Assembly (NCBI GenBank): GCA_964362215.1
Contig: CAYIDJ010000001.1
Coordinates: 13,151-77,150 of the forward strand
Length of the DNA stretch: 64,000 nucleotides
From: an uncultured Candidatus Saccharibacteria bacterium
Lineage (GTDB): Bacteria > Patescibacteriota > Minisyncoccia > UBA6257 > XYB1-36-10
Direction of reading: 5' to 3'
How positions within the stretch are numbered: the stretch's first letter is position 1; the number at the start of each line of letters is the position of its first letter. Shown here piece after piece: positions 1 through 64,000 of this stretch. The position numbers and the translations under genes are program-made. The notes beneath the pieces are model-generated. The model searched no databases. It had not been told where the DNA came from and saw only the letters and a list, made by a program, of their open reading frames with translations.

Positions 1-44
1 GCTACTTCCTCATCCGGCAAATTTTGGGCTTCTGATAAACTCAT
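1..44 (-). CDS. N-terminal fragment of an unidentified gene that continues beyond the window start (MSLSEAQNLPDEEV...)
   Basis: The reverse complement of 1-44 begins with ATG and stays open to the window edge. No homology is assignable. Confidence 0.25.
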   Translation of the reverse strand, partial: MSLSEAQNLPDEEV

Positions 45-215
45 TTAATAATACCTGGCCTACAGCTCTAATGTTACTGAATATTCACATAAAAACCACC
101 TCCAGTCAACCCAGTTAGAAAACACCTGACCACACTCCTATCTCCTAACGTTCTTTATTCTTTGTCTTCTAACAGGGTCAATACCCTTCTCTATTGCCAT
201 TCCCGTTCCTCTCCT

Positions 216-244
216 GTCATTCCTGCGGAGGCAGGAATCCAGTC
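216..244. repeat. Family-3 short hairpin repeat (GTCATTCC-stem-GNRA-like loop-stem-GGAATCCAGTY), copy 1 of 5
   Basis: gtcattcctgcggaggcaggaatccagtc. The same architecture recurs at 16596, 24616, 42824 and 63775, with compensatory changes in the stem. Confidence 0.7.
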
Positions 245-353
245 CTCTCCGTCATTCTGAATCCGCCTTTAGTGGATGAAGAATCTCGCCACCCCCTTGC
301 CCCCATTCCCTATATAACTTAAACTTCAAATAGACCCTTTCAGGAGGTGTGCT

Positions 354-563
354 ATGAAGAAAATCCGCCTATCAGAATTTATCGGAGCCGAAATCAAAGT
401 TGCCCTTGGGCCTGTCAACCGCTAGTACACCGGTGAAGAAGTAAATCACGACCCCACCCCCGACGAAGCTATGGAACACTTCGTAACGTCCGGCGGCGCC
501 GAGAGATTTACCACCGAGCACCGGCAAGAATTCACCGAAGAAATTTCCGACGTCACTCAATGA
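354..563 (+). other. Small ORF with a strong Shine-Dalgarno site, interrupted by an in-frame TAG at 423-425 (24 codons, then 45 codons to TGA)
   Basis: caggaggtgtgctATG: AGGAGG lies 7 nt upstream of ATG 354. The frame continues past TAG to TGA at 561-563, followed by a hairpin plus T-run terminator. Confidence 0.3.
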
Positions 564-573
564 CGTCGGCATA

Positions 574-612
574 AGAAGCGGCCCCCAACCGCTTCTTTTC
601 TTGTATTTTAAA
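574..612 (+). terminator. Rho-independent terminator (aagaagcgg-cccccaa-ccgcttctt followed by a T-run)
   Basis: A perfect 9-bp stem followed by ttcttgtatttt. Confidence 0.6.
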
Positions 613-810
613 AAAGTCCGACCAAAGGAGAAATCTCAATACTGTATTCTTATTATTAGAATAAAAGTTATCGTAAGATAACTACCTCACTATCCAACCT
701 CTCCCCTAAATGGAGTGAGGTCTAATCAAAGGAAACTTATTAACATACTCGAGCGCATAAAGGCGTGGTACAAATTAATATCTTAGTTATATGGCAAATA
801 ACACTGTTTA

Positions 811-918
811 GAAGCCAAGCTTTCTGTTTGCTGGACCGCGCGGAGCTCGACTGGAGCGAGTCAGAGGAATTTTTTAGCCAAAAAATATCCGTGTCCAGCC
901 AACAGGAAGGTTGGCTTC
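811..918. repeat. Family-1 structured repeat, copy 1 of 8, nested inside a degenerate Family-2-like element spanning ~730-960
   Basis: gaagccaagctttctgtttgctggACCGCGCGGAGCTCGACTGGAGCGAGTCAGAGGAATTTTTTAGCCAAAAAATATCCGTGTCcagccaacaggaaggttggcttc. The flanks (catactcgagcgc ... ggtagcgagagtatg) match the Family-2 ends. Confidence 0.75.
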
Positions 919-995
919 TTCTCGCCGCAAATAAACGTTGGTAGCGAGAGTATGTTGGCGAGGTGCCATTAAGGCCTCACTATACTTAATACTTC

Positions 996-1553
996 TCATT
1001 CATACCTCGGCCCCTCCTCCCCGACCCCCGCCCGCTTGTTCGCCGCTCGCGCCAGCGCGTAAAGAAGCGACGACAGCCGGTTCAAATATTTTCCCGTCTG
1101 CTCCCCAATTTTTATTTCCCCCGCCTCCGCCGCCGCTCTCACTCTCCTTTCCGCCCGCCTCGCCATTGTCCGCGCCACGTCCAGCATCGCCGAAAGCTCC
1201 GTTCCCCCCGCCACTAAAAATGTTTTAATCGGCGGCAATTCTTTTTCAATCCCGTCCGTAATCTCCTCCTCCCATCGCACCTTCTCCTCACTGATCGCCT
1301 TCTCCGCTCCCGCCACCTCCGCCTGCGCGATAAACAAATCCTCCTGCGCCTGTTGCAATATGTCGCGGAATCTCATCTGCCCGCCCGCCGCCGCAAACAT
1401 CTTCTCTTCCGCTTTAACCTTCACCAACCCCAAAAACGAGTTTATCTCATCCAGCGCCCCTAGCGCCTCCGCCACCGCCGACGCCTTAGACACCCTTCCC
1501 TCGCACCCAAACATTTTTGTCGTCCCGTCGTCCCCTTTTCGCGTATAAAGCAT
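996..1553 (-). CDS. ATP:cob(I)alamin adenosyltransferase, PduO type
   Basis: N-terminal MLYTRKGDDGTT motif and a helical-bundle length (185 aa) typical of PduO-type adenosyltransferases. Confidence 0.8.
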   Translation of the reverse strand: MLYTRKGDDGTTKMFGCEGRVSKASAVAEALGALDEINSFLGLVKVKAEEKMFAAAGGQMRFRDILQQAQEDLFIAQAEVAGAEKAISEEKVRWEEEITDGIEKELPPIKTFLVAGGTELSAMLDVARTMARRAERRVRAAAEAGEIKIGEQTGKYLNRLSSLLYALARAANKRAGVGEEGPRYE

Positions 1554-1593
1554 AAATTAAATAATACCCCTACTCCAAAATGTCCCCACCCGA

Positions 1594-1854
1594 TTATTCT
1601 TTATAAACCTCATGGTCTCCCACCGCCAATAAAACCGCCTCGCTTTTAGATACATAATCAAAAACAATCCTCGTCTTATAATTCACCGAAAAACTGTGTC
1701 GTCCCGCTAATCTCCCCTTAAGTTTGTGTACTTTAAGTTGTTTGTGGTTTCTCGCCTTTTTAAGCTGCTCAATCTTTTCCACCACCTCTTCCTGAAGCTC
1801 AGCTTCCAACAACTTAAACTGCCTTACAAAAGCCGGCTTAAAATAAACCTCCAT
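1594..1854 (-). CDS. Type II toxin, RelE/ParE (YoeB-like) family
   Basis: 86 aa. C-terminal GRLAGRHSFSVNYKTRIVFDY...LLAVGDHEVY matches the RelE/StbE fold signature, and a small antitoxin gene lies immediately upstream. Confidence 0.7.
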   Translation of the reverse strand: MEVYFKPAFVRQFKLLEAELQEEVVEKIEQLKKARNHKQLKVHKLKGRLAGRHSFSVNYKTRIVFDYVSKSEAVLLAVGDHEVYKE

Positions 1855-1859
1855 ATTAA

Positions 1860-2066
1860 TTAAAGTTTTTTAGCCAGCTTTCTTAAATCCCCCTTCAGGG
1901 TCGGCTCCTGCTCTGCCCTCAAAACTGCCTGCACCGCTTCTTCCTCCGCTAACAAAACCAACGCCTTCCTCACCACGTCCGCCTTATTTGCTCCATATCC
2001 TTTTTTCACCAGCATCTCTACTAATTCTTCCAGCTTAGGAGACACCGGCACCGATAACGTGCTCAT
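1860..2066 (-). CDS. Putative antitoxin partner of the RelE-like toxin
   Basis: 68-aa ORF ending 6 nt before the toxin start. It is small and helical (VRKALVLLAEEEAVQAVL). Confidence 0.5.
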   Translation of the reverse strand: MSTLSVPVSPKLEELVEMLVKKGYGANKADVVRKALVLLAEEEAVQAVLRAEQEPTLKGDLRKLAKKL

Positions 2067-2253
2067 AATAATTATGTTAAATTATAATACGATATTATCA
2101 TACCTCATCTGCTCTCCAGAATCAATAGTTTTACCCCCATTTTCCCCCCTTGACAAACACCCACCACCTGATATATATCTATTGTAGAACACTTGAAAGG
2201 AGGTGATTCTATTGAAGGTCGTAACCACCTATCCGAACGCGGCTTTTTACTTT

Positions 2254-2288
2254 CCCCAACAAAAATCCCCGCCAAACCAGCGCGGGGA
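2254..2288 (-). terminator. Rho-independent terminator T1 (tccccgcg-ctggtttgg-cgggga plus T-run, read on the minus strand)
   Basis: GC stem followed by TTTTTGTTGG on the minus strand, 27 nt downstream of the 2315..2707 gene. Near-identical copies lie at 2726 and 3265. Confidence 0.65.
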
Positions 2289-2314
2289 AATTTAATCCTT
2301 CTCTTCACTTAAAA

Positions 2315-2707
2315 CTAAACCTCTCCTTTCTCAAGTTTAAGTGCCTCACCCTTAAGTTTTTCACTTAACTCATCTTCTCCTTCCTGCCACGCTTGCTCGG
2401 CTGCATCTCTAAAAGCGTCTATTGCCGCCTCTCGTAATCCCGCATCACGATAAATTTCTGCCACCTCAACATTAAGCTCTAAAACGTCTTTGCTGTTCTT
2501 AACCTCTCCTTCCCGCCTATCTAAATATCTATGCAACAAAGATAAATCTTCTGGATTTTTTAGCAGGAATTCAACTACGTCTTTTTTGGATATTTCCCTC
2601 TCTTCTTTAGAAATTTCTTTTTCTTTAGAAGCCCCCTCCTCACCAGTATTTAAAGACGAATCCAGACTAGGTGGTTTTTCAAACATATTACATTTATTAT
2701 ATACCAC
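2315..2707 (-). CDS. Hypothetical acidic protein (130 aa)
   Basis: Open frame with coding-like composition. No recognisable motif. Flanked by copies of the same terminator. Confidence 0.45.
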   Translation of the reverse strand: MVYNKCNMFEKPPSLDSSLNTGEEGASKEKEISKEEREISKKDVVEFLLKNPEDLSLLHRYLDRREGEVKNSKDVLELNVEVAEIYRDAGLREAAIDAFRDAAEQAWQEGEDELSEKLKGEALKLEKGEV

Positions 2708-2725
2708 TTCCTCTAAATAATCAAT

Positions 2726-2757
2726 CCAACAAAAATCCCCGCCGAACTTCGCGGGGA
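2726..2757 (-). terminator. Rho-independent terminator T2 (same sequence family as T1 and T3)
   Basis: ccaacaaaaatccccgccgaacttcgcgggga, downstream of hicA on the minus strand. Confidence 0.6.
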
Positions 2758-2769
2758 AATAAAACTTGT

Positions 2770-2991
2770 TTATTTTAACAACTCTAAAAATTCCTCCACC
2801 GAAATACTCGCGTCTCTGATAATTTTTCTTATCAGCCCTCTGCTTATCGTTTTATAATTCGGTACCGTTACCGGCCTCCGACTCTCGTGATGTAAACGAA
2901 AATGGCTACCTCGTTGCCTCACCACTCGATAGCCAATTTTCTCCAACGACTTTACTAATTTTATTCCGGAAACAGCCGGCCAACTAGACAT
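2770..2991 (-). CDS. hicA: HicA-family toxin (mRNA interferase)
   Basis: ...GIKLVKSLEKIGYRVVRQRGSHFRLHH... is the canonical HicA (YcfA) core. Start chosen at the internal Met. The gene overlaps the upstream hicB by a few nucleotides. Confidence 0.75.
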   Translation of the reverse strand: MSSWPAVSGIKLVKSLEKIGYRVVRQRGSHFRLHHESRRPVTVPNYKTISRGLIRKIIRDASISVEEFLELLK

Positions 2992-2992
2992 A

Positions 2993-3214
2993 CTAAATGG
3001 AAACCGTATACAAGCCAACTTCTGAAGGATTGTATGACTTCAATATCTCCTTATTCTCTTTTTCTTCCAAACAAATACCTATTACCTCTTTAATGCCTGC
3101 TAACGCCTCGTCCAAACTCTTGCCTTGTGTATAACAACCCTTAAAAAGCGGGCACTCCACGACATAAGCGCCATCCTTATCTTTTTCCACTAAAATAGGA
3201 AATTTATTTTTCAT
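2993..3214 (-). CDS. hicB: HicB-family antitoxin
   Basis: MKNKFPILVEKDKDGAYVVECPLFKGCYTQGKSLDEALAGIKEVI matches the HicB/UPF0150 N-domain. The longer ORF start at 3319 would read through terminator T3, so the start is trimmed to 3214. Confidence 0.7.
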   Translation of the reverse strand: MKNKFPILVEKDKDGAYVVECPLFKGCYTQGKSLDEALAGIKEVIGICLEEKENKEILKSYNPSEVGLYTVSI

Positions 3215-3264
3215 CCCCATAAATATACCCGTTTCTCCCATAAAAATCAAGGGAATATATAAAA

Positions 3265-3302
3265 TCCCCCAACAAAAATCCCCGCCAAACCAGGTACGGG
3301 GA
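3265..3302 (-). terminator. Rho-independent terminator T3 (third copy of the same terminator sequence)
   Basis: cccccaacaaaaatccccgccaaaccaggtacgggga. It lies between the RHH gene and hicBA. Confidence 0.55.
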
Positions 3303-3455
3303 TTAAACCGTTTTTTCAATACCTCACCACTACCACATTAAACGACCACACTGCACCCGAGTTCGAAACAACGCCGCCTGCCGATTCAATCTTCGCTGCC
3401 TCTCCATAAACTCATCCAGCCACTCCAACCTCTCCCGCCTCCTATTTTGTATTTT

Positions 3456-3677
3456 TTATCTCCAGGCATTGCTGTGGGATACGCGCCGCTTATCAGACCT
3501 CAACCTGTCCGAAGCAATTTTTTCCCACCCCGCGTCTTCTTCAATCTCTATCGCCAAGCGCAACAACTCAGCCGCTTTTGTCGCCTCCGGCATGCTATCC
3601 CGCTTAGCTAAATTCTTTATTGCCTTTTCCATCGGCTCCGACACACTCACGTTTATCCTTTTTTTATCCGTAGACAT
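3456..3677 (-). CDS. Ribbon-helix-helix (CopG/RelB-like) antitoxin-type DNA-binding protein, with no adjacent toxin
   Basis: 73 aa. KRINVSVSEPMEKAIKNLAKRD is the typical RHH beta-strand/helix N-terminus. Confidence 0.5.
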   Translation of the reverse strand: MSTDKKRINVSVSEPMEKAIKNLAKRDSMPEATKAAELLRLAIEIEEDAGWEKIASDRLRSDKRRVSHSNAWR

Positions 3678-3776
3678 AAATAAAGTGTATCACCTCTGTC
3701 AAATCAACCTAGTTTTGAAATTTGAAAATTGTTTAGAAATTAGAGTTTAGGATTTAGAATTTGAAGCGAAGCGCCG

Positions 3777-3850
3777 TGGGTGCCTAGAGGGAATCGAACC
3801 CTCGCGACCAGCTCCACAAGCTGGAGTTCTACCATTAAACTATAGGCACC
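3777..3850 (-). tRNA. tRNA-His (anticodon GTG), with the extra 5' G(-1)
   Basis: GGTGCCTATAGTTTAATGGTAGAACTCCAGCTTGTGGAGCTGGTCGCGAGGGTTCGATTCCCTCTAGGCACCCA. Anticodon loop TTGTGGA. G-1 pairs with C73. Confidence 0.9.
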
Positions 3851-3985
3851 ATCTATCAAACCAATTATACTCTACCCCCTGCCTCACCTAGCCGTCAACT
3901 AAAATAAAATTGACAACAACCCATAAACAATAAATAATAAAATTAGAACATTTAAAATATACTTATAGAAATGAGGTGACTATTA

Positions 3986-4183
3986 ATGAAACAACCAAAG
4001 GAAAAAAAGAAAATCAGTATCACTCAAAAACAGTTAAAGCGCCTTAATAGAGAGCTACCGAATGGTATTCATGTTGTTTTCGGCACACTGCCTGTTACCG
4101 ATGAAGATGTAGAAATGGCTATCAAGTGCGGCAGCGAGAGCCTGGAATATGCAAAGAAAAAATATCCTGAAAAGTTCAAATAG
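3986..4183 (+). CDS. Small hypothetical protein (65 aa)
   Basis: Shine-Dalgarno-like gaaatgaggtga lies upstream of the ATG. Lys-rich. No homology recognised. Confidence 0.35.
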   Translation: MKQPKEKKKISITQKQLKRLNRELPNGIHVVFGTLPVTDEDVEMAIKCGSESLEYAKKKYPEKFK

Positions 4184-4699
4184 GATAAAAAAACCAACCA
4201 GTAAAGTAAGGAGAAGTTAAAATGTCAAAACCAAAAAACACGGAAAACAACGAGGTTAGCACCCAATCAACTCCAACTCCAAAAAAAACATCCTCGTGAT
4301 TACTCCCCCACACCACAGGAAAAAAAGCTTCTTCATAATTTATCCGAATAGGAAAAAAGGGGAGAAGAATCACTCGAAGAATGCATCGTCGGACTTCCCG
4401 TACGAAAACCATGGGAATAATACCGCTCAAAACTTATCACCCGGACGCCCCCAGCGTCCGTTTTTATTTTTACCAATACTCTTAACTTAAATATTTGACA
4501 ACCAATTAATTTACTGCTTAACTAAGCACAGTATAAAACTACGGAAAAGGAGTAATAAAATGGTAATCAAAGGAAAGAGACCGAGAAAGGCTGACCTCTT
4601 ACCAAAAAAAACCATCTTCGTCATCGTCCCAAAAAAACTGCCGGAAGATGACCAAAATAAAAAACTAGAAAGAAAAGTAATCCCCTTCCCCGGAAAAAA

Positions 4700-5569
4700 T
4701 TAATTCCGGGGATTTGTTTTTATTTTTTCTTCCTCTATTGTCTTCTCTACCGTCTCCCACACCTTATTATCCAAACGCGGACGTTTGGCTTGGCTCATCT
4801 CAATACCATCAAGTACCTTTTTGAAATAATCTTTCACCTCTCCATACACCCTCTTCACTTTCGCGTTATGAGAAACGTCCTTAAAGTATTCCGACTGTGA
4901 AACTATCATTTCTAACATCTGCCTCTTCAAATCGCCTATTTCCAAAATCTCTTCCTGTTTATTATCCCTTAACTTCCTTACTAACTCCGTAGTTATTGAC
5001 TTAAACGCCTCCACGTCCATCCCTAAAACTATCTTCGGTAAATCTCTTATTTCTCGCTTGTATTCCTCCGCGTACGATTCAAAATATTTAACCTTGCTTA
5101 ATCTTTCCTCTAAAGCATCCTCCTTAGTGCTCAAAACTTTTTTCTTCGCCGACTCCTCGCTTACTGTCACATCCACCGCCATCCTCCTCCACTCATTTTC
5201 CCCAACTGGAAATTCTATCACCAAATCCGCCCCGCCCCTCACGTCATCAAAATCACTCGTCAAATAGGTATATGTTTCTTCTCCCAACCAATTTGACTTT
5301 TCAATCTGGTCAAACATCATCCATTCCACCACGCTGGCTATCTGGTGTTTTTCTTTATCTCCGTATCTGCTCTTACTAAGCCTTAATGACTCCTTATCTC
5401 CCTTTATTACCAGTTCTCCATAAACATCATCAAAGTCTTCCATCCGTAGCTTTCCGTCTCTCACTATTTTTTCAAAATAATCATAAAGCCACTGTTCATC
5501 GCCACTTAACTCCCGCTCTGATTGAGTATATTTATTAAAAAGGGCTTCTCTTGGATTTGGTATCACCAT
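4700..5569 (-). CDS. Hypothetical protein (289 aa), acidic and helical
   Basis: Long ORF with coding-like composition, followed by a bidirectional hairpin terminator (ccccggaaaaaattaattccgggg) at ~4684-4735. Confidence 0.5.
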   Translation of the reverse strand: MVIPNPREALFNKYTQSERELSGDEQWLYDYFEKIVRDGKLRMEDFDDVYGELVIKGDKESLRLSKSRYGDKEKHQIASVVEWMMFDQIEKSNWLGEETYTYLTSDFDDVRGGADLVIEFPVGENEWRRMAVDVTVSEESAKKKVLSTKEDALEERLSKVKYFESYAEEYKREIRDLPKIVLGMDVEAFKSITTELVRKLRDNKQEEILEIGDLKRQMLEMIVSQSEYFKDVSHNAKVKRVYGEVKDYFKKVLDGIEMSQAKRPRLDNKVWETVEKTIEEEKIKTNPRN

Positions 5570-5733
5570 AGTATGTAAAAACTCGCCTTAGTTTGAAATT
5601 TATTTATAATTTGTTTCTTGCCTGCCCCGTGGTGGAGCTTTACGGGGCCTGCCCCGAGCGAAGTCGAGAGGCCTGCCCCGTGTCCGCCTTCGGCGGATCT
5701 ACGGGAGTTATTGGAGTTTATCGCTCCGCGATT

Positions 5734-5807
5734 GGTGCCGCGGGAGGGAATTGAACCCCCGACGCCAGCCTCTTCAGGGCTGCGCTCTACCACTGAGCTA
5801 CCGCGGC
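5734..5807 (-). tRNA. tRNA-Phe (anticodon GAA), CCA encoded
   Basis: GCCGCGGTAGCTCAGTGGTAGAGCGCAGCCCTGAAGAGGCTGGCGTCGGGGGTTCAATTCCCTCCCGCGGCACCA. Confidence 0.9.
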
Positions 5808-5963
5808 CTCATCTTATTTTAAAAACAAAAAAATACTCTCACCGGGCGCCCCTTCATATCACTGCTCGAACCCTGTCCGCCCACTGGCGGAACTGAGCTA
5901 CCGCGGCTTTTAAATTATCAACTGGTCTTCAGTTTATATAAAACCCCTTACTCTTTCAATATA

Positions 5964-6035
5964 AACCTTGTCGGGCCGCCGGGAATCGAACCCGGTCTAC
6001 ATGCTCCCAAAGCATACGTACTACCGGTATACTAC
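5964..6035 (-). tRNA. tRNA-Pro (anticodon TGG)
   Basis: CGGGCCGTAGTATACCGGTAGTACGTATGCTTTGGGAGCATGTAGACCGGGTTCGATTCCCGGCGGCCCGA. Anticodon loop TTTGGGA. Confidence 0.85.
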
Positions 6036-6112
6036 GGCCCGTACCTACTCCATCACCCTACCAGAAAAACAATTGCTTAACAAGTAAAAAAATGTCATAG
6101 TATATTAATTCT

Positions 6113-6184
6113 GTCCCCGTAGTTCAATGGATAGAACAAAGGACTTCTAATCCTTAGATCGAGGTTCGAATCCTCGCGGGGACA
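6113..6184 (+). tRNA. tRNA-Arg (anticodon TCT)
   Basis: GTCCCCGTAGTTCAATGGATAGAACAAAGGACTTCTAATCCTTAGATCGAGGTTCGAATCCTCGCGGGGACA. Confidence 0.9.
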
Positions 6185-6250
6185 CACTATTTCTAAATAA
6201 GATCCGCCTGCCTTTAGGCAGGCTACATTCACATCCAACTTCTTCCCTCA

Positions 6251-6446
6251 AGATGCGGATGTTGATTAATTAGTGTCTTAATAAATATGCCTTAAGCGCG
6301 CATCCGAGCCCGAGCGGGCATGGTTCCGCCGAAGAGGCGGAGAGCGAGGGCGAGGCGTAGTGAAAACTCTCGCTGGGAGTTTGAACGGTAGCGAAAGGCA
6401 TATTTATTAAGACACGCCTACCTCGCATATTCCATTCATCCGCATC
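6251..6446. repeat. Family-2 structured element, copy 1 (conserved core AAGCGCGCATCCGAGCCCGAGCGGGCA...GAGCGAGGGCGAGGCGTAG...ACGGTAGCGA inside covarying outer stems)
   Basis: Outer stem gtgtcttaataaatatgcct/aggcatatttattaagacac (6273-6415), plus a further outer pair agatgcggatg/catccgcatct. Homologous copies lie at 57997 and 58914. Confidence 0.75.
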
Positions 6447-6449
6447 TCC

Positions 6450-7061
6450 CTACTGCGCCGTCATGCTCTTCAACTTCTCAATCGCGTCTTGATACTGTTT
6501 ATTAAGGTCGTTTATCGCCGTCACCTCGTCGTTTATCTTTCCTATCACCGACCCTATTCTGTCCGGCGCCACCACCCCGCCGTCAAACTTGTTTTGTAAA
6601 ATTGACAGCAGTTCGTTCAAAAACCTTCCGTAGTTAAGAAGGCGGATAATAAGCGTCGTCTCATGGTTAATTGCCTTCAACGCCGTGTCCGTCGCCGCCC
6701 GCGGTGTTACCTCCGACAACACCTCCGCCATTTTCCGCAACTCCAGTGACAAATCATATGCCTTCTGTTGCAGCTCTCCCGTTCGCCGTATTTCCTCCCG
6801 CACCAACTCTATCGCCTCTCTCTGTCTCCCTTCCCGATCAAAATCATTTATTCGTCCTAAATTTCGCCCCGACTCCGCTGATAAATCCACTATCTGGCTG
6901 GCAATAATCGCTCCCGAACGATTTGCCTCTAAAAACTGGTCCGGCACGTGCGAATCCGTGGCTAAAACCAAAAACCACAGCAAATATACTGCCACCATTA
7001 CCACGGCAAAAACTGACCAAAAAACAGTTCTTTTTGAAATTCGGCTCAATGCGAATGCCAT
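6450..7061 (-). CDS. Hypothetical membrane-anchored protein (203 aa, N-terminal transmembrane helix, coiled-coil)
   Basis: N-terminal hydrophobic segment WSVFAVVMVAVYLLWFLVLA. No recognisable domain. Confidence 0.45.
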   Translation of the reverse strand: MAFALSRISKRTVFWSVFAVVMVAVYLLWFLVLATDSHVPDQFLEANRSGAIIASQIVDLSAESGRNLGRINDFDREGRQREAIELVREEIRRTGELQQKAYDLSLELRKMAEVLSEVTPRAATDTALKAINHETTLIIRLLNYGRFLNELLSILQNKFDGGVVAPDRIGSVIGKINDEVTAINDLNKQYQDAIEKLKSMTAQ

Positions 7062-7158
7062 AATTCCTTCTCTTTGAGATTAGCGCGACGCCGACAAATA
7101 ATCAATCTCCCCCCTACTTCCTACTTTACAGATTTTCAACTTTTAACTTTAAACTAAA

Positions 7159-7232
7159 CTGGAGCGGGTAGGGGGAATCGAACCCCCGGCAACAGGTTGG
7201 AAACCTGTGGTATTGCCACTATACGATACCCG
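7159..7232 (-). tRNA. tRNA-Gly (anticodon TCC), CCA encoded
   Basis: GCGGGTATCGTATAGTGGCAATACCACAGGTTTCCAACCTGTTGCCGGGGGTTCGATTCCCCCTACCCGCTCCA. Confidence 0.9.
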
Positions 7233-7462
7233 CGTATTTAAATTTCTACACTACTCTCGCAACGCTCGCTATCCAATAAACGTATCATACCGGTCAAAAC
7301 CGCATTTTAGCAAGCCCCTATCCTAAAAACAAACTATCCCCAACCCTTATTGGCGTAACTATTGGCCGCCATCTGATAAACAAGGTATAATGAAAACGTA
7401 ACCTTGGAAGTATTAAACGTAACCTCATAACTGCTAAATCTAATTTTCCGAAACCCCATCCA

Positions 7463-7491
7463 TTGACCTAAAGAAAATAATGTTTTAATAT
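7463..7491 (+). promoter_or_regulatory. Sigma-70-type promoter candidate, TTGACC-N17-TAATAT, upstream of the ECF sigma operon
   Basis: -35 TTGACC (7463-7468), 17-nt spacer, -10 TAATAT (7486-7491), ~85 nt upstream of the ATG at 7574. Confidence 0.45.
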
Positions 7492-7573
7492 AGTAATTAT
7501 TTAATAAGCCGCGTCAAGTTGCCGCCAACAGCCAAAAGTCCCTTTTTTACAGCATAAATCGGTAACTAAATAC

Positions 7574-8152
7574 ATGTTTACTTCGTTGTCTATGTTAGCT
7601 GGCGATGAAAATATAATAGTCAAAAAAGCTAGAGCTGGTCACGCTGAAAGTTTCGGCCAGCTTTATGATGAACATCACGAACGCATCTACCGCTTTATCT
7701 ACCTCAAAGTCCGCGGTAAGGAAGAAGCTGAAGACCTCACTCATCAAGTGTTCTTAAGCGCCTGGCAGAATATCAAACAGTATGCCCTTAAAAATCTTCC
7801 TTTCTCCAGCTGGCTTTACCGCATCGCCCGCAACAAAGTTATTGACTACTATCGATTGCGTAAACAAACCGTCAACATCGAAGCCGTCAAAAACGTAATT
7901 CCCGCTGAAACCGACATTCTCGCCAGCGCTGACACCGATATGGAAACCCGGGCAATTCATTCCGCTATCTCCGGCTTAACTCCGGAACAGCAAGATGTTG
8001 TCATTATGCGCTTTGTGGAAGATATGCCCATCAAAGAAGTCGCCCGCTCTATCGGTAAAACTGTCGGCGCCGTCAAACTCATTCAGTTCCGCGCCATCAG
8101 CAAACTAAAAAACATTACCAATAACCATGGAGAAAATAATAGAGAATCTTAA
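7574..8152 (+). CDS. RNA polymerase sigma factor, ECF (sigma-70 group 4) family
   Basis: Region-2 motifs (YRFIYLKVRGKEEAEDLTHQVFLSAW, SSWLYRIARNKVIDYYR) and a region-4 HTH (PIKEVARSIGKTVGAVKLIQFRAISKL). Confidence 0.85.
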   Translation: MFTSLSMLAGDENIIVKKARAGHAESFGQLYDEHHERIYRFIYLKVRGKEEAEDLTHQVFLSAWQNIKQYALKNLPFSSWLYRIARNKVIDYYRLRKQTVNIEAVKNVIPAETDILASADTDMETRAIHSAISGLTPEQQDVVIMRFVEDMPIKEVARSIGKTVGAVKLIQFRAISKLKNITNNHGENNRES

Positions 8153-8603
8153 AAAACTTCGCTCCATTAAACCGGAATCCGGTTTTTCCCGCCGCTCCCG
8201 TCTTTTGTTACTCCAAGAAACTCCCCGCCCCGCCCTAAACGCCCTTATCAACCTGCGCGAAGTATTAAAATTCAGCATCGCCTTATCTTTCACCGCCGCC
8301 CTTCTTATTATCACTCTGGGTAGTTTAACCTACATCAAGAAATCTCCTCTCCCTCTCGTCGTCGCCGGATTAGACGTCGGCGCTCTTCAAGCGGAAGCGG
8401 AAAGTTTAAACATCAACATCTCTCTCTCTGAGCTTGAGTACGACTCCTCCGCGGCCACCGCCCTGCCGGCTGACGATCAAAACCAAAACAGCGACCCCGC
8501 CTACTTTGACCAAAACATCCTCAACGGCGAAACCGCCGTCATTAAACTGGAAAATCCTGTTAACAGCAAAATTGATGATGCTCTTCGCGCGCTCTCTAAA
8601 TAA
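8127..8603 (+). CDS. Putative anti-sigma factor (single-pass membrane protein)
   Basis: Overlaps the sigma gene 3' end by 26 nt. Cytoplasmic N-terminus, one transmembrane helix (ALSFTAALLIITLGSLTYI), extracytoplasmic tail. Assignment rests on position and topology. Confidence 0.5.
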   Translation: MEKIIENLKKLRSIKPESGFSRRSRLLLLQETPRPALNALINLREVLKFSIALSFTAALLIITLGSLTYIKKSPLPLVVAGLDVGALQAEAESLNINISLSELEYDSSAATALPADDQNQNSDPAYFDQNILNGETAVIKLENPVNSKIDDALRALSK

Positions 8604-8615
8604 AAAGTTGGTTTT

Positions 8616-9497
8616 ATGATATTTCCGTCTGCTAAACAAGCGCTCTTATTTTTTATCGGCGGCCTACTCGCCGCCTTTGTTTTTCTGCCTGCCTCTTCCA
8701 CTCAAGCCGCCAACTCCTCCGATCCCTGTGATCTCAACGCCAAATTAGACGTCCTTTCCCAAGCCAAATCGGAACTTGAATTTACCGCCCGCCAAGATCT
8801 GCTCTCCGCCACCATCAACTGTTCCCTGGAGGAAAGCGATGATATTAAAAATAAAATATCCAAACTCAACTCTTTGTCCGATGCCGCCGACCGCCGCGCC
8901 GCCGCCGCCTACGACAATCTTCTGGAAAGCTTCATCGGCTACTACGCCGATCAAAAAACTGAATTTGTTTCCGCCTCCACCAGCCCGGACCAAATCAAAG
9001 ATCTCGCCCAGCAAATTCTTTCCTGGCGCGAATCCCACTACAACCAGCCCATCCGCCAAATTGCCGATTTCACTTTAGCTTTAAAACAGCAGGATGGCGT
9101 CTCTGTTGCCGCCAGCCGCCTCAAAAAAATACGCTCTTCACTGACTTCCCTCCTGTCTATTCGCAATCAGGAAATTAACCGGCTTTTAAGTGACGCCGAT
9201 AAAAACATCTCCCGTTCCCGGGAATTAAATGAACAAGCGCTCTCCGCTCTACGTTCCTCTTTCCTCGCCTCTCCCGCCGCCACCGCCTATACCGCCACTA
9301 CCACTCCCTCTGGCGCCGACTCCTTTTCCATCTCTACTACCACCCCCCTCTACTTCATTTCTATTTTGCCAAATAACACTTCCGCTCAAACTTCCACCCC
9401 CCGCGACCTCATCCGCGACTCGTATGAAAATTTAAAAACCGCCTACGAGAACTTTTTCCAGATTAATAAAGCTGTCAGAAAAATCCTCGGCTTTTGA
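8616..9497 (+). CDS. Secreted hypothetical protein (signal peptide, Ser/Thr-rich C-terminus), third gene of the ECF module
   Basis: N-terminal signal peptide LLFFIGGLLAAFVFLPASSTQA and conserved Cys pairs. The gene directly follows the anti-sigma gene. Confidence 0.5.
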   Translation: MIFPSAKQALLFFIGGLLAAFVFLPASSTQAANSSDPCDLNAKLDVLSQAKSELEFTARQDLLSATINCSLEESDDIKNKISKLNSLSDAADRRAAAAYDNLLESFIGYYADQKTEFVSASTSPDQIKDLAQQILSWRESHYNQPIRQIADFTLALKQQDGVSVAASRLKKIRSSLTSLLSIRNQEINRLLSDADKNISRSRELNEQALSALRSSFLASPAATAYTATTTPSGADSFSISTTTPLYFISILPNNTSAQTSTPRDLIRDSYENLKTAYENFFQINKAVRKILGF

Positions 9498-9519
9498 TAA
9501 AAATCCGTTCCTTTCTGTA

Positions 9520-9556
9520 TTTTTACCGCTCCGACTTAGGTCGGAGTTCTTATTTA
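9520..9556 (+). terminator. Rho-independent terminator (ctccgact-tagg-tcggag plus T-rich tail)
   Basis: Hairpin followed by ttcttatttatattt, 23 nt downstream of the 8616..9497 gene. Confidence 0.55.
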
Positions 9557-9621
9557 TATTTCTCAAACAAAAATGCCGCCCTTCACTTTGGGACAGCATT
9601 TTCGGACAGATGCCAGGCGCC

Positions 9622-9897
9622 TTACTTAACCGCGTCCTTAAGCGCCTTGCCAGCCTTAAACTTCGGCACCGTGCTCGCCGCAATCTGTATCTTTTCGCCC
9701 GTCTTCGGGTTTACCCCAGCGCGCGCCGCCCGCTTCTGGGCCCTAAAAGTGCCGAATCCGGCTATTGCCACCTCGCCGCCTGACGCCAACTCCTTAGTAA
9801 TGGAATCAAACACGGCCTCTACCGCCGCCTTAGACGCCGATCGTGTCTCCAGGCTCGCCGCCTGCATCACCGCGTCAATAAGTTCTTCCTTTTTCAT
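9622..9897 (-). CDS. hup: DNA-binding protein HU
   Basis: MKKEELIDAV...GGEVAIAGFGTFRAQKRAARAGVNPKTGEKIQI is the canonical HU/IHF fold sequence. Confidence 0.9.
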   Translation of the reverse strand: MKKEELIDAVMQAASLETRSASKAAVEAVFDSITKELASGGEVAIAGFGTFRAQKRAARAGVNPKTGEKIQIAASTVPKFKAGKALKDAVK

Positions 9898-10019
9898 AAT
9901 AATGCGTGCAAGTTTTTATTTCTTACATTTCGACCTTTCCCCATTATAAATGCTTGTGTTTAGTATAGCAAACTCGCCTCCCCCGCACAAACACTTGATT
10001 TTCCCCCACTTCAAACAAA

Positions 10020-10583
10020 TCAAACTAACTTATTAGTAACCGCTTTTACCAACTCAGGAAATTCTTTATATTCACTACCAAAATGACCATGATCATTAAA
10101 CTCGTAATACTCCGTACTTAACATCTTATTTATTAACCTCGGAGCATCTATTGAAAAGTATGGATCATCAGTAGAAGCAAACTGTATAATCCATTTCTGA
10201 TTTTTCTTTATAGCTTCCCAATTCCAGGGTTCTTCAAAATAACCACTCTGTTTCTCACGTTCGTCTCCTAAATCGCTATCGTAAGCGGAAACAAGAACAG
10301 ATCCTAATATATTATTATTCTCTGCCCACCTCATAGCCGCTACTGCCCCACTTGAATGCCCGATTAAAATAGTATTTTTATCTACTTTCAATTCCTTCAA
10401 AAAATAAAACCAATATTTCTCCCTTGCTAAAATTGAGTCGGGAAATTCTTGATTGATTGTTTTTATTCCCTTTTTTTCTAATTCCTGTTTCACATAAGGA
10501 AACCATTTATCTTCCGGTTTATCTCCTCCATTACCCGGTACAATAACTGCTTTTATATTCAATGAATTGTTAATCATACTCAA
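10020..10583 (-). CDS. Alpha/beta-fold serine hydrolase (RBBP9/YdeN-like esterase family)
   Basis: GHSSGA nucleophile elbow, VIVPGNGG N-terminus, C-terminal HGHF. The gene is markedly more AT-rich than its neighbours. Confidence 0.65.
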   Translation of the reverse strand: MSMINNSLNIKAVIVPGNGGDKPEDKWFPYVKQELEKKGIKTINQEFPDSILAREKYWFYFLKELKVDKNTILIGHSSGAVAAMRWAENNNILGSVLVSAYDSDLGDEREKQSGYFEEPWNWEAIKKNQKWIIQFASTDDPYFSIDAPRLINKMLSTEYYEFNDHGHFGSEYKEFPELVKAVTNKLV

Positions 10584-10660
10584 TTATTTCTAATTTAGTC
10601 ATTAATTCGTCATTCGAAATTCAAAATTCGTCATTCCAGATAAAAAGCCCCTTGGGCTTT

Positions 10661-12190
10661 TTATCTGGCATATTCCACCGCCCGCATCTCCCTAATCACA
10701 TTCACCTTAATTTCCCCCGGATATCTCAACTCCGACTCTATCTTCTTGGCTACATCACGCGCCAAAGACAACGCTCCAAAATCATCCACCTTCTCCGGCA
10801 CCACAAATACCCGCAACTCCCTCCCCGCCGACAGCGCGTACGCCTTGCTGACTCCCTCAAAAGAAGTGGCTATCGCCTCTAGTTCTCCTAAACGCTTGAT
10901 ATAGTTTTCAATTGACTCCCGCCGCGCTCCCGGCCTGCCTGCTGACAACGCGTCCGCCGCCGCCACCACAAACGCTTCCGGAATGGCGTACGGATACTCA
11001 TCATGATGCGACTCCATCGCCCGTATTACCTTCTCGTCAATGTTGTACTTTTTCAGTATCTTCCGTCCGATCTCCACATGCGTACCCTCCACCTCGTGGT
11101 CTATCGCCTTGCCGATGTCATGCAAAAGCGCCCCCTTCTTCGCCGTCTCCACATCCAGCCCCAGCTCCGCCGCTATCATTTTAGCGATATGCGTCATCTC
11201 TACCGAGTGTGCCAGCACGTTCTGCCCGTAACTCGTCCGGAAGTGCAACCTCCCTAAAATCTGAATAATCTCCGGCGGCAGGTCATAAACCCCCACCTCC
11301 ATTGCCGCCTCCTCTCCCAACTCCTTTATCCTCTTGTTTATCTCCTGCTTCGCTTCCTCCACTTTCTCTTCAATTTTAACCGGCTGAATCCGCCCGTCTT
11401 TGAGTAGTTTATCCAGCGCCAGCCGTGCTATCTCCCGCCGCATCGGGTCAAACGACGACAAAGTCACACTGTCCGGAGCGTCGTCCACAATCAGCTCCAC
11501 TCCCGTCAACCGCTCTATCGCTCGGATATTGCGCCCCTCGCGCCCGATAATCTTTCCCTTCAAATCTTCGTCCGGCAACGTATAAACGCTGGTGGTAATC
11601 TCCGCCACTTTAGAACGGGCGTATCTCTGTACCGCCGCTGTTATAATTTCCAAACTCTTTGTCTCTTCCTCTTCCCGCCTGTTCCTCTCGGCTTTCTGCA
11701 ACACCTGTGCCAGCACTTCTCTCTCTCGCTCCATAATCTCATTCATCAGTTTTTCCTTCGCTTCCTCTTGCGTCATTCCCGCTGTCTTCTCCAGTTCCTT
11801 CTGCGCCTCCGCGTGCATCGTTTCTATCTGCTGCTTAGCCAGCTTCAGCTTCTCTACGTCCTGGTTTATATGCGTCTCGCGCCGCGACAAATCAGCTGTT
11901 GCCGTCTCCATCTGGTCCTCCTTGCGGGCTAATCTTTCTTCCATTTTATCTATCTGGTGTTTACGCTCCCGCTCTTCTCTCTTCACCTCCTCCAATTCCT
12001 TAACCGCCCTCTCCTTAGCTGTTAGTATTATTTCCGCCGCCTGCTTCTGCGCTTCTTCCAGCTTATTCTTCGCCTTTGCTTCCGCGCCGCCCACCTGATA
12101 AGTATTCCAAACTCTGTCTGCTAAAAAAGCGGCTACCGCTCCCGCGGCCGCAATCGCTAAATAAAGATAAAAATCTCCTCCTATATTCAT
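10661..12190 (-). CDS. rny: Ribonuclease Y
   Basis: N-terminal transmembrane helix, coiled-coil, KH domain (GREGRNIRAIERLTGVELIVDD), HD domain (LLHDIGKA...HHDEYPY). Confidence 0.9.
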   Translation of the reverse strand: MNIGGDFYLYLAIAAAGAVAAFLADRVWNTYQVGGAEAKAKNKLEEAQKQAAEIILTAKERAVKELEEVKREERERKHQIDKMEERLARKEDQMETATADLSRRETHINQDVEKLKLAKQQIETMHAEAQKELEKTAGMTQEEAKEKLMNEIMEREREVLAQVLQKAERNRREEEETKSLEIITAAVQRYARSKVAEITTSVYTLPDEDLKGKIIGREGRNIRAIERLTGVELIVDDAPDSVTLSSFDPMRREIARLALDKLLKDGRIQPVKIEEKVEEAKQEINKRIKELGEEAAMEVGVYDLPPEIIQILGRLHFRTSYGQNVLAHSVEMTHIAKMIAAELGLDVETAKKGALLHDIGKAIDHEVEGTHVEIGRKILKKYNIDEKVIRAMESHHDEYPYAIPEAFVVAAADALSAGRPGARRESIENYIKRLGELEAIATSFEGVSKAYALSAGRELRVFVVPEKVDDFGALSLARDVAKKIESELRYPGEIKVNVIREMRAVEYAR

Positions 12191-12488
12191 ATTTTTCTTT
12201 CTCTTTTACTCATGTTTCGCGCCAAAACACGGCAGTTTCCTGTCAAACCTGAAAAGCTGTGAGACCGGCTAAAAACCGCCGGTTATTTCCGTTCCCCGTC
12301 AATAGTGTCTCCGCTGCCCACGTTTCTTATTCTCTTCATTTTGGTGGTGGAAAATTCGCCTTTCAAATTCATTTCAGAAAACCTGACTTGTTGATAAAAT
12401 AAAAATTAATAAACTTTTTCTTACAATATACCTTTCTCTATATGGTACAATAACAATATATCAACTATTACTTTTAATTGTCAACTAC

Positions 12489-14021
12489 ATGTCGCGTACA
12501 GTCGTCTTGGTCGTGCTGGACGGCTGGGGTGTCGGCGATCACAATCGCGGCAATCCCATCTACTCCCAGCGCCCGCAAAGTATTGAATACTGCCGCCGTC
12601 ACTTTCCTGCCGGCGCCCTTCAGGCCTCCGGCATCGCCGTCGGCCTTCCTTGGGAAGAAGCCGGTAGCAGTGAAATCAGCCACTTGGTTATCGGCGCCGG
12701 CCGCACTGTTTACCAGCCGTATCCCCGCATCTCTCTCGCCGTCCGCGACGGCAGTTTTTTCTCTAATCCTACTCTTTTGGCCGCCGCCGACCACGCCACC
12801 GCTTCCGGCGGCTCTCTCCATCTCGTCGGCCTCCTTTCTGAATCCAATTCGGACGCTTCCCGCGAACACTTGGATGCCTTAATCAAGTTTACCTCTGACC
12901 GCTCCCTCCCCTACTGGCTCCACCTTATAACCGATGGCGTGGACAGCTCGCGTTCCGCCACCGACCTTATCAGCACTCTGCCCGACCCCAGCCGCGTTAT
13001 CAGCCTTTTCGGACGCTATTACGCCATGGACGAAGACGACCATTGGGACCGTATCGGTTCCTGTTATCGTGCTCTAACCGACCCCGCCGTCCCTTCCCTG
13101 GAAATCTCCACTCTCTTCACCGCCTCCCGCGCCTCCGGCGGCGACCAGTATATCGCCCCCTCTCCGGTTAACGCCCATCATCCGGTTAAAGACGGCGACG
13201 CTCTTATTTTTTTCAACTTTCGCGAGGACGGCTTACGCGAACTCGTCTCGCCCTTCGCCGACCCTCAATTCTCCGAATTCAAAACTGTCTCTTTCTCCAA
13301 CCTCTTTGTCGCCACTTTCTCCCGTTACAGCCGCGATTTTAAAGCCACCGTTGCTTTTGAAACCGACCTCCCTCAAACTCCGCTCGGGCGCGTCCTCTCC
13401 GCCGCCGGCAAAACCCAGCTCAAAATCGGTGAAACTATAAAATATTCTTCCCTCACTTACTTCTTTAACGGCTTCCGTGAAGCTCCTTATAAAAACGAAT
13501 ATCGGGTGCTTATTCCCTCCACCAGCACCCCCCACCCCGAATCCTCTCCCGCCCTCCGCGCCGCCGACATTACTGCTCGCGCCCTTCAGTCCATCAACGA
13601 ACGCGCCTTTGATTTTATCGTCGTCAACTACGCCAACCCTGACATTATCGGCCGCACCGGCAACCTGACTGCCGCCGAAGACGCCGTCCGCGTGCTCGAC
13701 GGCGAACTTAACAAAATCATCCGCGCCTCTCTTGAATCCGGCGCCACTCTCATTATTATGGGTAGTCACGGCAATATGGAACGCATGGTAAATCCCCTGA
13801 CCGGTGAATCGGAAACTGGAAACACCGCCAATCCCGTTCCCATCTACCTTCTCGGCCGCGAATTCCAAACTGTTAAAAATGACATTCGTCTGTCCGCGGA
13901 AGAACAAACTACCTCCGGTATCATCTCTGATGTCTCGCCTATGATTCTCAAACTTTTTGACATCTCTCTCCCCTCCGACATGACCGACTCCAATCTGCTA
14001 AAATTATTACAAAATCCATAA
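12489..14021 (+). CDS. gpmI: 2,3-bisphosphoglycerate-independent phosphoglycerate mutase (iPGM)
   Basis: VVLVVLDGWGVGDHNRGNPI N-terminus, ~510 aa, alkaline-phosphatase-like core (MGSHGNMERM). Confidence 0.75.
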   Translation: MSRTVVLVVLDGWGVGDHNRGNPIYSQRPQSIEYCRRHFPAGALQASGIAVGLPWEEAGSSEISHLVIGAGRTVYQPYPRISLAVRDGSFFSNPTLLAAADHATASGGSLHLVGLLSESNSDASREHLDALIKFTSDRSLPYWLHLITDGVDSSRSATDLISTLPDPSRVISLFGRYYAMDEDDHWDRIGSCYRALTDPAVPSLEISTLFTASRASGGDQYIAPSPVNAHHPVKDGDALIFFNFREDGLRELVSPFADPQFSEFKTVSFSNLFVATFSRYSRDFKATVAFETDLPQTPLGRVLSAAGKTQLKIGETIKYSSLTYFFNGFREAPYKNEYRVLIPSTSTPHPESSPALRAADITARALQSINERAFDFIVVNYANPDIIGRTGNLTAAEDAVRVLDGELNKIIRASLESGATLIIMGSHGNMERMVNPLTGESETGNTANPVPIYLLGREFQTVKNDIRLSAEEQTTSGIISDVSPMILKLFDISLPSDMTDSNLLKLLQNP

Positions 14022-14117
14022 TTTAAACTTTAATATTTATTATCTTTCTTATAATTTGTAATTTAGAAATTAGGATTTATTTAGAGTTTAGGATTTAGAG
14101 TTTAGAGTTTAATCAAT

Positions 14118-14486
14118 ATGCGCCTTATTTTTCGCTTCATCATCACTGCCGCTAGCAACGCCATCGCCCTTCTTTTACTCTCCGTCTATCTTACCGACGT
14201 CTCCATTTCCCCCGACCCCCTTGCCATTACTATCCTCTCCGTCATACTCGCCGCCGTCAATCTAATCATCCGCCCCTTCCTCCGCCTACTTCTCTCCCCT
14301 CTTATCATCCTAACCGCCGGCGCCGCCAGTTTTGCTCTAAGCGCCGCCCTTCTCTATACTCTTGACTTTGCTTCCAACGCCCTTACAATCAGCTCTATGC
14401 GCGCGCTGCTTATCTCAACCGTTATTATCTGGCTTATTAACTTTATTCTCGCCTCTAGCGCCCGTCTGGCCTATCCCCGTTCCTAA
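14118..14486 (+). CDS. DUF360 / phage-holin-4_2-like four-helix membrane protein
   Basis: 122 aa with four hydrophobic helices. The pattern resembles the YvlD/DUF360 family. Preceded by the TTTAGAGTTTAG motif array. Confidence 0.45.
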   Translation: MRLIFRFIITAASNAIALLLLSVYLTDVSISPDPLAITILSVILAAVNLIIRPFLRLLLSPLIILTAGAASFALSAALLYTLDFASNALTISSMRALLISTVIIWLINFILASSARLAYPRS

Positions 14487-14506
14487 AACACATAATTCTC
14501 ACTATT

Positions 14507-14719
14507 ATGTTCCTCAATATCACCCAAGCCATAATTGCCATTGCCCTGATTGCTCTCATTCTTATTCAGGAGCGCTCCTCCGGCCTTTCCGGCGCCTTTG
14601 GCGGCGGTGAAGCCGGTTTTACCCGCCAGCGCCGCGGTTTGGAAAAAATAATCTTCAACTCCACTTCCGTCCTGCTGGCCGCTTTTATTATTCTCTCCGT
14701 CCTGAACTTCGTCCTCTAA
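14507..14719 (+). CDS. secG: Preprotein translocase subunit SecG
   Basis: Two transmembrane helices with a central LIQERSSGLSGAFGGG motif. Confidence 0.8.
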   Translation: MFLNITQAIIAIALIALILIQERSSGLSGAFGGGEAGFTRQRRGLEKIIFNSTSVLLAAFIILSVLNFVL

Positions 14720-14830
14720 TCCTATTTTTAATTTTTTCCGCTTTGGATTTTAAATTGTCCCGACTTTGTCGAGGATGCTCGATAAAATCGGCATCATTTT
14801 ACACTTTAATATTTAAACTTTAAACTTTTT

Positions 14831-16492
14831 TTGTTCTCTAATCTGATAAACCTCTTTCGTCATCTCTCACACCCTGAACGGCGTTCCGTCTACATTACCG
14901 CTTTCGTCGCTCTCTTAGCCGTCACCGGCCTGGTATTCATCGGTTTTAATAACATAACTCGCGCCGTTCCCGTCCCCGGCGGCACCTGGACAGAAGGCAT
15001 TATCGGCCAGCCGGTTTTTATCAACCCGGTCATCTCCGGCAGCAACGATGCCGACCGCGACCTCATTGCCCTAACCTTCTGCTCTCTCTCTGATATCGCC
15101 GAAAAAATAGAACCCACCCGCGACCTCCAGGTCTGGCAGGTACGCCTCAAGGAAAACGCTCTCTGGCACGATGGTAAGCGTCTGACCAGCGACGATGTTA
15201 TCTTCACTATCGCCCGCATCCAGGACCCGGAGTACAAATCGCCGCAGAGCGCTACCTGGCAGGGAGTTACCGCTTCTCGCATCAGCGAACGCGAACTGTC
15301 TCTTTCTCTGGTCGCTCCCCTCTCTTTCTTCCCTGATAATCTGGAAAAACTTTATCTCATTCCCAAACATATCTTCGCCGATATTCCCTTAGCAAACTGG
15401 CGCCTCTCCGACTACAATCTTCAGCCCGTCGGCTGCGGCCCCTACCAATTTGACTCGTTTAAAAAACGGCCTGACGGCTTTATTACCCAGTTGAGCCTCA
15501 AAGCTAATCCCGACTATGTTGGCAACGCGCCTTTCATCTCTAACTTTGACATCGCTTTTTATACCGACCCCGAACAAGCCATTGAGGACTTTATCTTCGC
15601 TAAAATAGACGGCCTCGGCGGGCTTTCCAAAAAACAGTTGGATCAAATCCGCCGCAGTCACAATCTCTTCGCCCTCCCCACCCCCCGCTACTACTCCGTC
15701 TTTATTAACCAAAACGCCCACCCTGCTCTCAAAGACAAAAATGTACGTCTTGCCTTGGACAGCGCCATTGACCGTAACCTTCTCATCCGCGCCACCCTTG
15801 GCGGCTATGCCGAACCGGTTACCGGTCCCGTCACGCCCAACTTTCTGGAAGAAGTGGATCTGCCCCAGCCAACTGTCTCCCTCGATCCCCTGACTGATGC
15901 CGCTGATATTCTGGAGCAATCCGGCTGGAAACTGAACGAGAGCGGCACTCGCTCCAAAAAAATTAGTAAAAACGACGTTACCCTTGAGTTTGATTTGATT
16001 GTCCCGGAAATTGAGCCTCTCCTAAGCGCCGCCGAGTTTATCAAAAAAACCTGGGGTGAGATCGGCGTCAAAATCAACACCGTTATTCTCTCTCCGGAAA
16101 CAATTAACGGTAACGTTATCCGCGGCCGTAACTTCTCCCTCCTTCTTTTCGGTAATATCATTGGCCGTAGCCCGGACCTTTTCTCTTTCTGGCACTCCTC
16201 TCAAACCGACTACCCCGGCCTTAACCTCGCCCAGTACCAAAACCGCGCCGCCGACAAACTGATCGAATCTATCCGCCGCGGTGAAGACCCAGAGGAAGAA
16301 ACCAGCGACCTCGTCTCTCTTTACACCTTAATCCAACGTGACTTGCCGGCTGTCTTCCTTTATTCTCCGCAATATCTCTATCTTACCTCCTCCGACCTCA
16401 AGGGCTTCTCCGAAGATCTCATTGTCACCCCCGCCGACCGCTTCCGTAGCGTCTCTTCTTGGTATCTCAAAACCGCCCGCCAACTGAAATAA
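14831..16492 (+). CDS. ABC transporter substrate-binding protein, family 5 (peptide/nickel type)
   Basis: 553 aa, N-terminal anchor helix, SBP_bac_5-like conserved segments (WHDGKRLTSDDVIFT, ANPDYVG, KLIESIRRGEDPEE). No permease or ATPase genes adjacent. Confidence 0.65.
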   Translation: MFSNLINLFRHLSHPERRSVYITAFVALLAVTGLVFIGFNNITRAVPVPGGTWTEGIIGQPVFINPVISGSNDADRDLIALTFCSLSDIAEKIEPTRDLQVWQVRLKENALWHDGKRLTSDDVIFTIARIQDPEYKSPQSATWQGVTASRISERELSLSLVAPLSFFPDNLEKLYLIPKHIFADIPLANWRLSDYNLQPVGCGPYQFDSFKKRPDGFITQLSLKANPDYVGNAPFISNFDIAFYTDPEQAIEDFIFAKIDGLGGLSKKQLDQIRRSHNLFALPTPRYYSVFINQNAHPALKDKNVRLALDSAIDRNLLIRATLGGYAEPVTGPVTPNFLEEVDLPQPTVSLDPLTDAADILEQSGWKLNESGTRSKKISKNDVTLEFDLIVPEIEPLLSAAEFIKKTWGEIGVKINTVILSPETINGNVIRGRNFSLLLFGNIIGRSPDLFSFWHSSQTDYPGLNLAQYQNRAADKLIESIRRGEDPEEETSDLVSLYTLIQRDLPAVFLYSPQYLYLTSSDLKGFSEDLIVTPADRFRSVSSWYLKTARQLK

Positions 16493-16595
16493 CTTCCCCT
16501 TTGTCACTTGCCCGAACAACTCCGTTGGGCGGATTCCCGCGGCCTTTAGTCCTCGCGTCAGCGGGGAGGGAATCCATCTCCTCTTCTTCCCTTCT

Positions 16596-16624
16596 GTCAT
16601 CCCAGCGAAAGCTGGGATCCAGTC
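16596..16624. repeat. Family-3 hairpin repeat, copy 2
   Basis: gtcatcccagcgaaagctgggatccagtc. Confidence 0.7.
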
Positions 16625-16726
16625 CCCCCCTCCGTCCTTCCAAGTCCACCCACATCAAACAATAAATCTCCGTCTTCCAGTTATTGTATTTAACTATCGT
16701 ATCTTGTATCTTTTTATTGTCTTTAT

Positions 16727-16812
16727 GGGGATGTGGCGAAATGGCAGACGCGCAGCGTTCAGGGCGCTGTGAGCGCAAGCTCGTGGGAGTTCAAATCTCC
16801 CCATCCCCACCA
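16727..16812 (+). tRNA. tRNA-Leu (anticodon CAG), long variable arm, CCA encoded
   Basis: GGGGATGTGGCGAAATGGCAGACGCGCAGCGTTCAGGGCGCTGTGAGCGCAAGCTCGTGGGAGTTCAAATCTCCCCATCCCCACCA. Confidence 0.9.
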
Positions 16813-18280
16813 AGAGAGATTTGAACGCCGGAGTCCCGATTTTCAGCAGAAAATTGGGACGAGGCGGTGCCCAGTCCCGATGTGATATACATCGAGGATC
16901 CGCGATTCCGTAAACGGAATCGGGACCCGAGTCCCGCTGACGAGCGCGACGAGAGGCGAGGGCAAATCTCCCCATTCCCACCAGAACATAACTCAAATAT
17001 TCTAAGTAGACAGCAGAACAGATAGGATTTTTGTACTACTACGTTTCCAAAATATCCTCTCATGATGTATATTAAACACATGGACAATGATAATACCCCA
17101 CCAGACGTAAATCCAGAAAACCTGCAATCGCCAGAGCAAGAAGTTTCTCCCGTGCCGCTATCACAAAAAAATCCTACTAAGCAGTGGTTTCTATATTCCA
17201 TTACGATAATTGGACTCATTACAGTTATCATTGTTGTAATTATATTCTTAAACGCAAGTAAAGACGGCGAAGTTAATGGGAATAGAACTCAAGATAATCA
17301 ACTCGCACAGGAAGAAAAGTTACCTGTAGAAACAAGTCTAATGAATCGCCTTATCCAATTTACTGATTCTGCTCCTAATGGTGTCTATAAATTAGTAACG
17401 AACAGCGGAGAAACAAACTTACAAGTTGATCAATTATTGACGACTGGAGGTTTTTATTTCCAAAACCGTGGAACAGGTGAATTATATAATCTCATCTCCT
17501 ACGATGATTATTCTAATCAATCAACTATTAACACCCCCCTTTTAAAACTAAAAAAGATAGAGGATGTTAACTATAATAATTTTTATGTGTACCAAAAAGA
17601 TACGAGATATGCGACAGACCTGAAAAATGTATACTATATTGAATGGACCCCTACGGGTTTTACGTCTTCTCTTAATTATAGATATTCAGTTCAATCTGAT
17701 TATAATTACACACTTCAAATTCTTAGAGGTGCTGACCTAAAAACTTTTGAACCAAATATTGTAACAACTTTTCCTATATCTCAAGGTAACGGTTTTCAAG
17801 GTTTATATTCACGAGATATAAAAACAGTTTTCTACGGCTCAGAAGCTCTCGAGGGAGTTGATGCTCCGACATTTAAGCTTTCAGAAGATGTGTCTATTAC
17901 GTCCGACAAAAATCGTGTCTATTTGTGGAATAAAATAATTCCCCTAGCCGACCCGGAAACATATATAATTATATTTGATGGAAGCGCCGACGGTCGCGGT
18001 ACGGTATATGGTAAAGACAAAAATAATGTTTTTGTAGATTACTGTTTATTGACGGGTATTGACCCAAATAGCTTCTCTATAAATTGGAATAGAGATCCAA
18101 CCGAATATGCAGATAAACAAGGAGTGTTCAATATTGATTTGCAAAAAAATAAAGAGCGTATAGTAGAATCATGCATCGTTGTCAGATAAATTGATTAAAA
18201 CAGTATATAAAACACTTAGTAAAAAACAAAATAGTTTAAATTATAACAATAAACGAAGGCAAATCTCCCCATCCCCACCA
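16813..18280 (+). mobile_element. tRNA-Leu-associated integrated islet (~1.5 kb) bounded by 21-bp direct repeats of the tRNA 3' end. No integrase is retained.
   Basis: caaatctccccatccccacca (tRNA 3' end, 16792-16812) is repeated at 18260-18280 (identical) and 16963-16983 (1 mismatch). The cargo is an AT-rich gene plus a 150-nt hairpin-rich segment. Confidence 0.65.
17062..18189 (+). CDS. DKNYY-repeat-like protein with N-terminal transmembrane anchor (islet cargo)
   Basis: Repeated DKNxVY / KNVYY motifs (DLKNVYYIEW, DKNRVYLWNK, DKNNVFVDY). Codon usage is strongly AT-rich, unlike the flanking genes. Confidence 0.55.
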   Translation: MMYIKHMDNDNTPPDVNPENLQSPEQEVSPVPLSQKNPTKQWFLYSITIIGLITVIIVVIIFLNASKDGEVNGNRTQDNQLAQEEKLPVETSLMNRLIQFTDSAPNGVYKLVTNSGETNLQVDQLLTTGGFYFQNRGTGELYNLISYDDYSNQSTINTPLLKLKKIEDVNYNNFYVYQKDTRYATDLKNVYYIEWTPTGFTSSLNYRYSVQSDYNYTLQILRGADLKTFEPNIVTTFPISQGNGFQGLYSRDIKTVFYGSEALEGVDAPTFKLSEDVSITSDKNRVYLWNKIIPLADPETYIIIFDGSADGRGTVYGKDKNNVFVDYCLLTGIDPNSFSINWNRDPTEYADKQGVFNIDLQKNKERIVESCIVVR

Positions 18281-18321
18281 ATTAGAGTTTAGTCCGCCTT
18301 AGGCGGAAGGATTTAGAGTTT

Positions 18322-19074
18322 ATGCTAATTCTATTATACGGCCCCGACTCCTATCACCGCCACCAACGCCTTGACCATATTCTCTCCATCTACCGCCAAA
18401 AACACGCAGGCCTTTCCCTACGCTATTTTGATTTCTCCTCTCCCGACCCCACCCCCCTCCTCGCTGACCTCTCCGCCTTCTGCGGCACCCTCTCTCTTTT
18501 TGAACCGATAAAATTAGGCATCATCCAAAATCCCTTCCTCCTCGAACTCTTGCGTACCGTTGAAAACATAGCTTCCGATAAATCCACTACCCTCATTCTC
18601 GTCTCCGACGACACCCCGCCTGCCCCTTTTTCTTTTCTTCTTAAACCGCCGGTTCAGTCGGAATCTTTTCCGCCTCTTTCCAACCTCGCTCTGTGCGAAT
18701 TTATAAAAAAAGAGGCCTCTTCCCGCGGCCTTTCTCTAAACCAAGAAATTATTTCTCTTCTTGCCGACGAATATGGCCCCAACCTCTGGGGTTTAGCCAA
18801 CGACCTTGACCGCCGCTCACTCTCCAGTGACTCCTCTTCTCCCGCTCGCCGCTTTAACTTCTTCTCTCTTATCCGCGCCCTCACCGAAAGCCAAATTGAG
18901 CGCCGCCTCTCCGCTTACTGTCTTCTTCTCGCCTCCCGTGAAGAACCGGCTAAAATTTTTAATCTCCTTGCTTACCAATTAGGTATTGACCGCCGCCGCG
19001 CCGCCGCCCTTGACCTGGACATCAAATCCGGCCGCCTTGAATACCCCGAAGCTATCCTCTCTCTCATCCTCTAA
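18322..19074 (+). CDS. holA: DNA polymerase III delta subunit (short form)
   Basis: MLILLYGPDSY N-terminus is typical of HolA. Length 250 aa. Preceded by the TTTAGAGTTTA motif. Confidence 0.5.
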   Translation: MLILLYGPDSYHRHQRLDHILSIYRQKHAGLSLRYFDFSSPDPTPLLADLSAFCGTLSLFEPIKLGIIQNPFLLELLRTVENIASDKSTTLILVSDDTPPAPFSFLLKPPVQSESFPPLSNLALCEFIKKEASSRGLSLNQEIISLLADEYGPNLWGLANDLDRRSLSSDSSSPARRFNFFSLIRALTESQIERRLSAYCLLLASREEPAKIFNLLAYQLGIDRRRAAALDLDIKSGRLEYPEAILSLIL

Positions 19075-19208
19075 TAAACAACTACCCTCCCAGAGGCGAA
19101 TACTATAGTCAACTAAACAAACTTAAAAGTAAAAAATCTTTTTGCTCAAAACCATAAGGCGCCTCGCCAACAAAATAAACATCGCAACCAACTAAACAGG
19201 ATGGAAAA

Positions 19209-19306
19209 GAAAAAACTTCCTTTCGAGACCGCGCGGAGCACGACGGTGCGAGTCAGAGTGATTTTTTAGCAAAAAAATACACGTGTCTCGAAAGGAAGTT
19301 TTTTCT
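19209..19306. repeat. Family-1 structured repeat, copy 2 (between convergent holA and rpsT)
   Basis: aaaaaacttcctttcgagACCGCGCGGAGCACGACGGTGCGAGTCAGAGTGATTTTTTAGCAAAAAAATACACGTGTCtcgaaaggaagtttttt. Confidence 0.8.
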
Positions 19307-19358
19307 GAAAAATACAAAAAGGTGAATATTCTACGTCCACCTATTATTCATCAAATAC

Positions 19359-19619
19359 CTAACTCAAAACTTTAAGCTGCCTCGCCAACCGCGACTTCAT
19401 CCTCGCCGCCCGCCCCTTCTTCAAAACATCTCCCTTTACCGCCTTATCCACCGCTTTATAAATCAAAGCTAACTTTCCCGCTGCCGCCCCCGCGTCTTTG
19501 GCTAACGTTTTTTTATAATCTTTCACGGCCTCCTTCACTGCCTGCTTGCGTGCTTCATTTCCCTTCTGCCGCCTTTTACTCTGCCGCAGTGCTTTCGCCG
19601 CCGATTTAATGTTTGGCAT
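19359..19619 (-). CDS. rpsT: 30S ribosomal protein S20
   Basis: MPNIKSAAKALRQSKRRQ..., 86 aa, basic and helical. Confidence 0.9.
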   Translation of the reverse strand: MPNIKSAAKALRQSKRRQKGNEARKQAVKEAVKDYKKTLAKDAGAAAGKLALIYKAVDKAVKGDVLKKGRAARMKSRLARQLKVLS

Positions 19620-19762
19620 ACTGGTACAAGATACCGGAATCCCTTCCTAAAATCAATCCCCGTTCTTCCCTCTCCGGTTTTAATATTTATAATTTTGTCC
19701 AATAATCCCAACCTCGTCTTCGTTGAGGACTCGCGACTCCTGTCGGAGAATTTTGAGTTTTA

Positions 19763-20500
19763 CTATTGTTTAGAGTTTAGTCCGCCTCCGCCAACTGGCG
19801 GATGGCGAATTGATTTTCTAAATTCCAATTGTCTCTCTATCACCCTAAAATCCCCCTCCAGCGCCTCCCTCATGCCGCGGTTATAAACCGCCACCGCCGG
19901 GTGGTAAAGCGGAACAAAAGTCACCGGACCGTACTCCATTTCCGTTTCAAATACTTTTCCGTGCGCCTGACTTATCGGCTCTATCAGCTCCCTCATCCCA
20001 TACCGCTCCATAAGATAAATCATCGCGAACCTCCCCAGCGCCGCGATTATCTCCGGTTTTATTATGGCTATCTGCCTATCCAAAAAAGGCGCGTAAAGCT
20101 CTATCTCCTGCGGTAACGGGTCGCGATTGTTTGGCGGCCTGTCTTTTAAAATATTGGTGATGTATACCTCGTTCCGCGGCAGATTTATCAGTTCCAAAAG
20201 CTCGTCCAACACCTTCCCCGCCGCCCCGCAAAACGGCCTTCCCTGTTCCGCCTCATTCTTTCCCGGCGCCTCCCCCACCAACATCACGCTGGCAAAATGA
20301 TCCCCCTCGCCCACCACTGGTTTAACTCTGGTAGCGTATAGAGGCGATTCTTTGAGGTCAATTACTCCATCCCTCACCTCCTTCAGCGCCTCATACCTCT
20401 GCCTCCGTTCCTCTTCAGTTATCTCTCCGTTTTTCCCCATACTTAATACCTTCTTTATACTTCCTAATGCCGCCATCATACTACACCTCTCAAAAAACAA
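19763..20500 (-). CDS. Uracil-DNA glycosylase, family 4
   Basis: GEAPGKNEAEQGRPFCGAAGKVLDELL (motif A) and HPA (motif B, in VPLYHPAVAV). The true start may be an internal Met. Confidence 0.8.
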   Translation of the reverse strand: MFFERCSMMAALGSIKKVLSMGKNGEITEEERRQRYEALKEVRDGVIDLKESPLYATRVKPVVGEGDHFASVMLVGEAPGKNEAEQGRPFCGAAGKVLDELLELINLPRNEVYITNILKDRPPNNRDPLPQEIELYAPFLDRQIAIIKPEIIAALGRFAMIYLMERYGMRELIEPISQAHGKVFETEMEYGPVTFVPLYHPAVAVYNRGMREALEGDFRVIERQLEFRKSIRHPPVGGGGLNSKQ

Positions 20501-20533
20501 CCAACTCTTCCCTCTTAAACATCACCTGAAAGA

Positions 20534-20676
20534 TAAAACGACTTCTCCGCAAGACCGCGCGCCCGCCCGACCAGAACAACTAGTCGTTCGGGCGGGGAGT
20601 CCGCCAACTGGCGGACGAGTCAGAGTGATTTTTCAGCGGAAAAATACACGTGTCTTGCGGAGAAGTCGTTTTTATC
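20534..20676. repeat. Family-1 structured repeat, copy 3 (variant with a 50-nt insertion replacing helix P2)
   Basis: ...caagACCGCGCG[cccgcccgaccagaacaactagtcgttcgggcggggagtccgccaactggcgga]CGAGTCAGAGTGATTTTTCAGCGGAAAAATACACGTGTCttgc... The inserted segment itself forms two hairpins. Confidence 0.75.
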
Positions 20677-20732
20677 AATACAACATCAAACGTCATTTGG
20701 TAATTCGTTATTATCCGTCTTATAATGTTCCC

Positions 20733-21116
20733 ATGAACCCGATGCTTAACTACCTCATTCTTACTCCTCTCTTCTATCTCTGGTCATTTCTCGTCCACTG
20801 GTACTTTAACGGCGGCAAAGTCGCTCTCCACCTCCTCGTCCGTTCCTTAGAATTTTTTGACTCATTTTTTGCTATTAGAGAAACTGCTTCCAATATATTT
20901 GTGCCGCTCTACCAGGACTACTCTATAGTCGGCTATATCATCAGCCTTCCCACTCGTCTTCTTCTCGTCACTATAAGTTCAATTATTTATCTCTCTCTGT
21001 CCGTTATCTGCCTTGTCCTATTTACTATTTGGGCTCTCCTCCCCATCACCGCCTTTCTCGGCAGCGTCAATCCTGAAATTATAATCTCATCTACCTCTTA
21101 CTTATTCTCCCTATGA
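20733..21116 (+). CDS. Hypothetical polytopic membrane protein (127 aa)
   Basis: Start trimmed to ATG 20733. The longer ORF from 20352 would overlap the UDG gene and the Family-1 repeat. Its 3' end overlaps the start of the Clp ATPase gene. Confidence 0.4.
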   Translation: MNPMLNYLILTPLFYLWSFLVHWYFNGGKVALHLLVRSLEFFDSFFAIRETASNIFVPLYQDYSIVGYIISLPTRLLLVTISSIIYLSLSVICLVLFTIWALLPITAFLGSVNPEIIISSTSYLFSL

Positions 21117-23623
21117 CCAAAACCAAACCCATTTTTATCCGCTATCCCCGTCTGGAAATGCCCTTGCTCGGCCGATTTTTTATCCGTATCATCTCCGCCG
21201 TCGTCTACGGCCTTCTTATTGCCGGCGCCGTCTCTGGTCTTATCTCTGACGTTCCTCGTCTCCGCTGGCTCGGTCTCCTGCTTGCCATATTCGTTATTGA
21301 CCTTTTCCTTCACCGCCATCTCGCTCCCCGCAACCTTTTAAACGAAGAATTATCCGGAAACCTCGTTGATTTTCTCACTCCCTCCGCCCGCCGTCTCCTG
21401 GAACGAGCTCTGGATAAAACCGCTATCTCCGGCGGCCCCATTATGATTCGGCTGGCGGAAGAACTGTCCGATCACCGCGACATCATTGAAATCTTCTCCC
21501 GTCTTGAAATTAACCGCTCTCAATTTGAAAGTCATATCAGCCACGCTGTTGACCGTTCTCCTTCCCGCCCCGCCCCCGCCGCCGCCCGCTCCGCTCTTTT
21601 TGCCGTCATTCCCGCCGCCGCCGTCTCCGCCCGCGCTTCCGACTCCGCCGGCATCAAACCTGGACATCTCTTCACTGGCCTTTTGGAAAGCGGTGATGAG
21701 GATATCTCTCGCCTCCGCCGTGAATTCTCCCTCTCCGCCGACTCCGCCTCCCGCGCCATCTACTGGCTTGAAGCCCGCGACCGCCTAAGCCGTCTCCGCT
21801 CTATTCCCGCCACCGTCGGCGGCTTCGCCGGCCACTCTTTCAATATACGCCCCCGCGTCATCAACCGCGCCTGGACCTCCCGCCCCACCCCCACCCTCGA
21901 CCGCTACTCTTTGGATTTAACTGCTCTTGCCCGTCGGGAAACTGTCGGCCTTCTTGTTGGCCACCGCCGCGAATATGACGAACTTGCCAATATTCTCTCT
22001 AAACCCGGGTTTCATAACGCGCTTCTCGTTGGCCGCCCCGGCGCCGGCAAAACCACCATCCTCGCTCACCTCGCTTTCCGCATCGTTAAAGACAAAGTTC
22101 CGTCTCCTCTTTTTGATAAACGCCTCGTTTCCCTCAACTTATCTTCCCTTGTCGCCGGCGCTTCCGACAATGAAGTTCAGGAACGTCTTCGCCACATCGT
22201 CTCCGAAATCGTTAAATCCGGCAATATTATTCTCGTCATTGACAACATTCACAACTTGCTCAAAACGGAAAGCGCCAGCGCCCTAAACGCCGCCGACGCC
22301 CTCGTGCCAGTTATCAGCTCTGACTCTGTCTCCGTCATCGGCACCACCACTCCCTCCGACCGCCGCCTCCTCGCTTCCCGCGGCAGCGAATTCAACGACC
22401 TCTTCTCCGAAATTAAAGTTGAAGAAATTTCCCCCACCGAAGCGGAAACTATTCTCGTCTTCTTCAGCATCGTTCTGGAAAACCGGTACCGCCGCCGGTT
22501 CCGTATCACTCTCCCCGGCGTCAGTTCAGCCGTGAACATCGCCCGCCGCTATTTAACTGACCGTCCCCTTCCCGGCTCCGCGCTTGACCTTCTTGAAGAA
22601 GCCGCCACCGACGCCATTACCAAAGATATTGACACTATCGGCGCTGACGCCGTCATCTCCATTGCCGAACATAAAATTAACATTCCTCTCCGCTCCGTCG
22701 GCGTTCCGGAAGCCGCTTATTTGCTAAAACTGGAAGCCACTATCCATCAAACGCTCGTTGACCAGGAAGAAGCGGTTTCTGCCATCTCCTCCAGTTTACG
22801 CCGCTACCGCAGCGGCTTGACCACGGCGGCCAACCCGATTGCTTCCTTCCTTTTTGTCGGTCCCACCGGCGTCGGTAAAACCGAGCTTGCTAAAATTATT
22901 GCTGAAGTTGTCTTCGGTAGTCGCCAAAATATGATTCGTCTTGATATGTCTGAATTCCAAACTCGCGAGAGTTATTACCGTCTGGTCGGCTCTCCTGACG
23001 GCTCCGTCTCCGGTTCCTTAACCGACGCCGTCTCCGCTAAACCCTACGCCCTCATCCTTTTAGACGAATTTGAAAAAGCGCACGCTGACGTTCTTAATTT
23101 ATTTCTTCAGGTCTTAGACGACGGCCGTCTGACTGACAGTTTGGGCCGCACCGTTAAATTTGAAGATACTATCATCATTGCGACCTCCAACGCCCATTCC
23201 GCCGCCGTCAAAGAACAGCTTGACCGCGGCGTCAGTATTGACACTATCGCCGTTGACCTTAAAAGCAAACTGACCGCTTATTTCCGCCCCGAACTCCTCA
23301 ACCGCTTCTCCCGTATTATTGTCTTCCGCCCCTTAAGCCAACCAGACATAACCGTCATCGCTCAGCGCAAACTGGAGCGCCTCTCGGCTGACTTAGAGGC
23401 CTCTTCCGGTATCGCCGTCTCCTTCACCCCCGCCGCCGTTGCCGAAGTTGGCCGCCTTGGCTTTGATGAATCATTCGGCGCCCGTCCCTTGGAAACCGCC
23501 ATTGACGAACACGTTCGCAATCCTCTCGCCGAAGCCATTTTGAAAAATAATTTCACCCGCGGCGATACCGTCTCTGTTGACTTGGATAACGGCCGCCTTA
23601 AAATATCTGTTGTTAAATTATGA
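21113..23623 (+). CDS. Clp/Hsp100-family AAA+ ATPase (ClpA/B/C-like, two nucleotide-binding domains) with an N-terminal membrane segment
   Basis: NBD1 Walker A LLVGRPGAGKTT, NBD2 Walker A LFVGPTGVGKTELAK, Walker B ILLDEFEKAH, sensor ATSN. Two hydrophobic helices in residues 20-65. Confidence 0.8.
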   Translation: MTKTKPIFIRYPRLEMPLLGRFFIRIISAVVYGLLIAGAVSGLISDVPRLRWLGLLLAIFVIDLFLHRHLAPRNLLNEELSGNLVDFLTPSARRLLERALDKTAISGGPIMIRLAEELSDHRDIIEIFSRLEINRSQFESHISHAVDRSPSRPAPAAARSALFAVIPAAAVSARASDSAGIKPGHLFTGLLESGDEDISRLRREFSLSADSASRAIYWLEARDRLSRLRSIPATVGGFAGHSFNIRPRVINRAWTSRPTPTLDRYSLDLTALARRETVGLLVGHRREYDELANILSKPGFHNALLVGRPGAGKTTILAHLAFRIVKDKVPSPLFDKRLVSLNLSSLVAGASDNEVQERLRHIVSEIVKSGNIILVIDNIHNLLKTESASALNAADALVPVISSDSVSVIGTTTPSDRRLLASRGSEFNDLFSEIKVEEISPTEAETILVFFSIVLENRYRRRFRITLPGVSSAVNIARRYLTDRPLPGSALDLLEEAATDAITKDIDTIGADAVISIAEHKINIPLRSVGVPEAAYLLKLEATIHQTLVDQEEAVSAISSSLRRYRSGLTTAANPIASFLFVGPTGVGKTELAKIIAEVVFGSRQNMIRLDMSEFQTRESYYRLVGSPDGSVSGSLTDAVSAKPYALILLDEFEKAHADVLNLFLQVLDDGRLTDSLGRTVKFEDTIIIATSNAHSAAVKEQLDRGVSIDTIAVDLKSKLTAYFRPELLNRFSRIIVFRPLSQPDITVIAQRKLERLSADLEASSGIAVSFTPAAVAEVGRLGFDESFGARPLETAIDEHVRNPLAEAILKNNFTRGDTVSVDLDNGRLKISVVKL

Positions 23624-24189
23624 TTGTCGCCAACGCTAAAACTCAAATCTCGGCTGGCATTATTGTCTACCGGCGCACCCCCGAGGGGCCAAGTTTTCTT
23701 CTCCTCTACCACGGACACGGCTACTGGAATTTCCCCAAAGGAAGAATTGAGGGTAATGAGCGCACTATCCAAACTGCTCTTCGTGAAGTCAGAGAAGAAA
23801 CCGGTCTTAAAAACCACGAACTTCAACTTCAAAAAAACTTCAAAACCAAAGAACATTTCTCTTTTCATACCCCCGGCGACAAAGATAAAATTTTCAAAAC
23901 TGTCACTTTTTATCTGGCTGAAACTCGCCAAGAGCGGATTACTATTCCCCTTGCTCTCCACCACCAGGGTTTTGGCTGGTTTCTCTACCCCGAGGCCTGC
24001 CGCATCTTAACCCGCCACCAAAATACCCGCCGTATTATCACTCAGGCCTTCCGCCTTATTACCGGCGTTAAATCTCCCTCCCTAAAACACCCCTCCGCTA
24101 ACCATCCTAATAAAGATAAAATTCATCACCCTCTCCATCCCCGCCGTCCCTCCCGCCACACCCATCCCACCACTCCCGCCTCTCTATAA
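23620..24189 (+). CDS. NUDIX hydrolase
   Basis: Nudix box GRIEGNERTIQTALREVREETGL, plus a low-complexity His/Pro-rich C-terminal tail. Confidence 0.8.
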   Translation: MIVANAKTQISAGIIVYRRTPEGPSFLLLYHGHGYWNFPKGRIEGNERTIQTALREVREETGLKNHELQLQKNFKTKEHFSFHTPGDKDKIFKTVTFYLAETRQERITIPLALHHQGFGWFLYPEACRILTRHQNTRRIITQAFRLITGVKSPSLKHPSANHPNKDKIHHPLHPRRPSRHTHPTTPASL

Positions 24190-24236
24190 TAAAATTTAAT
24201 ACTTTATCAAGGACTCGCGACCCCTGTCAGAGAAAA

Positions 24237-24584
24237 TTATTTCTTCGCTTCTTCTACTATCTTAGTAAACGCTCCCGGATGCTCCTCCGCCAATTCCGCC
24301 AGCATCTTCCGGTCAATCTGTATGTTTTGCTTCTTAAGCGCCGCTATCAGTTCGCTGTATTTCATCCCCCTCTCTCTCGCCGCCGCGTTTATTTTCACCT
24401 GCCATAATCGCCTCGCCGTCCGCTTCTTCTGCTTCCTCCCCTTAAAAGCGTTCGTCAAAGCATGCAGTAACGCCGTCTTCGCTAGACGTTCTTTATTCTT
24501 CCTTCCCCAACGATATCCTTTTGTCTGTTTTAGTATTGCTTTCCTCCGCTTTACTTTATTGGTCCCTCTTTTTACTCTTGGCAT
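24237..24584 (-). CDS. rplT: 50S ribosomal protein L20
   Basis: MPRVKRGTNKVKRRKAILKQTKGYRWGRKN... Confidence 0.9.
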   Translation of the reverse strand: MPRVKRGTNKVKRRKAILKQTKGYRWGRKNKERLAKTALLHALTNAFKGRKQKKRTARRLWQVKINAAARERGMKYSELIAALKKQNIQIDRKMLAELAEEHPGAFTKIVEEAKK

Positions 24585-24615
24585 AAATTGTTTCTTAGTT
24601 CGTCATTTCACTTCT

Positions 24616-24644
24616 GTCATTCCAGCGGAAGCTGGAATCCAGTT
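24616..24644. repeat. Family-3 hairpin repeat, copy 3 (rpmI-rplT intergenic)
   Basis: gtcattccagcggaagctggaatccagtt. Confidence 0.7.
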
Positions 24645-24684
24645 CCAATGTTCACTTTTGACTTTATGGACTTTTGGCTTATTT

Positions 24685-24861
24685 CTAATTTCTTACTCTC
24701 TTATTTATCGCTTTCATTGAGTAACGTAAAATATGATTCTTCCTCCGGATATGCTTAAGCGCCGCTGATTTTTTGGAACGGAAATGGCTGGAACCCATTT
24801 TGCGGCGCATCACCTTGCCTCGCCGCGTTATTCTTACCCGGCTCGTAAATGTAGAACGCAT
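24685..24861 (-). CDS. rpmI: 50S ribosomal protein L35 (58 aa, below the ORF-track size cutoff)
   Basis: Manual translation of the minus strand gives MRSTFTSRVRITRRGKVMRRKMGSSHFRSKKSAALKHIRRKNHILRYSMKAINKRVRN. It sits between infC and rplT as in the conserved operon. Confidence 0.7.
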   Translation of the reverse strand: MRSTFTSRVRITRRGKVMRRKMGSSHFRSKKSAALKHIRRKNHILRYSMKAINKRVRN

Positions 24862-24872
24862 ATTCGTGATTA

Positions 24873-25380
24873 TTATTTTTTACCCACTACCTGGACGGTA
24901 AAGCCCCTTCCCACAAACTTTATCGGCGTCATTACCGCGTACGGCACTGATATCTTCTCCACAAACGCCTGGAGCTTCCCTTTGGCAAAATCCCTATTTG
25001 CCTTCTCTCTTCCCTTTAAGAAAAGCTGAATCTCAACTTTATCACCGTCTTTTAAAAAGTCAACCACTTGCCTTAATTTTCTCTCTAAGTCATTACTGGC
25101 CGCCCGTGGCGTTATGCGCATATGCCTAAGTTCGCCTCCCTTCTGCGTCTGTTTTTGTTTGCGCGCCTGTTTGCCTTGCTGGTATCGGTACTTGTCAAAA
25201 CTTATTATCTTCGCCACCGGCGGGTCTGCTTTTGCTCCTACCTCCACCAAGTCCAACCCCGCCGCCTCCGCCTGGCGCAACGCCTCCTCTTTAGTCACCA
25301 CCCCCAGATTTTCTCCCGCTGGTCCAATAAGACGGACCTGGCTAGCCGTAATCTGATGGTTAATCCGCGCCGCCGGTATT
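24873..25380 (-). CDS. infC: Translation initiation factor IF-3 (start codon probably non-canonical, ATT at 25365 or ATA at 25380)
   Basis: RINHQITASQVRLIGPAGENLGVV...DLVEV...PPVAKIISFDKYRYQ and the C-domain. The longer ATG-initiated ORF adds a non-homologous extension. Confidence 0.8.
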
Positions 25381-25518
25381 ACCGGCGCCTGCGGCCTTCT
25401 GTAATTATTTTTTTTTCTGCGAATCAAAATAAAGTAAAAAGTATGCTTCTCGTACGTCCCCATCCTAACCCGCTCTCCACTCCAAGTCAATTATCCCGCC
25501 TCTCTCCTAAAACTCCTG

Positions 25519-25527
25519 TGGTATAAT
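25519..25527 (+). promoter_or_regulatory. Extended -10 promoter element TGGTATAAT upstream of the giant surface-protein gene
   Basis: TG-N-TATAAT at 25519-25527, 44 nt upstream of ATG 25571. Confidence 0.4.
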
Positions 25528-25570
25528 TAACTTATTCTTACAGCTTTACCTTTCTCTTCTTTTATTAAAC

Positions 25571-28500
25571 GTGGCCCCTAAATCAAAAAAAAGACTGTCG
25601 GTAAAACTACCGCCACCTGCGCCCGTCCCTCCAACAAACATCATTAACCTGCGTCCAGTTCCCCCGTCCTCTTCTAACCTTAATGCGCTGTCTTCTCCGC
25701 CTAAATGGCAAAGACGCCTGCTGGCCCAACAAGACGCCACCTCTTTCTTCTCTAAATCAAAAGAGGATAATCGTATCAATCACCTCCTTCCTTGGGCGGC
25801 CAAACTTCTCGTGCCCGACTTTATTATCGGCCACCCCAATCTGGGCGATAATCTTAAAGCCCTCTATCGGGCGCCGTTTTTTAAACCCCTCCGTCTGGCT
25901 ATAATCGGCTGGCTCATCTTCGTTCTCGCCTTCGGTTACACCGCCGTCAATTCTTTAAGGTACGGCCTTGAGGCCTTCGCCTCCACCTTCGCCGACGACA
26001 CCCAAGCCGAGTTTGACGCCGGCACTCACAGCGCCACCCAGTGGGACTCCGGCAACAGCTGGTTGGAGTTAACCACTGCCGGCCAAACCGCCGGCTCCGG
26101 CGATTTTACCTCTTCCATCAAGGATTCCGCCGTCACCGCCACCTGGAACTCCTTAGCTTGGGTTCCCAACCGCCCCACCGGCAAAGAACTGCCTAATAAC
26201 GCCAACTCTGAAACCGACTACACCACCGGCAATGCCAACATGACCGGAAATTTTGGCTTATGGCACTTAAACGAATCTTCTGGCACTCTCGCTGACAGCT
26301 CCGGCGGCGGACATACCGGCTCTTATAGCGGCTCCGGCTACTCCCAAACTGGTGCCCTTAATACTGCTTTAGGCGGCTTTAGTGGTTTTCCTCTTAATGT
26401 CGGTGATATTAATGATACTGACAACTCCGCCTATATGACTATTGAAATGTGGATCTACCCCATCACTCTTGGCACTATCAGAATATTGTCTATTAAATCT
26501 GGTTCCAGCCAAAATCAATATACAATTAGGACACAAAACACCGCCGGCGTTCAAGATGAACTCTATTTCTTTATTGCCTCTTCCCTTACCGACAGCTCTA
26601 CCTATTTCGGTACCTCTAACTTAAACTTAACCGCGGGCGCCTGGCAGCATTTAGCTTTTGTTTATGACGGTACTCTCGCCGCCGCTAACCGCGTTGCTAT
26701 CTATAGAAATGGCGTTGCCGCCTCCGGTTCCGTTAGTGGCACTATTCCCACCACCTTAACTTCCTCTACTGTATCCGCTTATTTTGGCAGTGGTGCCACC
26801 GGTGGTAATGCATCTGACTCAAATCTGGACGAAATCGCTATATATAGCCGCGCTCTCTCCGCCACCGAAGTCGCCGACCACTACAAACGCGGCGCCCTCA
26901 ACTTAAAATACCAAGTCCGCAGCTGTAATGATTCCGCCTGCTCCGGCGAAAGCTTCATCGGTCCCGACGGCACCGGCTCCGATTATTACTACTGGAAAAC
27001 AACCAACGCCACCACCACCCCCTCCTTCTCTCTCACTAACGTCTCCACTAACCGCTACTTCCAGTACAAAACCTATTTCACCACCAGCGACACTTCCTAC
27101 TCTCCGGAAGTAAAAAGTGTTACTGCTGACTACTCCAACCAAGCCCCCGCCACCCCTTCCAACTCTTCACCCTCTAACGGTGCCGCGCGCCAAGACCTTA
27201 ATGCCACCTTAACCGGCTCCGCCTACTCCGATAGCGAGAGTGACACTCAAGCCAACGCCGACTGGCAGGTGGACGACGACGCGGACTTTGCCACTCCCGT
27301 CTGGACCCGCACCGCCGGCGCCGGCGAAATCACCACCACTATCAACTCCACTAACGGCACCTTCGCCAACGAACTCTCTGGTAAAACTGAACTTGACCAC
27401 AACACTGTCTACTACTGGAAAGTCCGCTACGCCGACGGCGGCCAGTGGTCTAGCTACTCCACCGCCACCTCTTTCACCACCAACTCTATCGTCACTCCCA
27501 TTAACTCATCTCCCACCAGCACCTCTACCGTCGCTACCCTCACTCCCCTCCTTATCGTCTCCGACTTCTCCGACCCTCAAAGCGGCCACACCGGCGCCTA
27601 CGCCCAGTGGCAAATTGATAATAATATTGATTTTTCTTCTACTGCCTACGATTCGGGTACTGCCACTTACAGCGCTTCCCGCTCCATCCCTATCAACGCC
27701 CTCAATAATTCCACCCTTTATTACTGGCGTGTCCGCCACCAGGATTCATCCAGTCAGTGGTCCAGCTGGTCTACAACTACTTCTTTCTCTGTCCAAATTC
27801 CGGAATCATCCGTTACGGTTATACCAATTTTCGGCAACACCACCGTTGACCAGGGCGACACTGTTAAAATTGATATACAAGTGATTAACCTAACCACCGG
27901 CGACCCCATCAACGACGCCACCGCCACCATCTCCATCTTCAGTCCTGCCAGCGCCAAACTAGTAGACACAGCCGATATGTCGTACCTTTCCAGCTCCAAC
28001 GGCATCTACCGCTACTCCTATACCGTCCCTTCCACCAGCGGCAGCTATATCTACGAAGCCGCCTCCGGCTCCGGCAGTAAAGTCGGCTACACCGCCGCTA
28101 ACTTTGAAGTTCGCACCATTGCCGCCGACCTAACCTCTACCAAATCCACCGTCACCTCCGAAGCCACCGCTCAAGGTACCGAGCGCACCGCCCAATCCTC
28201 CGAACGCACTTCCCAAGCAACCGAACGAACATCCCAAGCCGCCGAAAGAACATCGCAGGCCACCTCTCGCACCGCCGTTACCGATATTCAAACTGACGTC
28301 AACGCTATCCAGTCTAATGTTGATATTTTGATTGGCGCCCTAATTGTCACCCAAAGCACCGTCAGCGATGCCTCTCCTTCCACTACCTCTTTTGACACCG
28401 CTCTCACTAACGCCACCAATGATTTTTATAACAACGCCGTCTTAACTTTCACTTCCGGCAATTTAGACGGTCAAAGCCGCCGCGTCTCCGACTACAACGG

Positions 28501-30862
28501 CACAACTAATGTCATAACCTTAGACCCCGCTTTAACCTCCGCCCCCGCTAATAGTGATGCTTTTACTATTGTCGCCCAAAATGTGCGCGTGGAAGAACAA
28601 CTAGCCTCCCACGAAACCTCCCAGTCCAGTTTCCGCACTTCCGTCACCTCCAGCTTAACCAGTATTGAAGGAAAAATTGACACTTTAACCACCACCCTAA
28701 ACACCGTGGACACCAACTTAAGCAGCGTCCAGTCTACCGTCAACTCACTCCGCACCTCCCAGCAAAAACTTTATCAGGTTAATCTTTCTGACGTTTCTGA
28801 AATCCAGGCCGGTAACACCTACCGCGCTAAAGTTATCGTCTTAGACTACCAATCTAACCCCGCTACTCCCTCCACCGCCCCCACCATCCTCATCCGCGAC
28901 GCCAGCCGCGTTCTGGCCCTGGCTACTACCACTATGACCGAACTCTCCACCGGCGTTTATGAATACACTTCCGCCGTTTCCTCCTCCGCCACCACCGGCC
29001 TCTGGGAGACCATCATTAATGTTGGCATCGGCGGCTCCGCCGATATCGTTCGCAATGACTACTGGCAGGTCACCGGCGCCCCGGCGCAGGTCCTCGTCAA
29101 CTCCATCAGCGACTCTTCTATTCCCTCTATTTCCGCTAACGTTACCATCACCAACGAGGGTGGTGGCGCTTACGAATATCAGTATGAATGGTGTGTCGTC
29201 TCCTCTCAAGACAACCAGTGCGGCGGCAATGATGACGTTTATTATGCCTCCGCCGCCAAACTAATTTCCGCCGGCGCCGACTTCAACCCCACCTTAACCG
29301 CCACCGTCTCTTCTGACGGCTCCTACTGGTTTAAGGTTGTCGTCTACTATGGCACCGCCGCCTCCGGCGCCTCCCGCTCCTTCACCACTTCCGCCGAAGA
29401 AAGTGCCTCTCTCCCCGCCAGTAGCGGCGCCGCCGGTATTGACGCCCCGCCCGCCGCCACCAACGCCAATATCTATCTCGCCATCAATAACGTCAAAAAC
29501 GACCTGGCGGCCAACTCCAAAAAACTGGAGCGCGCCCTGGAAGTTCTGGGCGCCATCAGTCCCTCTCTCCAAACCGTTCTTTCCGTCAACGCCGACAAAA
29601 TTGACAATCTCACCGACATCCAAAACAAAATCTCCGACTTGCGCGCCATCTCCTCCGCCACCCGCCGCCTAATTGAGCAATCTGTCGCCGAGCCGTTAGT
29701 GGAAACCTGGATGACCTTCAACTCCGTCCAGTTTAACTTCCTCATCAGCAACCCCCTTTCTGAAAACAAAACTCTGAAATTCAAATCCTATCTCCCCTCC
29801 GAAGTGAGGCCCGAACACATCATTGACCTAAGCGGACTTACTCTTGATTACGACCCCGCCGCCGGTAGCTACTTCGTCCATAGCGATATCACCCTCAGCG
29901 GCAACGAAACCATCACCAAAAAAGTGGAAATTAAAGACATCTGGACTTTCACCGACGAAGAAATTAAATCCCTCCGCGACCAGGCCGGTACTCTCTCCGC
30001 CCCTCTCTCCGGCACCCAGTACGATGCTCAAGGCGCCGTTCTCAAAAACGAAATTGAAGCTGTTTTAAATACGGTTCTTATCGGCCAGAAAGAAAACTAC
30101 CGCTCCCCCCAGGATCATATCGTTGCCTACCGTTCCAATAAAGAAAAAATTGATCTGGTTAAAAAGGACTTGGAAAAACTCAAGGATTTGGCCGTTTCCT
30201 CCGGCGCCTCCCGCGGTATTGTCGGCAGTGTCGGCGGCATCCAGACCTTTGCCACTTGGGGAATAATTCTGACCATGATTTCCGGTTTCGGAATTTTAGC
30301 AGCCGTTATCTTTTCTATGTGGCGCCATCAAACTATGCTGGCCGCCCTCGCTTTAGGCATTTCCAAAAAAGACATAGCGGTTGAATTCGGCCGCCGCCGA
30401 CAGCAACCGAAACCCACTTCTAAAATCATTCCCCGCGACCAATCCGACCCCTCCCCGCCCGACCCACCATCAGAACACCGCCTTATCGTCTCCGTTGTTG
30501 TTATTATCCTGGCCTTCCTCGCCTTCAAATTCCTGATTCCTCTACTCTCTTCCCGCTCCACTGAAATTAAAAGCGAAGATATCTCCGCTCTCCCCGCCGA
30601 CTCTTCCTCTCTTGCCTCCTCTATCTCTCCCGACACGGCTACTAACCTTCCGCCCTCTACCTATCTTCAAATCACCACTACCCCCACCGGCTGGCTCAAC
30701 GTTCGCAGTAACTCATCGCTTACCGGAGAAGTTCTAACCAAGGTCAACCCGGGAGAAAAATACGAATATATCTCCGTTCAAGACGATTGGTATGAAATTA
30801 TCTTAACTGACGGCCGTCATGGCTGGATTTCCAGCCAGTATGCCGCCAAAGTTTCCGAATAA
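25571..30862 (+). CDS. Giant cell-surface protein (1763 aa): N-terminal transmembrane anchor, LamG/concanavalin-like domain, two FN3-like domains, Ser/Thr-rich repeats and coiled-coil, two C-terminal transmembrane helices, C-terminal SH3b domain
   Basis: LamG_3 signature LDEIAIYSRALSATEVADHYKRG. Paired YYWKVRYADGGQWSSYSTATSFTT / YYWRVRHQDSSSQWSSWSTTTSFSV. Tandem ERTSQAT octapeptides. C-terminal SH3b-like segment GWLNVRSNSSLTGEVLTKVNPGEKYEYISVQDDWYEIILTDGRHGWISSQY. Confidence 0.75.
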   Translation: MAPKSKKRLSVKLPPPAPVPPTNIINLRPVPPSSSNLNALSSPPKWQRRLLAQQDATSFFSKSKEDNRINHLLPWAAKLLVPDFIIGHPNLGDNLKALYRAPFFKPLRLAIIGWLIFVLAFGYTAVNSLRYGLEAFASTFADDTQAEFDAGTHSATQWDSGNSWLELTTAGQTAGSGDFTSSIKDSAVTATWNSLAWVPNRPTGKELPNNANSETDYTTGNANMTGNFGLWHLNESSGTLADSSGGGHTGSYSGSGYSQTGALNTALGGFSGFPLNVGDINDTDNSAYMTIEMWIYPITLGTIRILSIKSGSSQNQYTIRTQNTAGVQDELYFFIASSLTDSSTYFGTSNLNLTAGAWQHLAFVYDGTLAAANRVAIYRNGVAASGSVSGTIPTTLTSSTVSAYFGSGATGGNASDSNLDEIAIYSRALSATEVADHYKRGALNLKYQVRSCNDSACSGESFIGPDGTGSDYYYWKTTNATTTPSFSLTNVSTNRYFQYKTYFTTSDTSYSPEVKSVTADYSNQAPATPSNSSPSNGAARQDLNATLTGSAYSDSESDTQANADWQVDDDADFATPVWTRTAGAGEITTTINSTNGTFANELSGKTELDHNTVYYWKVRYADGGQWSSYSTATSFTTNSIVTPINSSPTSTSTVATLTPLLIVSDFSDPQSGHTGAYAQWQIDNNIDFSSTAYDSGTATYSASRSIPINALNNSTLYYWRVRHQDSSSQWSSWSTTTSFSVQIPESSVTVIPIFGNTTVDQGDTVKIDIQVINLTTGDPINDATATISIFSPASAKLVDTADMSYLSSSNGIYRYSYTVPSTSGSYIYEAASGSGSKVGYTAANFEVRTIAADLTSTKSTVTSEATAQGTERTAQSSERTSQATERTSQAAERTSQATSRTAVTDIQTDVNAIQSNVDILIGALIVTQSTVSDASPSTTSFDTALTNATNDFYNNAVLTFTSGNLDGQSRRVSDYNGTTNVITLDPALTSAPANSDAFTIVAQNVRVEEQLASHETSQSSFRTSVTSSLTSIEGKIDTLTTTLNTVDTNLSSVQSTVNSLRTSQQKLYQVNLSDVSEIQAGNTYRAKVIVLDYQSNPATPSTAPTILIRDASRVLALATTTMTELSTGVYEYTSAVSSSATTGLWETIINVGIGGSADIVRNDYWQVTGAPAQVLVNSISDSSIPSISANVTITNEGGGAYEYQYEWCVVSSQDNQCGGNDDVYYASAAKLISAGADFNPTLTATVSSDGSYWFKVVVYYGTAASGASRSFTTSAEESASLPASSGAAGIDAPPAATNANIYLAINNVKNDLAANSKKLERALEVLGAISPSLQTVLSVNADKIDNLTDIQNKISDLRAISSATRRLIEQSVAEPLVETWMTFNSVQFNFLISNPLSENKTLKFKSYLPSEVRPEHIIDLSGLTLDYDPAAGSYFVHSDITLSGNETITKKVEIKDIWTFTDEEIKSLRDQAGTLSAPLSGTQYDAQGAVLKNEIEAVLNTVLIGQKENYRSPQDHIVAYRSNKEKIDLVKKDLEKLKDLAVSSGASRGIVGSVGGIQTFATWGIILTMISGFGILAAVIFSMWRHQTMLAALALGISKKDIAVEFGRRRQQPKPTSKIIPRDQSDPSPPDPPSEHRLIVSVVVIILAFLAFKFLIPLLSSRSTEIKSEDISALPADSSSLASSISPDTATNLPPSTYLQITTTPTGWLNVRSNSSLTGEVLTKVNPGEKYEYISVQDDWYEIILTDGRHGWISSQYAAKVSE

Positions 30863-31345
30863 ATGTCTCCTTCTTACGAAGAATTTTACCGCTCCTCCTC
30901 AATTTCCATCGGTATCTTTATCTTCCTTGCCGGACTTATCCTGCCCGCTCTCCTTATCCCCCTCGTCAATCTTACCGCCTGCCCCGTCGCCGACCCGCTC
31001 TGCTTCGGGAGTTATTCGGAAGTTATTGAAGAACTCGCTAAAGCGGCTGTGGTGCTCCTGCTGATTCTCAAACTGCCAACCGCTACCACCCGCCTCCTCG
31101 CTGGTTTGGCTTTCGGCTTCCTGTTCGGCGTCTCCGAAAGCTTTTTTTATTTAAATAATCTTTTTCAGCTTGGTAATCTCGGCTTATTCTGGCAACGGCT
31201 TCTCTGGACTGTCCCTATGCATATGATCACCGCCGCCGTCATCGTCCTCTCCGCTCTAATAAATAAAAAACTTATTATTCTCGGCTTTATCGCCGCCCTC
31301 ACTCTTCATCTGCTCTTCAATAATCTCATCACTAAGTTCTTCTAA
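30863..31345 (+). CDS. PrsW/CPBP (CAAX-protease-like) family intramembrane metalloprotease, translationally coupled to the giant protein gene
   Basis: Motifs EELAK (EExxK), FGFLFGVSESFFY, HMITAAV and HLLFNN (HxxxN) across five or six transmembrane helices. ATG sits 0 nt after the upstream stop. Confidence 0.55.
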   Translation: MSPSYEEFYRSSSISIGIFIFLAGLILPALLIPLVNLTACPVADPLCFGSYSEVIEELAKAAVVLLLILKLPTATTRLLAGLAFGFLFGVSESFFYLNNLFQLGNLGLFWQRLLWTVPMHMITAAVIVLSALINKKLIILGFIAALTLHLLFNNLITKFF

Positions 31346-31363
31346 GTCAGCGCTTCATAACTA

Positions 31364-31392
31364 AAACCCCCGAGTACTCGGGGGTTTTAGTT
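31364..31392 (+). terminator. Rho-independent terminator (aaaacccccgagtactcgggggtttt)
   Basis: 9-bp GC stem with flanking A and T runs. Bidirectional, and also sits 3' of the tmRNA. Confidence 0.8.
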
Positions 31393-31393
31393 A

Positions 31394-31777
31394 TGTGGAG
31401 ATGATGGGAATTGAACCCACGTCCGATCTGGAAATTCAGTAACTTCTACAGGCGTATACTGGCTATTTTTTGCGTCGGCAAGTTTAAGCCAGTCGTAATG
31501 CTTGCCGCCGCCATCCCTGTGCCTTTTCCTCTTTGCTTCCGGTCTGCCGAAGCGAGAGTAAGTCCGCTTTTATAACACCGCTCTCCGTCCCCGCGAACAT
31601 AGAGACAGAACGATGGTCCCGAATATATATCGGAACGGTCAGTTCAGCTTAAGCGTAAGCTAAAGCCGGCTGCCTGTTGAATACATTGGCATGTATTATT
31701 TTTGACGCGTTTACGGCCGCCGTCCCACCGGCCTGCTATTACTGATTTTCTTCAACCGTCGATGCCTTGCATCCCCT
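31394..31777 (-). ncRNA. ssrA: tmRNA (SsrA)
   Basis: 5' GGGGATGCAAGGCATCGACGG.... 3' tRNA-Ala-like end GTGGGTTCAATTCCCATCATCTCCA with a G3:U70 pair and A73. The internal frame GCC AAT GTA TTC AAC AGG CAG CCG GCT TTA GCT TAC GCT TAA gives tag ANVFNRQPALAYA. smpB is adjacent. Confidence 0.8.
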
Positions 31778-31880
31778 ACCTTATTCCCAACTTCTTACCC
31801 AAGAAGATGAAAATCTGTTTTGGAAATTATTTTCGAGGCTTATCAGAACTTAGACGCTCCAATATCTCTATCCTTATCAG

Positions 31881-32031
31881 CCATCCCCATAATGTCTTGA
31901 GGGGCGCGTCGGAGCTCGCCGCGCTTGGTCCAAACACTCAAGATAATTGAGTACTTGGGCGGCGGGCGAGACTGAGAGCGGACGGCCGCTGGAGCCGTCC
32001 GACTCGTCCCCGATGGATATTATGGGGATGG
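31881..32031. repeat. Family-4 MITE-like element (151 nt, 13-bp terminal inverted repeats ccatccccataat/attatggggatgg), copy A
   Basis: Near-identical to 39657-39807. The interior has hairpins actcaa-gataa-ttgagt and ggacggc-cgctggag-ccgtcc. Confidence 0.8.
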
Positions 32032-32083
32032 CTGTTTCAGTAAATTGCGGATCAACCGCCAAAATAACTTCCAAAACATTTAT

Positions 32084-32524
32084 TTACATTTTCAATATTC
32101 TATCAATCTTCCTGACTGCCTCCTTCTTCTTTATCTTCTCCCTCTTATCATACTTCTTTTTCTTTCTTCCCACTCCTAAGAGCACCTTTACTCTTCTTCC
32201 CTTATTATACACTTTCAAAGCCACTATTGTCAAGCCGCGTTCCTCCGATTTTCCTCTCAATCTTTCTATCTCCTGCCGGTGCAGCAGCAGCCGCCGCGTC
32301 CGGCTGGAATCAAAACCATCTGGTTCATTCCCCGGCTGGTACGGCGCGATTTCCGTTCCCACCAAATACGCCTCTACCCCGCGCACAATCGCCTGCGCTC
32401 CCGTTATCTGCATCTTCCCCGCCCGCGCCGCCTTCACCTCAAATCCGGTCAGCTCTATCCCCGCCTCTATTTCCTCTATTATTTCATAATCAAACCTTAC
32501 CCTTTTGTTCTCCGCTAATGCCAT
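32084..32524 (-). CDS. smpB: SsrA-binding protein SmpB
   Basis: MALAENKRVRFDYEIIEEIEAGIELTGFEVKAARAGKMQITGAQAIVRG... Start trimmed to Met at 32524. The longer ORF extends into non-homologous sequence. Confidence 0.85.
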   Translation of the reverse strand: MALAENKRVRFDYEIIEEIEAGIELTGFEVKAARAGKMQITGAQAIVRGVEAYLVGTEIAPYQPGNEPDGFDSSRTRRLLLHRQEIERLRGKSEERGLTIVALKVYNKGRRVKVLLGVGRKKKKYDKREKIKKKEAVRKIDRILKM

Positions 32525-32591
32525 AAACTTTAGTATAGGCCGAAAAGCGCGACTTAACAAAGCCCCTTTTTTGCCGTAAAATGAAGCCATT

Positions 32592-35500
32592 ATGGCTACC
32601 ACCGACAACCGCCCTCTTCCTGAACGAGAAAAAGAAATCCTCGCCTTCTGGGAGGATAAAAAAATTTTTACCAAATCCCTCCAACAAACTGCCAAGGGTA
32701 AACCTTTTGTTTTTTATGAAGGCCCCCCTTCCGCCAACGGCCGCCCCGGCCTCCACCACGTTCTTGCTCGCGCTTTCAAAGACATCATCTGCCGCTATCA
32801 GACCATGTGCGGCCGCTATGTCGCCCGCCGCGCCGGCTGGGACACCCACGGCCTCCCCGTGGAAGTCCAGGTGGAAAAAGAGTTGGGACTGAAAAGTAAG
32901 CGCGATATTGAAAATATCGTCCCCGGCGACCGCCGCGCCAGCATCATCACCTTCAACCAGAAATGCCAAGAATCCGTCTGGCGCTACCGCGACCTCTGGG
33001 AAAAGTTAACTTCTCGTATGGGCTATTGGTTAGATATGGAAAATCCTTATGTTACTTATGAACCGGAATATATCGAATCTCTCTGGTGGATTATATCCCA
33101 AGTTAACCGCCAAGGCCTTCTTTACCAAGGCCATAAAATTCTTCATTGGTGTCCCCGTTGCGGCACCGGCCTCTCCTCTCACGAAATCGCTCAGGGTTAC
33201 CAAACCGTCACCGACACCTCTGTTTTCGTAAAATTCAAACTCGCCCCTCATCAAAAAATCGGTAAAATAACCGTCCCCGCCAATACCTATATTCTATCCT
33301 GGACCACCACCCCTTGGACCCTCCCCGGCAACGTCGCTTTAGCGGTCAATAAAAATATAAAATACGTTCTCGTTAAAATTGGCTCCGAAAACTTTATCGC
33401 TTCGGCGGACTTTCTCTTCCAACTCAAAGAAAAAACAATTTCTGTATCCAATAAACAAATCAAAGGCCAGAATCTGATCGGCCTTAAATACGAGCCGCTC
33501 TTTAACATTCCCAAACTTAAATCCCCCGCCTCCCATCAAATTTATCACGCCGATTTTGTTACTACCTCCGAAGGCGCCGGCATCGTCCACACCGCCGTTA
33601 TGTATGGCGAAGACGACTACGAACTGGGCCAAAAATATAATCTTCCCGCCATCCACACCGTGGATGACGCCGGCCGCTTTCTTAAATTCGTCTCCGCCGG
33701 CCTCGCCGGCCTTGCCGTCAAAGATTCCGCCACCACCAAGAAAATCATCTCTTATCTGGAAAATAAAAACTTCCTCCTTAAAACCGCTCCCTACGAACAC
33801 GAATACCCTTTCTGCTGGCGCTGCGACACGCCCGTCATCTACTACGCCCGCTCTTCCTGGTTTATCAAGATGTCCGCCCTCAAAGACAAACTCATTAAAA
33901 ATAACTCGTCCATCAGCTGGGTTCCCTCTCATCTTAAAAATGGTCGCTTCGGTGAATGGTTAAGTAACGTCAAGGACTGGGCTGTTTCCCGCGAACGCTA
34001 CTGGGCCACTCCTTTACCCATCTGGCTCTGCTCCTCTTGTAATCACCTAGAAGTTATCGGCAGTTTGTCCGAATTAGATAAACTCACTGTCTCCTCCAAT
34101 AACCGCTTTTTCATTATGCGCCACGGTCAAGCTCTCTCTAACGTCAAAAACTTCTTGAGCTCTTACCCGGAAAAACGCCTCAACCCCCTCACTCCCGCCG
34201 GCGCTAAAGAAATGCTGTCCGCCGCCGCCCGCCTTAAATCAAAAAAGATTGATCTTATTGTTTCCTCCGACCTCCCTCGCGCCCACGCTACTGCCAAACT
34301 CATCGCCTCTGCTCTCGGCATTAAAAAAGTCGCTATTGACAAGCGCCTGCGCGAGCGCGACTTCGGCCAAGATAACGGCCTGCCGATTAAAAACGCTGAC
34401 TCCTCGCAACACGAACCGCTATCCAGTATCCGCGCCCGCGTAATAAAAGCGCTTTTTGACACCGACCGCCAGTATCAAAATAAAAACATTCTTTTTATCA
34501 GTCACGGTTCTCCTCTGCTTACTCTTCGCCTCGCCGCCGAAAACACTGACAATACTCTCCCCGTCAATGAACCTCTTTTGCCTACCGGCGGCTGGCAGGA
34601 GCTTAAACTGAAACGTCTTCCCCGAAACGACGATGGCGCCGTAGACCTTCACCGCCCTTATATTGATGAAGTTAAGCTCTCCTGCCCCTCCTGCCGCCAT
34701 TCCCTGACTCGCGTACCCGATCTCCTTGATGTTTGGTTTGACTCCGGCGCCATGCCTTTTGCCGCCCCCCGCTTCCCTTTCGCCGTCAAAAAACTTGCCG
34801 CCACCGACTATCCCGCCGACTATATCTCCGAAGCCGTTGACCAGACCCGCGGCTGGTTCTATACCCTTCTTGCCGTCTCTACTCTCTTAGGTTTCAAAGC
34901 TCCTTACCGCCACGTCATCTCCTTGGGACACCTCAACGATAAACACGGCCAGAAAATGTCCAAATCTCGCGGCAATATAGTTGACGCGGAAGAAATGATG
35001 GAACGCTACGGCGCCGATATTGTCCGCTGGCACTTTTACACCATTAACCAACCCGGCGACACCAAAAACTTTGACGAATCCGACCTCAAGAAAGTTACTA
35101 ATCGGGTTTTTAATATTCTTCAAAACTCTCTTGTCTTCTACCAAACATACCGCGCCTCGCCGAAACTTCATGCACAACCTAAGTATAGTCAAAGGACAAA
35201 AAACATTCTGGATCTCTGGCTCGCCGCCCGCCTCACTGCCACCAAACTGGAGATAACTTCTCGATTAGACAAATACGACGTTTATCACGCCGCCTTAAGT
35301 ATTGAAAAATTAATTGACGATCTTTCTCGCTGGTATATCCGCCGCTCCCGTTCCCGCTTTCAACAACCCACTTCTACCTCCGACCACGTTGCCGCCTCTG
35401 TCACTCTCCGCTCCGCCCTTATGGAAATATCCGCCCTTCTCGCTCCCTTCACGCCCTTCTTCGCTGAGTGGCTCTATAAAGAACTGGGTGGCTCTAAAGA

Positions 35501-36071
35501 ATCAATTCATCTAGAGTCGTGGCCAAAAACCTCCCCCAAAATAGACCCCGCTCTTCTTTCCCAAATGGAAACAGCTCGCCAACTCTCAAGTTTAGGACTA
35601 TCCGAACGCTCATCCTTAAATATCAAAGTCCGTCAGCCCCTCGCCGAAATGAAAGTGTCGCTAGACACCCTAAGCGCAGTCAAAGGGTCTCATCTGCCAA
35701 AAGAAATAGTCGCCCTCGTCGCCGATGAGGTTAATGTTAAAAAAATATCTCTCGGTAATCGCCTCGCCAAAGACAAAGAAGTTGAACTTGACGCCGTCAT
35801 CACTCCCGCTCTTCGCGAGGAAGGCAACTTGCGCGAACTAATCCGCGCCGTTCAGTCCCTCCGCGCCGCCGCCGGCTTAAAACCCGGAGAACCAGTTTCT
35901 CTTTTCTTCCAATCCTCCCCTGTCGCTTCCGCCTTTATCATTAAACACACCGCCGCCCTCACTAAGGCCTGCTCTCTTAAAACCGTTTCCGCCAACTCCG
36001 TCTCTTCTCCTAAATCAAGCCGTGCGCTCTCCTTAGACGACCTCGGCCCTATCTCTCTCGCGATAAAATAA
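32592..36071 (+). CDS. ileS: Isoleucyl-tRNA synthetase carrying an inserted histidine-phosphatase (PGAM-like) domain
   Basis: HIGH-region PSANGRPGLHHV, GWDTHGLPVE, CP1 editing domain, KMSKS (QKMSKSRGN). ~180 extra residues (aa ~500-682) contain RHGQ...SHGSPL histidine-phosphatase motifs between the conserved IGSLSEL and DLHRPY segments. Confidence 0.85.
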   Translation: MATTDNRPLPEREKEILAFWEDKKIFTKSLQQTAKGKPFVFYEGPPSANGRPGLHHVLARAFKDIICRYQTMCGRYVARRAGWDTHGLPVEVQVEKELGLKSKRDIENIVPGDRRASIITFNQKCQESVWRYRDLWEKLTSRMGYWLDMENPYVTYEPEYIESLWWIISQVNRQGLLYQGHKILHWCPRCGTGLSSHEIAQGYQTVTDTSVFVKFKLAPHQKIGKITVPANTYILSWTTTPWTLPGNVALAVNKNIKYVLVKIGSENFIASADFLFQLKEKTISVSNKQIKGQNLIGLKYEPLFNIPKLKSPASHQIYHADFVTTSEGAGIVHTAVMYGEDDYELGQKYNLPAIHTVDDAGRFLKFVSAGLAGLAVKDSATTKKIISYLENKNFLLKTAPYEHEYPFCWRCDTPVIYYARSSWFIKMSALKDKLIKNNSSISWVPSHLKNGRFGEWLSNVKDWAVSRERYWATPLPIWLCSSCNHLEVIGSLSELDKLTVSSNNRFFIMRHGQALSNVKNFLSSYPEKRLNPLTPAGAKEMLSAAARLKSKKIDLIVSSDLPRAHATAKLIASALGIKKVAIDKRLRERDFGQDNGLPIKNADSSQHEPLSSIRARVIKALFDTDRQYQNKNILFISHGSPLLTLRLAAENTDNTLPVNEPLLPTGGWQELKLKRLPRNDDGAVDLHRPYIDEVKLSCPSCRHSLTRVPDLLDVWFDSGAMPFAAPRFPFAVKKLAATDYPADYISEAVDQTRGWFYTLLAVSTLLGFKAPYRHVISLGHLNDKHGQKMSKSRGNIVDAEEMMERYGADIVRWHFYTINQPGDTKNFDESDLKKVTNRVFNILQNSLVFYQTYRASPKLHAQPKYSQRTKNILDLWLAARLTATKLEITSRLDKYDVYHAALSIEKLIDDLSRWYIRRSRSRFQQPTSTSDHVAASVTLRSALMEISALLAPFTPFFAEWLYKELGGSKESIHLESWPKTSPKIDPALLSQMETARQLSSLGLSERSSLNIKVRQPLAEMKVSLDTLSAVKGSHLPKEIVALVADEVNVKKISLGNRLAKDKEVELDAVITPALREEGNLRELIRAVQSLRAAAGLKPGEPVSLFFQSSPVASAFIIKHTAALTKACSLKTVSANSVSSPKSSRALSLDDLGPISLAIK

Positions 36072-36111
36072 AACCCGCCTTTCTATCAACTCCTAATTCC
36101 TAGTTACTAAC

Positions 36112-37917
36112 TTATATTTCAATAACTACCGGCAACAACATCGGCCGCCTCTGCGTCTTATGAAAAATAAACTGCCCGATCTGATCGCGTATAAGTCCCT
36201 TAAAATAATCCGCGTCTATCGGTTGGTTTGTCGGTATCCTAGAAATCAAACTGCGTATCCGCCGCCTTATCTCGTCCAAAATCTCACGGTTATCTTTAAG
36301 ATAAATAAATCCGCGCGAAATAATATCCGGATTTTTTATAATCCTCCCACTCCGTTTATCTAAAGTCGTAATTATGACTATCATTCCCTCCTGCGCCAGC
36401 ATCAATCGGTCTCGCAGTACCACCTCTCCCACGTCTCCTACTCCCAACCCGTCTACCATCACATAATATGCCGGTACTGTCTCTTTGGTTAATTTAATCG
36501 TCTCCTTGGTTATCTCCGCCACCTGCCCATTGTCCATTACTAAACAATTCTCCGCTTTCACTCCCACCGCCTGCGCGTTCTTGGTATTCGTCTGTCGCAT
36601 AAAATACATTCCGTGAATCGGCACGAAAAACTTTGGTGAGAATGCTTTAATCGCCAATTTCAAATCTTCCTGCGGCCCGTGTCCACCCGCGTGAATGTCC
36701 ATCATGCTGGAATCAAATATAATCGCTCCCTGCCGCGCTAAATTATCTTTCATTGTCTGAATTCCTCTCTCATTACCTGGAATTATTGACGAAGAAAACA
36801 CCACCGTATCCCCCGGTTTTATCCGTATCTGCTTATGGTCTCCGGAAACTATTCTTGCCAGTCCCGAATTCGGCTCGCCCTGATTTCCGGTTGAAAGTAT
36901 TAATATTTTATTGTCATCATACCGACTCACCTCCTCCAGCGATATTAACGCCCCTTTCGGTATCTTTATATACCCAAGATTCTGGGTAATCTGGATATTA
37001 TCCTTCATTGACCGCCCCGAAAGCGCCACCTTCCGCCCCAGCCGGTGCGCTATGTTTATCACCTGCCCCAGCCGGTCCAGTAGCGACGCGAAAGTCGTCA
37101 CAATAATCCTGCCCTTCGCCTGATTCAAAATCTTCTCCAGATTCTCCTCCGCCACCTTCTCCGGCATCGACTCCCCCGGCACGGTTGCTCTAGTGCTCTC
37201 CATAAAGAGTACCTGTATTCCCATTCTTCCTACCCGTTCCAGATCCGGCAGATTGCGCGGTTCTCCTTTCGGTCCCCGATCAATTCTAAAGTCGCCCGGA
37301 TTACAAAAGTTTCCCGCTGGCGTTCTCAACACTATGGAAATCGCGTCTGGAATTGTATGCGACCCACCGAAGAAATATGCCGAAAAGTTTTGTGATATTT
37401 TAACCTCATCTCCTATCTTCACCGGCATAAAAGTAATCTTCGGCGCGTTCGGAAACTCGTCGTACCGCTTCTTTATGAGCGCGTTGGAAAGCGCCGTAGA
37501 GTAAATCGGCGGGTTGCCGATTTTCTCCATTATGTAAGGAATAGCCCCGATATGGTCCAAATGTCCATGTGTTATCAGTAATGCCTTTATTTTTCGCTTG
37601 TTTTCCTGTAAATACTCAATATTAGGAATAATAAAGTCAATTCCCGGCGTGTCCTCTTCCGGAAACTGCAGTCCAGCGTCAATAATCACAATTTCATCGC
37701 CATACTCAAAAAACATCATATTTCGCCCTATCTCCTCCAGCCCTCCTAACGGCACAAACCTCACCGCCTCCGGATTCCGTTCCAGTGCCTTTACTTCCAC
37801 CCGCCGCGGCTCACCGCTGATATACCTCATTGACGGCCTTCCTTCTATCGGCCTTCTTCCAACTCTTCTCGCTGTCGTTTTGGTTCTAATTCCCTCCCCA
37901 ACTATTCTTCTGTTCAT
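36112..37917 (-). CDS. rnj: Ribonuclease J
   Basis: Metallo-beta-lactamase HGHLDHIGAIPY, beta-CASP domain and C-terminal domain. The N-terminal ~30 residues may be an over-extension (alternative Met at 37830). Confidence 0.85.
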   Translation of the reverse strand: MNRRIVGEGIRTKTTARRVGRRPIEGRPSMRYISGEPRRVEVKALERNPEAVRFVPLGGLEEIGRNMMFFEYGDEIVIIDAGLQFPEEDTPGIDFIIPNIEYLQENKRKIKALLITHGHLDHIGAIPYIMEKIGNPPIYSTALSNALIKKRYDEFPNAPKITFMPVKIGDEVKISQNFSAYFFGGSHTIPDAISIVLRTPAGNFCNPGDFRIDRGPKGEPRNLPDLERVGRMGIQVLFMESTRATVPGESMPEKVAEENLEKILNQAKGRIIVTTFASLLDRLGQVINIAHRLGRKVALSGRSMKDNIQITQNLGYIKIPKGALISLEEVSRYDDNKILILSTGNQGEPNSGLARIVSGDHKQIRIKPGDTVVFSSSIIPGNERGIQTMKDNLARQGAIIFDSSMMDIHAGGHGPQEDLKLAIKAFSPKFFVPIHGMYFMRQTNTKNAQAVGVKAENCLVMDNGQVAEITKETIKLTKETVPAYYVMVDGLGVGDVGEVVLRDRLMLAQEGMIVIITTLDKRSGRIIKNPDIISRGFIYLKDNREILDEIRRRIRSLISRIPTNQPIDADYFKGLIRDQIGQFIFHKTQRRPMLLPVVIEI

Positions 37918-38184
37918 AACTAAAAATACGTCTTAGGCAAACTCTGTAATTCAGCCGCCTAAAACCGCCTTAAAAATAAAAAGTGTTAATAAAAAAACCC
38001 TTAAAATGAAACTTATCTCTTTTTGTATAAAAAATCGGTTCTAAGAAACGTGCCGGGTGAAGATGACCTCTAAACCCGCTCCCGGCAAAAAACCATTACC
38101 GTAAGAAAACTAATTACCCCCATTATAACCCACCCTCAAAAATAATACAACCCACCTCCCATATTCACTTTCAAATCTCTTACT

Positions 38185-39549
38185 CTATTCCCCAAACACC
38201 TCCTTAACCGGCACCAGCTTCGGATCAGTCGGTAAAGTAAAGTAAAAAGTGCTGCCGCGGTTCAAGGTAGATTCCGCCCACACCTGTCCTCCGTGCTGTC
38301 GAATGACGTTTTTGGCGATATAAAGCCCCAGTCCCGTCCCCTCCGTCTGGAATTTCAAAACATTACTCCCTCGGAAAAACTTAGTGAAAAGGTTGCGCAC
38401 CTCCTCCGCCGGCACTCCCACGCCCGTGTCCGTAATTGACACTTGTATGAACGGTTCTCCCTTTTTCCTCTCCATCTTTACAATCACCTCGCCGTTCTTC
38501 ACGTTGTACTTAATGGCATTATCCAAAAAATTATCCACGGCGATTGCCAGCCGCTTTGCGTCAATTTTTAGGTTTATACTCTCCTCCCCCTGCGGCCGGT
38601 CGTAATAGATGTTTATTCCGTACTGCTTGGCCACCGTCATCTTCTGCGCCAATATATTCTCCAGGAAACTTATAAACTCCACTTCCTGCATCTGGTAGCC
38701 GAACTGTCCCTCCTCTATTCTAGTCACATCCAATAAATCGTTTACTGTCTTTAACGCTTTCGCCGTCGCCTCCCGCCCGTTAACGATAAACTGCCGCATC
38801 GACTCCGGCATCACCTTCTCGTCCGCTAACGTCTCAAACGTCCACGCAATGGCGTTCAGCGGCGTCCGTAACTGATGCGCCGCCACCGTTACAAATTCGC
38901 TCTTTGTCCGCGCCGACTCTATCTCTCTCGTCCGGTCCCGCACAATCTTCATAAAACCCAAGAGTTTCCCCATGCCGTCCAGTATCTTGACCGTCGTCAC
39001 CCGCACCTCCAATACCGGATCTTCAAAAGAAATATCCGTTGTTTGCGGGAAAACTCCCGCCTCCGACCGTATCACCGCCACCGGCGCCAGTGACGGGAAC
39101 ATCACCTGCGCCAGCCGCCGCCATTCCCTCTGTTGAGCGTAGGCGGGCGTAAACTCCTTGCCCTTTATCTCCTGCCCGCTTACGGAAAAAATCCTCTCCG
39201 CCGCCTGATTAAAAACCTGAATCTGAAAATTGGGGTCATAAAAAATAACGCCGTCCTGCAAACTCACGATAATGCTCTGAAAATGCTGTTTTTCCGTCTG
39301 CACGGCGAAATTCGCTTTCGCCAGCCGGAAACTGCTTATAAAAATTATCGTCGCCATTACCAAAAAAACGAACGCGTTTAACGTCACCAGTGACCGCGGA
39401 AAAATAAACATCTGGATTACGGTAAGCCCCACCGCGATCACGGCAAAAATCCAGAACATCTGCATGTCTTTCTGTTTGGAGTAAAAATTTATCTCCTCCC
39501 AGCTTCTCTTTATCCGTCCCATTACTTTTATTATACCACCCCTCCGCAT
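38185..39549 (-). CDS. Sensor histidine kinase (two transmembrane helices, PAS-like region, HisKA, HATPase_c). No response regulator in the vicinity.
   Basis: H-box VAAHQLRTPLNAIAW. N, G1 and G2 boxes (DNAIKYN, ITDTGVGVP, GTGLGLYIAKNVIRQHGG). Confidence 0.85.
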   Translation of the reverse strand: MRRGGIIKVMGRIKRSWEEINFYSKQKDMQMFWIFAVIAVGLTVIQMFIFPRSLVTLNAFVFLVMATIIFISSFRLAKANFAVQTEKQHFQSIIVSLQDGVIFYDPNFQIQVFNQAAERIFSVSGQEIKGKEFTPAYAQQREWRRLAQVMFPSLAPVAVIRSEAGVFPQTTDISFEDPVLEVRVTTVKILDGMGKLLGFMKIVRDRTREIESARTKSEFVTVAAHQLRTPLNAIAWTFETLADEKVMPESMRQFIVNGREATAKALKTVNDLLDVTRIEEGQFGYQMQEVEFISFLENILAQKMTVAKQYGINIYYDRPQGEESINLKIDAKRLAIAVDNFLDNAIKYNVKNGEVIVKMERKKGEPFIQVSITDTGVGVPAEEVRNLFTKFFRGSNVLKFQTEGTGLGLYIAKNVIRQHGGQVWAESTLNRGSTFYFTLPTDPKLVPVKEVFGE

Positions 39550-39656
39550 CTATTCCCTCCCATCAACCACCTCACCTAGAAAAATGTAGGGAAATCAAAT
39601 ATAGGCAACTCATAAATACACTTTCGCGCAGTTCTGAATCATAATTTTTTTAGCAA

Positions 39657-39807
39657 CCATCCCCATAATGTCTTGAGGGGCGCGTCGGAGCTCGCCGCGC
39701 TTGGTCCAAACACTCAAGATAATTGAGTACTTGGGCGGCGGGCGAGACTGAGAGCGGACGGCCGCTGGAGCCGTCCGACTCGTCCCCGATGGACATTACG
39801 GAGATGG
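39657..39807. repeat. Family-4 MITE-like element, copy B
   Basis: Identical to copy A except for 3 substitutions in the right terminal inverted repeat. Located between the histidine kinase gene and polA. Confidence 0.8.
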
Positions 39808-39836
39808 TTGCGTGTTTAGTAACAACACTAATATAC

Positions 39837-42320
39837 TTATAAACTCTTCATCTCTCCCCAACTTTCCCCTCTCTTCACTTCCACCCTAAGCGGCACTGCT
39901 AATTTGAACGCCTCCTCCATCTTTTTTCTTATCATCTTTACCGCCTCCGCCTCCATCTCTTTTTTAACCTCAAATAGCAAATCATCGTGTATCGTCAACA
40001 GCATCTTCACCTTCTCCCCCCACCCCCGCCCCTCCACCTCTTTATCAACCGCGATCATCGCCAGTTTTATAATATCCGCCTCCAGTCCCTGTATCGGCAT
40101 ATTCATCGCCACTCTCTCTCCCTGCGCCGCGAACCGCGGCGAGTTTGACTGTATTTCCGGAATAATTCTTCTTCTTCCCGTCATTGTTTGTGCGTACCCC
40201 AATGTTCGCGCCTCCCGCTTGATATACTCCTGCCATCGCCTCACTGCGTCAAACTCGGTAAAATATTTTTCAATCTTTTCCTTTGCCTCCGCCACCGTAA
40301 CTCCCGCCGTCTCCGCGAACGCTCTCGCTCCCATTCCGTAAATCACCCCAAAATTAAGCACCTTAGCTACCCGCCGCATCTCCGGCGTAACCGCCTTCGG
40401 CTCCACGTTAAATATCCCCGCCGCCGTCTCCGCGTGTATGTCTCTCCCTTCCCGAAAGGCCTCTATCATCTTCCCATCGTGCGCCACCGCCGCCAGTATT
40501 CGCAACTCCACTTGCGAGTAATCAAAAGACAGAAAAACATTTCCTTTATCCGGCCTAAACGCCCCTCTTAACTCCACCGCCGCCTCTCCTCCGTACGGAA
40601 TGTTCTGCAAATTCGGCTGTTCCGAAGATAATCTTCCCGTCCCCGTTCCCGTCTGCAAATACGTTGTCCTCAACCGCCCTAAACTCCGACCTCCGCTATC
40701 GGCGTCACCCTCCACCATCTCCAATATCGGCTCAATGTAAGTGGAAAGTATCTTAAACGCCTCGCGGTATTCCAATATCAGCGACACAACCGTGTGCTCT
40801 CCTTTAATCCGCGTCAAGTTTTCATAACTCGTGGATATCGCCCCGCCCATCGTCTTCCTCACCTTTTTGGTATCAATTTTCAACTCCTCAAACAGCACCT
40901 TACCCATCTGTTTCGGTGAATTAATATTAAACGCGCGCCCCGCCGCCCCGTATATCTTCTTTTCCAGTTTGCTTATCTCACTTTTTACTTTCACCCTTAA
41001 GCTTTCTAACTTGCTCGCGTCCACCTTTATTCCCCTCTCCTCCATTCTCGCCAGTACCGGCAACAACGGCATCTCTATATTCTGAAACACATTTTTTAAT
41101 CCCTGCTCTTCCAACTCCTCCATCAGCCACCCGTATGCTTCCGCTATCTCATCTTTTGTCCCTCCGTATTCTCGCTTCAAAAATCTCTTGCTAACGTACT
41201 CTGGGCTGTAATCTCGCGCGTCCGGATCCAGTAGCCAAAATCCCACTCCCAAATCACCATACGGTCCCGCCAGTCCTTTTTTAATCTCCTCCTTCAGCTC
41301 AAACCCCACCTTAACCTTTCTGCTTCTCTTATCCTCTTCGGATAAATTTTCTCCTCTCCTAACCACCATCATCTCTCCCTTTAACTTTTTTTTCGGATTT
41401 ATAATTTCAAGGTTTGCGCCGGCAAACTCCCCCAATTTTTCATTCCTCATCCGCTTTACCAAACTCCCAAACCCAAGCTTCTCAAAAAATTTACCCAACC
41501 TCTCCTTATCCGCCGCCACCTCAAGTTCGTTAAGTTTCCCGAACTCAATCGGCGCCTGCCGGTTTATTATTGCCAGTTTTTTACTCTCCATCGCCTGCCT
41601 CTCCTGTCCCACTAACTTCTTAAATCGCCGGTCTTCAACATCAAGATTCTTATAAATCTCCTCAATCGTCCCGAATTCCTGCAAAAAACCGACTGCTGTT
41701 TTCGGCCCCACTCCTCTCACTCCCTTTATATTGTCGGACGCGTCCCCCACCAACCCCTTATAATCCGGTATCGCCTCCGGCCCCACTCCAAATCTCTCCC
41801 TCACCGCCGCCTCGTCGTAAACTTTCATCTGACTCACCCCTTTTCCGAATGTTTCCACCGTCACCTCTTCCGCGTCCGAAACCAATTGCGTCTCATCTAA
41901 ATCTCCCGTCAGCACCACCACCTTTCCCGCCCTCCCCTTAAATTTTTCCACCGCTGTCCCGATTAGGTCGTCCGCCTCGTATCCCGGCAGTTCAAATGTC
42001 TTAATGTTGAAAGCCCGGAACAGTTCCCGCGCTTTTATAATCTGCGGCACTAAGTCCTCGTCTGTCTCCACTCGCGTTGCTTTATACGTCTCGTCCATCT
42101 GGTGCCGAAACGTTTCCTCCGGCCGGTCAAAACACGCCAATATATAATCCGGCTTTCTCTCCTCTAATATCTTTAGCAGTACGTTTGCTAGTCCGTAAAG
42201 CGCCCCCGCCGGCTCCCCTGCCGCGTCCGTCAGCGGCGGCAAAGCATGATACATTCGATGTATCAGCGCGTTGGCATCCACTAAAATCAGCAACCCCTTA
42301 TTTTTATTTTCTCCTTTCAT
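39837..42320 (-). CDS. polA: DNA polymerase I (5'-3' exonuclease plus polymerase domains)
   Basis: N-terminal 5' nuclease (LLILVDANALIHRMYHA), motif B RRVAKVLNFGVIYGM, motif C IHDELLFE. Confidence 0.9.
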   Translation of the reverse strand: MKGENKNKGLLILVDANALIHRMYHALPPLTDAAGEPAGALYGLANVLLKILEERKPDYILACFDRPEETFRHQMDETYKATRVETDEDLVPQIIKARELFRAFNIKTFELPGYEADDLIGTAVEKFKGRAGKVVVLTGDLDETQLVSDAEEVTVETFGKGVSQMKVYDEAAVRERFGVGPEAIPDYKGLVGDASDNIKGVRGVGPKTAVGFLQEFGTIEEIYKNLDVEDRRFKKLVGQERQAMESKKLAIINRQAPIEFGKLNELEVAADKERLGKFFEKLGFGSLVKRMRNEKLGEFAGANLEIINPKKKLKGEMMVVRRGENLSEEDKRSRKVKVGFELKEEIKKGLAGPYGDLGVGFWLLDPDARDYSPEYVSKRFLKREYGGTKDEIAEAYGWLMEELEEQGLKNVFQNIEMPLLPVLARMEERGIKVDASKLESLRVKVKSEISKLEKKIYGAAGRAFNINSPKQMGKVLFEELKIDTKKVRKTMGGAISTSYENLTRIKGEHTVVSLILEYREAFKILSTYIEPILEMVEGDADSGGRSLGRLRTTYLQTGTGTGRLSSEQPNLQNIPYGGEAAVELRGAFRPDKGNVFLSFDYSQVELRILAAVAHDGKMIEAFREGRDIHAETAAGIFNVEPKAVTPEMRRVAKVLNFGVIYGMGARAFAETAGVTVAEAKEKIEKYFTEFDAVRRWQEYIKREARTLGYAQTMTGRRRIIPEIQSNSPRFAAQGERVAMNMPIQGLEADIIKLAMIAVDKEVEGRGWGEKVKMLLTIHDDLLFEVKKEMEAEAVKMIRKKMEEAFKLAVPLRVEVKRGESWGEMKSL

Positions 42321-42781
42321 TAAATGAAACTAAACTTTATCTCCCTCCTCGCCCCTCCTAAATGCCTAAACCCTACCCTCTTTATTCCTCTCGGTAAAAT
42401 CTCTTTTATCTTCTCCGGCCACTCTATTAAAATAACATTTTCCGGATTTTTCTTTATTTCCCCAAACCCCAGCGCCGCCAGTTCTTTACCGCTCTTCAAT
42501 CTGTAGGCGTCTATATGATACGCCCGCTTCCACGGCCCGCGACACAGCTCATATTTTTTAATGATTACAAAAGTCGGGCTGGTTACTCTCCCTCGCCCGC
42601 CTAATTTTTTAATAAACCCTCTGGTAAAATTTGTCTTTCCCGCTCCCAACTCCCCCTTCAAAGCGACTATTGTCGCTTGCCTCGCTTCCGATTTCCGGCT
42701 TATCTCCTCCGTGTACTTCCTCGCTGCTTTCTCCATCTCCTCCTCCGACTGCGTTATTATAATTTTCCTTTTATTTTTCAT
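42320..42781 (-). CDS. tsaE: tRNA threonylcarbamoyladenosine biosynthesis protein TsaE
   Basis: Walker A GELGAGKT, and SPTF plus YHIDAYR motifs. Confidence 0.8.
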   Translation of the reverse strand: MKNKRKIIITQSEEEMEKAARKYTEEISRKSEARQATIVALKGELGAGKTNFTRGFIKKLGGRGRVTSPTFVIIKKYELCRGPWKRAYHIDAYRLKSGKELAALGFGEIKKNPENVILIEWPEKIKEILPRGIKRVGFRHLGGARREIKFSFI

Positions 42782-42823
42782 TATTCACAATTTGCCCATC
42801 TATATGTCATTCTCGCTCTCCAT

Positions 42824-42852
42824 GTCATTCCCGCGAAGGCGGGAATCCAGTC
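42824..42852. repeat. Family-3 hairpin repeat, copy 4
   Basis: gtcattcccgcgaaggcgggaatccagtc. Confidence 0.7.
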
Positions 42853-42907
42853 CCAAGGTTTGTAATTTTGTCCGATAATCCCGACCTTATCTTCATCGAG
42901 GAAAAAA

Positions 42908-43423
42908 TTATGGTTCGTGATTAGTTATTAGTTTATACCCATACCCCGCCATCGCCCCAAACACTAAACCCACCGCCACCGCCGTCAATATCATCGGCAT
43001 CGCCGTCCCTGCCGCTATCGCCTCGTCTCCGACTACTACCCCCGTTCCCGCTTCCACTACTTTATTCGCCGCTCCCGGCGTCGGCTCCGTAAAGCTGAAA
43101 AATTCTCCGCCTCGAGAAAAACTCTGTCCGCTCACCGCCGGACCGGAAAACACTGTCTTATCTACCACCTGCCCTTCTCTTAAAAGCGTTACCTCCTCAT
43201 CTTTATTATTAAGAGTAATCTTTGTCTCTTTATAAGGCAAAACTAAAAACTCTCCTGCCTCTATTGTCTTCCCCGTCAAATTAAACTGTTTCCCGCTCTT
43301 GTCTTTAATGCTCCATCCCGCCAACGGCTCTACCGCCTGCCCGTTGTTAAAAAGTTCTATAAACTCACCCTCCGCGTCCGCCCCTTCCGGGTCCGGCAAC
43401 CACTCATTTATAATTACCGTCAT
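42908..43423 (-). CDS. Lamin-tail-domain (LTD) protein with C-terminal transmembrane anchor
   Basis: INEWLPDPEG...EFIELFN...LAGWSIKD is the LTD signature. C-terminal hydrophobic helix. Confidence 0.65.
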   Translation of the reverse strand: MTVIINEWLPDPEGADAEGEFIELFNNGQAVEPLAGWSIKDKSGKQFNLTGKTIEAGEFLVLPYKETKITLNNKDEEVTLLREGQVVDKTVFSGPAVSGQSFSRGGEFFSFTEPTPGAANKVVEAGTGVVVGDEAIAAGTAMPMILTAVAVGLVFGAMAGYGYKLITNHEP

Positions 43424-43495
43424 TTCCTAAAATAATTTAATTTTGGTTGGTTAACCTAATCTTCCTCGCTAAAAAATTTAACATCTACACTGTAA

Positions 43496-43592
43496 GAAAA
43501 AGCTTCCTTCCGAGACCGCACGGAGCACGACGGTGCGAGTCAGAGTGATTTTTCAGCAGAAAAATACACGTGTCTCGGAAGGAAGCTTTTTC
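43496..43592. repeat. Family-1 structured repeat, copy 4 (3' of ruvB)
   Basis: gaaaaagcttccttccgagACCGCACGGAGCACGACGGTGCGAGTCAGAGTGATTTTTCAGCAGAAAAATACACGTGTCtcggaaggaagctttttc. Confidence 0.8.
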
Positions 43593-43634
43593 TGAAAGAC
43601 AAAAGACACAAGAAGACAAACTGTACATCTAATA

Positions 43635-44684
43635 TCAAAACTTACTAAACTTATTTAACAACCTCTCCTCACGATTGGGTAAACCTAAGTGTTTGTACGC
43701 CGCTTCCGTCACCACCCTTCCTGCTGGTGTCCGCTTCAAAAATCCGATTCGCATCAGATACGGCTCGTACACGTCTTCAATCACTCCCCGCTCCTCGGAC
43801 ATTGCCGCCGCTAATGTCTCAATCCCCACCGGCCCGCCGTCAAACTTCTCCGCGATTATCGTCAACAACCCCCTATCGGCCGGCTCCAGTCCCAATCCAT
43901 CTACCTCTAAAAGTTCTAATGTTTTATCCGCCGTCCCTGTCGTCACCACGCCGTTACCTTTAACTTGAGCGTAATCCCGCGCCCGTTTAAGAAGTCGGTT
44001 CGCCACTCTCGGTGTCGCTCGTGCCGCCGCCGAAATTTTCTCTACCGCTTCCGGCTCCACCTGTACTCCCAAAAGCCGCGCCGACCGCCCGATGATTTTT
44101 TTTATGTCCCCTTGGTCGTAATAATCCAGTTTGAAACTCGCCCCGAACCGGCTCCGTAGCGGTGATGACAGCAAATCCGCCCGCGTCGTCGCCGCCATCA
44201 GCGTAAACGGCGGTAAGTCCAGTGATAGCGTCCTTGCTCCCGGCCCCTTTCCCACTATCAGATGCAATTTTCGGCTCTCCATCGCCGGATACAAAAACTC
44301 CTCCACCTGCCTGTTTAGCCGATGCGCCTCGTCCACAAACAGCACCTCCCCCGGTTCCAGATTAGATAAAATTGCCGCCAAATCCCCCACCTTCTTCAAA
44401 GTCGGCCCGGAAGTCGTCCGAAGCGGCACCTTCATCTCTCTGGCCGCCAGCGCCGCCAACGTCGTCTTCCCCAGTCCCGCCTGCCCGTGAAACAAAATGT
44501 GGTCGGCCGGCTCTCCCCTTCCCGCCGCCGCCGTTATCATTATCCGCAAACTGTCCTTCACCTTCTCCTGTCCCACATACTCATCCCAATTGGTCGGCCT
44601 CAACGCCTGATCAAAACCATTATCCTCCCCTACTCCCACCACCTTCTCTTTTTCCTTTATCTCCTTTTCCATTATCCCCATCAT
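43635..44684 (-). CDS. ruvB: Holliday junction branch-migration ATPase RuvB
   Basis: Walker A GQAGLGKTT, Walker B LFVDEAHRL, and the RuvB C-terminal winged-helix region. Confidence 0.9.
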   Translation of the reverse strand: MMGIMEKEIKEKEKVVGVGEDNGFDQALRPTNWDEYVGQEKVKDSLRIMITAAAGRGEPADHILFHGQAGLGKTTLAALAAREMKVPLRTTSGPTLKKVGDLAAILSNLEPGEVLFVDEAHRLNRQVEEFLYPAMESRKLHLIVGKGPGARTLSLDLPPFTLMAATTRADLLSSPLRSRFGASFKLDYYDQGDIKKIIGRSARLLGVQVEPEAVEKISAAARATPRVANRLLKRARDYAQVKGNGVVTTGTADKTLELLEVDGLGLEPADRGLLTIIAEKFDGGPVGIETLAAAMSEERGVIEDVYEPYLMRIGFLKRTPAGRVVTEAAYKHLGLPNREERLLNKFSKF

Positions 44685-44736
44685 ACCAAAATCCTCTTAC
44701 CCCCACACCATTGACAAACACGAATAAATAATATAA

Positions 44737-44836
44737 AGAAAAAGCTTTCTTTCGAGACCGCGCGGAGCTCGACTGGAGCGAGTCAGAGGGATTTTTTAGC
44801 AAAAAAATACCCGTGTCTCGGAAGGAAGCTTTTTCT
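44737..44836. repeat. Family-1 structured repeat, copy 5 (preceded by a promoter-like TTGACAAACAC...TATAAA at 44711-44736)
   Basis: gaaaaagctttctttcgagACCGCGCGGAGCTCGACTGGAGCGAGTCAGAGGGATTTTTTAGCAAAAAAATACCCGTGTCtcggaaggaagctttttc. Confidence 0.8.
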
Positions 44837-44926
44837 GAATATAAGCGCTATCCATTGACTCATTATCAATACTATGCTATAATAAGGCAGTTTTGGACAA
44901 ATTACCCTATCTCGCCTCTCTTTGAT

Positions 44927-45078
44927 TAAAAAACTTGGATCTGTGGGCAGGAGCTAAACTACGCTTTAGGAAGGGTTGGTTCACGCTAATCCTCACCTCT
45001 GTTTAGTTCTAATTCTTCTTTTTAAGAAGTTACACACCACCCCGGCTTCGCCGGGCCGCCCACAGATCCAAGTTTTTT
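44927..45078. repeat. 152-nt element bounded by a perfect 21-bp inverted repeat (aaaaaacttggatctgtgggc / gcccacagatccaagtttttt)
   Basis: Single copy in this window. The interior holds a hairpin ccccggcttcgccgggg. No ORF. Confidence 0.6.
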
Positions 45079-45304
45079 AGTTCCTTCTCCCCAACAACCC
45101 CCCACTAGTCGAGAGATACCGACACTAAAATATAAAAATAAACTAAGAAAGACGAGTTTTTTATTTACTAAACCGCATACCTGCTAGTTTCTAACGAGAA
45201 ACCCTTTTAACTTAAACTTGCATGAGTAGTGTTTAGCTAATATATTTAAGCGCGCATAGATGTGTTGTCAGTCAATATATTAATTACACACTAAACAGCA
45301 TCGT

Positions 45305-45414
45305 GGAAGCCAAGCTTTCTGTTTGCTGGACCGCGCGGAGCTCGACTGGAGCGAGTCAGAGGGATTTTTTAGCAAAAAAATACCCGTGTCCGGCAAATAG
45401 AAAGATTGGCTTCC
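45305..45414. repeat. Family-1 structured repeat, copy 6 (outer stem identical to copy 1; part of a duplicated composite with a Family-2-like fragment at ~45250-45300)
   Basis: gaagccaagctttctgtttgctggACCGCGCGGAGCTCGACTGGAGCGAGTCAGAGGGATTTTTTAGCAAAAAAATACCCGTGTCcggcaaatagaaagattggcttcc. Confidence 0.8.
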
Positions 45415-45469
45415 TACTACCGCAAACAGAAAATATGTTGGTAAACCGCCAATCTACCATTTTAAATTT

Positions 45470-47176
45470 TCAAAATTCTATCTCTCCTGTCACTCTCTCC
45501 ACTTCCTCCAAACTCGTCACGCCCGCCAGCACCTTTAACATCCCGTCCTCTTGCATCGTCACCATTCCCTGTTTCCTCGCCATCTCCCTTATATCTAATA
45601 CCGCGTGCTTCTCGGCGATTATTCTTTCCACCTCATCCGTTATCCGGAACAACTCAAAAACCCCCACTCTTCCCTTATATCCCGTCCCGCCACACCGCTC
45701 GCACTCTTTCCTTTGTCTCGGCGTCTCGTAAATCACGCTCGGTACCTTCACACCGTCTTCCTTCCTTACCCTCTCCGGCAGTTTTTCTATAAACCTCTCC
45801 CATCTTTCCTTAAGCGACGGAGTTACCGTCTGTTTCTCTCGGCACTTCTCGCATAACTTCCGCACCAGCCGCTGGGCAATCACCAAATCCAGCGCCGCGG
45901 AAATCAGCGACGCCTCCGCTTTTAAATCCACTAGCCGCGGAATCGCTCCCGCCGCGTCATTGGTGTGCAGCGTGGAAAATACCAAATGTCCCGTCAGCGA
46001 CGCGTTCACCGCTATCCCCGCTGTCTCCTGGTCTCTTATCTCCCCCACCAGTATCACGTCCGGGTCTTGCCGCATTATTGACTTCAAGCCGCTGGCGAAC
46101 GTGTATCCCGCCTCCGCGTCCACCTGTGTCTGTTCAATCCCCTCCAGGTGGTATTCCACCGGGTCTTCAATCGTGATAATCTTCACCTCCGCCGTGGCCA
46201 CCTTTTTCAAAAACGCATAGAGAGTCGTCGTCTTTCCGCTTCCCGTCGGCCCGGTCACCAGCATCATCCCATTGGGTTTTTTAAGCTCCGCCTCCATCGT
46301 TTTTTGGTCGGAGAGCCGGAATCCCAACTGCGTCACGTTAAGCGATATCGTCTCTGGGTCAAGTAACCTCATCACAATTACCTCCCCGTACTCCGCCGGC
46401 GCCATCGCCACCCTCACCTCCACATTGTCCTGCCCTATCGCAATGGTAAACCGGCCGTCCTGCGTCTCGTCGGTGATGTTTAACTTGAGTCCCGCCAACA
46501 GCTTTATCCGCGACGCCACCTGCCTGTAAAAATCCTTCGGCAAAGGCTTGCTCTCCCCTCCCAATACTTGGTGCAACACTCCGTCCAGACGCATCCTGAC
46601 CTCAACTCTCGTCTTCGCCGGCTCAAAGTGTATATCGGACGCTCCCAGCGCCAGCGCTCCTCCGAAAACCGCCTCCAAAAACTCCGTTACCGGCACCTTA
46701 TTGAAATTAAACTCTTCCAACCGCCCCTTAAGTTTCCCCATAGTCGTCATCTCTTTCTTTAAAGTCTGCAGTTTCTCCACGTTAAGCTCCACTCGCCCGA
46801 TTATCTCCCCCGCCGCCCCCGTCACATATTTATAATAACTCCAGGCATGCCTCAATCCGGCTATTGATGTCACAAAAATATCCGGCTTGTATCCCAGTTT
46901 CTCCAACCGAGCCAGCTCTTCCGCCACTCCCGCCGCCCCCAAATCAAAAACCGCCACAATCAGGTCTTTGTTGACTAAATTTACGGCGGCCAATTTTAAC
47001 TCTTTTGCCCTCTCTTCGGGCACTAATCGCAACGCCTCTATTTCCACCGGCGTTGTCACAATATTCAAATACGGTCTCCTTTGTTTCGCCGCTCGCCGCT
47101 CCGCGTCGCGCTCCTCCGCCCGTTGATTAAAACGAATCAGTTTTTCCTGAAGCGCTGTGGAGTTATTTTGTAACAT
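45470..47176 (-). CDS. Type IV pilus / type II secretion assembly ATPase (PilB/GspE family)
   Basis: Walker A LVTGPTGSGKTTTLYA, Asp/His boxes, tetracysteine C-terminus (CEKCREK...CERCGGTG). Confidence 0.85.
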   Translation of the reverse strand: MLQNNSTALQEKLIRFNQRAEERDAERRAAKQRRPYLNIVTTPVEIEALRLVPEERAKELKLAAVNLVNKDLIVAVFDLGAAGVAEELARLEKLGYKPDIFVTSIAGLRHAWSYYKYVTGAAGEIIGRVELNVEKLQTLKKEMTTMGKLKGRLEEFNFNKVPVTEFLEAVFGGALALGASDIHFEPAKTRVEVRMRLDGVLHQVLGGESKPLPKDFYRQVASRIKLLAGLKLNITDETQDGRFTIAIGQDNVEVRVAMAPAEYGEVIVMRLLDPETISLNVTQLGFRLSDQKTMEAELKKPNGMMLVTGPTGSGKTTTLYAFLKKVATAEVKIITIEDPVEYHLEGIEQTQVDAEAGYTFASGLKSIMRQDPDVILVGEIRDQETAGIAVNASLTGHLVFSTLHTNDAAGAIPRLVDLKAEASLISAALDLVIAQRLVRKLCEKCREKQTVTPSLKERWERFIEKLPERVRKEDGVKVPSVIYETPRQRKECERCGGTGYKGRVGVFELFRITDEVERIIAEKHAVLDIREMARKQGMVTMQEDGMLKVLAGVTSLEEVERVTGEIEF

Positions 47177-47384
47177 GTTAAAAAAGAACCAATTTATTTT
47201 AACCTATTCCTTTTTTTTCCCCAAGTCAAACTTTAACTGGCTATTTTTTATTTGAAGGATTTTTCCCTCAACAACCATAACCCGAAGCCATAGCCGCGGA
47301 TTCCAATGGTCGTATTAATATCTTATAAAAAAATCCCCCATATTTAAAGAAATATAAGAGATTAAGAAAACAAGTATACAAGGG

Positions 47385-48227
47385 TTAAGCCAGTTTCAAA
47401 ATAACCACCCGATGGCGGAGATCAGCATCCCAGCCGCTGCCGTCATCAAATCGGCGGACGCCCACGAAGAGCGAACCGCCCGAACCCACGCTCACATTAG
47501 CCACAAAGAAATCGTTATTGGACTTGAACAGGAAAAAAATGGCGTAGCCGTATGTCCGAAGCCACCGGCGATGTTTTATCACAAAGCCCTTGATCTGGGC
47601 TTGTGTTAAGCGCAGTTTGCCGGCGTCGGAAGAGATAGAGCCAAATATCTGTTTGAAGGTGCCGTTTTTTGTCAGCTCATAGACGGCTGCCTTGGCTTTG
47701 GAGGTTGACTTTCCTCTTTCATCTGCTTTCCACTTACGGAAGTCCACGTCAATTCCGATGGAAGAAGTAATCTCCGCCAGAAACGCGTCCGTAAAAAGGC
47801 CGCGCAGGCGTTTAATTTCCTTTTTCCAACCCGACGTATAATCGTCGGCGACAAACTCAATGGCTCCTTGGTCCGTAACCTTGACTCCCAATCCCTTTGG
47901 AAATTTATCTGTCCTCAAAGCTCCGTCAAGTTTCCCGTTGTAGGCTTTACCGAAGAAATCGGTGATGTTTTTACATCTTCCAATTCCTTCCATTTCGCCC
48001 AATCTGTTTAAGGCGTTTTCCACACACTCCCTGATTATGGGAATGGTATCAAGCTTCCTTATCCAATCGGCCATCGGCGAATTTTTCATCGCCACCCTTT
48101 GTAGAAGGTCATCAATGACTTGCGGCGCTCCTAACTGCGCCTTAAGTATGACTATCTTACTCATGAGCTCTCCTCCTTTGTTTTTTCCTTCTGTTTTTTC
48201 CTTCGTTTTTTGCCGTAAAAGCACCAT
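47385..48227 (-). CDS. Hypothetical protein (280 aa; start uncertain, possibly Met at 48164)
   Basis: Long ORF with no recognisable motif. Confidence 0.4.
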   Translation of the reverse strand: MVLLRQKTKEKTEGKNKGGELMSKIVILKAQLGAPQVIDDLLQRVAMKNSPMADWIRKLDTIPIIRECVENALNRLGEMEGIGRCKNITDFFGKAYNGKLDGALRTDKFPKGLGVKVTDQGAIEFVADDYTSGWKKEIKRLRGLFTDAFLAEITSSIGIDVDFRKWKADERGKSTSKAKAAVYELTKNGTFKQIFGSISSDAGKLRLTQAQIKGFVIKHRRWLRTYGYAIFFLFKSNNDFFVANVSVGSGGSLFVGVRRFDDGSGWDADLRHRVVILKLA

Positions 48228-48447
48228 TTTTAGGTATCAAACAGCTGGTGCCAATTATAGTATATTTTAATCTATACGTCAACTTTTTTATTTTTAGTTT
48301 TTTACTAACCCCCACCCCCTCCCCCTTTTGCTTATACCTAAGACGATCGTCAATATATAAGCCAACCATTTACCGTCGCTATTTAGTACTTTCATCACCC
48401 CTTTCTTCTACTCCCTAAAACACCCCCCCATACCCCCTTTATTACTA

Positions 48448-48476
48448 TTGACAACCAACATAAACTATGCTATAAT
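48448..48476 (+). promoter_or_regulatory. Consensus sigma-70 promoter TTGACA-N17-TATAAT
   Basis: TTGACA 48448-48453, 17-nt spacer, TATAAT 48471-48476. It is followed by a strong Shine-Dalgarno aaaggaggt and ATG 48530. Confidence 0.7.
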
Positions 48477-48529
48477 ATAACCAGAATTAACCAAAATTGA
48501 CATCTTAAAAAGAAAGGAGGTAAGAGACC

Positions 48530-48982
48530 ATGAAATCTCTTACCACAATTCTCACAATTTCGCTTCTTTTTGTATTCATGGGTGGCTGTGTCACCGACGG
48601 CCAGTTTTCACAATACGGCCGTTCCGGTGGCATCTCCGGAGGTTTTTATGACCAAACCGGAGGCGTCGGCTACGCTCTCCAACAAGCGGTCACCCCCGGT
48701 ATGGTTCGGGGCGGAGCCATCGGCGCGCTGGCTGGCGTAGCCATGCGCAAAGATGTTGGTCGCACCGCCGCCACCGGCGCCCTGATCGGCGTCGGGCTTG
48801 AGATGTTGTCTCAAGCCGGACAACCTCCTCGCCAAGGCGGTTATTACCAGCCCGCCGGCAACAACCCTGGCGTCGAAGGTTCGTACCATCAAGGATACGG
48901 CCAGGGCCGCCAGGAGCTCCAGAGAGATCTGGAGCAAAATGCCTACAACGCCGGCCGTGCCGCCGGCTACGGCTACCGATAG
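48530..48982 (+). CDS. Lipoprotein with Gly-rich (glycine-zipper-like) domain
   Basis: Signal peptide plus lipobox LFVFMGGC. GxxxG repeats (GGAIGALAGVAM, GALIGVGLEM). Tyr/Gly/Gln-rich tail. Confidence 0.6.
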   Translation: MKSLTTILTISLLFVFMGGCVTDGQFSQYGRSGGISGGFYDQTGGVGYALQQAVTPGMVRGGAIGALAGVAMRKDVGRTAATGALIGVGLEMLSQAGQPPRQGGYYQPAGNNPGVEGSYHQGYGQGRQELQRDLEQNAYNAGRAAGYGYR

Positions 48983-48995
48983 GTAGCCCCCGCAC

Positions 48996-49040
48996 CGTCT
49001 CGCAACCCGCGCTCCTCAACGGCCCGCGGGTTTTCTTTTT
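48996..49040 (+). terminator. Rho-independent terminator (aacccgcg-N12-cgcgggtt plus T-run)
   Basis: Stem aacccgcg/cgcgggtt followed by ttctttttcc, directly after the lipoprotein stop codon. Confidence 0.65.
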
Positions 49041-49237
49041 CCTAATTTATTCCACACTTAATAACCATATGTTCATTAAGTGCGCAAAACTAAATAACTA
49101 TCCCTTAATTCTTAATTCGCTATTCGTAATTTAATATTCTAATTTATTAATTGTTTGGTTATTGTTTATTTAAAAAATTATTTGGTTATTGTTTCTTGGA
49201 ATTTGGAGCTTCCGCTATTTTATTCTAAAATAGCGGT

Positions 49238-49768
49238 ATGTCCGGCCACTCCCACGCTAAAAATGTCGCCCGCCAAAAAGAAGCCGGTGACAAAAAGAAA
49301 TCCACCGTCTTCAGTAAACTCTTAAAAGCCATTTCCGCCGCCGCCCGCGCCAGCGACCTTAACCCTGACTTCAACCCTACCCTCCGCACTGCCGTGGAAA
49401 AAGCCAGAGCCGCCAACGTCCCCAAAGACAACATTGAGCGGGCTATAAAAAAAGCCGACTCCTCCGCTCCTATGGAAGAACTCGTTATTGAAGCTCACGG
49501 TCCCGAGGGTATCGCTATTATCATTACCGCCCTAACCGACAACTCTAACCGTACTCTTCGCGAAGTCCGGCACCTATTGGAAGCCAACGGCGCCAAATGG
49601 GCTGAACCCGGCAGTGTCCGCTGGGCCTTCACTCCGGAACCCGGAAACATTTGGAAAGCCAAATTCCCTCAAACTATCAGCGACGACTCTAAGTTAAAAC
49701 TCGCCACTCTCGTCTCTCTTCTGGAAGAACATGAAGACGTCGTCTCCATCTTCCCCGCTTCCTCTTAA
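49238..49768 (+). CDS. YebC/PmpR-family DNA-binding regulatory protein (short form)
   Basis: MSGHSHAKNVARQKEAGDKKKSTVFSKL matches the YebC N-terminus (MSGHSKWANIKHRK...). Encoded upstream of ruvC, as is typical. Confidence 0.7.
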   Translation: MSGHSHAKNVARQKEAGDKKKSTVFSKLLKAISAAARASDLNPDFNPTLRTAVEKARAANVPKDNIERAIKKADSSAPMEELVIEAHGPEGIAIIITALTDNSNRTLREVRHLLEANGAKWAEPGSVRWAFTPEPGNIWKAKFPQTISDDSKLKLATLVSLLEEHEDVVSIFPASS

Positions 49769-49820
49769 CTACTTTGTAATTTTGAATTTTGATATTGTTT
49801 AGGATTTAGAGTTTATATTT

Positions 49821-50279
49821 ATGATTGTAATCGGAATAGACCCCGGCACTACCCGCTGCGGCTACGGCGTAATTAAAAAAGACGGCTCACGCCTCTCCCT
49901 GCTTGCCGCCGGTATTCTCTCTTCCACCGGCCCCGACGCCCCCTCTCGCCTCTCCTCTCTCGCCTCCCATCTCAAGGAAATTATCTCTCTCTACCACCCT
50001 GAACGAGCCGCTATTGAAACTCTCTACTTTTCTCGCAATCAAAAAACTGCTCTCTCTATCGCCGAGGCGCGCGGCGCTATTCTTTCCGTCCTCTCCGCCG
50101 CCTTCCTCCCCATCCAGGAATTTTCTCCCACTGAAGTTAAGTCCCTCCTTACCGGCTCCGGCCGCGCCAGCAAACACGACATCATAACCACCGTTGAACT
50201 TATTCTTAAAACCAAAATTAAAGGTGTTGACGATATCTGCGACGCTCTCGCTATCGCCATTCTCGCCGCCGGTATGTAG
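49821..50279 (+). CDS. ruvC: Crossover junction endodeoxyribonuclease RuvC
   Basis: MIVIGIDPGTTRCGYGVI plus catalytic acidic residues. 152 aa. Confidence 0.85.
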   Translation: MIVIGIDPGTTRCGYGVIKKDGSRLSLLAAGILSSTGPDAPSRLSSLASHLKEIISLYHPERAAIETLYFSRNQKTALSIAEARGAILSVLSAAFLPIQEFSPTEVKSLLTGSGRASKHDIITTVELILKTKIKGVDDICDALAIAILAAGM

Positions 50280-50440
50280 GACTCCTGCTCTTTTATGCTT
50301 TGTTGTTATAAACAAAAGCCTGCCAAAATTTTTGTGCGAGTAAAAACTTAGACGGGCTACCTTAAGTCTAACCTCTACCTCCCAATAGAGGTTGTAGTCA
50401 TCATTAAAAAAGAAAATCAAATATGTAAACCGAGGCGAGG

Positions 50441-50534
50441 GCGGCTTTTTCCATAAGACCGCGCGGAGTCCGACGGGACGAGTCAGAGGGATTTTTTAGC
50501 CAGAAAATACCCGTGTCTTATGGAAAAAGCCGCC
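50441..50534. repeat. Family-1 structured repeat, copy 7 (between convergent ruvC and the class A PBP)
   Basis: gcggctttttccataagACCGCGCGGAGTCCGACGGGACGAGTCAGAGGGATTTTTTAGCCAGAAAATACCCGTGTCttatggaaaaagccgcc. Confidence 0.8.
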
Positions 50535-50566
50535 CGAAGCCGCGACCTTCTTTTATCTAACACAAA

Positions 50567-52930
50567 TTACCTATACAAAATAACCTCTGCTTCTCCCTGC
50601 CCATCCTCACTCCAAGCCGTAACCGTCACCTTGTTTTGCAAACCTAGATCGCGAGCAGTGATGATCTTTTTATATTCATAACTGGTTCCAAAATCCCCTG
50701 CCTGCGTATCTCTGACCACATCATTTATCTTAAGTTCCAGTTTTTTAATCTGGCTCGGCGCTGTCACTTTGACCGCTAACGTCGTCTGTCCGGCCACAAA
50801 CGTTCCCGCCGCCGGCGCCGTTATTGCCACCACCACCGCTCCCGTTCCGGCGCTTTTATAATCGTAAAGCGCCGTTTTATTGTACGAATTAAAATCCGGC
50901 AGATTTACCCGCGCCCACTCCAAAACCGCCGCCTCCCATCTCTCAAACTGCGGGTCCCGCTCCGGACGCTGCGGCACCGGCCCCGCCGGACTGTCTTTAT
51001 CCACATAAAAAAGAATATTGTGTATCTGCTTGCCGAAAAGATAGTCCCCCTTCAAAATCGGCTTTTCCGCCGTCGTCGGCTCCGGCCGCGGAAACACCGT
51101 CGGCTCGTACTTAGTTACCTCCTGACGGAAGAAATCGCTCCATATCGGCAACGCCGCCAGTATTGAACTCCCTTGTTGCTCCATCGGCTCCCGCCGGTTA
51201 TTCCCCGCCCACACCCCCACCACCAACTCCGGCGTATACCCCACCGTCCACGCGTCCACATAATCGTTGGTGGTGCCGGTCTTTACCGCCACCTGATAAT
51301 TTGGAAAAACCGTCAGTGGCAAGCTATTCACAAAAAGCCCGGAGCGCGCTTCCGTATCCGACAGAATATCGTTGATTAGTCGCGCGTACTGCGGCTCTAT
51401 CGCCCGCGCCGTCTCATCGCGGTACGACTGTAAAATTTTACCCGTACTGTCGGTAACTTTAATAATCGCCTGTTGCTTGTGTTTCTCTCCGTCGCGGGCA
51501 AAAACCGCGTACGCGTTAACCAGTTCTGTTAACCTCACCTCCCCCCCGCCCAAAACCAGCGACAACCCGAACCGGCTCCGGTCGCCTAAAGTCGTGATGC
51601 CAAAGTCCGCCGCCGTCTTCAGCGTCTCATCAATACCCGCCAGATACAGCGTCTTCACCGCCGTCACGTTTACCGATTGCGCCAGCGACGTCCGCATGCT
51701 AATCGGTCCGCGATAACGCTTGTCAAAGTTATGCGGGCTGTAGGTATCCTCCGGACCGCCTCTTGTGTCAAACTCCGTCGGCACATCAAACAGTATTGTT
51801 TCCGGCGTATATCCTTTTTCAAAAGCCGTCGCGTACACGAACGGCTTAAACGCCGAACCCGGCTGGCGCAACCCCTGATAAGCCACATTAAAGTTGCCCT
51901 CGTTCTCTATATCAAAGTAATCATACGACCCTACTAACGCCAGAATCTGGCCCGTAGTCGCCTCCTGCGCCACTAAAGCCACATTCCTGCCTTTATACAT
52001 CTCCCAGTTCCTCTCCGCCCCCTTTTTCACCGCCTCCTCCGCCGTCTGCTGCATCTCCCAGTCCAGAGTTGTAACAACTCTAAGTCCGCCGTTTTGTAGC
52101 ATATCTTCCCCGTAAATATTATTTAACTCGTCAATCGCCATCATCACAAAATGCGGCGCCTTGATTGTTGTTGACTGTGGCGCCAAAATCATCTCTTCTG
52201 CCTGCGCTACCTCCTTTTCCTCCGCTGTGATATACCCCATCTCCTCCATCTGTTCCAAAACGTACCCCTGTCTCTCCTTGAGCCTATCTTGATGCGCCCC
52301 ATAAGGAGAGTAGTAGCTTGGCGCCTGCGGTAATGCTACCAACATCACCGCCTCCCCCAACGTCAATTCCGCCGCCGCTTTATTAAAATATGTCTGCGCC
52401 GCCGCTTCTATCCCGTAAGAATTACCCCCGTATGGAATTTGGTTTAAATAAAGGCCCAATATCTCGTCTTTTGAAAATCGTTGCTCCAGTTTCAGCGCGA
52501 TTATCAACTCCTTAATTTTCCTGGTAATCGTCCGGTCTGACGACAAAAAAACGTTTTTGGCCAGCTGTTGGGTTATGGTTGATCCGCCAACTCTTTTATT
52601 ACGGGTTATATCAATCCAAACCGAACGCGCCAGCGCCTTCCAATCAAACGCCGGGTGCTCATAAAAATTTTTATCTTCGGCCGCTATCGTCGCTTGCTTC
52701 ACTATATCCGGTATTTTATCAAACGGCACCACCGTTCTTTTCTCCTCCCCGTGAATTTCAAACAATAATACCTCTCCCGTCCGATCATAAATCTTTGTTG
52801 ACTGATTAATGCGCCGATTGGCTATCTGGTCCAAATCCGGCAGATCAACCGAAATATAAGCCACAAAAACCAGCGCTATTGAAAGCCCTATCACCGCCGC
52901 CGAAGCCATTATCACTAATGTGTTTTTCAT
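50567..52930 (-). CDS. Class A penicillin-binding protein (glycosyltransferase GT51 plus transpeptidase)
   Basis: GT51 motifs (EDKNFYEH, RVGGSTITQQLAKN), transpeptidase SAFKPF, SxN and KTG. N-terminal transmembrane anchor. Confidence 0.85.
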   Translation of the reverse strand: MKNTLVIMASAAVIGLSIALVFVAYISVDLPDLDQIANRRINQSTKIYDRTGEVLLFEIHGEEKRTVVPFDKIPDIVKQATIAAEDKNFYEHPAFDWKALARSVWIDITRNKRVGGSTITQQLAKNVFLSSDRTITRKIKELIIALKLEQRFSKDEILGLYLNQIPYGGNSYGIEAAAQTYFNKAAAELTLGEAVMLVALPQAPSYYSPYGAHQDRLKERQGYVLEQMEEMGYITAEEKEVAQAEEMILAPQSTTIKAPHFVMMAIDELNNIYGEDMLQNGGLRVVTTLDWEMQQTAEEAVKKGAERNWEMYKGRNVALVAQEATTGQILALVGSYDYFDIENEGNFNVAYQGLRQPGSAFKPFVYATAFEKGYTPETILFDVPTEFDTRGGPEDTYSPHNFDKRYRGPISMRTSLAQSVNVTAVKTLYLAGIDETLKTAADFGITTLGDRSRFGLSLVLGGGEVRLTELVNAYAVFARDGEKHKQQAIIKVTDSTGKILQSYRDETARAIEPQYARLINDILSDTEARSGLFVNSLPLTVFPNYQVAVKTGTTNDYVDAWTVGYTPELVVGVWAGNNRREPMEQQGSSILAALPIWSDFFRQEVTKYEPTVFPRPEPTTAEKPILKGDYLFGKQIHNILFYVDKDSPAGPVPQRPERDPQFERWEAAVLEWARVNLPDFNSYNKTALYDYKSAGTGAVVVAITAPAAGTFVAGQTTLAVKVTAPSQIKKLELKINDVVRDTQAGDFGTSYEYKKIITARDLGLQNKVTVTAWSEDGQGEAEVILYR

Positions 52931-53432
52931 ATCCTCATTTCTCCTTTATCGCTAATCTATCACCTAATTCAACTAATGTCTAAAAATAAAACATCTCCCA
53001 TTTTTGGTTAAAAGTGAGAGATATTTTATTTTTTTGTTAATCCCTCCGGTACAAAATTATATTCTCCCGAAGGGTCTCACGTTCTTTAAGTTGTTTTATT
53101 TACTCTTCATCTCCCACCCCTTCACTTCCTCCCAACTTATCGTCGCCCTCCTCCTCCTCTTCTTCCTCGTCTTCGCCCTCTTCTATATCCGTGTCATCGC
53201 CGTCTATCTCCTCATCCTCATCCACCAATACCGGCTCAATCTCCGTCTTAAATAAACTTGCCATAAAAATAAATAAACGCTTATAACGCGACCTTTTATT
53301 TATTTGGTGATTATATAAAACCCTCTTTATCTGTCAACCCCGTGAACAAATTAAAATTTATTTACGCTCGACCCAGAGATTGACTCTAGCTAAGGCCAGA
53401 GTCACTTTATTTCTCTCTTTTATTTTTACCGA

Positions 53433-54536
53433 TCACGACTTCACCGGCATTAGAATATAAATATAAGAATCATCACTTGAATCCTTTATTGCCGTCGGTT
53501 TGTCTTTAAAATTAACTTTCAATTTTATCTCTCCCCCTTTTACCGACCTAATACCGGATAAAAGATAGTGCCAGTTAAAAACAACTTTTCCCCCTCCTCC
53601 CGCCACCTTTGCCGGCACTAAATATTTATTTTCCCCAACCCCCTGACTCATTGATGTAATCTCTATAAAATTCTTATTCACGGCCAGAGTCACATCCGAT
53701 ATTTTACTGGATAAAACACTGACTACTTTAAGCGCCGTCACCATCTCCTCTTTTAAAGCTACCACCTCTGTATCGTAAGCGCTTGGAATTATTTGTTTAT
53801 AATCAGGAAAACTACCGTCAATTAAATGAGATACTATCATCACCCCCTCTCCCGAAAACATAATTTGATTTGAATCAATATAAATCTTAACCTCTTCTCC
53901 TTCCGGTAAAACCCTAATTAATTCGTTTACTGTTTTAAGCGGCGCAATTAAAGACCAACCCTCATCGCCCTTCAGAGAAAATTCGTCTTTATAAATAATT
54001 CTTTCCGCTAAACGAAAACTGTCTGTTCCCGCTATTCTTAATTCATTATTTTCTGCCGATATAAAAATTCCGTTTATCTCTGGCCTTAATTCGGAAAACG
54101 TCGTCGCTGACATCACTTGCGCTATTATTTCTTTTAATCTCGCCGCTGGTAAAATTAAAACTGGATCTTTATTGGTAATATTTGGAATAATCGGAAAATC
54201 ATCAACGGCTAAAGTTTGAATTTGTGCCTCATAATTATCCGTTTGAATGTTAAATTTATCTTTTTCTGTGCTTAAATTAACCACCTCACTCGTTAGATTT
54301 GAAATTATTGAGCTAAAAACACCAGCTGGTACTGTTACCGCTCCCGACTCAATAATCTTTCCCGGACATATCTGTGTCACTCCTATCTCTAAATTTGTCG
54401 CCGATAGTTTTATCTCTCCATTATCAACTTTAATTAATAAATTCTTAAGTATTGGTAAATTAGAAGATTCATTGCAAATTTTTGCCACAATTTCCACCAC
54501 TCTTTTTAAATTATTTTTTACAAATACTAATTTCAT
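53433..54536 (-). CDS. dnaN: DNA polymerase III beta sliding clamp
   Basis: MKLVFVKNNLKRVVEIVAKI..., 367 aa with three-domain clamp organisation, immediately downstream of dnaA. Confidence 0.85.
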   Translation of the reverse strand: MKLVFVKNNLKRVVEIVAKICNESSNLPILKNLLIKVDNGEIKLSATNLEIGVTQICPGKIIESGAVTVPAGVFSSIISNLTSEVVNLSTEKDKFNIQTDNYEAQIQTLAVDDFPIIPNITNKDPVLILPAARLKEIIAQVMSATTFSELRPEINGIFISAENNELRIAGTDSFRLAERIIYKDEFSLKGDEGWSLIAPLKTVNELIRVLPEGEEVKIYIDSNQIMFSGEGVMIVSHLIDGSFPDYKQIIPSAYDTEVVALKEEMVTALKVVSVLSSKISDVTLAVNKNFIEITSMSQGVGENKYLVPAKVAGGGGKVVFNWHYLLSGIRSVKGGEIKLKVNFKDKPTAIKDSSDDSYIYILMPVKS

Positions 54537-54667
54537 TCTTAAAATCTAACTCTCTTTATATTATATATATTTATTATTATAGTAATACTTTATCTTTTCC
54601 TGTTAAAAACAATAAATTATCCACTATTTAACGTATTTTAATATATAATAAGATGTTAATAATATGT
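54537..54667. other. Candidate oriC segment (AT-rich dnaA-dnaN intergenic region with a DnaA-box TTATCCACT)
   Basis: 131 bp, ~85% AT, with TTATCCACT at 54617-54625 (8/9 match to TTATCCACA). Flanked by dnaA and dnaN. Confidence 0.4.
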
Positions 54668-56029
54668 TTAACTCTTGTATATTAATTCCTTTATTAAATT
54701 AACTTTTTGGTTTAAATTACTATTTTTTAATATTTCCTTGTTTATTTTTTCACAGGCATGGATAGCGGTTGTGTGGTCTCTCTTCCCCACCTTATCCCCA
54801 ATAAAAGGATAAGACATACTTAAAACATTACGGAGTAAATACATTATTATCTGCCTTGGTTCCACTATCTCTTTTTTTCTTGATTTTCCTACTAAATCAC
54901 TTATTGGGACCTCATAAAAATCAGCTACTGCCTTAATAATCTTATTTGGATTAACATTCTTATTACTTTGATTGTTTTTACTTATTATATCTTCTACCAC
55001 TTCCTCCGTAATTTGTATATTTTTACTTTCTTTTACGAATATTATTTTATTTAATATCCCCTCTATTTCTCTTATGTTTTTGGTTAATTTATTAGCTATT
55101 AAACTCACCACCGGCTCGTCCAGGGAATGGTGGCATTCCTGCAATTTTGTCTTTATTATCGCCATTCTCATCTCATAGTCGGGATAACTGATATCAACCG
55201 TCATTCCCCCCTCAAACCGGCTTCTTAAGCGCTCCTGTAACGTTGGTAATTCACTGGGTGGACGATCGGAAGAAATTATAATCTGCTTGTTAATTGAGTG
55301 TAAAGCGTTAAAAGTGTGAAAAAATTCTTCCTCCGTCTTTTCTTTACCTCCAATAAACTGTATATCGTCTATAATTAAAGTATCCACGTTCCGGTAGCGG
55401 CTCTTTATATCCTCCATCCGCTTATTTTTTATAGCCCAAACCACGTCGCTAACGAACCTTTCTGAAGTCACATACTTGACGGAAACCACATCTTTATACA
55501 TAGCCATAATCTCATTGCCGATTGACTGTATTAAATGGGTTTTTCCCAACCCCACCCCTCCGTAAATAAACAGCGGATTGTACTTTACTCCCACATTTTT
55601 TACTACCGCCTGCGCGGCGGCAAAAGCCAGCTCATTAGCCGATCCCACCACAAAGTTTTTGAATGTATATTTAGGATTAAGATTGGTGTTCGGGTTTATT
55701 TTAAACTCCGGAAACATCATTTGCGCGGAAGGCATATAAGCCGTTTTAGCTTTATGCGACAATGTTAACGCCTTAAATATCCCCCCCGACACCACAAACT
55801 CCACTTTTCTGGCGGAAGAATCCAAATTGCGCAGTACGCTTAAAATATTTTTATTATATTTATTTTCCACCCACTCCTTTGAAAAATTATTTGGCAGTGC
55901 TATCACAAAAGTGCCGGCATCGTCCTTATCTACTAATTTACTGTTCTTAAGCCAGGTATGAAAATTAGCGTGAGTCAGCTGAACTTCCATTTCCCCTAAT
56001 ACCGATTCCCAAATTTTTTCCAACTCCAT
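54668..56029 (-). CDS. dnaA: Chromosomal replication initiator protein DnaA
   Basis: AAA+ Walker A GGVGLGKTHL, sensor motifs, and the C-terminal DNA-binding domain (DHTTAIHACEKI). Confidence 0.9.
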   Translation of the reverse strand: MELEKIWESVLGEMEVQLTHANFHTWLKNSKLVDKDDAGTFVIALPNNFSKEWVENKYNKNILSVLRNLDSSARKVEFVVSGGIFKALTLSHKAKTAYMPSAQMMFPEFKINPNTNLNPKYTFKNFVVGSANELAFAAAQAVVKNVGVKYNPLFIYGGVGLGKTHLIQSIGNEIMAMYKDVVSVKYVTSERFVSDVVWAIKNKRMEDIKSRYRNVDTLIIDDIQFIGGKEKTEEEFFHTFNALHSINKQIIISSDRPPSELPTLQERLRSRFEGGMTVDISYPDYEMRMAIIKTKLQECHHSLDEPVVSLIANKLTKNIREIEGILNKIIFVKESKNIQITEEVVEDIISKNNQSNKNVNPNKIIKAVADFYEVPISDLVGKSRKKEIVEPRQIIMYLLRNVLSMSYPFIGDKVGKRDHTTAIHACEKINKEILKNSNLNQKVNLIKELIYKS

Positions 56030-56228
56030 ATTAATTTAGAAACATTATACTCTCTTTTTTTAAAAAACACTTACCCCGTCAAATTTAGTCAGTTTATTTT
56101 ACCCTGTCCCACTCCTCTTTCCAACCTAAAAATCTGTAGGAACGCCGTTGACGCGCCGTGTCAATGACATTTCTACCTTCCTCCCACTTTTGATTTTTTT
56201 ATTTAATTCTGCTACATTTATAGCGCTT

Positions 56229-56363
56229 ATGTCCCAAACTTATCAACCTAAAAAGAAAAAACGCCGCCGCACCCACGGTTTTCTGAAACGCCGCCGCACC
56301 CCTACCGGCCGCAATGTTCTCTCCCGCCGCCGCCGCAAAGGCCGTCGCCGCCTCGCCGTTTAA
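56229..56363 (+). CDS. rpmH: 50S ribosomal protein L34
   Basis: [44 protein letters not shown]. Start trimmed from the longer ORF. Confidence 0.9.
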
Positions 56364-56417
56364 TTTAATCATTACTTTTTAGTACAAATTTGCCCGCCAG
56401 CCAATATTATTTATCTT

Positions 56418-56738
56418 ATGCTGGCCAAGAAATATAAACTGTCCTCTTCTTCCTTTCCCCGTCCCTCTCACCTCGGCCGCTCCGGACGTTATCTGTCCGT
56501 AAACCTCTCCCCTACCTCCCTCCCTTTCAGCCGTTTTGGAATTATTGTCAGCTTAAAGTATGATAAGCGTGCTGTCGCTCGCCACCGCCTCAAAAGAGAA
56601 ATCTTTGAACTTATCAGAAAAACCGGCGCTTTCCGTGTTCCCGGCCATGACATTGTTGTTGTTGTCAAAAAAGGAGTAACCTCCGTCGACCTGATTCCAA
56701 TTACTAAAGAGGCCTCCTCTCTACTCTCCAATCTCTAA
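56418..56738 (+). CDS. rnpA: Ribonuclease P protein component
   Basis: Follows rpmH. Basic, with an RNR-like motif (KRAVARHRLKR). 106 aa. Confidence 0.75.
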   Translation: MLAKKYKLSSSSFPRPSHLGRSGRYLSVNLSPTSLPFSRFGIIVSLKYDKRAVARHRLKREIFELIRKTGAFRVPGHDIVVVVKKGVTSVDLIPITKEASSLLSNL

Positions 56739-56741
56739 CTT

Positions 56742-57494
56742 ATGACTTTTTTATTTAACGAAATTCTCTATCGTCCCATCCTCAACGCTTTAGTGTTGGT
56801 TTATAACCATCTTTCCTTTGGTAGTTGGGGACTGGCGGTTATTATCATTACCGTCATCATCCGGATTATTCTCTTTCCTTTCTTCCATAAAGCCAGCCGC
56901 AGCCAGGCGATTATGCAGAAAATTCAACCCCAAATAAAAGACATTACTGATCGCCATCAAAACAACAAAGAAAAGCAAATGAGAGAGATAATGGCTCTCT
57001 ATCAAAAACATCGCGTCAACCCTTTTTCCAGCTTTGGCCTTCTCTTTATTCAACTGCCCGTGCTGATTGCTCTTTATCTTGTTTTTTTACGCGGTCTAAC
57101 TCCCGACAACCTTTCTCTTCTCTACTCCTTCGTCTCCGCGCCTCTTCATGTTGACTTCACCTTTCTATGGTTGATAAATCTAAAAGAAAGTAGTATTATA
57201 ATTGTCGTTGTCGCCGCCGCTCTCCAGTACCTTCAGGCCCGCCTTAGTCTGCCGCGCCGGCAACCCGCGGCCGCCGTTTCTTCCGCCGAACGCCTAGGGC
57301 GTCAAATGTCTTTTATCGGCCCGGTTGTTACTCTCCTCGTTTTAATCAATCTCCCCTCGGTTATCGGTATTTACTGGATAACAACTTCCGCTTTCTCTAT
57401 CTTCCAGCAGCTTATTATCAATCGCTCTCTATCCGACTCTAACTACCAAGAACATGGACCAGACGGAAACAAAAACAATCAAACCAATCCTTGA
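56742..57494 (+). CDS. yidC: Membrane protein insertase YidC (short Oxa1-like form)
   Basis: Five-transmembrane core with conserved RILLFPF...MQKIQPQIKDI...MALYQKHRVNPFSS segments. Confidence 0.85.
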   Translation: MTFLFNEILYRPILNALVLVYNHLSFGSWGLAVIIITVIIRIILFPFFHKASRSQAIMQKIQPQIKDITDRHQNNKEKQMREIMALYQKHRVNPFSSFGLLFIQLPVLIALYLVFLRGLTPDNLSLLYSFVSAPLHVDFTFLWLINLKESSIIIVVVAAALQYLQARLSLPRRQPAAAVSSAERLGRQMSFIGPVVTLLVLINLPSVIGIYWITTSAFSIFQQLIINRSLSDSNYQEHGPDGNKNNQTNP

Positions 57495-57903
57495 ACAAAT
57501 TATCGCCTTAATGAACATTGGCGACTTTAGAGTTGAATGGAACGAAGAATTGCGTCGCCTCAGCGTCTTCATTGATAATGAATATTTCATTAAAGACCAA
57601 CTGCCGCCGCTGGTTGAAAACCTCAATCATTTAGGCCAGTTGATTGCCAAAAAAATCGGCGTGAGTTTAGGTTGTGTGGACGTCAACAACTATCGTTTGG
57701 AACGCGAACGCATCATTACCGACTTAGCCCGCGCCGCCGCTCGCAAAGCCATCATGACTAAAAACGAAGTATCTCTCCCTATTATGAACTCCTACGAACG
57801 CCGCCTCATTCATATGGAGCTCGCCATGCATCCTGACATTCGCACCGAAAGCGATGGCGAAGGGCGCTCCCGCCACGTCAAAATCAAACCCATCCTTGAA
57901 TAA
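57454..57903 (+). CDS. Jag/KhpB RNA-binding protein (KH plus R3H)
   Basis: R3H motif SYERRLIHMEL. Conserved position after yidC. Confidence 0.75.
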   Translation: MDQTETKTIKPILEQIIALMNIGDFRVEWNEELRRLSVFIDNEYFIKDQLPPLVENLNHLGQLIAKKIGVSLGCVDVNNYRLERERIITDLARAAARKAIMTKNEVSLPIMNSYERRLIHMELAMHPDIRTESDGEGRSRHVKIKPILE

Positions 57904-57996
57904 AAATAAAAATCCGCCCCCTAGGCGGATTACTTTTTCATCCAACTTCCATTTCATCCAACTTCCATCTTCTAATTATAATCAGATCATATAAAT

Positions 57997-58147
57997 AGCT
58001 CGCTAATATACTCAAGCGCGCATCCGAGCCCGAGCGGGCACGGTTCCCCTCTCTTTCCTGCTCTGTAAGAGAGGGGGGAGCGAGGGCGAGGCGTAGTCCA
58101 TTCCCTCGCTGGGGGAATGGACGGTAGCGAGAGTATATTGGCAAGCT
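57997..58147. repeat. Family-2 structured element, copy 2 (between convergent jag and clpP)
   Basis: agctcgctaatatactcAAGCGCGCATCCGAGCCCGAGCGGGCAcggttcccctctc...gagaggggGGAGCGAGGGCGAGGCGTAGtccattccctcgctgggggaatggACGGTAGCGAgagtatattggcaagct. Confidence 0.8.
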
Positions 58148-58156
58148 ATTTCCTCT

Positions 58157-58747
58157 TTATTTTTTCCCGTTTGACTTCACAATCTCGTCAATAATCCCGT
58201 ACTTCTTCGCCTCTTCCGCTGACAGGTAAAAATCGCGGTCGGTGTCTTTTTCTATTTTTGAGGGTGACTGCTTGGTGTGGCGGACTAAAATGTCGTTTAT
58301 CTGCTTTTTAATCTTCAAAATTTGCTTGGCGCTTATCTCAATATCGCTCGCCTGTCCCTCAAATCCGCCCATTGGCTGGTGCAGCATTATTTGTGAATTA
58401 GGCAGGGCTATCCGCTTTCCCTTCTCCCCTGCCGCCAGTAGCACCGCCGCCATTGACGCCGCTATACCCACGCATACCGTTGACACGTTCGGCTTTACAA
58501 ACTGCATCGTATCGTAAATGGCCATTCCCGCCGTCACCGACCCGCCCGGGCTGTTGATATAGAGCTTAATGTCCTTTTTCTGGTCCTCATGCTCTAAAAA
58601 CAGCAATTGAGCGATAATGGTGTTGGCTACCGGGTCTACGATCGGCCCGCCCAAAAACACTATCCTTTCCTTCAAAAGACGTGAATATATATCAAACGCC
58701 CTCTCCCCAAACTGACTTTTCTCTATTACCGTCGGAATTAAATTCAT
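58157..58747 (-). CDS. clpP: ATP-dependent Clp protease proteolytic subunit
   Basis: Catalytic Ser in GIAASMAA, His in MLHQP, and the overall ClpP fold. Confidence 0.9.
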
Positions 58748-58913
58748 ATTCTTTATAATAAACGATTATTCCACTACCGTCAAATACATAAACCACAATT
58801 CATCTATAAATAAAAGTTACCTTGAGGTAACTACCTTAAGTCCAACTCCATCCCCCTATGGTTGGCAACTTAAAAAGCATCTCACTGATATACGATTACA
58901 ATATTAATTAGAT

Positions 58914-59118
58914 AACTCACTAATATATTCGAGCGCGCATCCGAGGTCGAGCGGGCACGGTCTGAGCGCTTAAATTTCTCAATTTGAGCGCTCGGGAGCG
59001 AGACCGAGGCGTAGTCCATTCTCTCGTCCCGATTTTTGTTCACAAAAATCGAGGATTCTCGATAGCGAAGCTATCGGAACTAGGAGAATGGACGGTAGCG
59101 AAAATACATTAGTGAGTC
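58914..59118. repeat. Family-2 structured element, copy 3 (tig-clpP intergenic), with expanded internal hairpins
   Basis: aactcactaatatattcGAGCGCGCATCCGAGGTCGAGCGGGCAcggtctgagcgc...gagcgctcGGGAGCGAGACCGAGGCGTAGtccattctctcg...ggagaatggACGGTAGCGAaaatacattagtgagt. GGTC/GACC here covaries with GCCC/GGGC in copies 1 and 2. Confidence 0.8.
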
Positions 59119-59157
59119 ATCCGCACTTACAACCTACTATACTATCAAATCATCCAC

Positions 59158-60204
59158 TTATATTTTCTCCAACCATCTAAACACCTTTTCATTCTTCACT
59201 TTCCCATAACCAAAATCATATAACTGCTGCAAATTCACTTCCCTTTTTTTACTCTCCGACACTGCTGCTAAATGACGATTCATCTCCTCTTGCGTCTCCT
59301 CCTGCGTCGGTATCACCTTTTCTTCTTTGGCTATCGCGTCCAGAACCAAATGCGCTCTTATCTCCTTTTCTGCCTGCTGTTTCAAAGCTTCACTTAATTT
59401 TTCCCCGCTCTCATAATACTTTTTAACGTACTCGTCAAAAGTTATATTCCCCTCGTTCAAACTTTGTTTCAATTCCTCCTTCATATTTTCCGCCGCTCTC
59501 TCCGTCATCATCGCCGGCACCGTCAACCGCGCTCCTCTTATCGCCTCCTCCAATATTCTGGCGCGGTTTTTATCCGCTTCCCTTACCTTTTTTTCCGCCA
59601 CCAGCCCTTCGCGAATACTGTCTTTAAGTTCTGCCACACTCTTAAAATTGCCGAAACTTTTTGCTTCCTCATCCGTCAATTCCGTTTTCTTTTCTTTATC
59701 CCCTTCCCGCTTCTTCTCTCGTGACGCCCTAAGCCACCCTATCGCTTGCTCCACCTCCTCCTCGGTGACTTTTATGTTTTTTAGCTTTTCTCCTAATTCC
59801 TGATTCGCTTGTTTAGCCGCCGCTTTATACTCGCCTAACTTTACTTCCGGAAAAGGCACTACTCTGGCCTCATATGTCAGTCCTTCGTTGTCTTCTTTTA
59901 TTGTCACCTGCGGCGGCGCAACCAGCGTCCATTCTTTTTCGCTTACTATATTCTTCAGTGTTTTTTTAATTGCCATCTCCGCCGCGGCGTTAAAAATTTT
60001 TTCTTTATTGAGGTAAGGATTCACCATCTCGGCTGGCGCCTGTCCTCGTCTGAACCCCCTTATTTCTACCTGGCTTGCTTCTGCCGCTTCCGCCGCCTCC
60101 CAATATTCCTTAAATTCTTCCCTTTGTAGTTTTATCTCTATCGCCAAACTGCCGTCTCCTTTATCTTCTATTTTTTCTTCCGCCATAACTTTTTTTACAG
60201 CCAA
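59158..60204 (-). CDS. tig: Trigger factor (short form, apparently lacking the FKBP/PPIase domain)
   Basis: N-terminal ribosome-binding region (GFRRGQAP signature), helical C-terminal arm domain. 348 aa. Conserved tig-clpP arrangement. Confidence 0.7.
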
Positions 60205-62198
60205 CTGGCTATTAACAACGCCACAATATTCATCACCTTTATCAGCGGGTTGATTGCCGGCCCAGCCGTGTCCTTATAAGGGTCGCCGACCGTGTCTCCC
60301 GTTATCGCCGCCTTATGTGTCTCCGAACCCTTGCCGCCCCCATACCCCTTTTCTATATATTTTTTAGCATTGTCCCAAGCCGCTCCGCCGGAAGTCATTG
60401 ATAGCGCCACAAAAAGTCCCGCCACTATCGCTCCGATTAAAAGGCCTCCCAGCGCCACTGGCCCTAAAATAAATCCTACCAAAAGCACCGCGGCAATCGG
60501 TATTCCGGCTGGCACTATCATCTCCCTAATCGCCGCTTTAGTAACTATATCCACCGCCTTTCCGTATTCCGGCTTGGCGGTTCGTTCCATAATTCCCGGT
60601 ATCTCTCTAAACTGCCGGCGCACTTCTTCTACTACCGCTCCTGCCGCCTTCCCTACCGATTTCATTGCCATCGAGGCGAACAAATACGGTACCGCCGCGC
60701 CCAAAAACAATCCCGCTAAGAGATATGGGTCTCGCAGGTCAAACGCCACCGCTTTTTCCGCCAGCTCTTCCGCGTATCCTCCAAACAGTACCAGCGCCGC
60801 CAACCCCGCCGAAGCAATGGCATATCCCTTGGTTATCGCTTTAGTTGTGTTTCCTACCGCGTCCAACGCGTCCGTCACCTTTCTGATTTCCTCCGGCGCC
60901 TCCGTCATCTCGGCGATGCCGCCGGCGTTGTCTGTTATCGGACCGAATGAATCAATGGACACAATCATACCCGCCACCGACAGCATCCCCACTGCCGCTA
61001 CCGCCACTCCGTAAATGCCGGCAAGATAAAAACTCAAAATCATTCCTCCGGCGATTACCGCGATCGGCAACGCTGTTGCCTCCATTCCCACCGCCAACCC
61101 CATAATGATATTTGTTCCGTGGCCCGATTGCGACGCCTTCGCTATGCTTTTAACCGGCCGATACTTAACCGATGTGTAGTAATCGGTTATTCCGACCATT
61201 AAAATCGTAACCGCCAATCCTGTTACCGCCGCGTAAAACAGGCTCGTGAATTGTTCCGCTGGCAACATCGCTTTTGAAGCGAAATAAAACAACACCGCCG
61301 ACAGCCCCAAAGACACCCACAACCCCTTATATAGCGCTCCCATAATTCTGTTGGCGTGCCATTCCTCCTCCCCGCCGCTTTTTCGGCTTATCTTCACAAA
61401 AAAAGTTCCAACAATAGAAGCTAATATCGCCAACCCTCCTAAAACCAGCGGGTAAATTGTGTATACTCCCCCTCCCATTATTGCCACTCCCAAAAGTATC
61501 GCCGCCGTAATCGTTACGGTATATGTCTCAAATAAGTCCGCCGCCATTCCGGCGCAATCGCCGACGTTATCGCCCACGTTATCCGCGATCACCGCCGGGT
61601 TTCGCGGGTCATCCTCCGGAATGCCCGCCTCCATCTTTCCCACTAAATCCGCTCCCACGTCAGCGGCTTTTGTGTATATTCCTCCTCCCAACCTGGCGAA
61701 GACCGAAATCAAACTGGCGCCGAACCCCATGCCGATTAAAACGCCCACATTATTCGTATACAAATAAAATCCTGCCGTGACGAGAAGTGCCATCGCCACG
61801 ACAATCAGTCCTGTTACCGTTCCCGCGCGGAAAGCCAATTCCATTGCCCTCTTGAGTCCGTTCTTGGCCGCCTCCGTTGTTCTGGCGTTTGACCTTACGG
61901 CCACGTTCATTCCCACATAACCAGCTAAAGTTGACGCCGCCGCTCCCGCTAAAAACCCCATTCCCTCCGCCACCCCTATAAAATAAGCCACCGCCGCCAA
62001 GAGCGCCGCCGCGACTATTGCCACCGCCTTATACTGCCTGTTTAAATACGCTCTTGACCCTTCTAAAATTGCTCTGGAAATCTCTCTCATCTTCTCATTA
62101 CCCTGTGGTTGCTTGCCTATCCACCACGCGATATACGCGCTGTAAGCGATCGCTAAAATCACCGGCCCGAATATTAAATAATAAATTATTTCACTCAT
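60195..62198 (-). CDS. hppA: Membrane-bound proton-translocating pyrophosphatase
   Basis: [38 protein letters not shown] and multiple transmembrane helices. 667 aa. Confidence 0.9.
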
Positions 62199-62405
62199 TT
62201 TTTTATTCCCTAATTTTAATTTTTAATCTGTCATTCTGAAGCCTTGCCGAAGAATCTTCTCCCTAGTTGCTAGTCTGACGCTTAGTCGGACTCCGACCCC
62301 TTTAGGCGTCAAGATCCCGTATCCACAGAAATCAAAATCTTTTATTTATTCTTCTTGTCATTCCCCTCCTCTCCCATAATTCTATATTCGTCGTTTGATA
62401 ATTCG

Positions 62406-63758
62406 TTATTCGTCATTTTTTTCCTCCGGCTTTACGGACTTTTCGTCTTCATCTTTTTGCTCTATTTCCTTTTCCTCCCCTTCCGCTACTGTTTCTGGTT
62501 CTTCTGTAGTCGGCTCCGCTGCTGTATCAGAATTTTCTTGAGCTGGAGTTTTATTTGCATTCTCTCCCTCTTCCGTTACTACCCCTCCCTCCACCTGTTC
62601 CTCCGGTTTGAGTATTGATCTTACGTCAATCTTAAATCCCGTCAATTTCGCCGCTAACCTCACGTTCTGTCCGCCGCGTCCGATGGCCAGCGACAACTGG
62701 TCTTCCGGCACGAATACTTTTACTTCCCGCCTTTCTCCCATTTCTGTTCCTGTTACCTTTGCCGGCGACAAGGAGTTGGCCACATACGCCTCCGGGTCTT
62801 CCGACCACTCAATTATGTCAATTTTCTCTTGTCCCACCTCATTATTTACCGCCATCACCCTCGTGCCTCTCTGCCCCACAAAACTTCCCACCGCGTCCAC
62901 TCCCGGGTCGTTGGAAGCCACCGCTATCTTAGTTCTACTTCCCGCCTCTCTGGCGATTCCTTTTATTTCCACTGTTCCATCCGTTATCTCCGGCACCTCG
63001 CTTTCAAATAATTTGCTGATGAATTTAGGATGGTTGCGCGAAAGCACGATACTCGGTCCCTTAATCTCGTCTTGTACGGCCGTTACTAAAAACTTCAACC
63101 TCTCCCCTACTCGGTAGTGTTCGCCCGGAATTGATTCGTGCCTAAACATCACTCCCTCTGTTCGTCCCAGATCCGCGTATACATTCCCTCTTTCAAATCG
63201 TCTCACTACTCCCGAAACCACTCTTCCCTCGCGGTCTTTAAACTCTTCCATTACCGACACCCTTTCCACCTCCCTCAATCTCTGTAGTATGTTTTGCTTG
63301 GCGGTCTGGGCGGCAATCCGTCCAAACTCCGCCTCCGGCGCCGGCAATTCAAAACTCATCTCCTCTCCCACCGCCGCCTCCGGCTTTATTTTTTTTGCTT
63401 CCTCAATCAAAATATGCCGGTCTGGATTATAGCGCGGCCTCTCGTCCCCTTCCTCTTTATCTTCTTCTTTCGGTGCCCCTTCTTTTTCTGCTCCTACTCC
63501 CGCTTCCGCTTCCGCCCGCATCTCCTCCTCACTCATTATTTTCACCGTTGTCTCATCCTCCACTGTCTTTGTTTGATAAAACTCCGTTTCGCCGGTATTC
63601 AAATCAAGACGTGCCTTTATCGCCATTCCTTTATGTCCGTACTCTCGGCGGTAAGCGGCCGCTATGGACGTCTCCACAATATCCAGCACTTTCTCGCTGT
63701 CTATTTTTTTCTCCTCCGCTATCTGGTCAATTACCTTCGCTAATTCTTTTAAATTCAT
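62406..63758 (-). CDS. nusA: Transcription termination/antitermination factor NusA
   Basis: NusA N-terminal domain, S1 and two KH domains, acidic C-terminal tail. Start trimmed to Met 63758 because the longer ORF reads through the Family-3 hairpin. Confidence 0.85.
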   Translation of the reverse strand: MNLKELAKVIDQIAEEKKIDSEKVLDIVETSIAAAYRREYGHKGMAIKARLDLNTGETEFYQTKTVEDETTVKIMSEEEMRAEAEAGVGAEKEGAPKEEDKEEGDERPRYNPDRHILIEEAKKIKPEAAVGEEMSFELPAPEAEFGRIAAQTAKQNILQRLREVERVSVMEEFKDREGRVVSGVVRRFERGNVYADLGRTEGVMFRHESIPGEHYRVGERLKFLVTAVQDEIKGPSIVLSRNHPKFISKLFESEVPEITDGTVEIKGIAREAGSRTKIAVASNDPGVDAVGSFVGQRGTRVMAVNNEVGQEKIDIIEWSEDPEAYVANSLSPAKVTGTEMGERREVKVFVPEDQLSLAIGRGGQNVRLAAKLTGFKIDVRSILKPEEQVEGGVVTEEGENANKTPAQENSDTAAEPTTEEPETVAEGEEKEIEQKDEDEKSVKPEEKNDE

Positions 63759-63774
63759 ACGTTTGTTTTTTTGT

Positions 63775-63803
63775 GTCATTCCAGCGAAAGCTGGAATCCA
63801 GCT
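63775..63803. repeat. Family-3 hairpin repeat, copy 5 (just upstream of nusA)
   Basis: gtcattccagcgaaagctggaatccagct. Confidence 0.7.
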
Positions 63804-63960
63804 CAATATCCCATCACTAATTTTCGACTTTAAACTTTCTACTTATTAAAACGGCCCGCTCTCCGCGGACCGCCAGTAACCATTCCCCGCCATTATATAC
63901 CAAGCATTTCCTCCCTGTCAACCCCGCTACATTATAAACAGGATACTCACTAAATAAAGC

Positions 63961-64000
63961 AAGCACCTTTCTTGCGAGACCGCGCGCCAGCCCGACCGAA
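63961..64000. repeat. Family-1 structured repeat, copy 8 (truncated by the window end; insertion-bearing variant like copy 3)
   Basis: aagcacctttcttgcgagACCGCGCGccagcccgaccgaa... Confidence 0.6.

Follow-up and report, generated by a model that had tools for sequence, protein, structure and literature searches.

Aminoacyl-tRNA synthetases are among the best-studied enzymes, and their accessory domains for editing, tRNA binding and signalling are a major route to new translation functions. In the class Ia synthetases, lineage-specific insertion modules tune the handling of tRNA (10.64898/2026.02.03.703510; PMC13454842). The isoleucyl enzyme (IleRS) of T. thermophilus has a Zn-binding motif in CP3 (PMC7191050), and in yeast IleRS the CP2-CP3 linker ARDWNVSRNRYWG lines the pocket for the CCA end (PMC7955072). 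In the type-2 enzymes, IleRS2, GXHH is a recognised variant of the HXGH class I signature (PMC10485003). A preliminary description of the DNA analysed here reported an IleRS with a phosphatase in its midst and was aware of no phosphatase domain fused into a synthetase body. This is true of the literature that we searched, in which no description of a histidine phosphatase within a synthetase was found, but not of the databases, where hundreds of proteins with precomputed Pfam domains have the nested architecture, which is thus not peculiar to this genome.

The gene is located in a 64-kb stretch of DNA, hereafter called the window (coordinates are those of the window, plus strand unless stated). 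The ileS gene (32592..36071) is a single ORF of 1159 aa that forms a continuous reading frame in the ORF list and encodes a type-2 (eukaryote-like) IleRS together with the nested phosphatase domain. Its product matches TIGR00392 with 848.3 bits (cutoff 621.4) in two stretches that are split by the insert. The AF2 model of the full-length product (pLDDT 87.8, pTM 0.81) has P. megaterium IleRS2 as its best Foldseek match (8c8u, E=1e-85; TM 0.73/0.81), and its overall fold includes the CP1 editing domain and type-2 anticodon and C-terminal domains, the latter recognised by Pfam as Anticodon_1 and DUF5915. This ORF is the type-2 IleRS of the organism and, judged by sequence and fold, is predicted to aminoacylate tRNA-Ile; a second ileS was not found within the 64-kb window. 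The class I signature has the non-canonical GXHH form (G53-L54-H55-H56, read from the sequence at 32748..32759). Among the 119 aligned homologues that serve for all family counts below, H55 is conserved in 117 and H56 in all, while G53 is present in at least 90% of a 53-sequence alignment. The CP3 zinc knuckle consists of a first CxxC directly 5' of the insert (C480 and C483, 34029..34040; conserved in 117/119 and 112/119, respectively) and a second CxxC 3' of it (C698 and C701, 34683..34694; 116/119 and 117/119). In the family alignment these are followed by the WFDSG motif that begins the second half of the Rossmann fold (34734..34748), in which W715, D717 and G719 are each found in 119/119, and by the KMSKS loop (K788-M-S-K-S792, 34953..34967), all five positions of which are likewise invariant.

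The phosphatase is nested at the tip of this knuckle, between the C480/C483 CxxC and the DLHRP...C698/C701 CxxC. It is a PhoE-like histidine phosphatase of the His_Phos_1 type that was identified with Pfam and extends, by alignment with insert-less IleRS, over residues 498-684 (34083..34643; residues 500-683 correspond to 34089-34640). PF00300 matches residues 507-656 of the whole product with E=1e-22 and the excised insert with E=5.9e-25, the latter scoring 88.5 bits against a gathering score of 21.7 bits. Residues 497 and 679 align to 476 and 481 of the closest solved IleRS (P. megaterium IleRS2, 8c8w), and the distance from SR.R(Y/F)W to W(F/Y/V)(D/E)S is 257 residues versus 73-86 in insert-less Patescibacteria IleRS, so both alignment and motif spacing place the length of the insert at ~180 aa. 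The preliminary description had put the flanks of the insert ~20-30 residues apart in a standard enzyme; in insert-less enzymes they are only ~4-10 residues apart. Its view of an in-frame domain insertion, as opposed to two genes, is nevertheless borne out by the continuous ORF, the HMM matches, conservation in relatives and structure prediction, in which the insert folds well alone (pLDDT 92.1, pTM 0.89). The predicted fold has TM 0.74-0.78 to structures of GpgP, PhoE, HFP and PGAM by Foldseek, and the nearest solved relatives by profile are PhoE (1EBB/1H2E, E~1e-30), the phosphoserine phosphatase iPSP1 and CobC. At its C-terminal end, the chain is brought back to CP3 by a junction conserved in the family alignment, P-R-N-x-x-G-x-x-D-L-H-R-P (34620..34658), in which P677 (112/119), R678 (99/119), G682 (116/119), and H687 and P689 (both 119/119) stand out.

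The assignment of the insert to the branch-1 histidine phosphatases, which had been proposed from an RHG motif and a second catalytic histidine at canonical spacing, is likewise upheld by HMM, structure prediction and conservation. The two motifs lie in FFIMRHGQALSN (residues 506-517) and ILFISHGSPLLTL (residues 633-645), respectively. As defined by the family alignment, the RHG motif (34119..34127) comprises R510, the predicted phospho-acceptor H511 and G512; it is followed by the second phosphate-binding arginine, R563 of the SSDxxR motif (34278..34280), by E588 of the RLRE motif (34353..34355), by E608 of a "GES" motif that reads HEP in the window (34413..34415), and by the second catalytic histidine, H638 of the SHG/SHE motif (34503..34505). 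R510, H511, R563 and H638 are each found in 119/119 family members and in 80/80 species representatives, and E608 in 119/119. The E588 position, which from homology with PhoE and dPGM we take to be the proton donor, is occupied by E in 114 and by D in 5 of 119 sequences, and by one or the other in 80/80 species representatives. The catalytic set R-H-x-R-(E/D)-E-H is complete in all 80 species representatives at an overall identity of 43-51% and is intact in every complete copy of the multi-copy variants. Catalysis is under purifying selection, even though the domain overall changes more quickly than the catalytic body (mean pairwise identity 0.42 vs 0.64). From its conserved residues, the nested domain is very probably an active phosphatase.

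More specific names for the insert were rejected. Its scores remain below those expected of a cofactor-dependent phosphoglycerate mutase (NF038349, 64-70 bits vs 225; TIGR01258, 29.8 vs 81.7), an alpha-ribazole phosphatase CobC (TIGR03162, 47.7-54.6 bits vs a cutoff of 162.9), a phosphohistidine phosphatase SixA (TIGR00249, 28.6-29.1 vs 74.5) and a phosphoserine phosphatase of the PspA type (NF045917, 33-37 vs 350). An intein or other self-splicing element is also rejected, as Pfam reports only His_Phos_1 and the phosphatase fold fills the whole insert.

Analysis of relatives indicates that this architecture is widespread. PF00300 is present in all 120 of the best database homologues of the window IleRS, and among 80 species-representative Parcubacteria/Paceibacteria genomes gathered by whole-protein scan, every one has the phosphatase nested within a single ileS ORF, with at least 79 sharing the insertion site of the window enzyme. 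The nested phosphatase is the standard IleRS architecture in a large block of Parcubacteria/Paceibacteria. An assembly chimera or frameshift artefact that joined two genes, the prospect of which is negligible, is refuted by this recurrence across independent genomes; moreover, an NCBI contig of 80.6 kb encodes the identical protein, an independent sample (P0002) yielded a copy with 79% identity, the IleRS sequence picks up in frame on either side of the insert, and GC content is unbroken across both junctions. Apparently split IleRS proteins of ~750 aa, consisting of the phosphatase and the C-terminal half of IleRS, were discounted as contig-end fragments. The insert also appears to degrade automatic naming, since many of the nested synthetases bear the name "class I tRNA ligase family protein" and not IleRS or ValRS.

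The neighbourhood of ileS is in part conserved. An smpB ORF on the minus strand (32084..32695) is divergent from ileS and overlaps its start region; tblastn with the SmpB of a related locus (L001) matches 32099-32521 of the window with E=8e-28. Downstream, an ORF for an RNase J-like protein (36112..37917, minus strand) is convergent with ileS and is a conserved neighbour, with counterparts in related loci L012 and L013 that contain Lactamase_B/RNase_J Pfam domains. The order smpB, ileS, RNase J recurs in L013, and RNase J is located downstream of ileS in 9 of the 80 species loci. In L012 and in 27/80 species loci, argS is directly 5' of the phosphatase-containing ileS. We found no free-standing histidine phosphatase (HP) paralogue, argS, tsaC, CYTH, RtcB or CCA-adding enzyme gene within the 64-kb window.

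The link of this phosphatase to class Ia synthetases takes further forms. In relatives with an insert-less IleRS, the same subfamily exists as a separate ~189-aa gene. In 6 of the 7 contexts sampled this gene stands between argS and ileS, forming argS-HP-(0-1 gene)-ileS clusters with spacers mostly of 1-10 nt or overlaps; the seventh free-standing HP gene does not adjoin ileS. At one such locus (L011), the gene between HP and ileS encodes a CYTH (triphosphate-tunnel) protein. A TsaC::HP fusion lies directly downstream of an insert-less ileS, whose final base is the first of the fusion gene. Within IleRS itself the phosphatase also occupies the further sites A', C and B (n=3), in hosts confirmed as IleRS, with site B located before the anticodon-binding domain and far from CP3; these sites were read straight from the junction sequences, MAFFT placement being wrong for several. 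The ValRS of Gracilibacteria/Peregrinibacteria contains 1-4 phosphatase copies, mostly at the homologous CP3 position. HP is present in 70/119 best ValRS matches, and 74 of 84 ValRS HP domains are located between DWCISRQ and DTWFSS, the equivalent of CP3. The closest insert-less ValRS (L015), the one case examined, has no HP neighbour. Among the best 150 cluster representatives from an exhaustive search, the scanned multi-domain proteins were all IleRS, ValRS, the TsaC fusion or tandem HP. A poorly resolved NJ tree of 127 domain copies has nested, free-standing and TsaC-fused copies interleaved, and multi-copy nested and multi-copy free-standing forms grouped together. Because of the argS-HP-ileS clusters, the TsaC fusion, the further IleRS sites and the ValRS insertions, functional coupling of the phosphatase to the synthetase is probable; the clusters, the TsaC fusion and the ValRS insertions are the strongest evidence for it. 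We infer from neighbourhood, fusions and recurrent insertion that class Ia synthetases have in the phosphatase a dedicated partner and not a passenger.

What such a partner may do is a matter of graded likelihood. We place at about even the chance that it is an active PhoE-like phosphomonoesterase working with the synthetase, likely by clearing a phosphate that blocks charging. By the chemistry of the family, R510 and R563 would hold the phosphomonoester while H511 attacks, E588 would protonate the leaving group, and the phospho-histidine intermediate would be supported by H638 and then hydrolysed. The reaction would most likely remove a phosphate that otherwise prevents productive charging. 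The lead candidate would be a 3'-phosphate or 3'-pyrophosphate on the tRNA acceptor end, which would amount to built-in tRNA-end repair, and the next would be a phosphorylated nucleotide bound at the synthetic site. The tRNA 3' end leads because CP3 comes after the linker that lines the CCA pocket, the window sequence VKDWAVSRERYWA being ~8 residues ahead of the first CxxC. With CP3 anchored between this linker and the WFDSG of the amino-acid site, the domain would be held beside the synthetic site. Chemically, a phosphomonoesterase could plausibly act on a 3'-phosphate of tRNA; histidine phosphatases do not typically accept a 2',3'-cyclic phosphate, which is a diester. There is also a described source of blocked ends, as toxSAS toxins pyrophosphorylate the tRNA 3'-CCA end and thereby stop charging (PMC11559606; 10.1101/2021.04.30.441581). 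Nonetheless, the guess that the substrate is a phosphate blocking the 3' end of tRNA is one that we regard as possible but doubtful. More speculative is the generalisation that class Ia synthetases of candidate-phyla-radiation (CPR) bacteria carry built-in tRNA-end repair, in which HP would act in cis on the CCA end and take off its 3'-phosphate or 3'-pyrophosphate just before charging. Possible sources of such groups are toxSAS-type toxins, phage-defence systems of hosts or competitors, and RNase damage, and the free-standing gene of the argS-HP-ileS clusters would be the ancestral trans-acting form.

Several observations bear on this reading. No contact between CP3 and tRNA was found in PMC11685878. 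The closest solved relatives of the insert are all small-molecule phosphatases, the free-standing HP gene is as near to argS as to ileS, one such gene does not adjoin ileS, and the insert-less ValRS of L015 has no HP neighbour; each of these counts against it. That the domain also occurs far from CP3 (site B) and in 2-4 tandem copies speaks against a requirement for precise geometry. To our knowledge, no histidine phosphatase acts on RNA ends, and translation-gene clusters also contain functionally unrelated genes. The window insert is very basic (pI 10.1, +11), but charge is no signal for RNA binding and was rejected as a proxy for it, since across the family the inserts average +3.0 per 100 aa, barely above the +2.4 of the IleRS bodies, and P0127, a free-standing member, is acidic. 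A link through t6A, by way of TsaC, tRNA-Ile and tRNA-Arg, was set aside, as ValRS carries the domain too; we also know of no phosphomonoester in the t6A pathway.

A different account, to which we give a real but minority chance, is that a housekeeping PhoE-like small-molecule phosphatase hitch-hikes in a permissive CP3 loop, with no mechanistic link to aminoacylation. Its gene would have sat by chance in the argS-ileS cluster, and the domain would be retained for its own activity only. Operon proximity supplies the opportunity for capture and streamlined CPR genomes are fusion-prone (PMC5370408), but chance sits poorly with repeated joining to Ile/Val class Ia synthetases, at a homologous CP3 site in two paralogues and in different lineages, or with the narrow choice of partners among the best 150 representatives. 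The varying insertion sites and copy numbers suggest that geometry is not critical, while the conserved P-R-N-x-x-G junction suggests defined docking and not a floppy tether. Similarly, the broad-specificity or metabolite phosphatases that are its nearest solved relatives, the name "PhoE" given by JGI to the free-standing forms and evolution faster than that of the catalytic core are all expected of a passenger, yet the architecture is kept in 80/80 species. Alternatively, the domain may clear products or ligands at the synthetic site, such as PPi, AMP, Ap4A/p4A-type or 3'-phosphorylated adenosine nucleotides, so that the activation reaction would be pulled or protected. We consider this unlikely. 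It is established enzymology that IleRS, ValRS, the neighbouring ArgRS and TsaC all use ATP and release AMP and PPi, but all 20 synthetases make these products and the domain is confined to the Ile/Val enzymes; furthermore, we know of no branch-1 histidine phosphatase that is a pyrophosphatase. CP3 is beside the ATP/CCA pocket, and 2-4 tandem copies would suit a role in which more copies mean more activity. The CYTH gene between HP and ileS in L011 would fit too, but is a single case.

That the domain is a protein phosphatase is a long shot; it would undo an inhibitory phosphorylation that, for instance, HipA/HipT-type kinases could place on the synthetase itself near the KMSKS loop. The superfamily includes the protein phosphatases SixA, PGAM5 and Sts, and HipA phosphorylates GltX and HipT phosphorylates TrpS; however, we know of no kinase that targets IleRS or ValRS, and the neighbourhoods sampled showed no kinase gene. 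CP3 is near catalytic-site elements in sequence, and the window copy, in which 13 cap residues are missing, would have a more open site, but the full cap is kept in most family members, and the NCBIfam match to SixA is weak (28.6 bits, cutoff 74.5). RNA-binding or structural roles are common among synthetase insertions, and the domain could in principle be a non-catalytic module (structural, for dimerisation, or phosphate/tRNA-binding) or a glycolytic dPGM moonlighting inside IleRS. Both ideas are very improbable, as the full catalytic set is kept without exception by the 119 family members and the 80 species representatives, although domain identity is ~42%, while the best NCBIfam name, archaeal dPGM, comes with 64 bits against the 225-bit cutoff of dPGM_arch, and our reading of the sequence places RLRE-x-x-x-G in a context without the dPGM "ER.YG" substrate motif.

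An intact phosphatase active site within the catalytic body of IleRS is conserved over a large part of Patescibacteria and is mirrored in ValRS, in the argS-HP-ileS cluster and in the TsaC fusion. Should it act on tRNA ends or on synthetic-site ligands, charging would prove to be linked to a new step of quality control or repair, in minimal-genome, episymbiotic organisms. With tRNA-end repair in particular, IleRS, and Gracilibacteria ValRS, would by themselves withstand an entire class of attacks that block translation. Even as a passenger, the phosphatase would represent a striking recurrent capture of a domain at the CP3 loop of two paralogous essential enzymes. The phosphatase hypothesis is directly testable with recombinant protein.

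For completeness, we compare the nested enzyme with known systems. PhoE of G. stearothermophilus (1H2E/1EBB) and GpgP of M. tuberculosis (Rv2419c, 4QIH/6S2Q) share with the insert its fold, the RHG, second Arg, Glu and second His, and a similar size of ~190-210 aa. They are free-standing enzymes with known small-molecule substrates, whereas the insert is nested in a synthetase or, in relatives, encoded by the gene of the argS-HP-ileS cluster; its identity to them is only ~21-24%, it reaches no NCBIfam equivalog cutoff, and it lacks 13 cap residues. The bifunctional RNase H/acid phosphatase (NF005567, Rv2228c type) also combines a branch-1 histidine phosphatase with a nucleic-acid enzyme, but as an end-to-end fusion and not as a nested insertion in a synthetase, and the insert matches its phosphatase half with 58-65 bits, far under the 326-bit cutoff. 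The small alarmone hydrolases that reverse toxSAS pyrophosphorylation would be the counterpart in function should the nested phosphatase act on tRNA ends, with both taking off a phosphate group that prevents aminoacylation (PMC11559606, PMC11782079). They are free-standing antitoxins and HD-domain hydrolases, with a fold unrelated to that of histidine phosphatases, whereas the window phosphatase is nested and its action on tRNA hypothetical.

On the side of the synthetase, the best sequence and fold matches are the type-2, mupirocin-resistant IleRS of P. megaterium (8C8U-W) and T. thermophilus (1ILE). The window enzyme resembles the type-2 IleRS in its Anticodon_1 and DUF5915 domains, its GXHH signature and its CP3 CxxC...CxxC, as in T. 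thermophilus, and differs in having ~180 extra CP3 residues where 8c8w has ~4. A curated precedent for an IleRS with an additional enzymatic domain exists in NF040702 (ileS_w_GNAT); there the domain is a GNAT and not a histidine phosphatase, and the window IleRS is excluded from that family by its score (297.8 bits vs a cutoff of 1999). The CP1 editing domain, the leucine-specific and ZN domains of LeuRS and the INS subdomain of IleRS2 are likewise inserted into loops, either of the Rossmann fold or of the anticodon-binding region. However, these class Ia modules act on aminoacyl esters or bind tRNA, and none is a phosphatase. Among them only CP1 has an independent catalytic site.

The ileS gene is a single uninterrupted ORF (32592..36071, + strand) encoding 1159 amino acids. 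The product scores 848 bits on the NCBIfam IleRS model TIGR00392 (cutoff 621), the match being split into two stretches, and its Pfam domains are tRNA-synt_1, Anticodon_1 and DUF5915. A histidine-phosphatase domain (His_Phos_1, PF00300; hereafter HP) lies at residues 507-656, flanked by both halves of tRNA-synt_1 (E=1e-22 for the whole protein), and the excised segment 34089-34640 gives E=5.9e-25 and 88.5 bits against a threshold of 21.7 bits. When aligned to the closest solved IleRS, the IleRS2 of P. megaterium (8c8w), query residues 497 to 679 correspond to chain residues 476 to 481; the distance from SR.R(Y/F)W to W(F/Y/V)(D/E)S is likewise 257 residues in the window versus 73-86 in insert-less Patescibacteria IleRS. 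These two comparisons define an insert of ~180 amino acids at residues ~498-684 (34083-34643). The in-frame phosphatase insertion proposed in the preliminary description is thus borne out, including its insertion point, with one correction: the flanking segments, thought to be 20-30 residues apart in standard IleS, are just a few residues apart once the insert is left out, both in 8c8w and in insert-less Patescibacteria. GC content is unbroken across both junctions and the nested domain recurs in 80/80 species (the best 80 of 562 relatives), which argues for a domain insertion rather than an assembly chimera. The host is a type-2 IleRS, showing every defining feature of that type that could be tested. 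Its class I signature is the GXHH variant (GLHH, residues 53-56, 32748-32759), with H55 present in 117 and H56 in all of 119 family members; this variant has been tied to mupirocin hyper-resistance in IleRS2 (PMC10485003).

The insert belongs to branch 1 of the histidine phosphatase superfamily and displays all of the testable features that define it. A full-length AF2 model (pLDDT 87.8, pTM 0.81) has IleRS2 as its top PDB match and reaches 91-96 over most of the insert, which also folds when predicted alone (pLDDT 92.1, pTM 0.89) and then superposes on GpgP (Rv2419c), PhoE and other branch-1 phosphatases with TM 0.74-0.78. Compared with solved structures, the subfamily profile finds PhoE (1EBB/1H2E) at E~1e-30, followed by the phosphoserine phosphatase iPSP1 and CobC. 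None of the NCBIfam equivalog cutoffs for dPGM, CobC, SixA, PspA or GpmB is reached by the insert, and membership in dPGM, CobC, SixA and PspA was rejected with scores far under the cutoffs. It forms a PhoE-like subfamily of its own rather than being a mutase. The RHG and second-histidine (SHG) motifs quoted in the preliminary description are present at residues 510-512 and 637-639. Among 119 full-length homologues R510, H511, R563, E608 and H638 are invariant, and position 588 has E in 114 and D in the other 5. Taken overall, the domain changes more quickly than the catalytic body (mean pairwise identity 0.42 versus 0.64), so this invariance is a property of the catalytic residues in particular. 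At the C-terminal junction, a P-R-(N/D)-x-x-G motif is conserved. The window copy is among the shortest, without 13 cap-region residues found in most relatives, and its substrate pocket may be more open than theirs. The cap gap falls at 34389-34412 (residues ~600-607), where the family consensus is EYHKLFPTY...EEKF, and the window reads HEP where the family has GES(L); a similar cap deletion occurs in two further proteins, P0008 and P0009.

The nested phosphatase is lineage-wide and not an artefact. In a collection of 5.8 billion proteins, PF00300 and IleRS domains occur together in 120/120 best matches (47-100% identity), whose source names include Paceibacterota, Liptonbacteria, Jorgensenbacteria, Colwellbacteria and Parcubacteria. 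Scanning a single genome for each species gave 562 relatives, of which the best 80, 43-51% identical, were analysed; these span Jorgensen-, Wolfe-, Lipton-, Wildermuth-, Yanofsky-, Nealson-, Sungii-, Harrison-, Colwell-, Azam-, Morani- and Magasanikbacteria, among others. In every one of these best 80 of 562, ileS is a single ORF containing a nested HP and the R-H-x-R-(E/D)-E-H pattern is intact. The domain lies at the window's site for 79 of 81 HMM pieces, the two failing pieces being halves of a single domain (locus L074) that is split by an internal insertion.

The insertion site follows a first CxxC (C480/C483) and precedes DLHRPYIDE and a second CxxC (C698/C701), and each of these four cysteines is kept in 112-117 of 119 family members. 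In T. thermophilus IleRS the CP3 subdomain, which joins CP2 to the second half of the Rossmann fold, bears a zinc-binding motif (PMC7191050). Together with the conserved flanking CxxC pairs, this places the phosphatase within the CP3 zinc knuckle. In yeast IleRS, the pocket that takes the tRNA 3'-CCA end is built in part by the CP2-CP3 linker ARDWNVSRNRYWG (PMC7955072); the linker's counterpart in the window, VKDWAVSRERYWA, stops ~8 residues before C480, and on the downstream side CP3 leads to WFDSG at 715-719. Judging from sequence, CP3 would be anchored at both ends on elements of the synthetic site. In some nested IleRS the zinc cysteines are gone and the phosphatase is kept, as in the Liptonbacteria protein P0009 (locus L013) and in P0175, where CP3 examples read 'WQTEDGLE' and 'WRSSPDATD'; the zinc knuckle is thus dispensable once the domain is present.

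Additional sites in IleRS were read directly from sequences. Site A', just after DLHKENVDRITW, is occupied in P0175 and P0255. Proteins P0144 (locus L014, 5001-9260) and P0161 each carry two HP at separate sites, neither of which is that of the window: site C, after WFESGSMPYA and before ADFIAEGLDQTRGWFY, and site B, in the loop preceding the anticodon-binding domain. IleRS model scores for P0144, P0161 and P0175 are 816-830 bits; P0255 is a fragment with IleRS as its best match (412 bits). The P0144 and P0161 domains are acidic (pI ~6.2), unlike single-copy ones, and the L014 neighbourhood is not CPR-like, with an SLH-domain protein, DAHP synthase and adenylosuccinate synthase. Nesting extends to ValRS, where P0121 is a fragment with four HP copies (valS 411 bits versus ileS 199). 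ValRS with nested HP forms a family in Gracilibacteria/Peregrinibacteria, 70 of the 119 best matches bearing 1-3 copies, and 74 of 84 such domains are flanked by DWCISRQ and DTWFSS, a location that corresponds by homology to the window's site, with 8 of 84 in the CP2 region. CP3 is thus a hot spot for nested HP. Catalytic residues are kept in every complete copy of the multi-copy proteins checked. Within the ValRS set (P0121, P0397-P0514), proteins with HP are intermixed with ValRS of ~880-980 aa that lack the insert. Many of the nested IleRS and ValRS proteins carry only the NCBI name 'class I tRNA ligase family protein', presumably an annotation consequence of the insertion breaking the equivalog match.

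Matches to the insert alone in an exhaustive search were a mix of IleRS-embedded copies and free-standing proteins of ~190 aa, the latter matching at identities equal to or above those of the embedded copies (42-47%). Free-standing HP constitutes a large Patescibacteria family with >300 members at E<=1e-15. In 6 of 7 sampled contexts its gene lies between argS and an insert-less ileS, with spacers that are mostly 1-10 nt or overlapping; an intervening gene is found in one case without a Pfam match and in one as CYTH. The CYTH (triphosphate-tunnel) gene, at 4570-5160 of locus L011, separates HP from ileS; a 330-aa protein without a Pfam match fills this slot in L009, and L011 also has an RVT_1 reverse-transcriptase gene upstream. 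The sole free-standing HP away from ileS among the 7 contexts is P0122 (L005). It lies, on the opposite strand, ~3.5 kb from RtcB, an RNA 3'-phosphate ligase, and ~2.3 kb from TGT (L005 348-1496 and 1592-2719), a nearness that may be coincidental. In locus L003 (8001-9179) HP forms the C-terminus of a fusion with TsaC (Sua5/YrdC), which functions in t6A synthesis; this gene (P0132) begins at the final base of an insert-less ileS, and at a distance of a few kb are a CCA-adding enzyme and TGT. Pfam confirms the TsaC part for P0132 only, and P0136 and P0196 are probably further such fusions given their length and C-terminal HP. Additionally, argS is directly upstream of ileS with nested HP in L012 and in 27 of 80 species loci (best 80 of 562), as though the phosphatase had passed from its place between the two genes into ileS itself. 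A neighbor-joining tree of the domain copies lacks the resolution needed to count events.

The window itself has the order smpB, ileS with nested HP, RNase J, as in L013, and argS was not found in its 64 kb. The smpB ORF (32084-32695, - strand) is immediately upstream of ileS and divergent, and adjoins tmRNA (31395-31776, -; tag ANVFNRQPALAYA); IF3 (~24951-25367, -) and L20 (~24243-24584, -) lie further upstream, and this gene set also flanks ileS in related loci. Six tRNA genes occur at 3778-16812, none of the 64-kb window's tRNA genes being tRNA-Ile; those for Phe, Leu and Gly end in CCA and those for His, Pro and Arg do not encode it, so that a CCA-adding enzyme is needed. GC skew is negative throughout 1-64000 (-0.24 to -0.41 in every 4-kb block, whatever the gene orientation), an unusually strong strand asymmetry; cumulative skew is monotonic, and neither an origin nor a terminus lies in the window.

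The phosphatase's catalytic apparatus is complete, is under strong purifying selection and is physically or genetically coupled to IleRS and, elsewhere, to ValRS. We infer that HP is an active phosphomonoesterase using an H511 phospho-histidine mechanism, and its function is probably connected with the synthetase. Recurrence of the association as neighbourhood, as fusion and as nesting at several sites in two paralogues argues against pure chance. Our leading hypothesis, which we hold tentatively, is that HP would strip a phosphate or pyrophosphate blocking the tRNA acceptor end: CP3 adjoins the CCA-end pocket, and toxSAS toxins, which pyrophosphorylate the CCA end, provide a precedent for such a block.

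The main rival is that a housekeeping small-molecule phosphatase was caught from the adjoining gene into a permissive loop and is mechanistically unlinked to aminoacylation. In favour of this rival, all solved relatives are small-molecule phosphatases, distant sites and tandem copies are tolerated, the inserts carry no charge signal and a check of ValRS neighbours was negative; against these points stands the repeated association with synthetases, and we regard such a capture as possible without being probable. Action on phosphorylated nucleotides or PPi at the synthetic site is unlikely, and dephosphorylation of the synthetase itself more unlikely still.

The nested phosphatase, which makes this a synthetase with an accessory catalytic domain, is part of a wider, undescribed phosphatase-synthetase association in Patescibacteria, and would surprise an aminoacyl-tRNA synthetase specialist. 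In the literature searched, which included a 2026 preprint on IleRS-wide phylogeny and the 2023 structural paper on IleRS2, we came across no account of a synthetase containing a histidine phosphatase; precomputed Pfam annotations do show the architecture, which is hence 'known' to databases but apparently not to the literature. Two near analogies exist. IleRS with a GNAT domain (NF040702) is a different domain combination, and membership of the window protein in that family was rejected with a score far under the cutoff. The RNase H/acid-phosphatase fusion (NF005567) is also a different combination, and is joined end-to-end whereas the phosphatase described here is nested.

Follow-up and report, generated by a model that had tools for sequence, protein, structure and literature searches.

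Family 2, a structured sequence family with three copies in the 64-kb stretch of DNA analysed here (positions 1–64000; hereafter the window), is uncatalogued and widely spread, and is probably a non-coding, non-autonomous, proliferating insertion element, i.e. a structured palindromic repeat in the sense of the RPE, BOX and ERIC repeats. We favour this reading, with some reserve, because the element is absent in relatives, replaced at its site, nested with other families, built of shuffled modules and able to sit in frame within a gene. The same five behaviours exclude both a housekeeping RNA gene and a regulator of specific genes. As read from genome comparisons rather than from a caught transposition event, copies appear to have been gained, lost, replaced and nested within the time that species take to diverge.

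All three copies lie on the + strand, at 6273–6415 (copy 1), 57993–58151 (copy 2) and 58911–59121 (copy 3), including the full closing stem P1. This confirms the observation in an earlier note, made on this DNA from the letters alone, of three structured copies; its limits for copy 1 are kept, and those for copies 2 and 3 are shifted slightly because P1 extends beyond the ends given there. The copies have identical cores and unrelated yet paired stems in common. The 25-nt 5' core GCGCGCATCCGAGNNNGAGCGGGCA has exactly three matches in the window against 0 expected, and the 3' core GAGCGAGNNNGAGGCGTAG also has exactly three, at the same loci. A covariance model (R1) trained on unrelated metagenomic copies only gives copies 1, 2 and 3 scores of 94.4, 91.2 and 53.7 bits, respectively, and the next window match scores 12.6 bits. 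Copy 1 has a perfect 21-bp P1. In copy 3, an insertion of 53 nt with two hairpins (59027–59079) divides the P3 loop and enlarges P3; it is also found, with compensatory changes, in L025 and L067.

The Family 2 fold is a three-way junction of 110–210 nt that consists of the closing helix P1, an arm made up of the helix Pa with a bulge and the hairpin P2, and a second arm, P3. P1 is long and near-perfect (8–29 bp across elements); it is the outer stem for which the earlier note had claimed covariation, correctly. Its inner 5–15 bp are common within subfamilies (e.g. CTAATATACTC), and its outer 5–20 bp are locus-specific. A tandem G·A and a short helix usually lie between P1 and the three-way junction, and the junction strands vary between subfamilies. 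Pa is a 12-bp long-range helix (5'-CC GA GCCC GA GC-3' / 5'-GC GA GGGC GA GG-3') with two tandem G·A pairs in CGAG context. Its middle pairs take CG, GC, AU and UA forms among 49 distinct sequences, and in some copies the middle reads GGAC/GGAC, which gives a third tandem G·A. The switch from GCCC/GGGC to GGTC/GACC that had been read as a long-range helix or pseudoknot is real; because it forms the centre of the nested 12-bp helix, the pairing is an ordinary nested helix and the pseudoknot option falls away.

Pa terminates at an 8-nt bulge, GGGCANGG, that faces a single A, and beyond it, after GGGCAYGG, lies the hypervariable hairpin P2, which corresponds to the variable hairpin of the earlier note. 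The second hairpin of the earlier note is P3, and its expanded form is copy 3 with the 53-nt insertion. The bulge positions were fixed by the search pattern, and their conservation was tested on the diverged copies found by the model alone: seven of the eight retain these positions, with N free, and the eighth (L083 8133) has lost the bulge A. The apical loop of P3, C(U/A)CGCNGGG, is conserved and was absent from every search pattern. C-GNA-G triloops are frequent among the shortest P2 hairpins, and mini-hairpins of the form GCGAAGC are seen repeatedly. These might hint at DNA folding, a hint to which we give little weight because GNRA tetraloops also occur.

In copy 2, the 5' arm of P1 (57993–58013) pairs with its 3' arm (58131–58151) over 21 bp, with one G·T and one C·A. 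The 5' junction AAGCGCGCAT (58014–58023) was assigned by hand analysis and constrained folds: AA/GA next to P1 replaces the tandem G·A of the other copies, and the GC that follows pairs with the GC of the 3' junction GGTAGCGA (58123–58130). Pa is formed by the strands CCGAGCCCGAGC (58024–58035) and GCGAGGGCGAGG (58080–58091), between which lie the 8-nt bulge GGGCACGG (58036–58043; consensus as above) and the P2 hairpin (58044–58078). The P3 hairpin, with the conserved apical loop CTCGCTGGG, occupies 58096–58122. All these features are on the + strand.

Covariation among the 49 distinct sequences supports a conserved single-strand fold. Paired cells amount to 90.8% (70.5% when shuffled), double-change cells number 211 (59.9 when shuffled), and the covariation score is 0.484 compared to 0.139 when shuffled and at most 0.127 with the partners slid. 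The heavy compensatory change that had been noticed among three paralogues thus stays strong with more homologues. The column pairs of highest mutual information are exactly the helices, and none points to a pseudoknot, bulge–loop or other tertiary contact; a candidate pseudoknot between CUCGCU of the P3 loop and AGCGAG was rejected for want of covariation support. RNAalifold independently recovers Pa, P2 and P3.

The strand that folds is the + strand, as in the earlier note. In the core helices, G·U outnumbers A·C by 94 to 12, and by 28 to 12 once two conserved U·G positions are removed. P1 behaves likewise under symmetric scoring, with 35 G·T and 13 A·C beside 803 Watson–Crick and 20 other pairs (48 elements). 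On the opposite strand the tandem G·A pairs become C·U mismatches, and the + strand fold is the more stable by RNA and DNA parameters alike.

About 50 further copies were found in metagenomes from groundwater, sediment and soil. The metagenome pattern scan gave 66 loci, of which about two thirds are true and about a third, being coding false positives, were dropped; a scan of genome contigs with CATCCGAG...GGGCANGG gave two true matches (Parcubacteria and Patescibacteria MAGs) and ten false ones; and the covariance model gave 59 copies in 50 sources, including the eight diverged copies that the pattern had missed. On viral contigs, a loose pattern (CCGAGNNNGAGCGG...GCGAGNNNGAGGCG) matched GC-rich coding false positives only, and a tighter pattern had no match. 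In one Thermotogae-labelled MAG (L018, 4554–4590), only the 5' half CATCCGAGGCCGAGCGGGCACGGTTCC is present and no 3' half can be recognised; this is perhaps a copy that was truncated, or else a match by chance.

No known family accounts for these elements. Rfam 15 (4227 models) finds only tRNAs and a tmRNA over the window at gathering score, nothing relevant at E ≤ 10 in 57700–59400 and nothing overlapping the elements in 17 other loci. The earlier statement that the element matches none of RNase P, SRP, 6S, tmRNA and introns is thereby supported, and holds for the other Rfam families as well. No published description of Family 2 came up in literature searches, whether by topic or by sequence string. 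Several likenesses were also tried and rejected: (i) to the HDV ribozyme (GGCAUGG... and CCUCGCUGG) and to the CR-I region of RNase P (GAGGAAAG), both of which have the wrong topology and no model match; (ii) to retron msr/msd, the SRP Alu domain, 5S, Y RNA, k-turns and T-boxes, whose anatomy does not fit; and (iii) to TIGR-Tas, which occurs as arrays adjoining tas genes (PMC12045711).

The host range of the family is broad. ClpP assigns the window to Paceibacterota/Parcubacteria, and LysRS and a pabB/trpE-like gene assign the GC-rich loci (62–69% GC) to Candidatus Omnitrophota, so that host GC content extends from 36% to 69%. By these markers, Family 2 spans Patescibacteria (Paceibacterota) and Candidatus Omnitrophota, two phyla of ultra-small, uncultivated bacteria that are unrelated to each other. 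The Omnitrophota copies (L049, L074, L023 and others) are larger, at ∼190–200 nt, with an extra outer stem (e.g. GCCGCGCC/GGCGCGGC) and small flanking hairpins (CCCC-GCGA-GGGG), and often occur in pairs on the same strand within 1.4–2 kb.

Comparison with related genomes indicates that occupancy of the sites is changeable. The syntenic block PPase-tig-clpP / jag-yidC-rnpA / dnaA-dnaN-PBP-ruvC is kept in relatives with 80–82% ClpP identity, in which the tig–clpP gaps are 2–61 nt, the clpP–jag gaps are 24–88 nt and, in two cases, PBP overlaps ruvC. Over the 75 kb searched in the four syntenic relatives, there is no element of any family. In the window, copy 3 occupies a gap of 410 nt, copy 2 one of 253 nt and a Family 3 element one of ∼130 nt. 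In a relative with 92% ClpP identity, the copy-2 and copy-3 sites are both occupied and their interiors differ: the copy-3 site retains P1 and the GAGCG ... GTAGCGA shell with a Family 1 element inside, and the copy-2 site retains the 5' P1 arm with a Family 3 element inside. A length difference in NusA was also checked as a possible element insertion and is not one.

The same nesting is found within the window. A Family 2 shell at 742–956 (+), recognised by its P1 (AACATACTC/GAGTATGTT) and by GAGCGC ... GGTAGCGA, has the Family 3 element 810–919 as its interior, and a second shell at 45236–45442 (+), GCTAATATATTT-AAGCGCGCAT ... AAATATGTTGGT, contains the Family 3 element 45305–45414. Family 3 elements are ∼100–110 nt long and have the core GACCGCRCGGAG-hairpin-CGAGTCAGAG-hairpin-CGTGTC; besides these two, copies lie at 19208–19306, 43495–43593, 44737–44836 and 50439–50535, and a variant at 20545–20662, all on the + strand. 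Family 3 also occurs in L039, L089 and L090, and is absent from relatives at 80% identity. Family 1 (31878–32034 and 39653–39811, both +) has the P1, tandem-GA and three-way plan of Family 2 and the P3 loop CGCTGG, and scores only ∼12 bits with the Family 2 model, and so is a related but distinct family. A further structured repeat at 5609–5718 (+), with three GCCTGCCCCG-led hairpins, lies beside a − strand tRNA and has an identical copy in L050. The window also contains, at 32592–36071 (+), a class I aminoacyl-tRNA synthetase (IleRS-like, 1159 aa) with a His_Phos_1 domain inserted between the parts of its catalytic domain.

Modules of Family 2 are exchanged between copies. A nearly identical 107-nt core stands within unrelated P1 stems in L047 and L060, and copy 2 is 98% identical to the copy in L039, which has a different context and differs only in the outer 5–6 bp of P1. 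P2 and P3 types recombine among copies; at the orthologous locus of L015 and L016, the difference is mainly in P2. Some copies are stably inherited, because two GTDB species (L015 versus L016/L042) have kept one of the loci in the same place. Split copies with an ORF inside P2 were searched for and none was found. L026 is 99.8% identical to the window (55500–58159 compared) up to the end of copy 2 and continues with the flank of L039; either the assembly is chimeric or recombination took place at the repeat, and L026 was left out as evidence of mobility.

Family 2 can also sit within a protein-coding gene. In Omnitrophota, the linker between the domains of a pabB/trpE-like gene contains a copy (L049, at about 2052–2240) that is in sense and in frame and whose P3 loop is translated as PRWG. 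A decayed in-gene copy (38.6 bits) is found in L096 at 6581–6704. Other orthologues of the gene carry variants or decayed copies, and the 469-aa forms and L097 have none. Family 2 is thus, like the RPEs, a multi-copy palindromic repeat able to sit in frame within ORFs.

The orientation of the elements goes with the DNA strand and not with the genes nearby. All 13 window elements of the four families lie on the C-rich + strand, compared to a roughly 50/50 distribution of genes between the strands, and the C-rich strand likewise carries the element in ∼22 of 28 cases on related contigs with a skew. Relative to co-directional neighbours the orientation is mixed (four sense, seven antisense), and no gene class is associated with Family 2, which answers in the negative the earlier question of a particular neighbouring gene class. 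The GC skew of the + strand is about −0.3 throughout the window (1–64000), its AT skew is negative, and Pfam-confirmed genes are split about evenly. There is no skew switch at the divergent dnaA / rpmH-rnpA-yidC-jag junction (56.0–56.2 kb), the expected origin site. The motif TCCAACTYC occurs 40–70 nt upstream of all three Family 2 copies (6234, 57941, 57957 and 58841) and also at 4272, 41110 and 56019, i.e. seven matches in the window compared to 2.1 expected. On the − strand it reads GGAAGTTGGATG and immediately precedes an intrinsic terminator, and its heptamer forms part of P1 in L060 and L028.

These observations bear on three other explanations. Family 2 could be a new class of small self-cleaving or catalytic RNA, in which the junction aligns the Pa/P2 and P3 arms and the GGGCANGG bulge docks with the CGCNGGG loop in the manner of loops A and B of the hairpin ribozyme. 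Such a ribozyme is compatible with the mobile-element reading, since the repeats would spread because ribozymes of this kind ride on mobile DNA. It would fit the concentration of conserved nucleotides in bulge and loop among variable stems and even variable junction strands, the near-constant arm lengths across subfamilies (by hand count ∼12–15 nt per strand for P3 and ∼16–17 for Pa plus its extension) and the large excess of G·U over A·C; bacterial hammerhead and twister ribozymes are likewise multi-copy, in both orientations and phylogenetically patchy. However, the hammerhead, twister, twister-sister, hatchet, pistol, HDV-like and hairpin models of Rfam have no match in 57700–59400 even at E ≤ 10, mutual information contains no bulge–loop or tertiary covariation, and decayed copies persist in frame within an intact ORF. 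Moreover, most window copies are antisense to or convergent with their neighbours and have no consistent promoter, so the sense RNA may rarely be made. We regard a ribozyme as unlikely. A riboswitch or cis-regulatory leader was rejected, given both orientations, positions mostly at 3' ends or between convergent genes, and unrelated neighbours; so was a housekeeping RNA (RNase P, SRP or 6S-like), which would be kept in close relatives and is usually single-copy: the element is missing from the 75 kb of syntenic relatives and is present here three times in 64 kb.

The strongly conserved core and covarying fold could also denote genes for stable small RNAs that act in trans (as protein scaffold or decoy), have their own promoters and are released by RNase III cleavage of P1. 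AT-rich, TATAAT-like hexamers lie 8–20 nt upstream of several copies (e.g. TATAAT at −16 of copy 2 and TACAAT at −15 of copy 3), and the locus kept in two species (L015 and L016/L042) would agree with a gene. Against this stand the absence from close relatives, the swapping of the interior for other families at the same site, the in-frame copy inside a gene, distances of only 4–35 nt to flanking ORFs in L031 and L044, which leave no room for a promoter, and a promoter scan that finds none on the + strand directly upstream of the Family 2 copies. This makes such genes quite improbable, and the functional host RNA gene implied by the earlier note is not supported: occurrence in both orientations adds to the evidence against it, and the note's reading as a conserved RNA fold is upheld only in part, i.e. 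for the fold. Alternatively, the element could be a cis-acting module in the mRNAs of its neighbours (a 3'-end stabiliser, processing site, terminator or insulator). At least ten of the 13 window elements adjoin the stop codon of a − strand gene, 10–70 nt away, and several Family 3 P1 stems are bordered by A and T runs like bidirectional terminators. Intrinsic terminators of the − strand lie just beyond each Family 2 copy (6206–6223, 57911–57931 and 58815–58832), so the mRNAs of orf203, clpP and tig would carry the element in antisense in their 3' UTRs. Correia and ERIC repeats have effects of this kind (PMC10969869). But such an mRNA would contain the complement of the conserved strand, and the wobble and G·A statistics favour the other one; copies in other genomes are in sense (L031 and L060), orthologous genes in relatives do without the element, and no gene class is associated with it. 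We therefore consider a cis module very unlikely.

For the favoured selfish insertion element, a mechanism can be proposed. The two parallel arms place the invariant bulge and the invariant loop at equal height, and these would together form a recognition or active module, which a trans-acting factor not encoded beside the element may need to copy or insert it. Among the ∼45 ORFs of the 64-kb window there is no transposase, reverse transcriptase or HUH/Y1 domain. Favoured landing sites may be hairpin loops and the interiors of older elements, which would explain the locus-specific closing stem of each copy, and template switching could, speculatively, extend the palindrome and lengthen P1. Recombination at the conserved segments would shuffle P1, P2 and P3 between copies. 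No target-site duplication is detectable among 30 copies, the longest flanking direct repeat being on average 1.9 nt compared to 1.5 ± 0.25 nt for shuffled pairings.

Whether RNA or single-stranded DNA is the acting form is a closer matter. We lean slightly to single-stranded DNA, i.e. to a folded strand that would act during replication, because orientation follows the DNA strand and not the neighbouring genes or transcription. The wobble and loop statistics fit RNA equally well, and in a transcribed form the long perfect P1 could be an RNase III-type substrate in either orientation. Against single-strand transposition, the folded strand lies on the C-rich strand, which is the leading-strand template by the usual skew rule, whereas known single-strand transposons use the exposed lagging-strand template. 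Against a selfish repeat as such, conservation of ∼30 core nucleotides across two phyla and from 36% to 69% GC is unusual, and would fit a catalytic or protein-binding RNA.

A bolder proposal treats the conserved three-way-junction core as a nucleic acid that is itself catalytic or directs an enzyme. It would define a mobile element of a new kind, one that inserts into hairpin loops, including the interiors of its relatives, builds its closing stem from the target and spreads, gene-less, between CPR and Omnitrophota. We hold this to be fairly unlikely; if the core were catalytic or enzyme-directing, it would represent a new mobility mechanism. The genomes of CPR and Omnitrophota belong to the most streamlined known; even so, the 64 kb of such DNA analysed here contain at least 13 structured elements, from four families. 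A gene-less element with an RNA-like conserved fold that crosses phyla, nests in its relatives and is translatable inside enzymes would offer a new way to study the persistence of selfish DNA in minimal genomes. Family 2 is also a potential source of chimeras in metagenome assemblies (e.g. L026) and a well-supported new family for Rfam-type resources.

Several known systems resemble Family 2 in part. REP/RAYT elements, the ends of IS200/IS605 and integron attC sites are recognised as folded single-stranded DNA. They are similar to Family 2 in their strand-specific fold, orientation by replication strand, tolerance of G·T and G·A and greater conservation of stem structure than of sequence; Family 2 differs in being much larger, branched and on the C-rich strand. 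REP/BIME are simple hairpins of 20–40 nt with a 5' GTAG-type motif and a RAYT gene, compared to the branched 110–210-nt fold here; the GTAG/REP motif is not found in Family 2, and the window contains no Y1/HUH gene. Neither of the attC R''/R' motifs (RYYYAAC ... GTTRRRY) occurs in any of the three copies. With hairpin, hammerhead and twister ribozymes, Family 2 has in common a junction that lets conserved unpaired nucleotides of two arms meet, variable stems, multiple copies and a patchy distribution; it differs in having no model match, and catalysis here is putative.

The palindromic repeats are closer. Correia and ERIC are small non-autonomous MITEs that occur in both orientations near gene ends and whose transcript hairpins are cut by RNase III or RNase E (PMC10969869). 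Family 2 resembles them in its long, potentially transcribed hairpins and in this placement, but MITEs have family-wide terminal inverted repeats and target-site duplications, whereas the outer P1 of Family 2 differs at each locus. The pneumococcal BOX, RUP and SPRITE repeats are modular, mutually inserting, clustered and very stable hairpins that may act as terminators or RNAs (PMC10969869), and the Family 1 and Family 3 elements nested in Family 2 shells and the shuffled P1, P2 and P3 modules are similar to these. Unlike the species-specific BOX modules, the bulge, loop and tandem-GA helix of Family 2 stay constant over hosts of widely different GC content. Rickettsia palindromic elements (RPEs) are multi-family palindromic repeats of ∼100–150 bp in reduced genomes, both intergenic and in frame within ORFs, with no known transposase (PMC10969869). 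Likened by description, they match Family 2 in size and multi-family palindromic type, and the copy in the pabB/trpE-like linker is a parallel to their in-frame insertions. Family 2 differs in its hosts (Paceibacterota and Omnitrophota instead of Rickettsia) and in its P1, which is locus-specific and not part of the repeat. Together with a branched core that is conserved and covaries across phyla, this locus-specific closing stem sets Family 2 apart from the known palindromic repeats.
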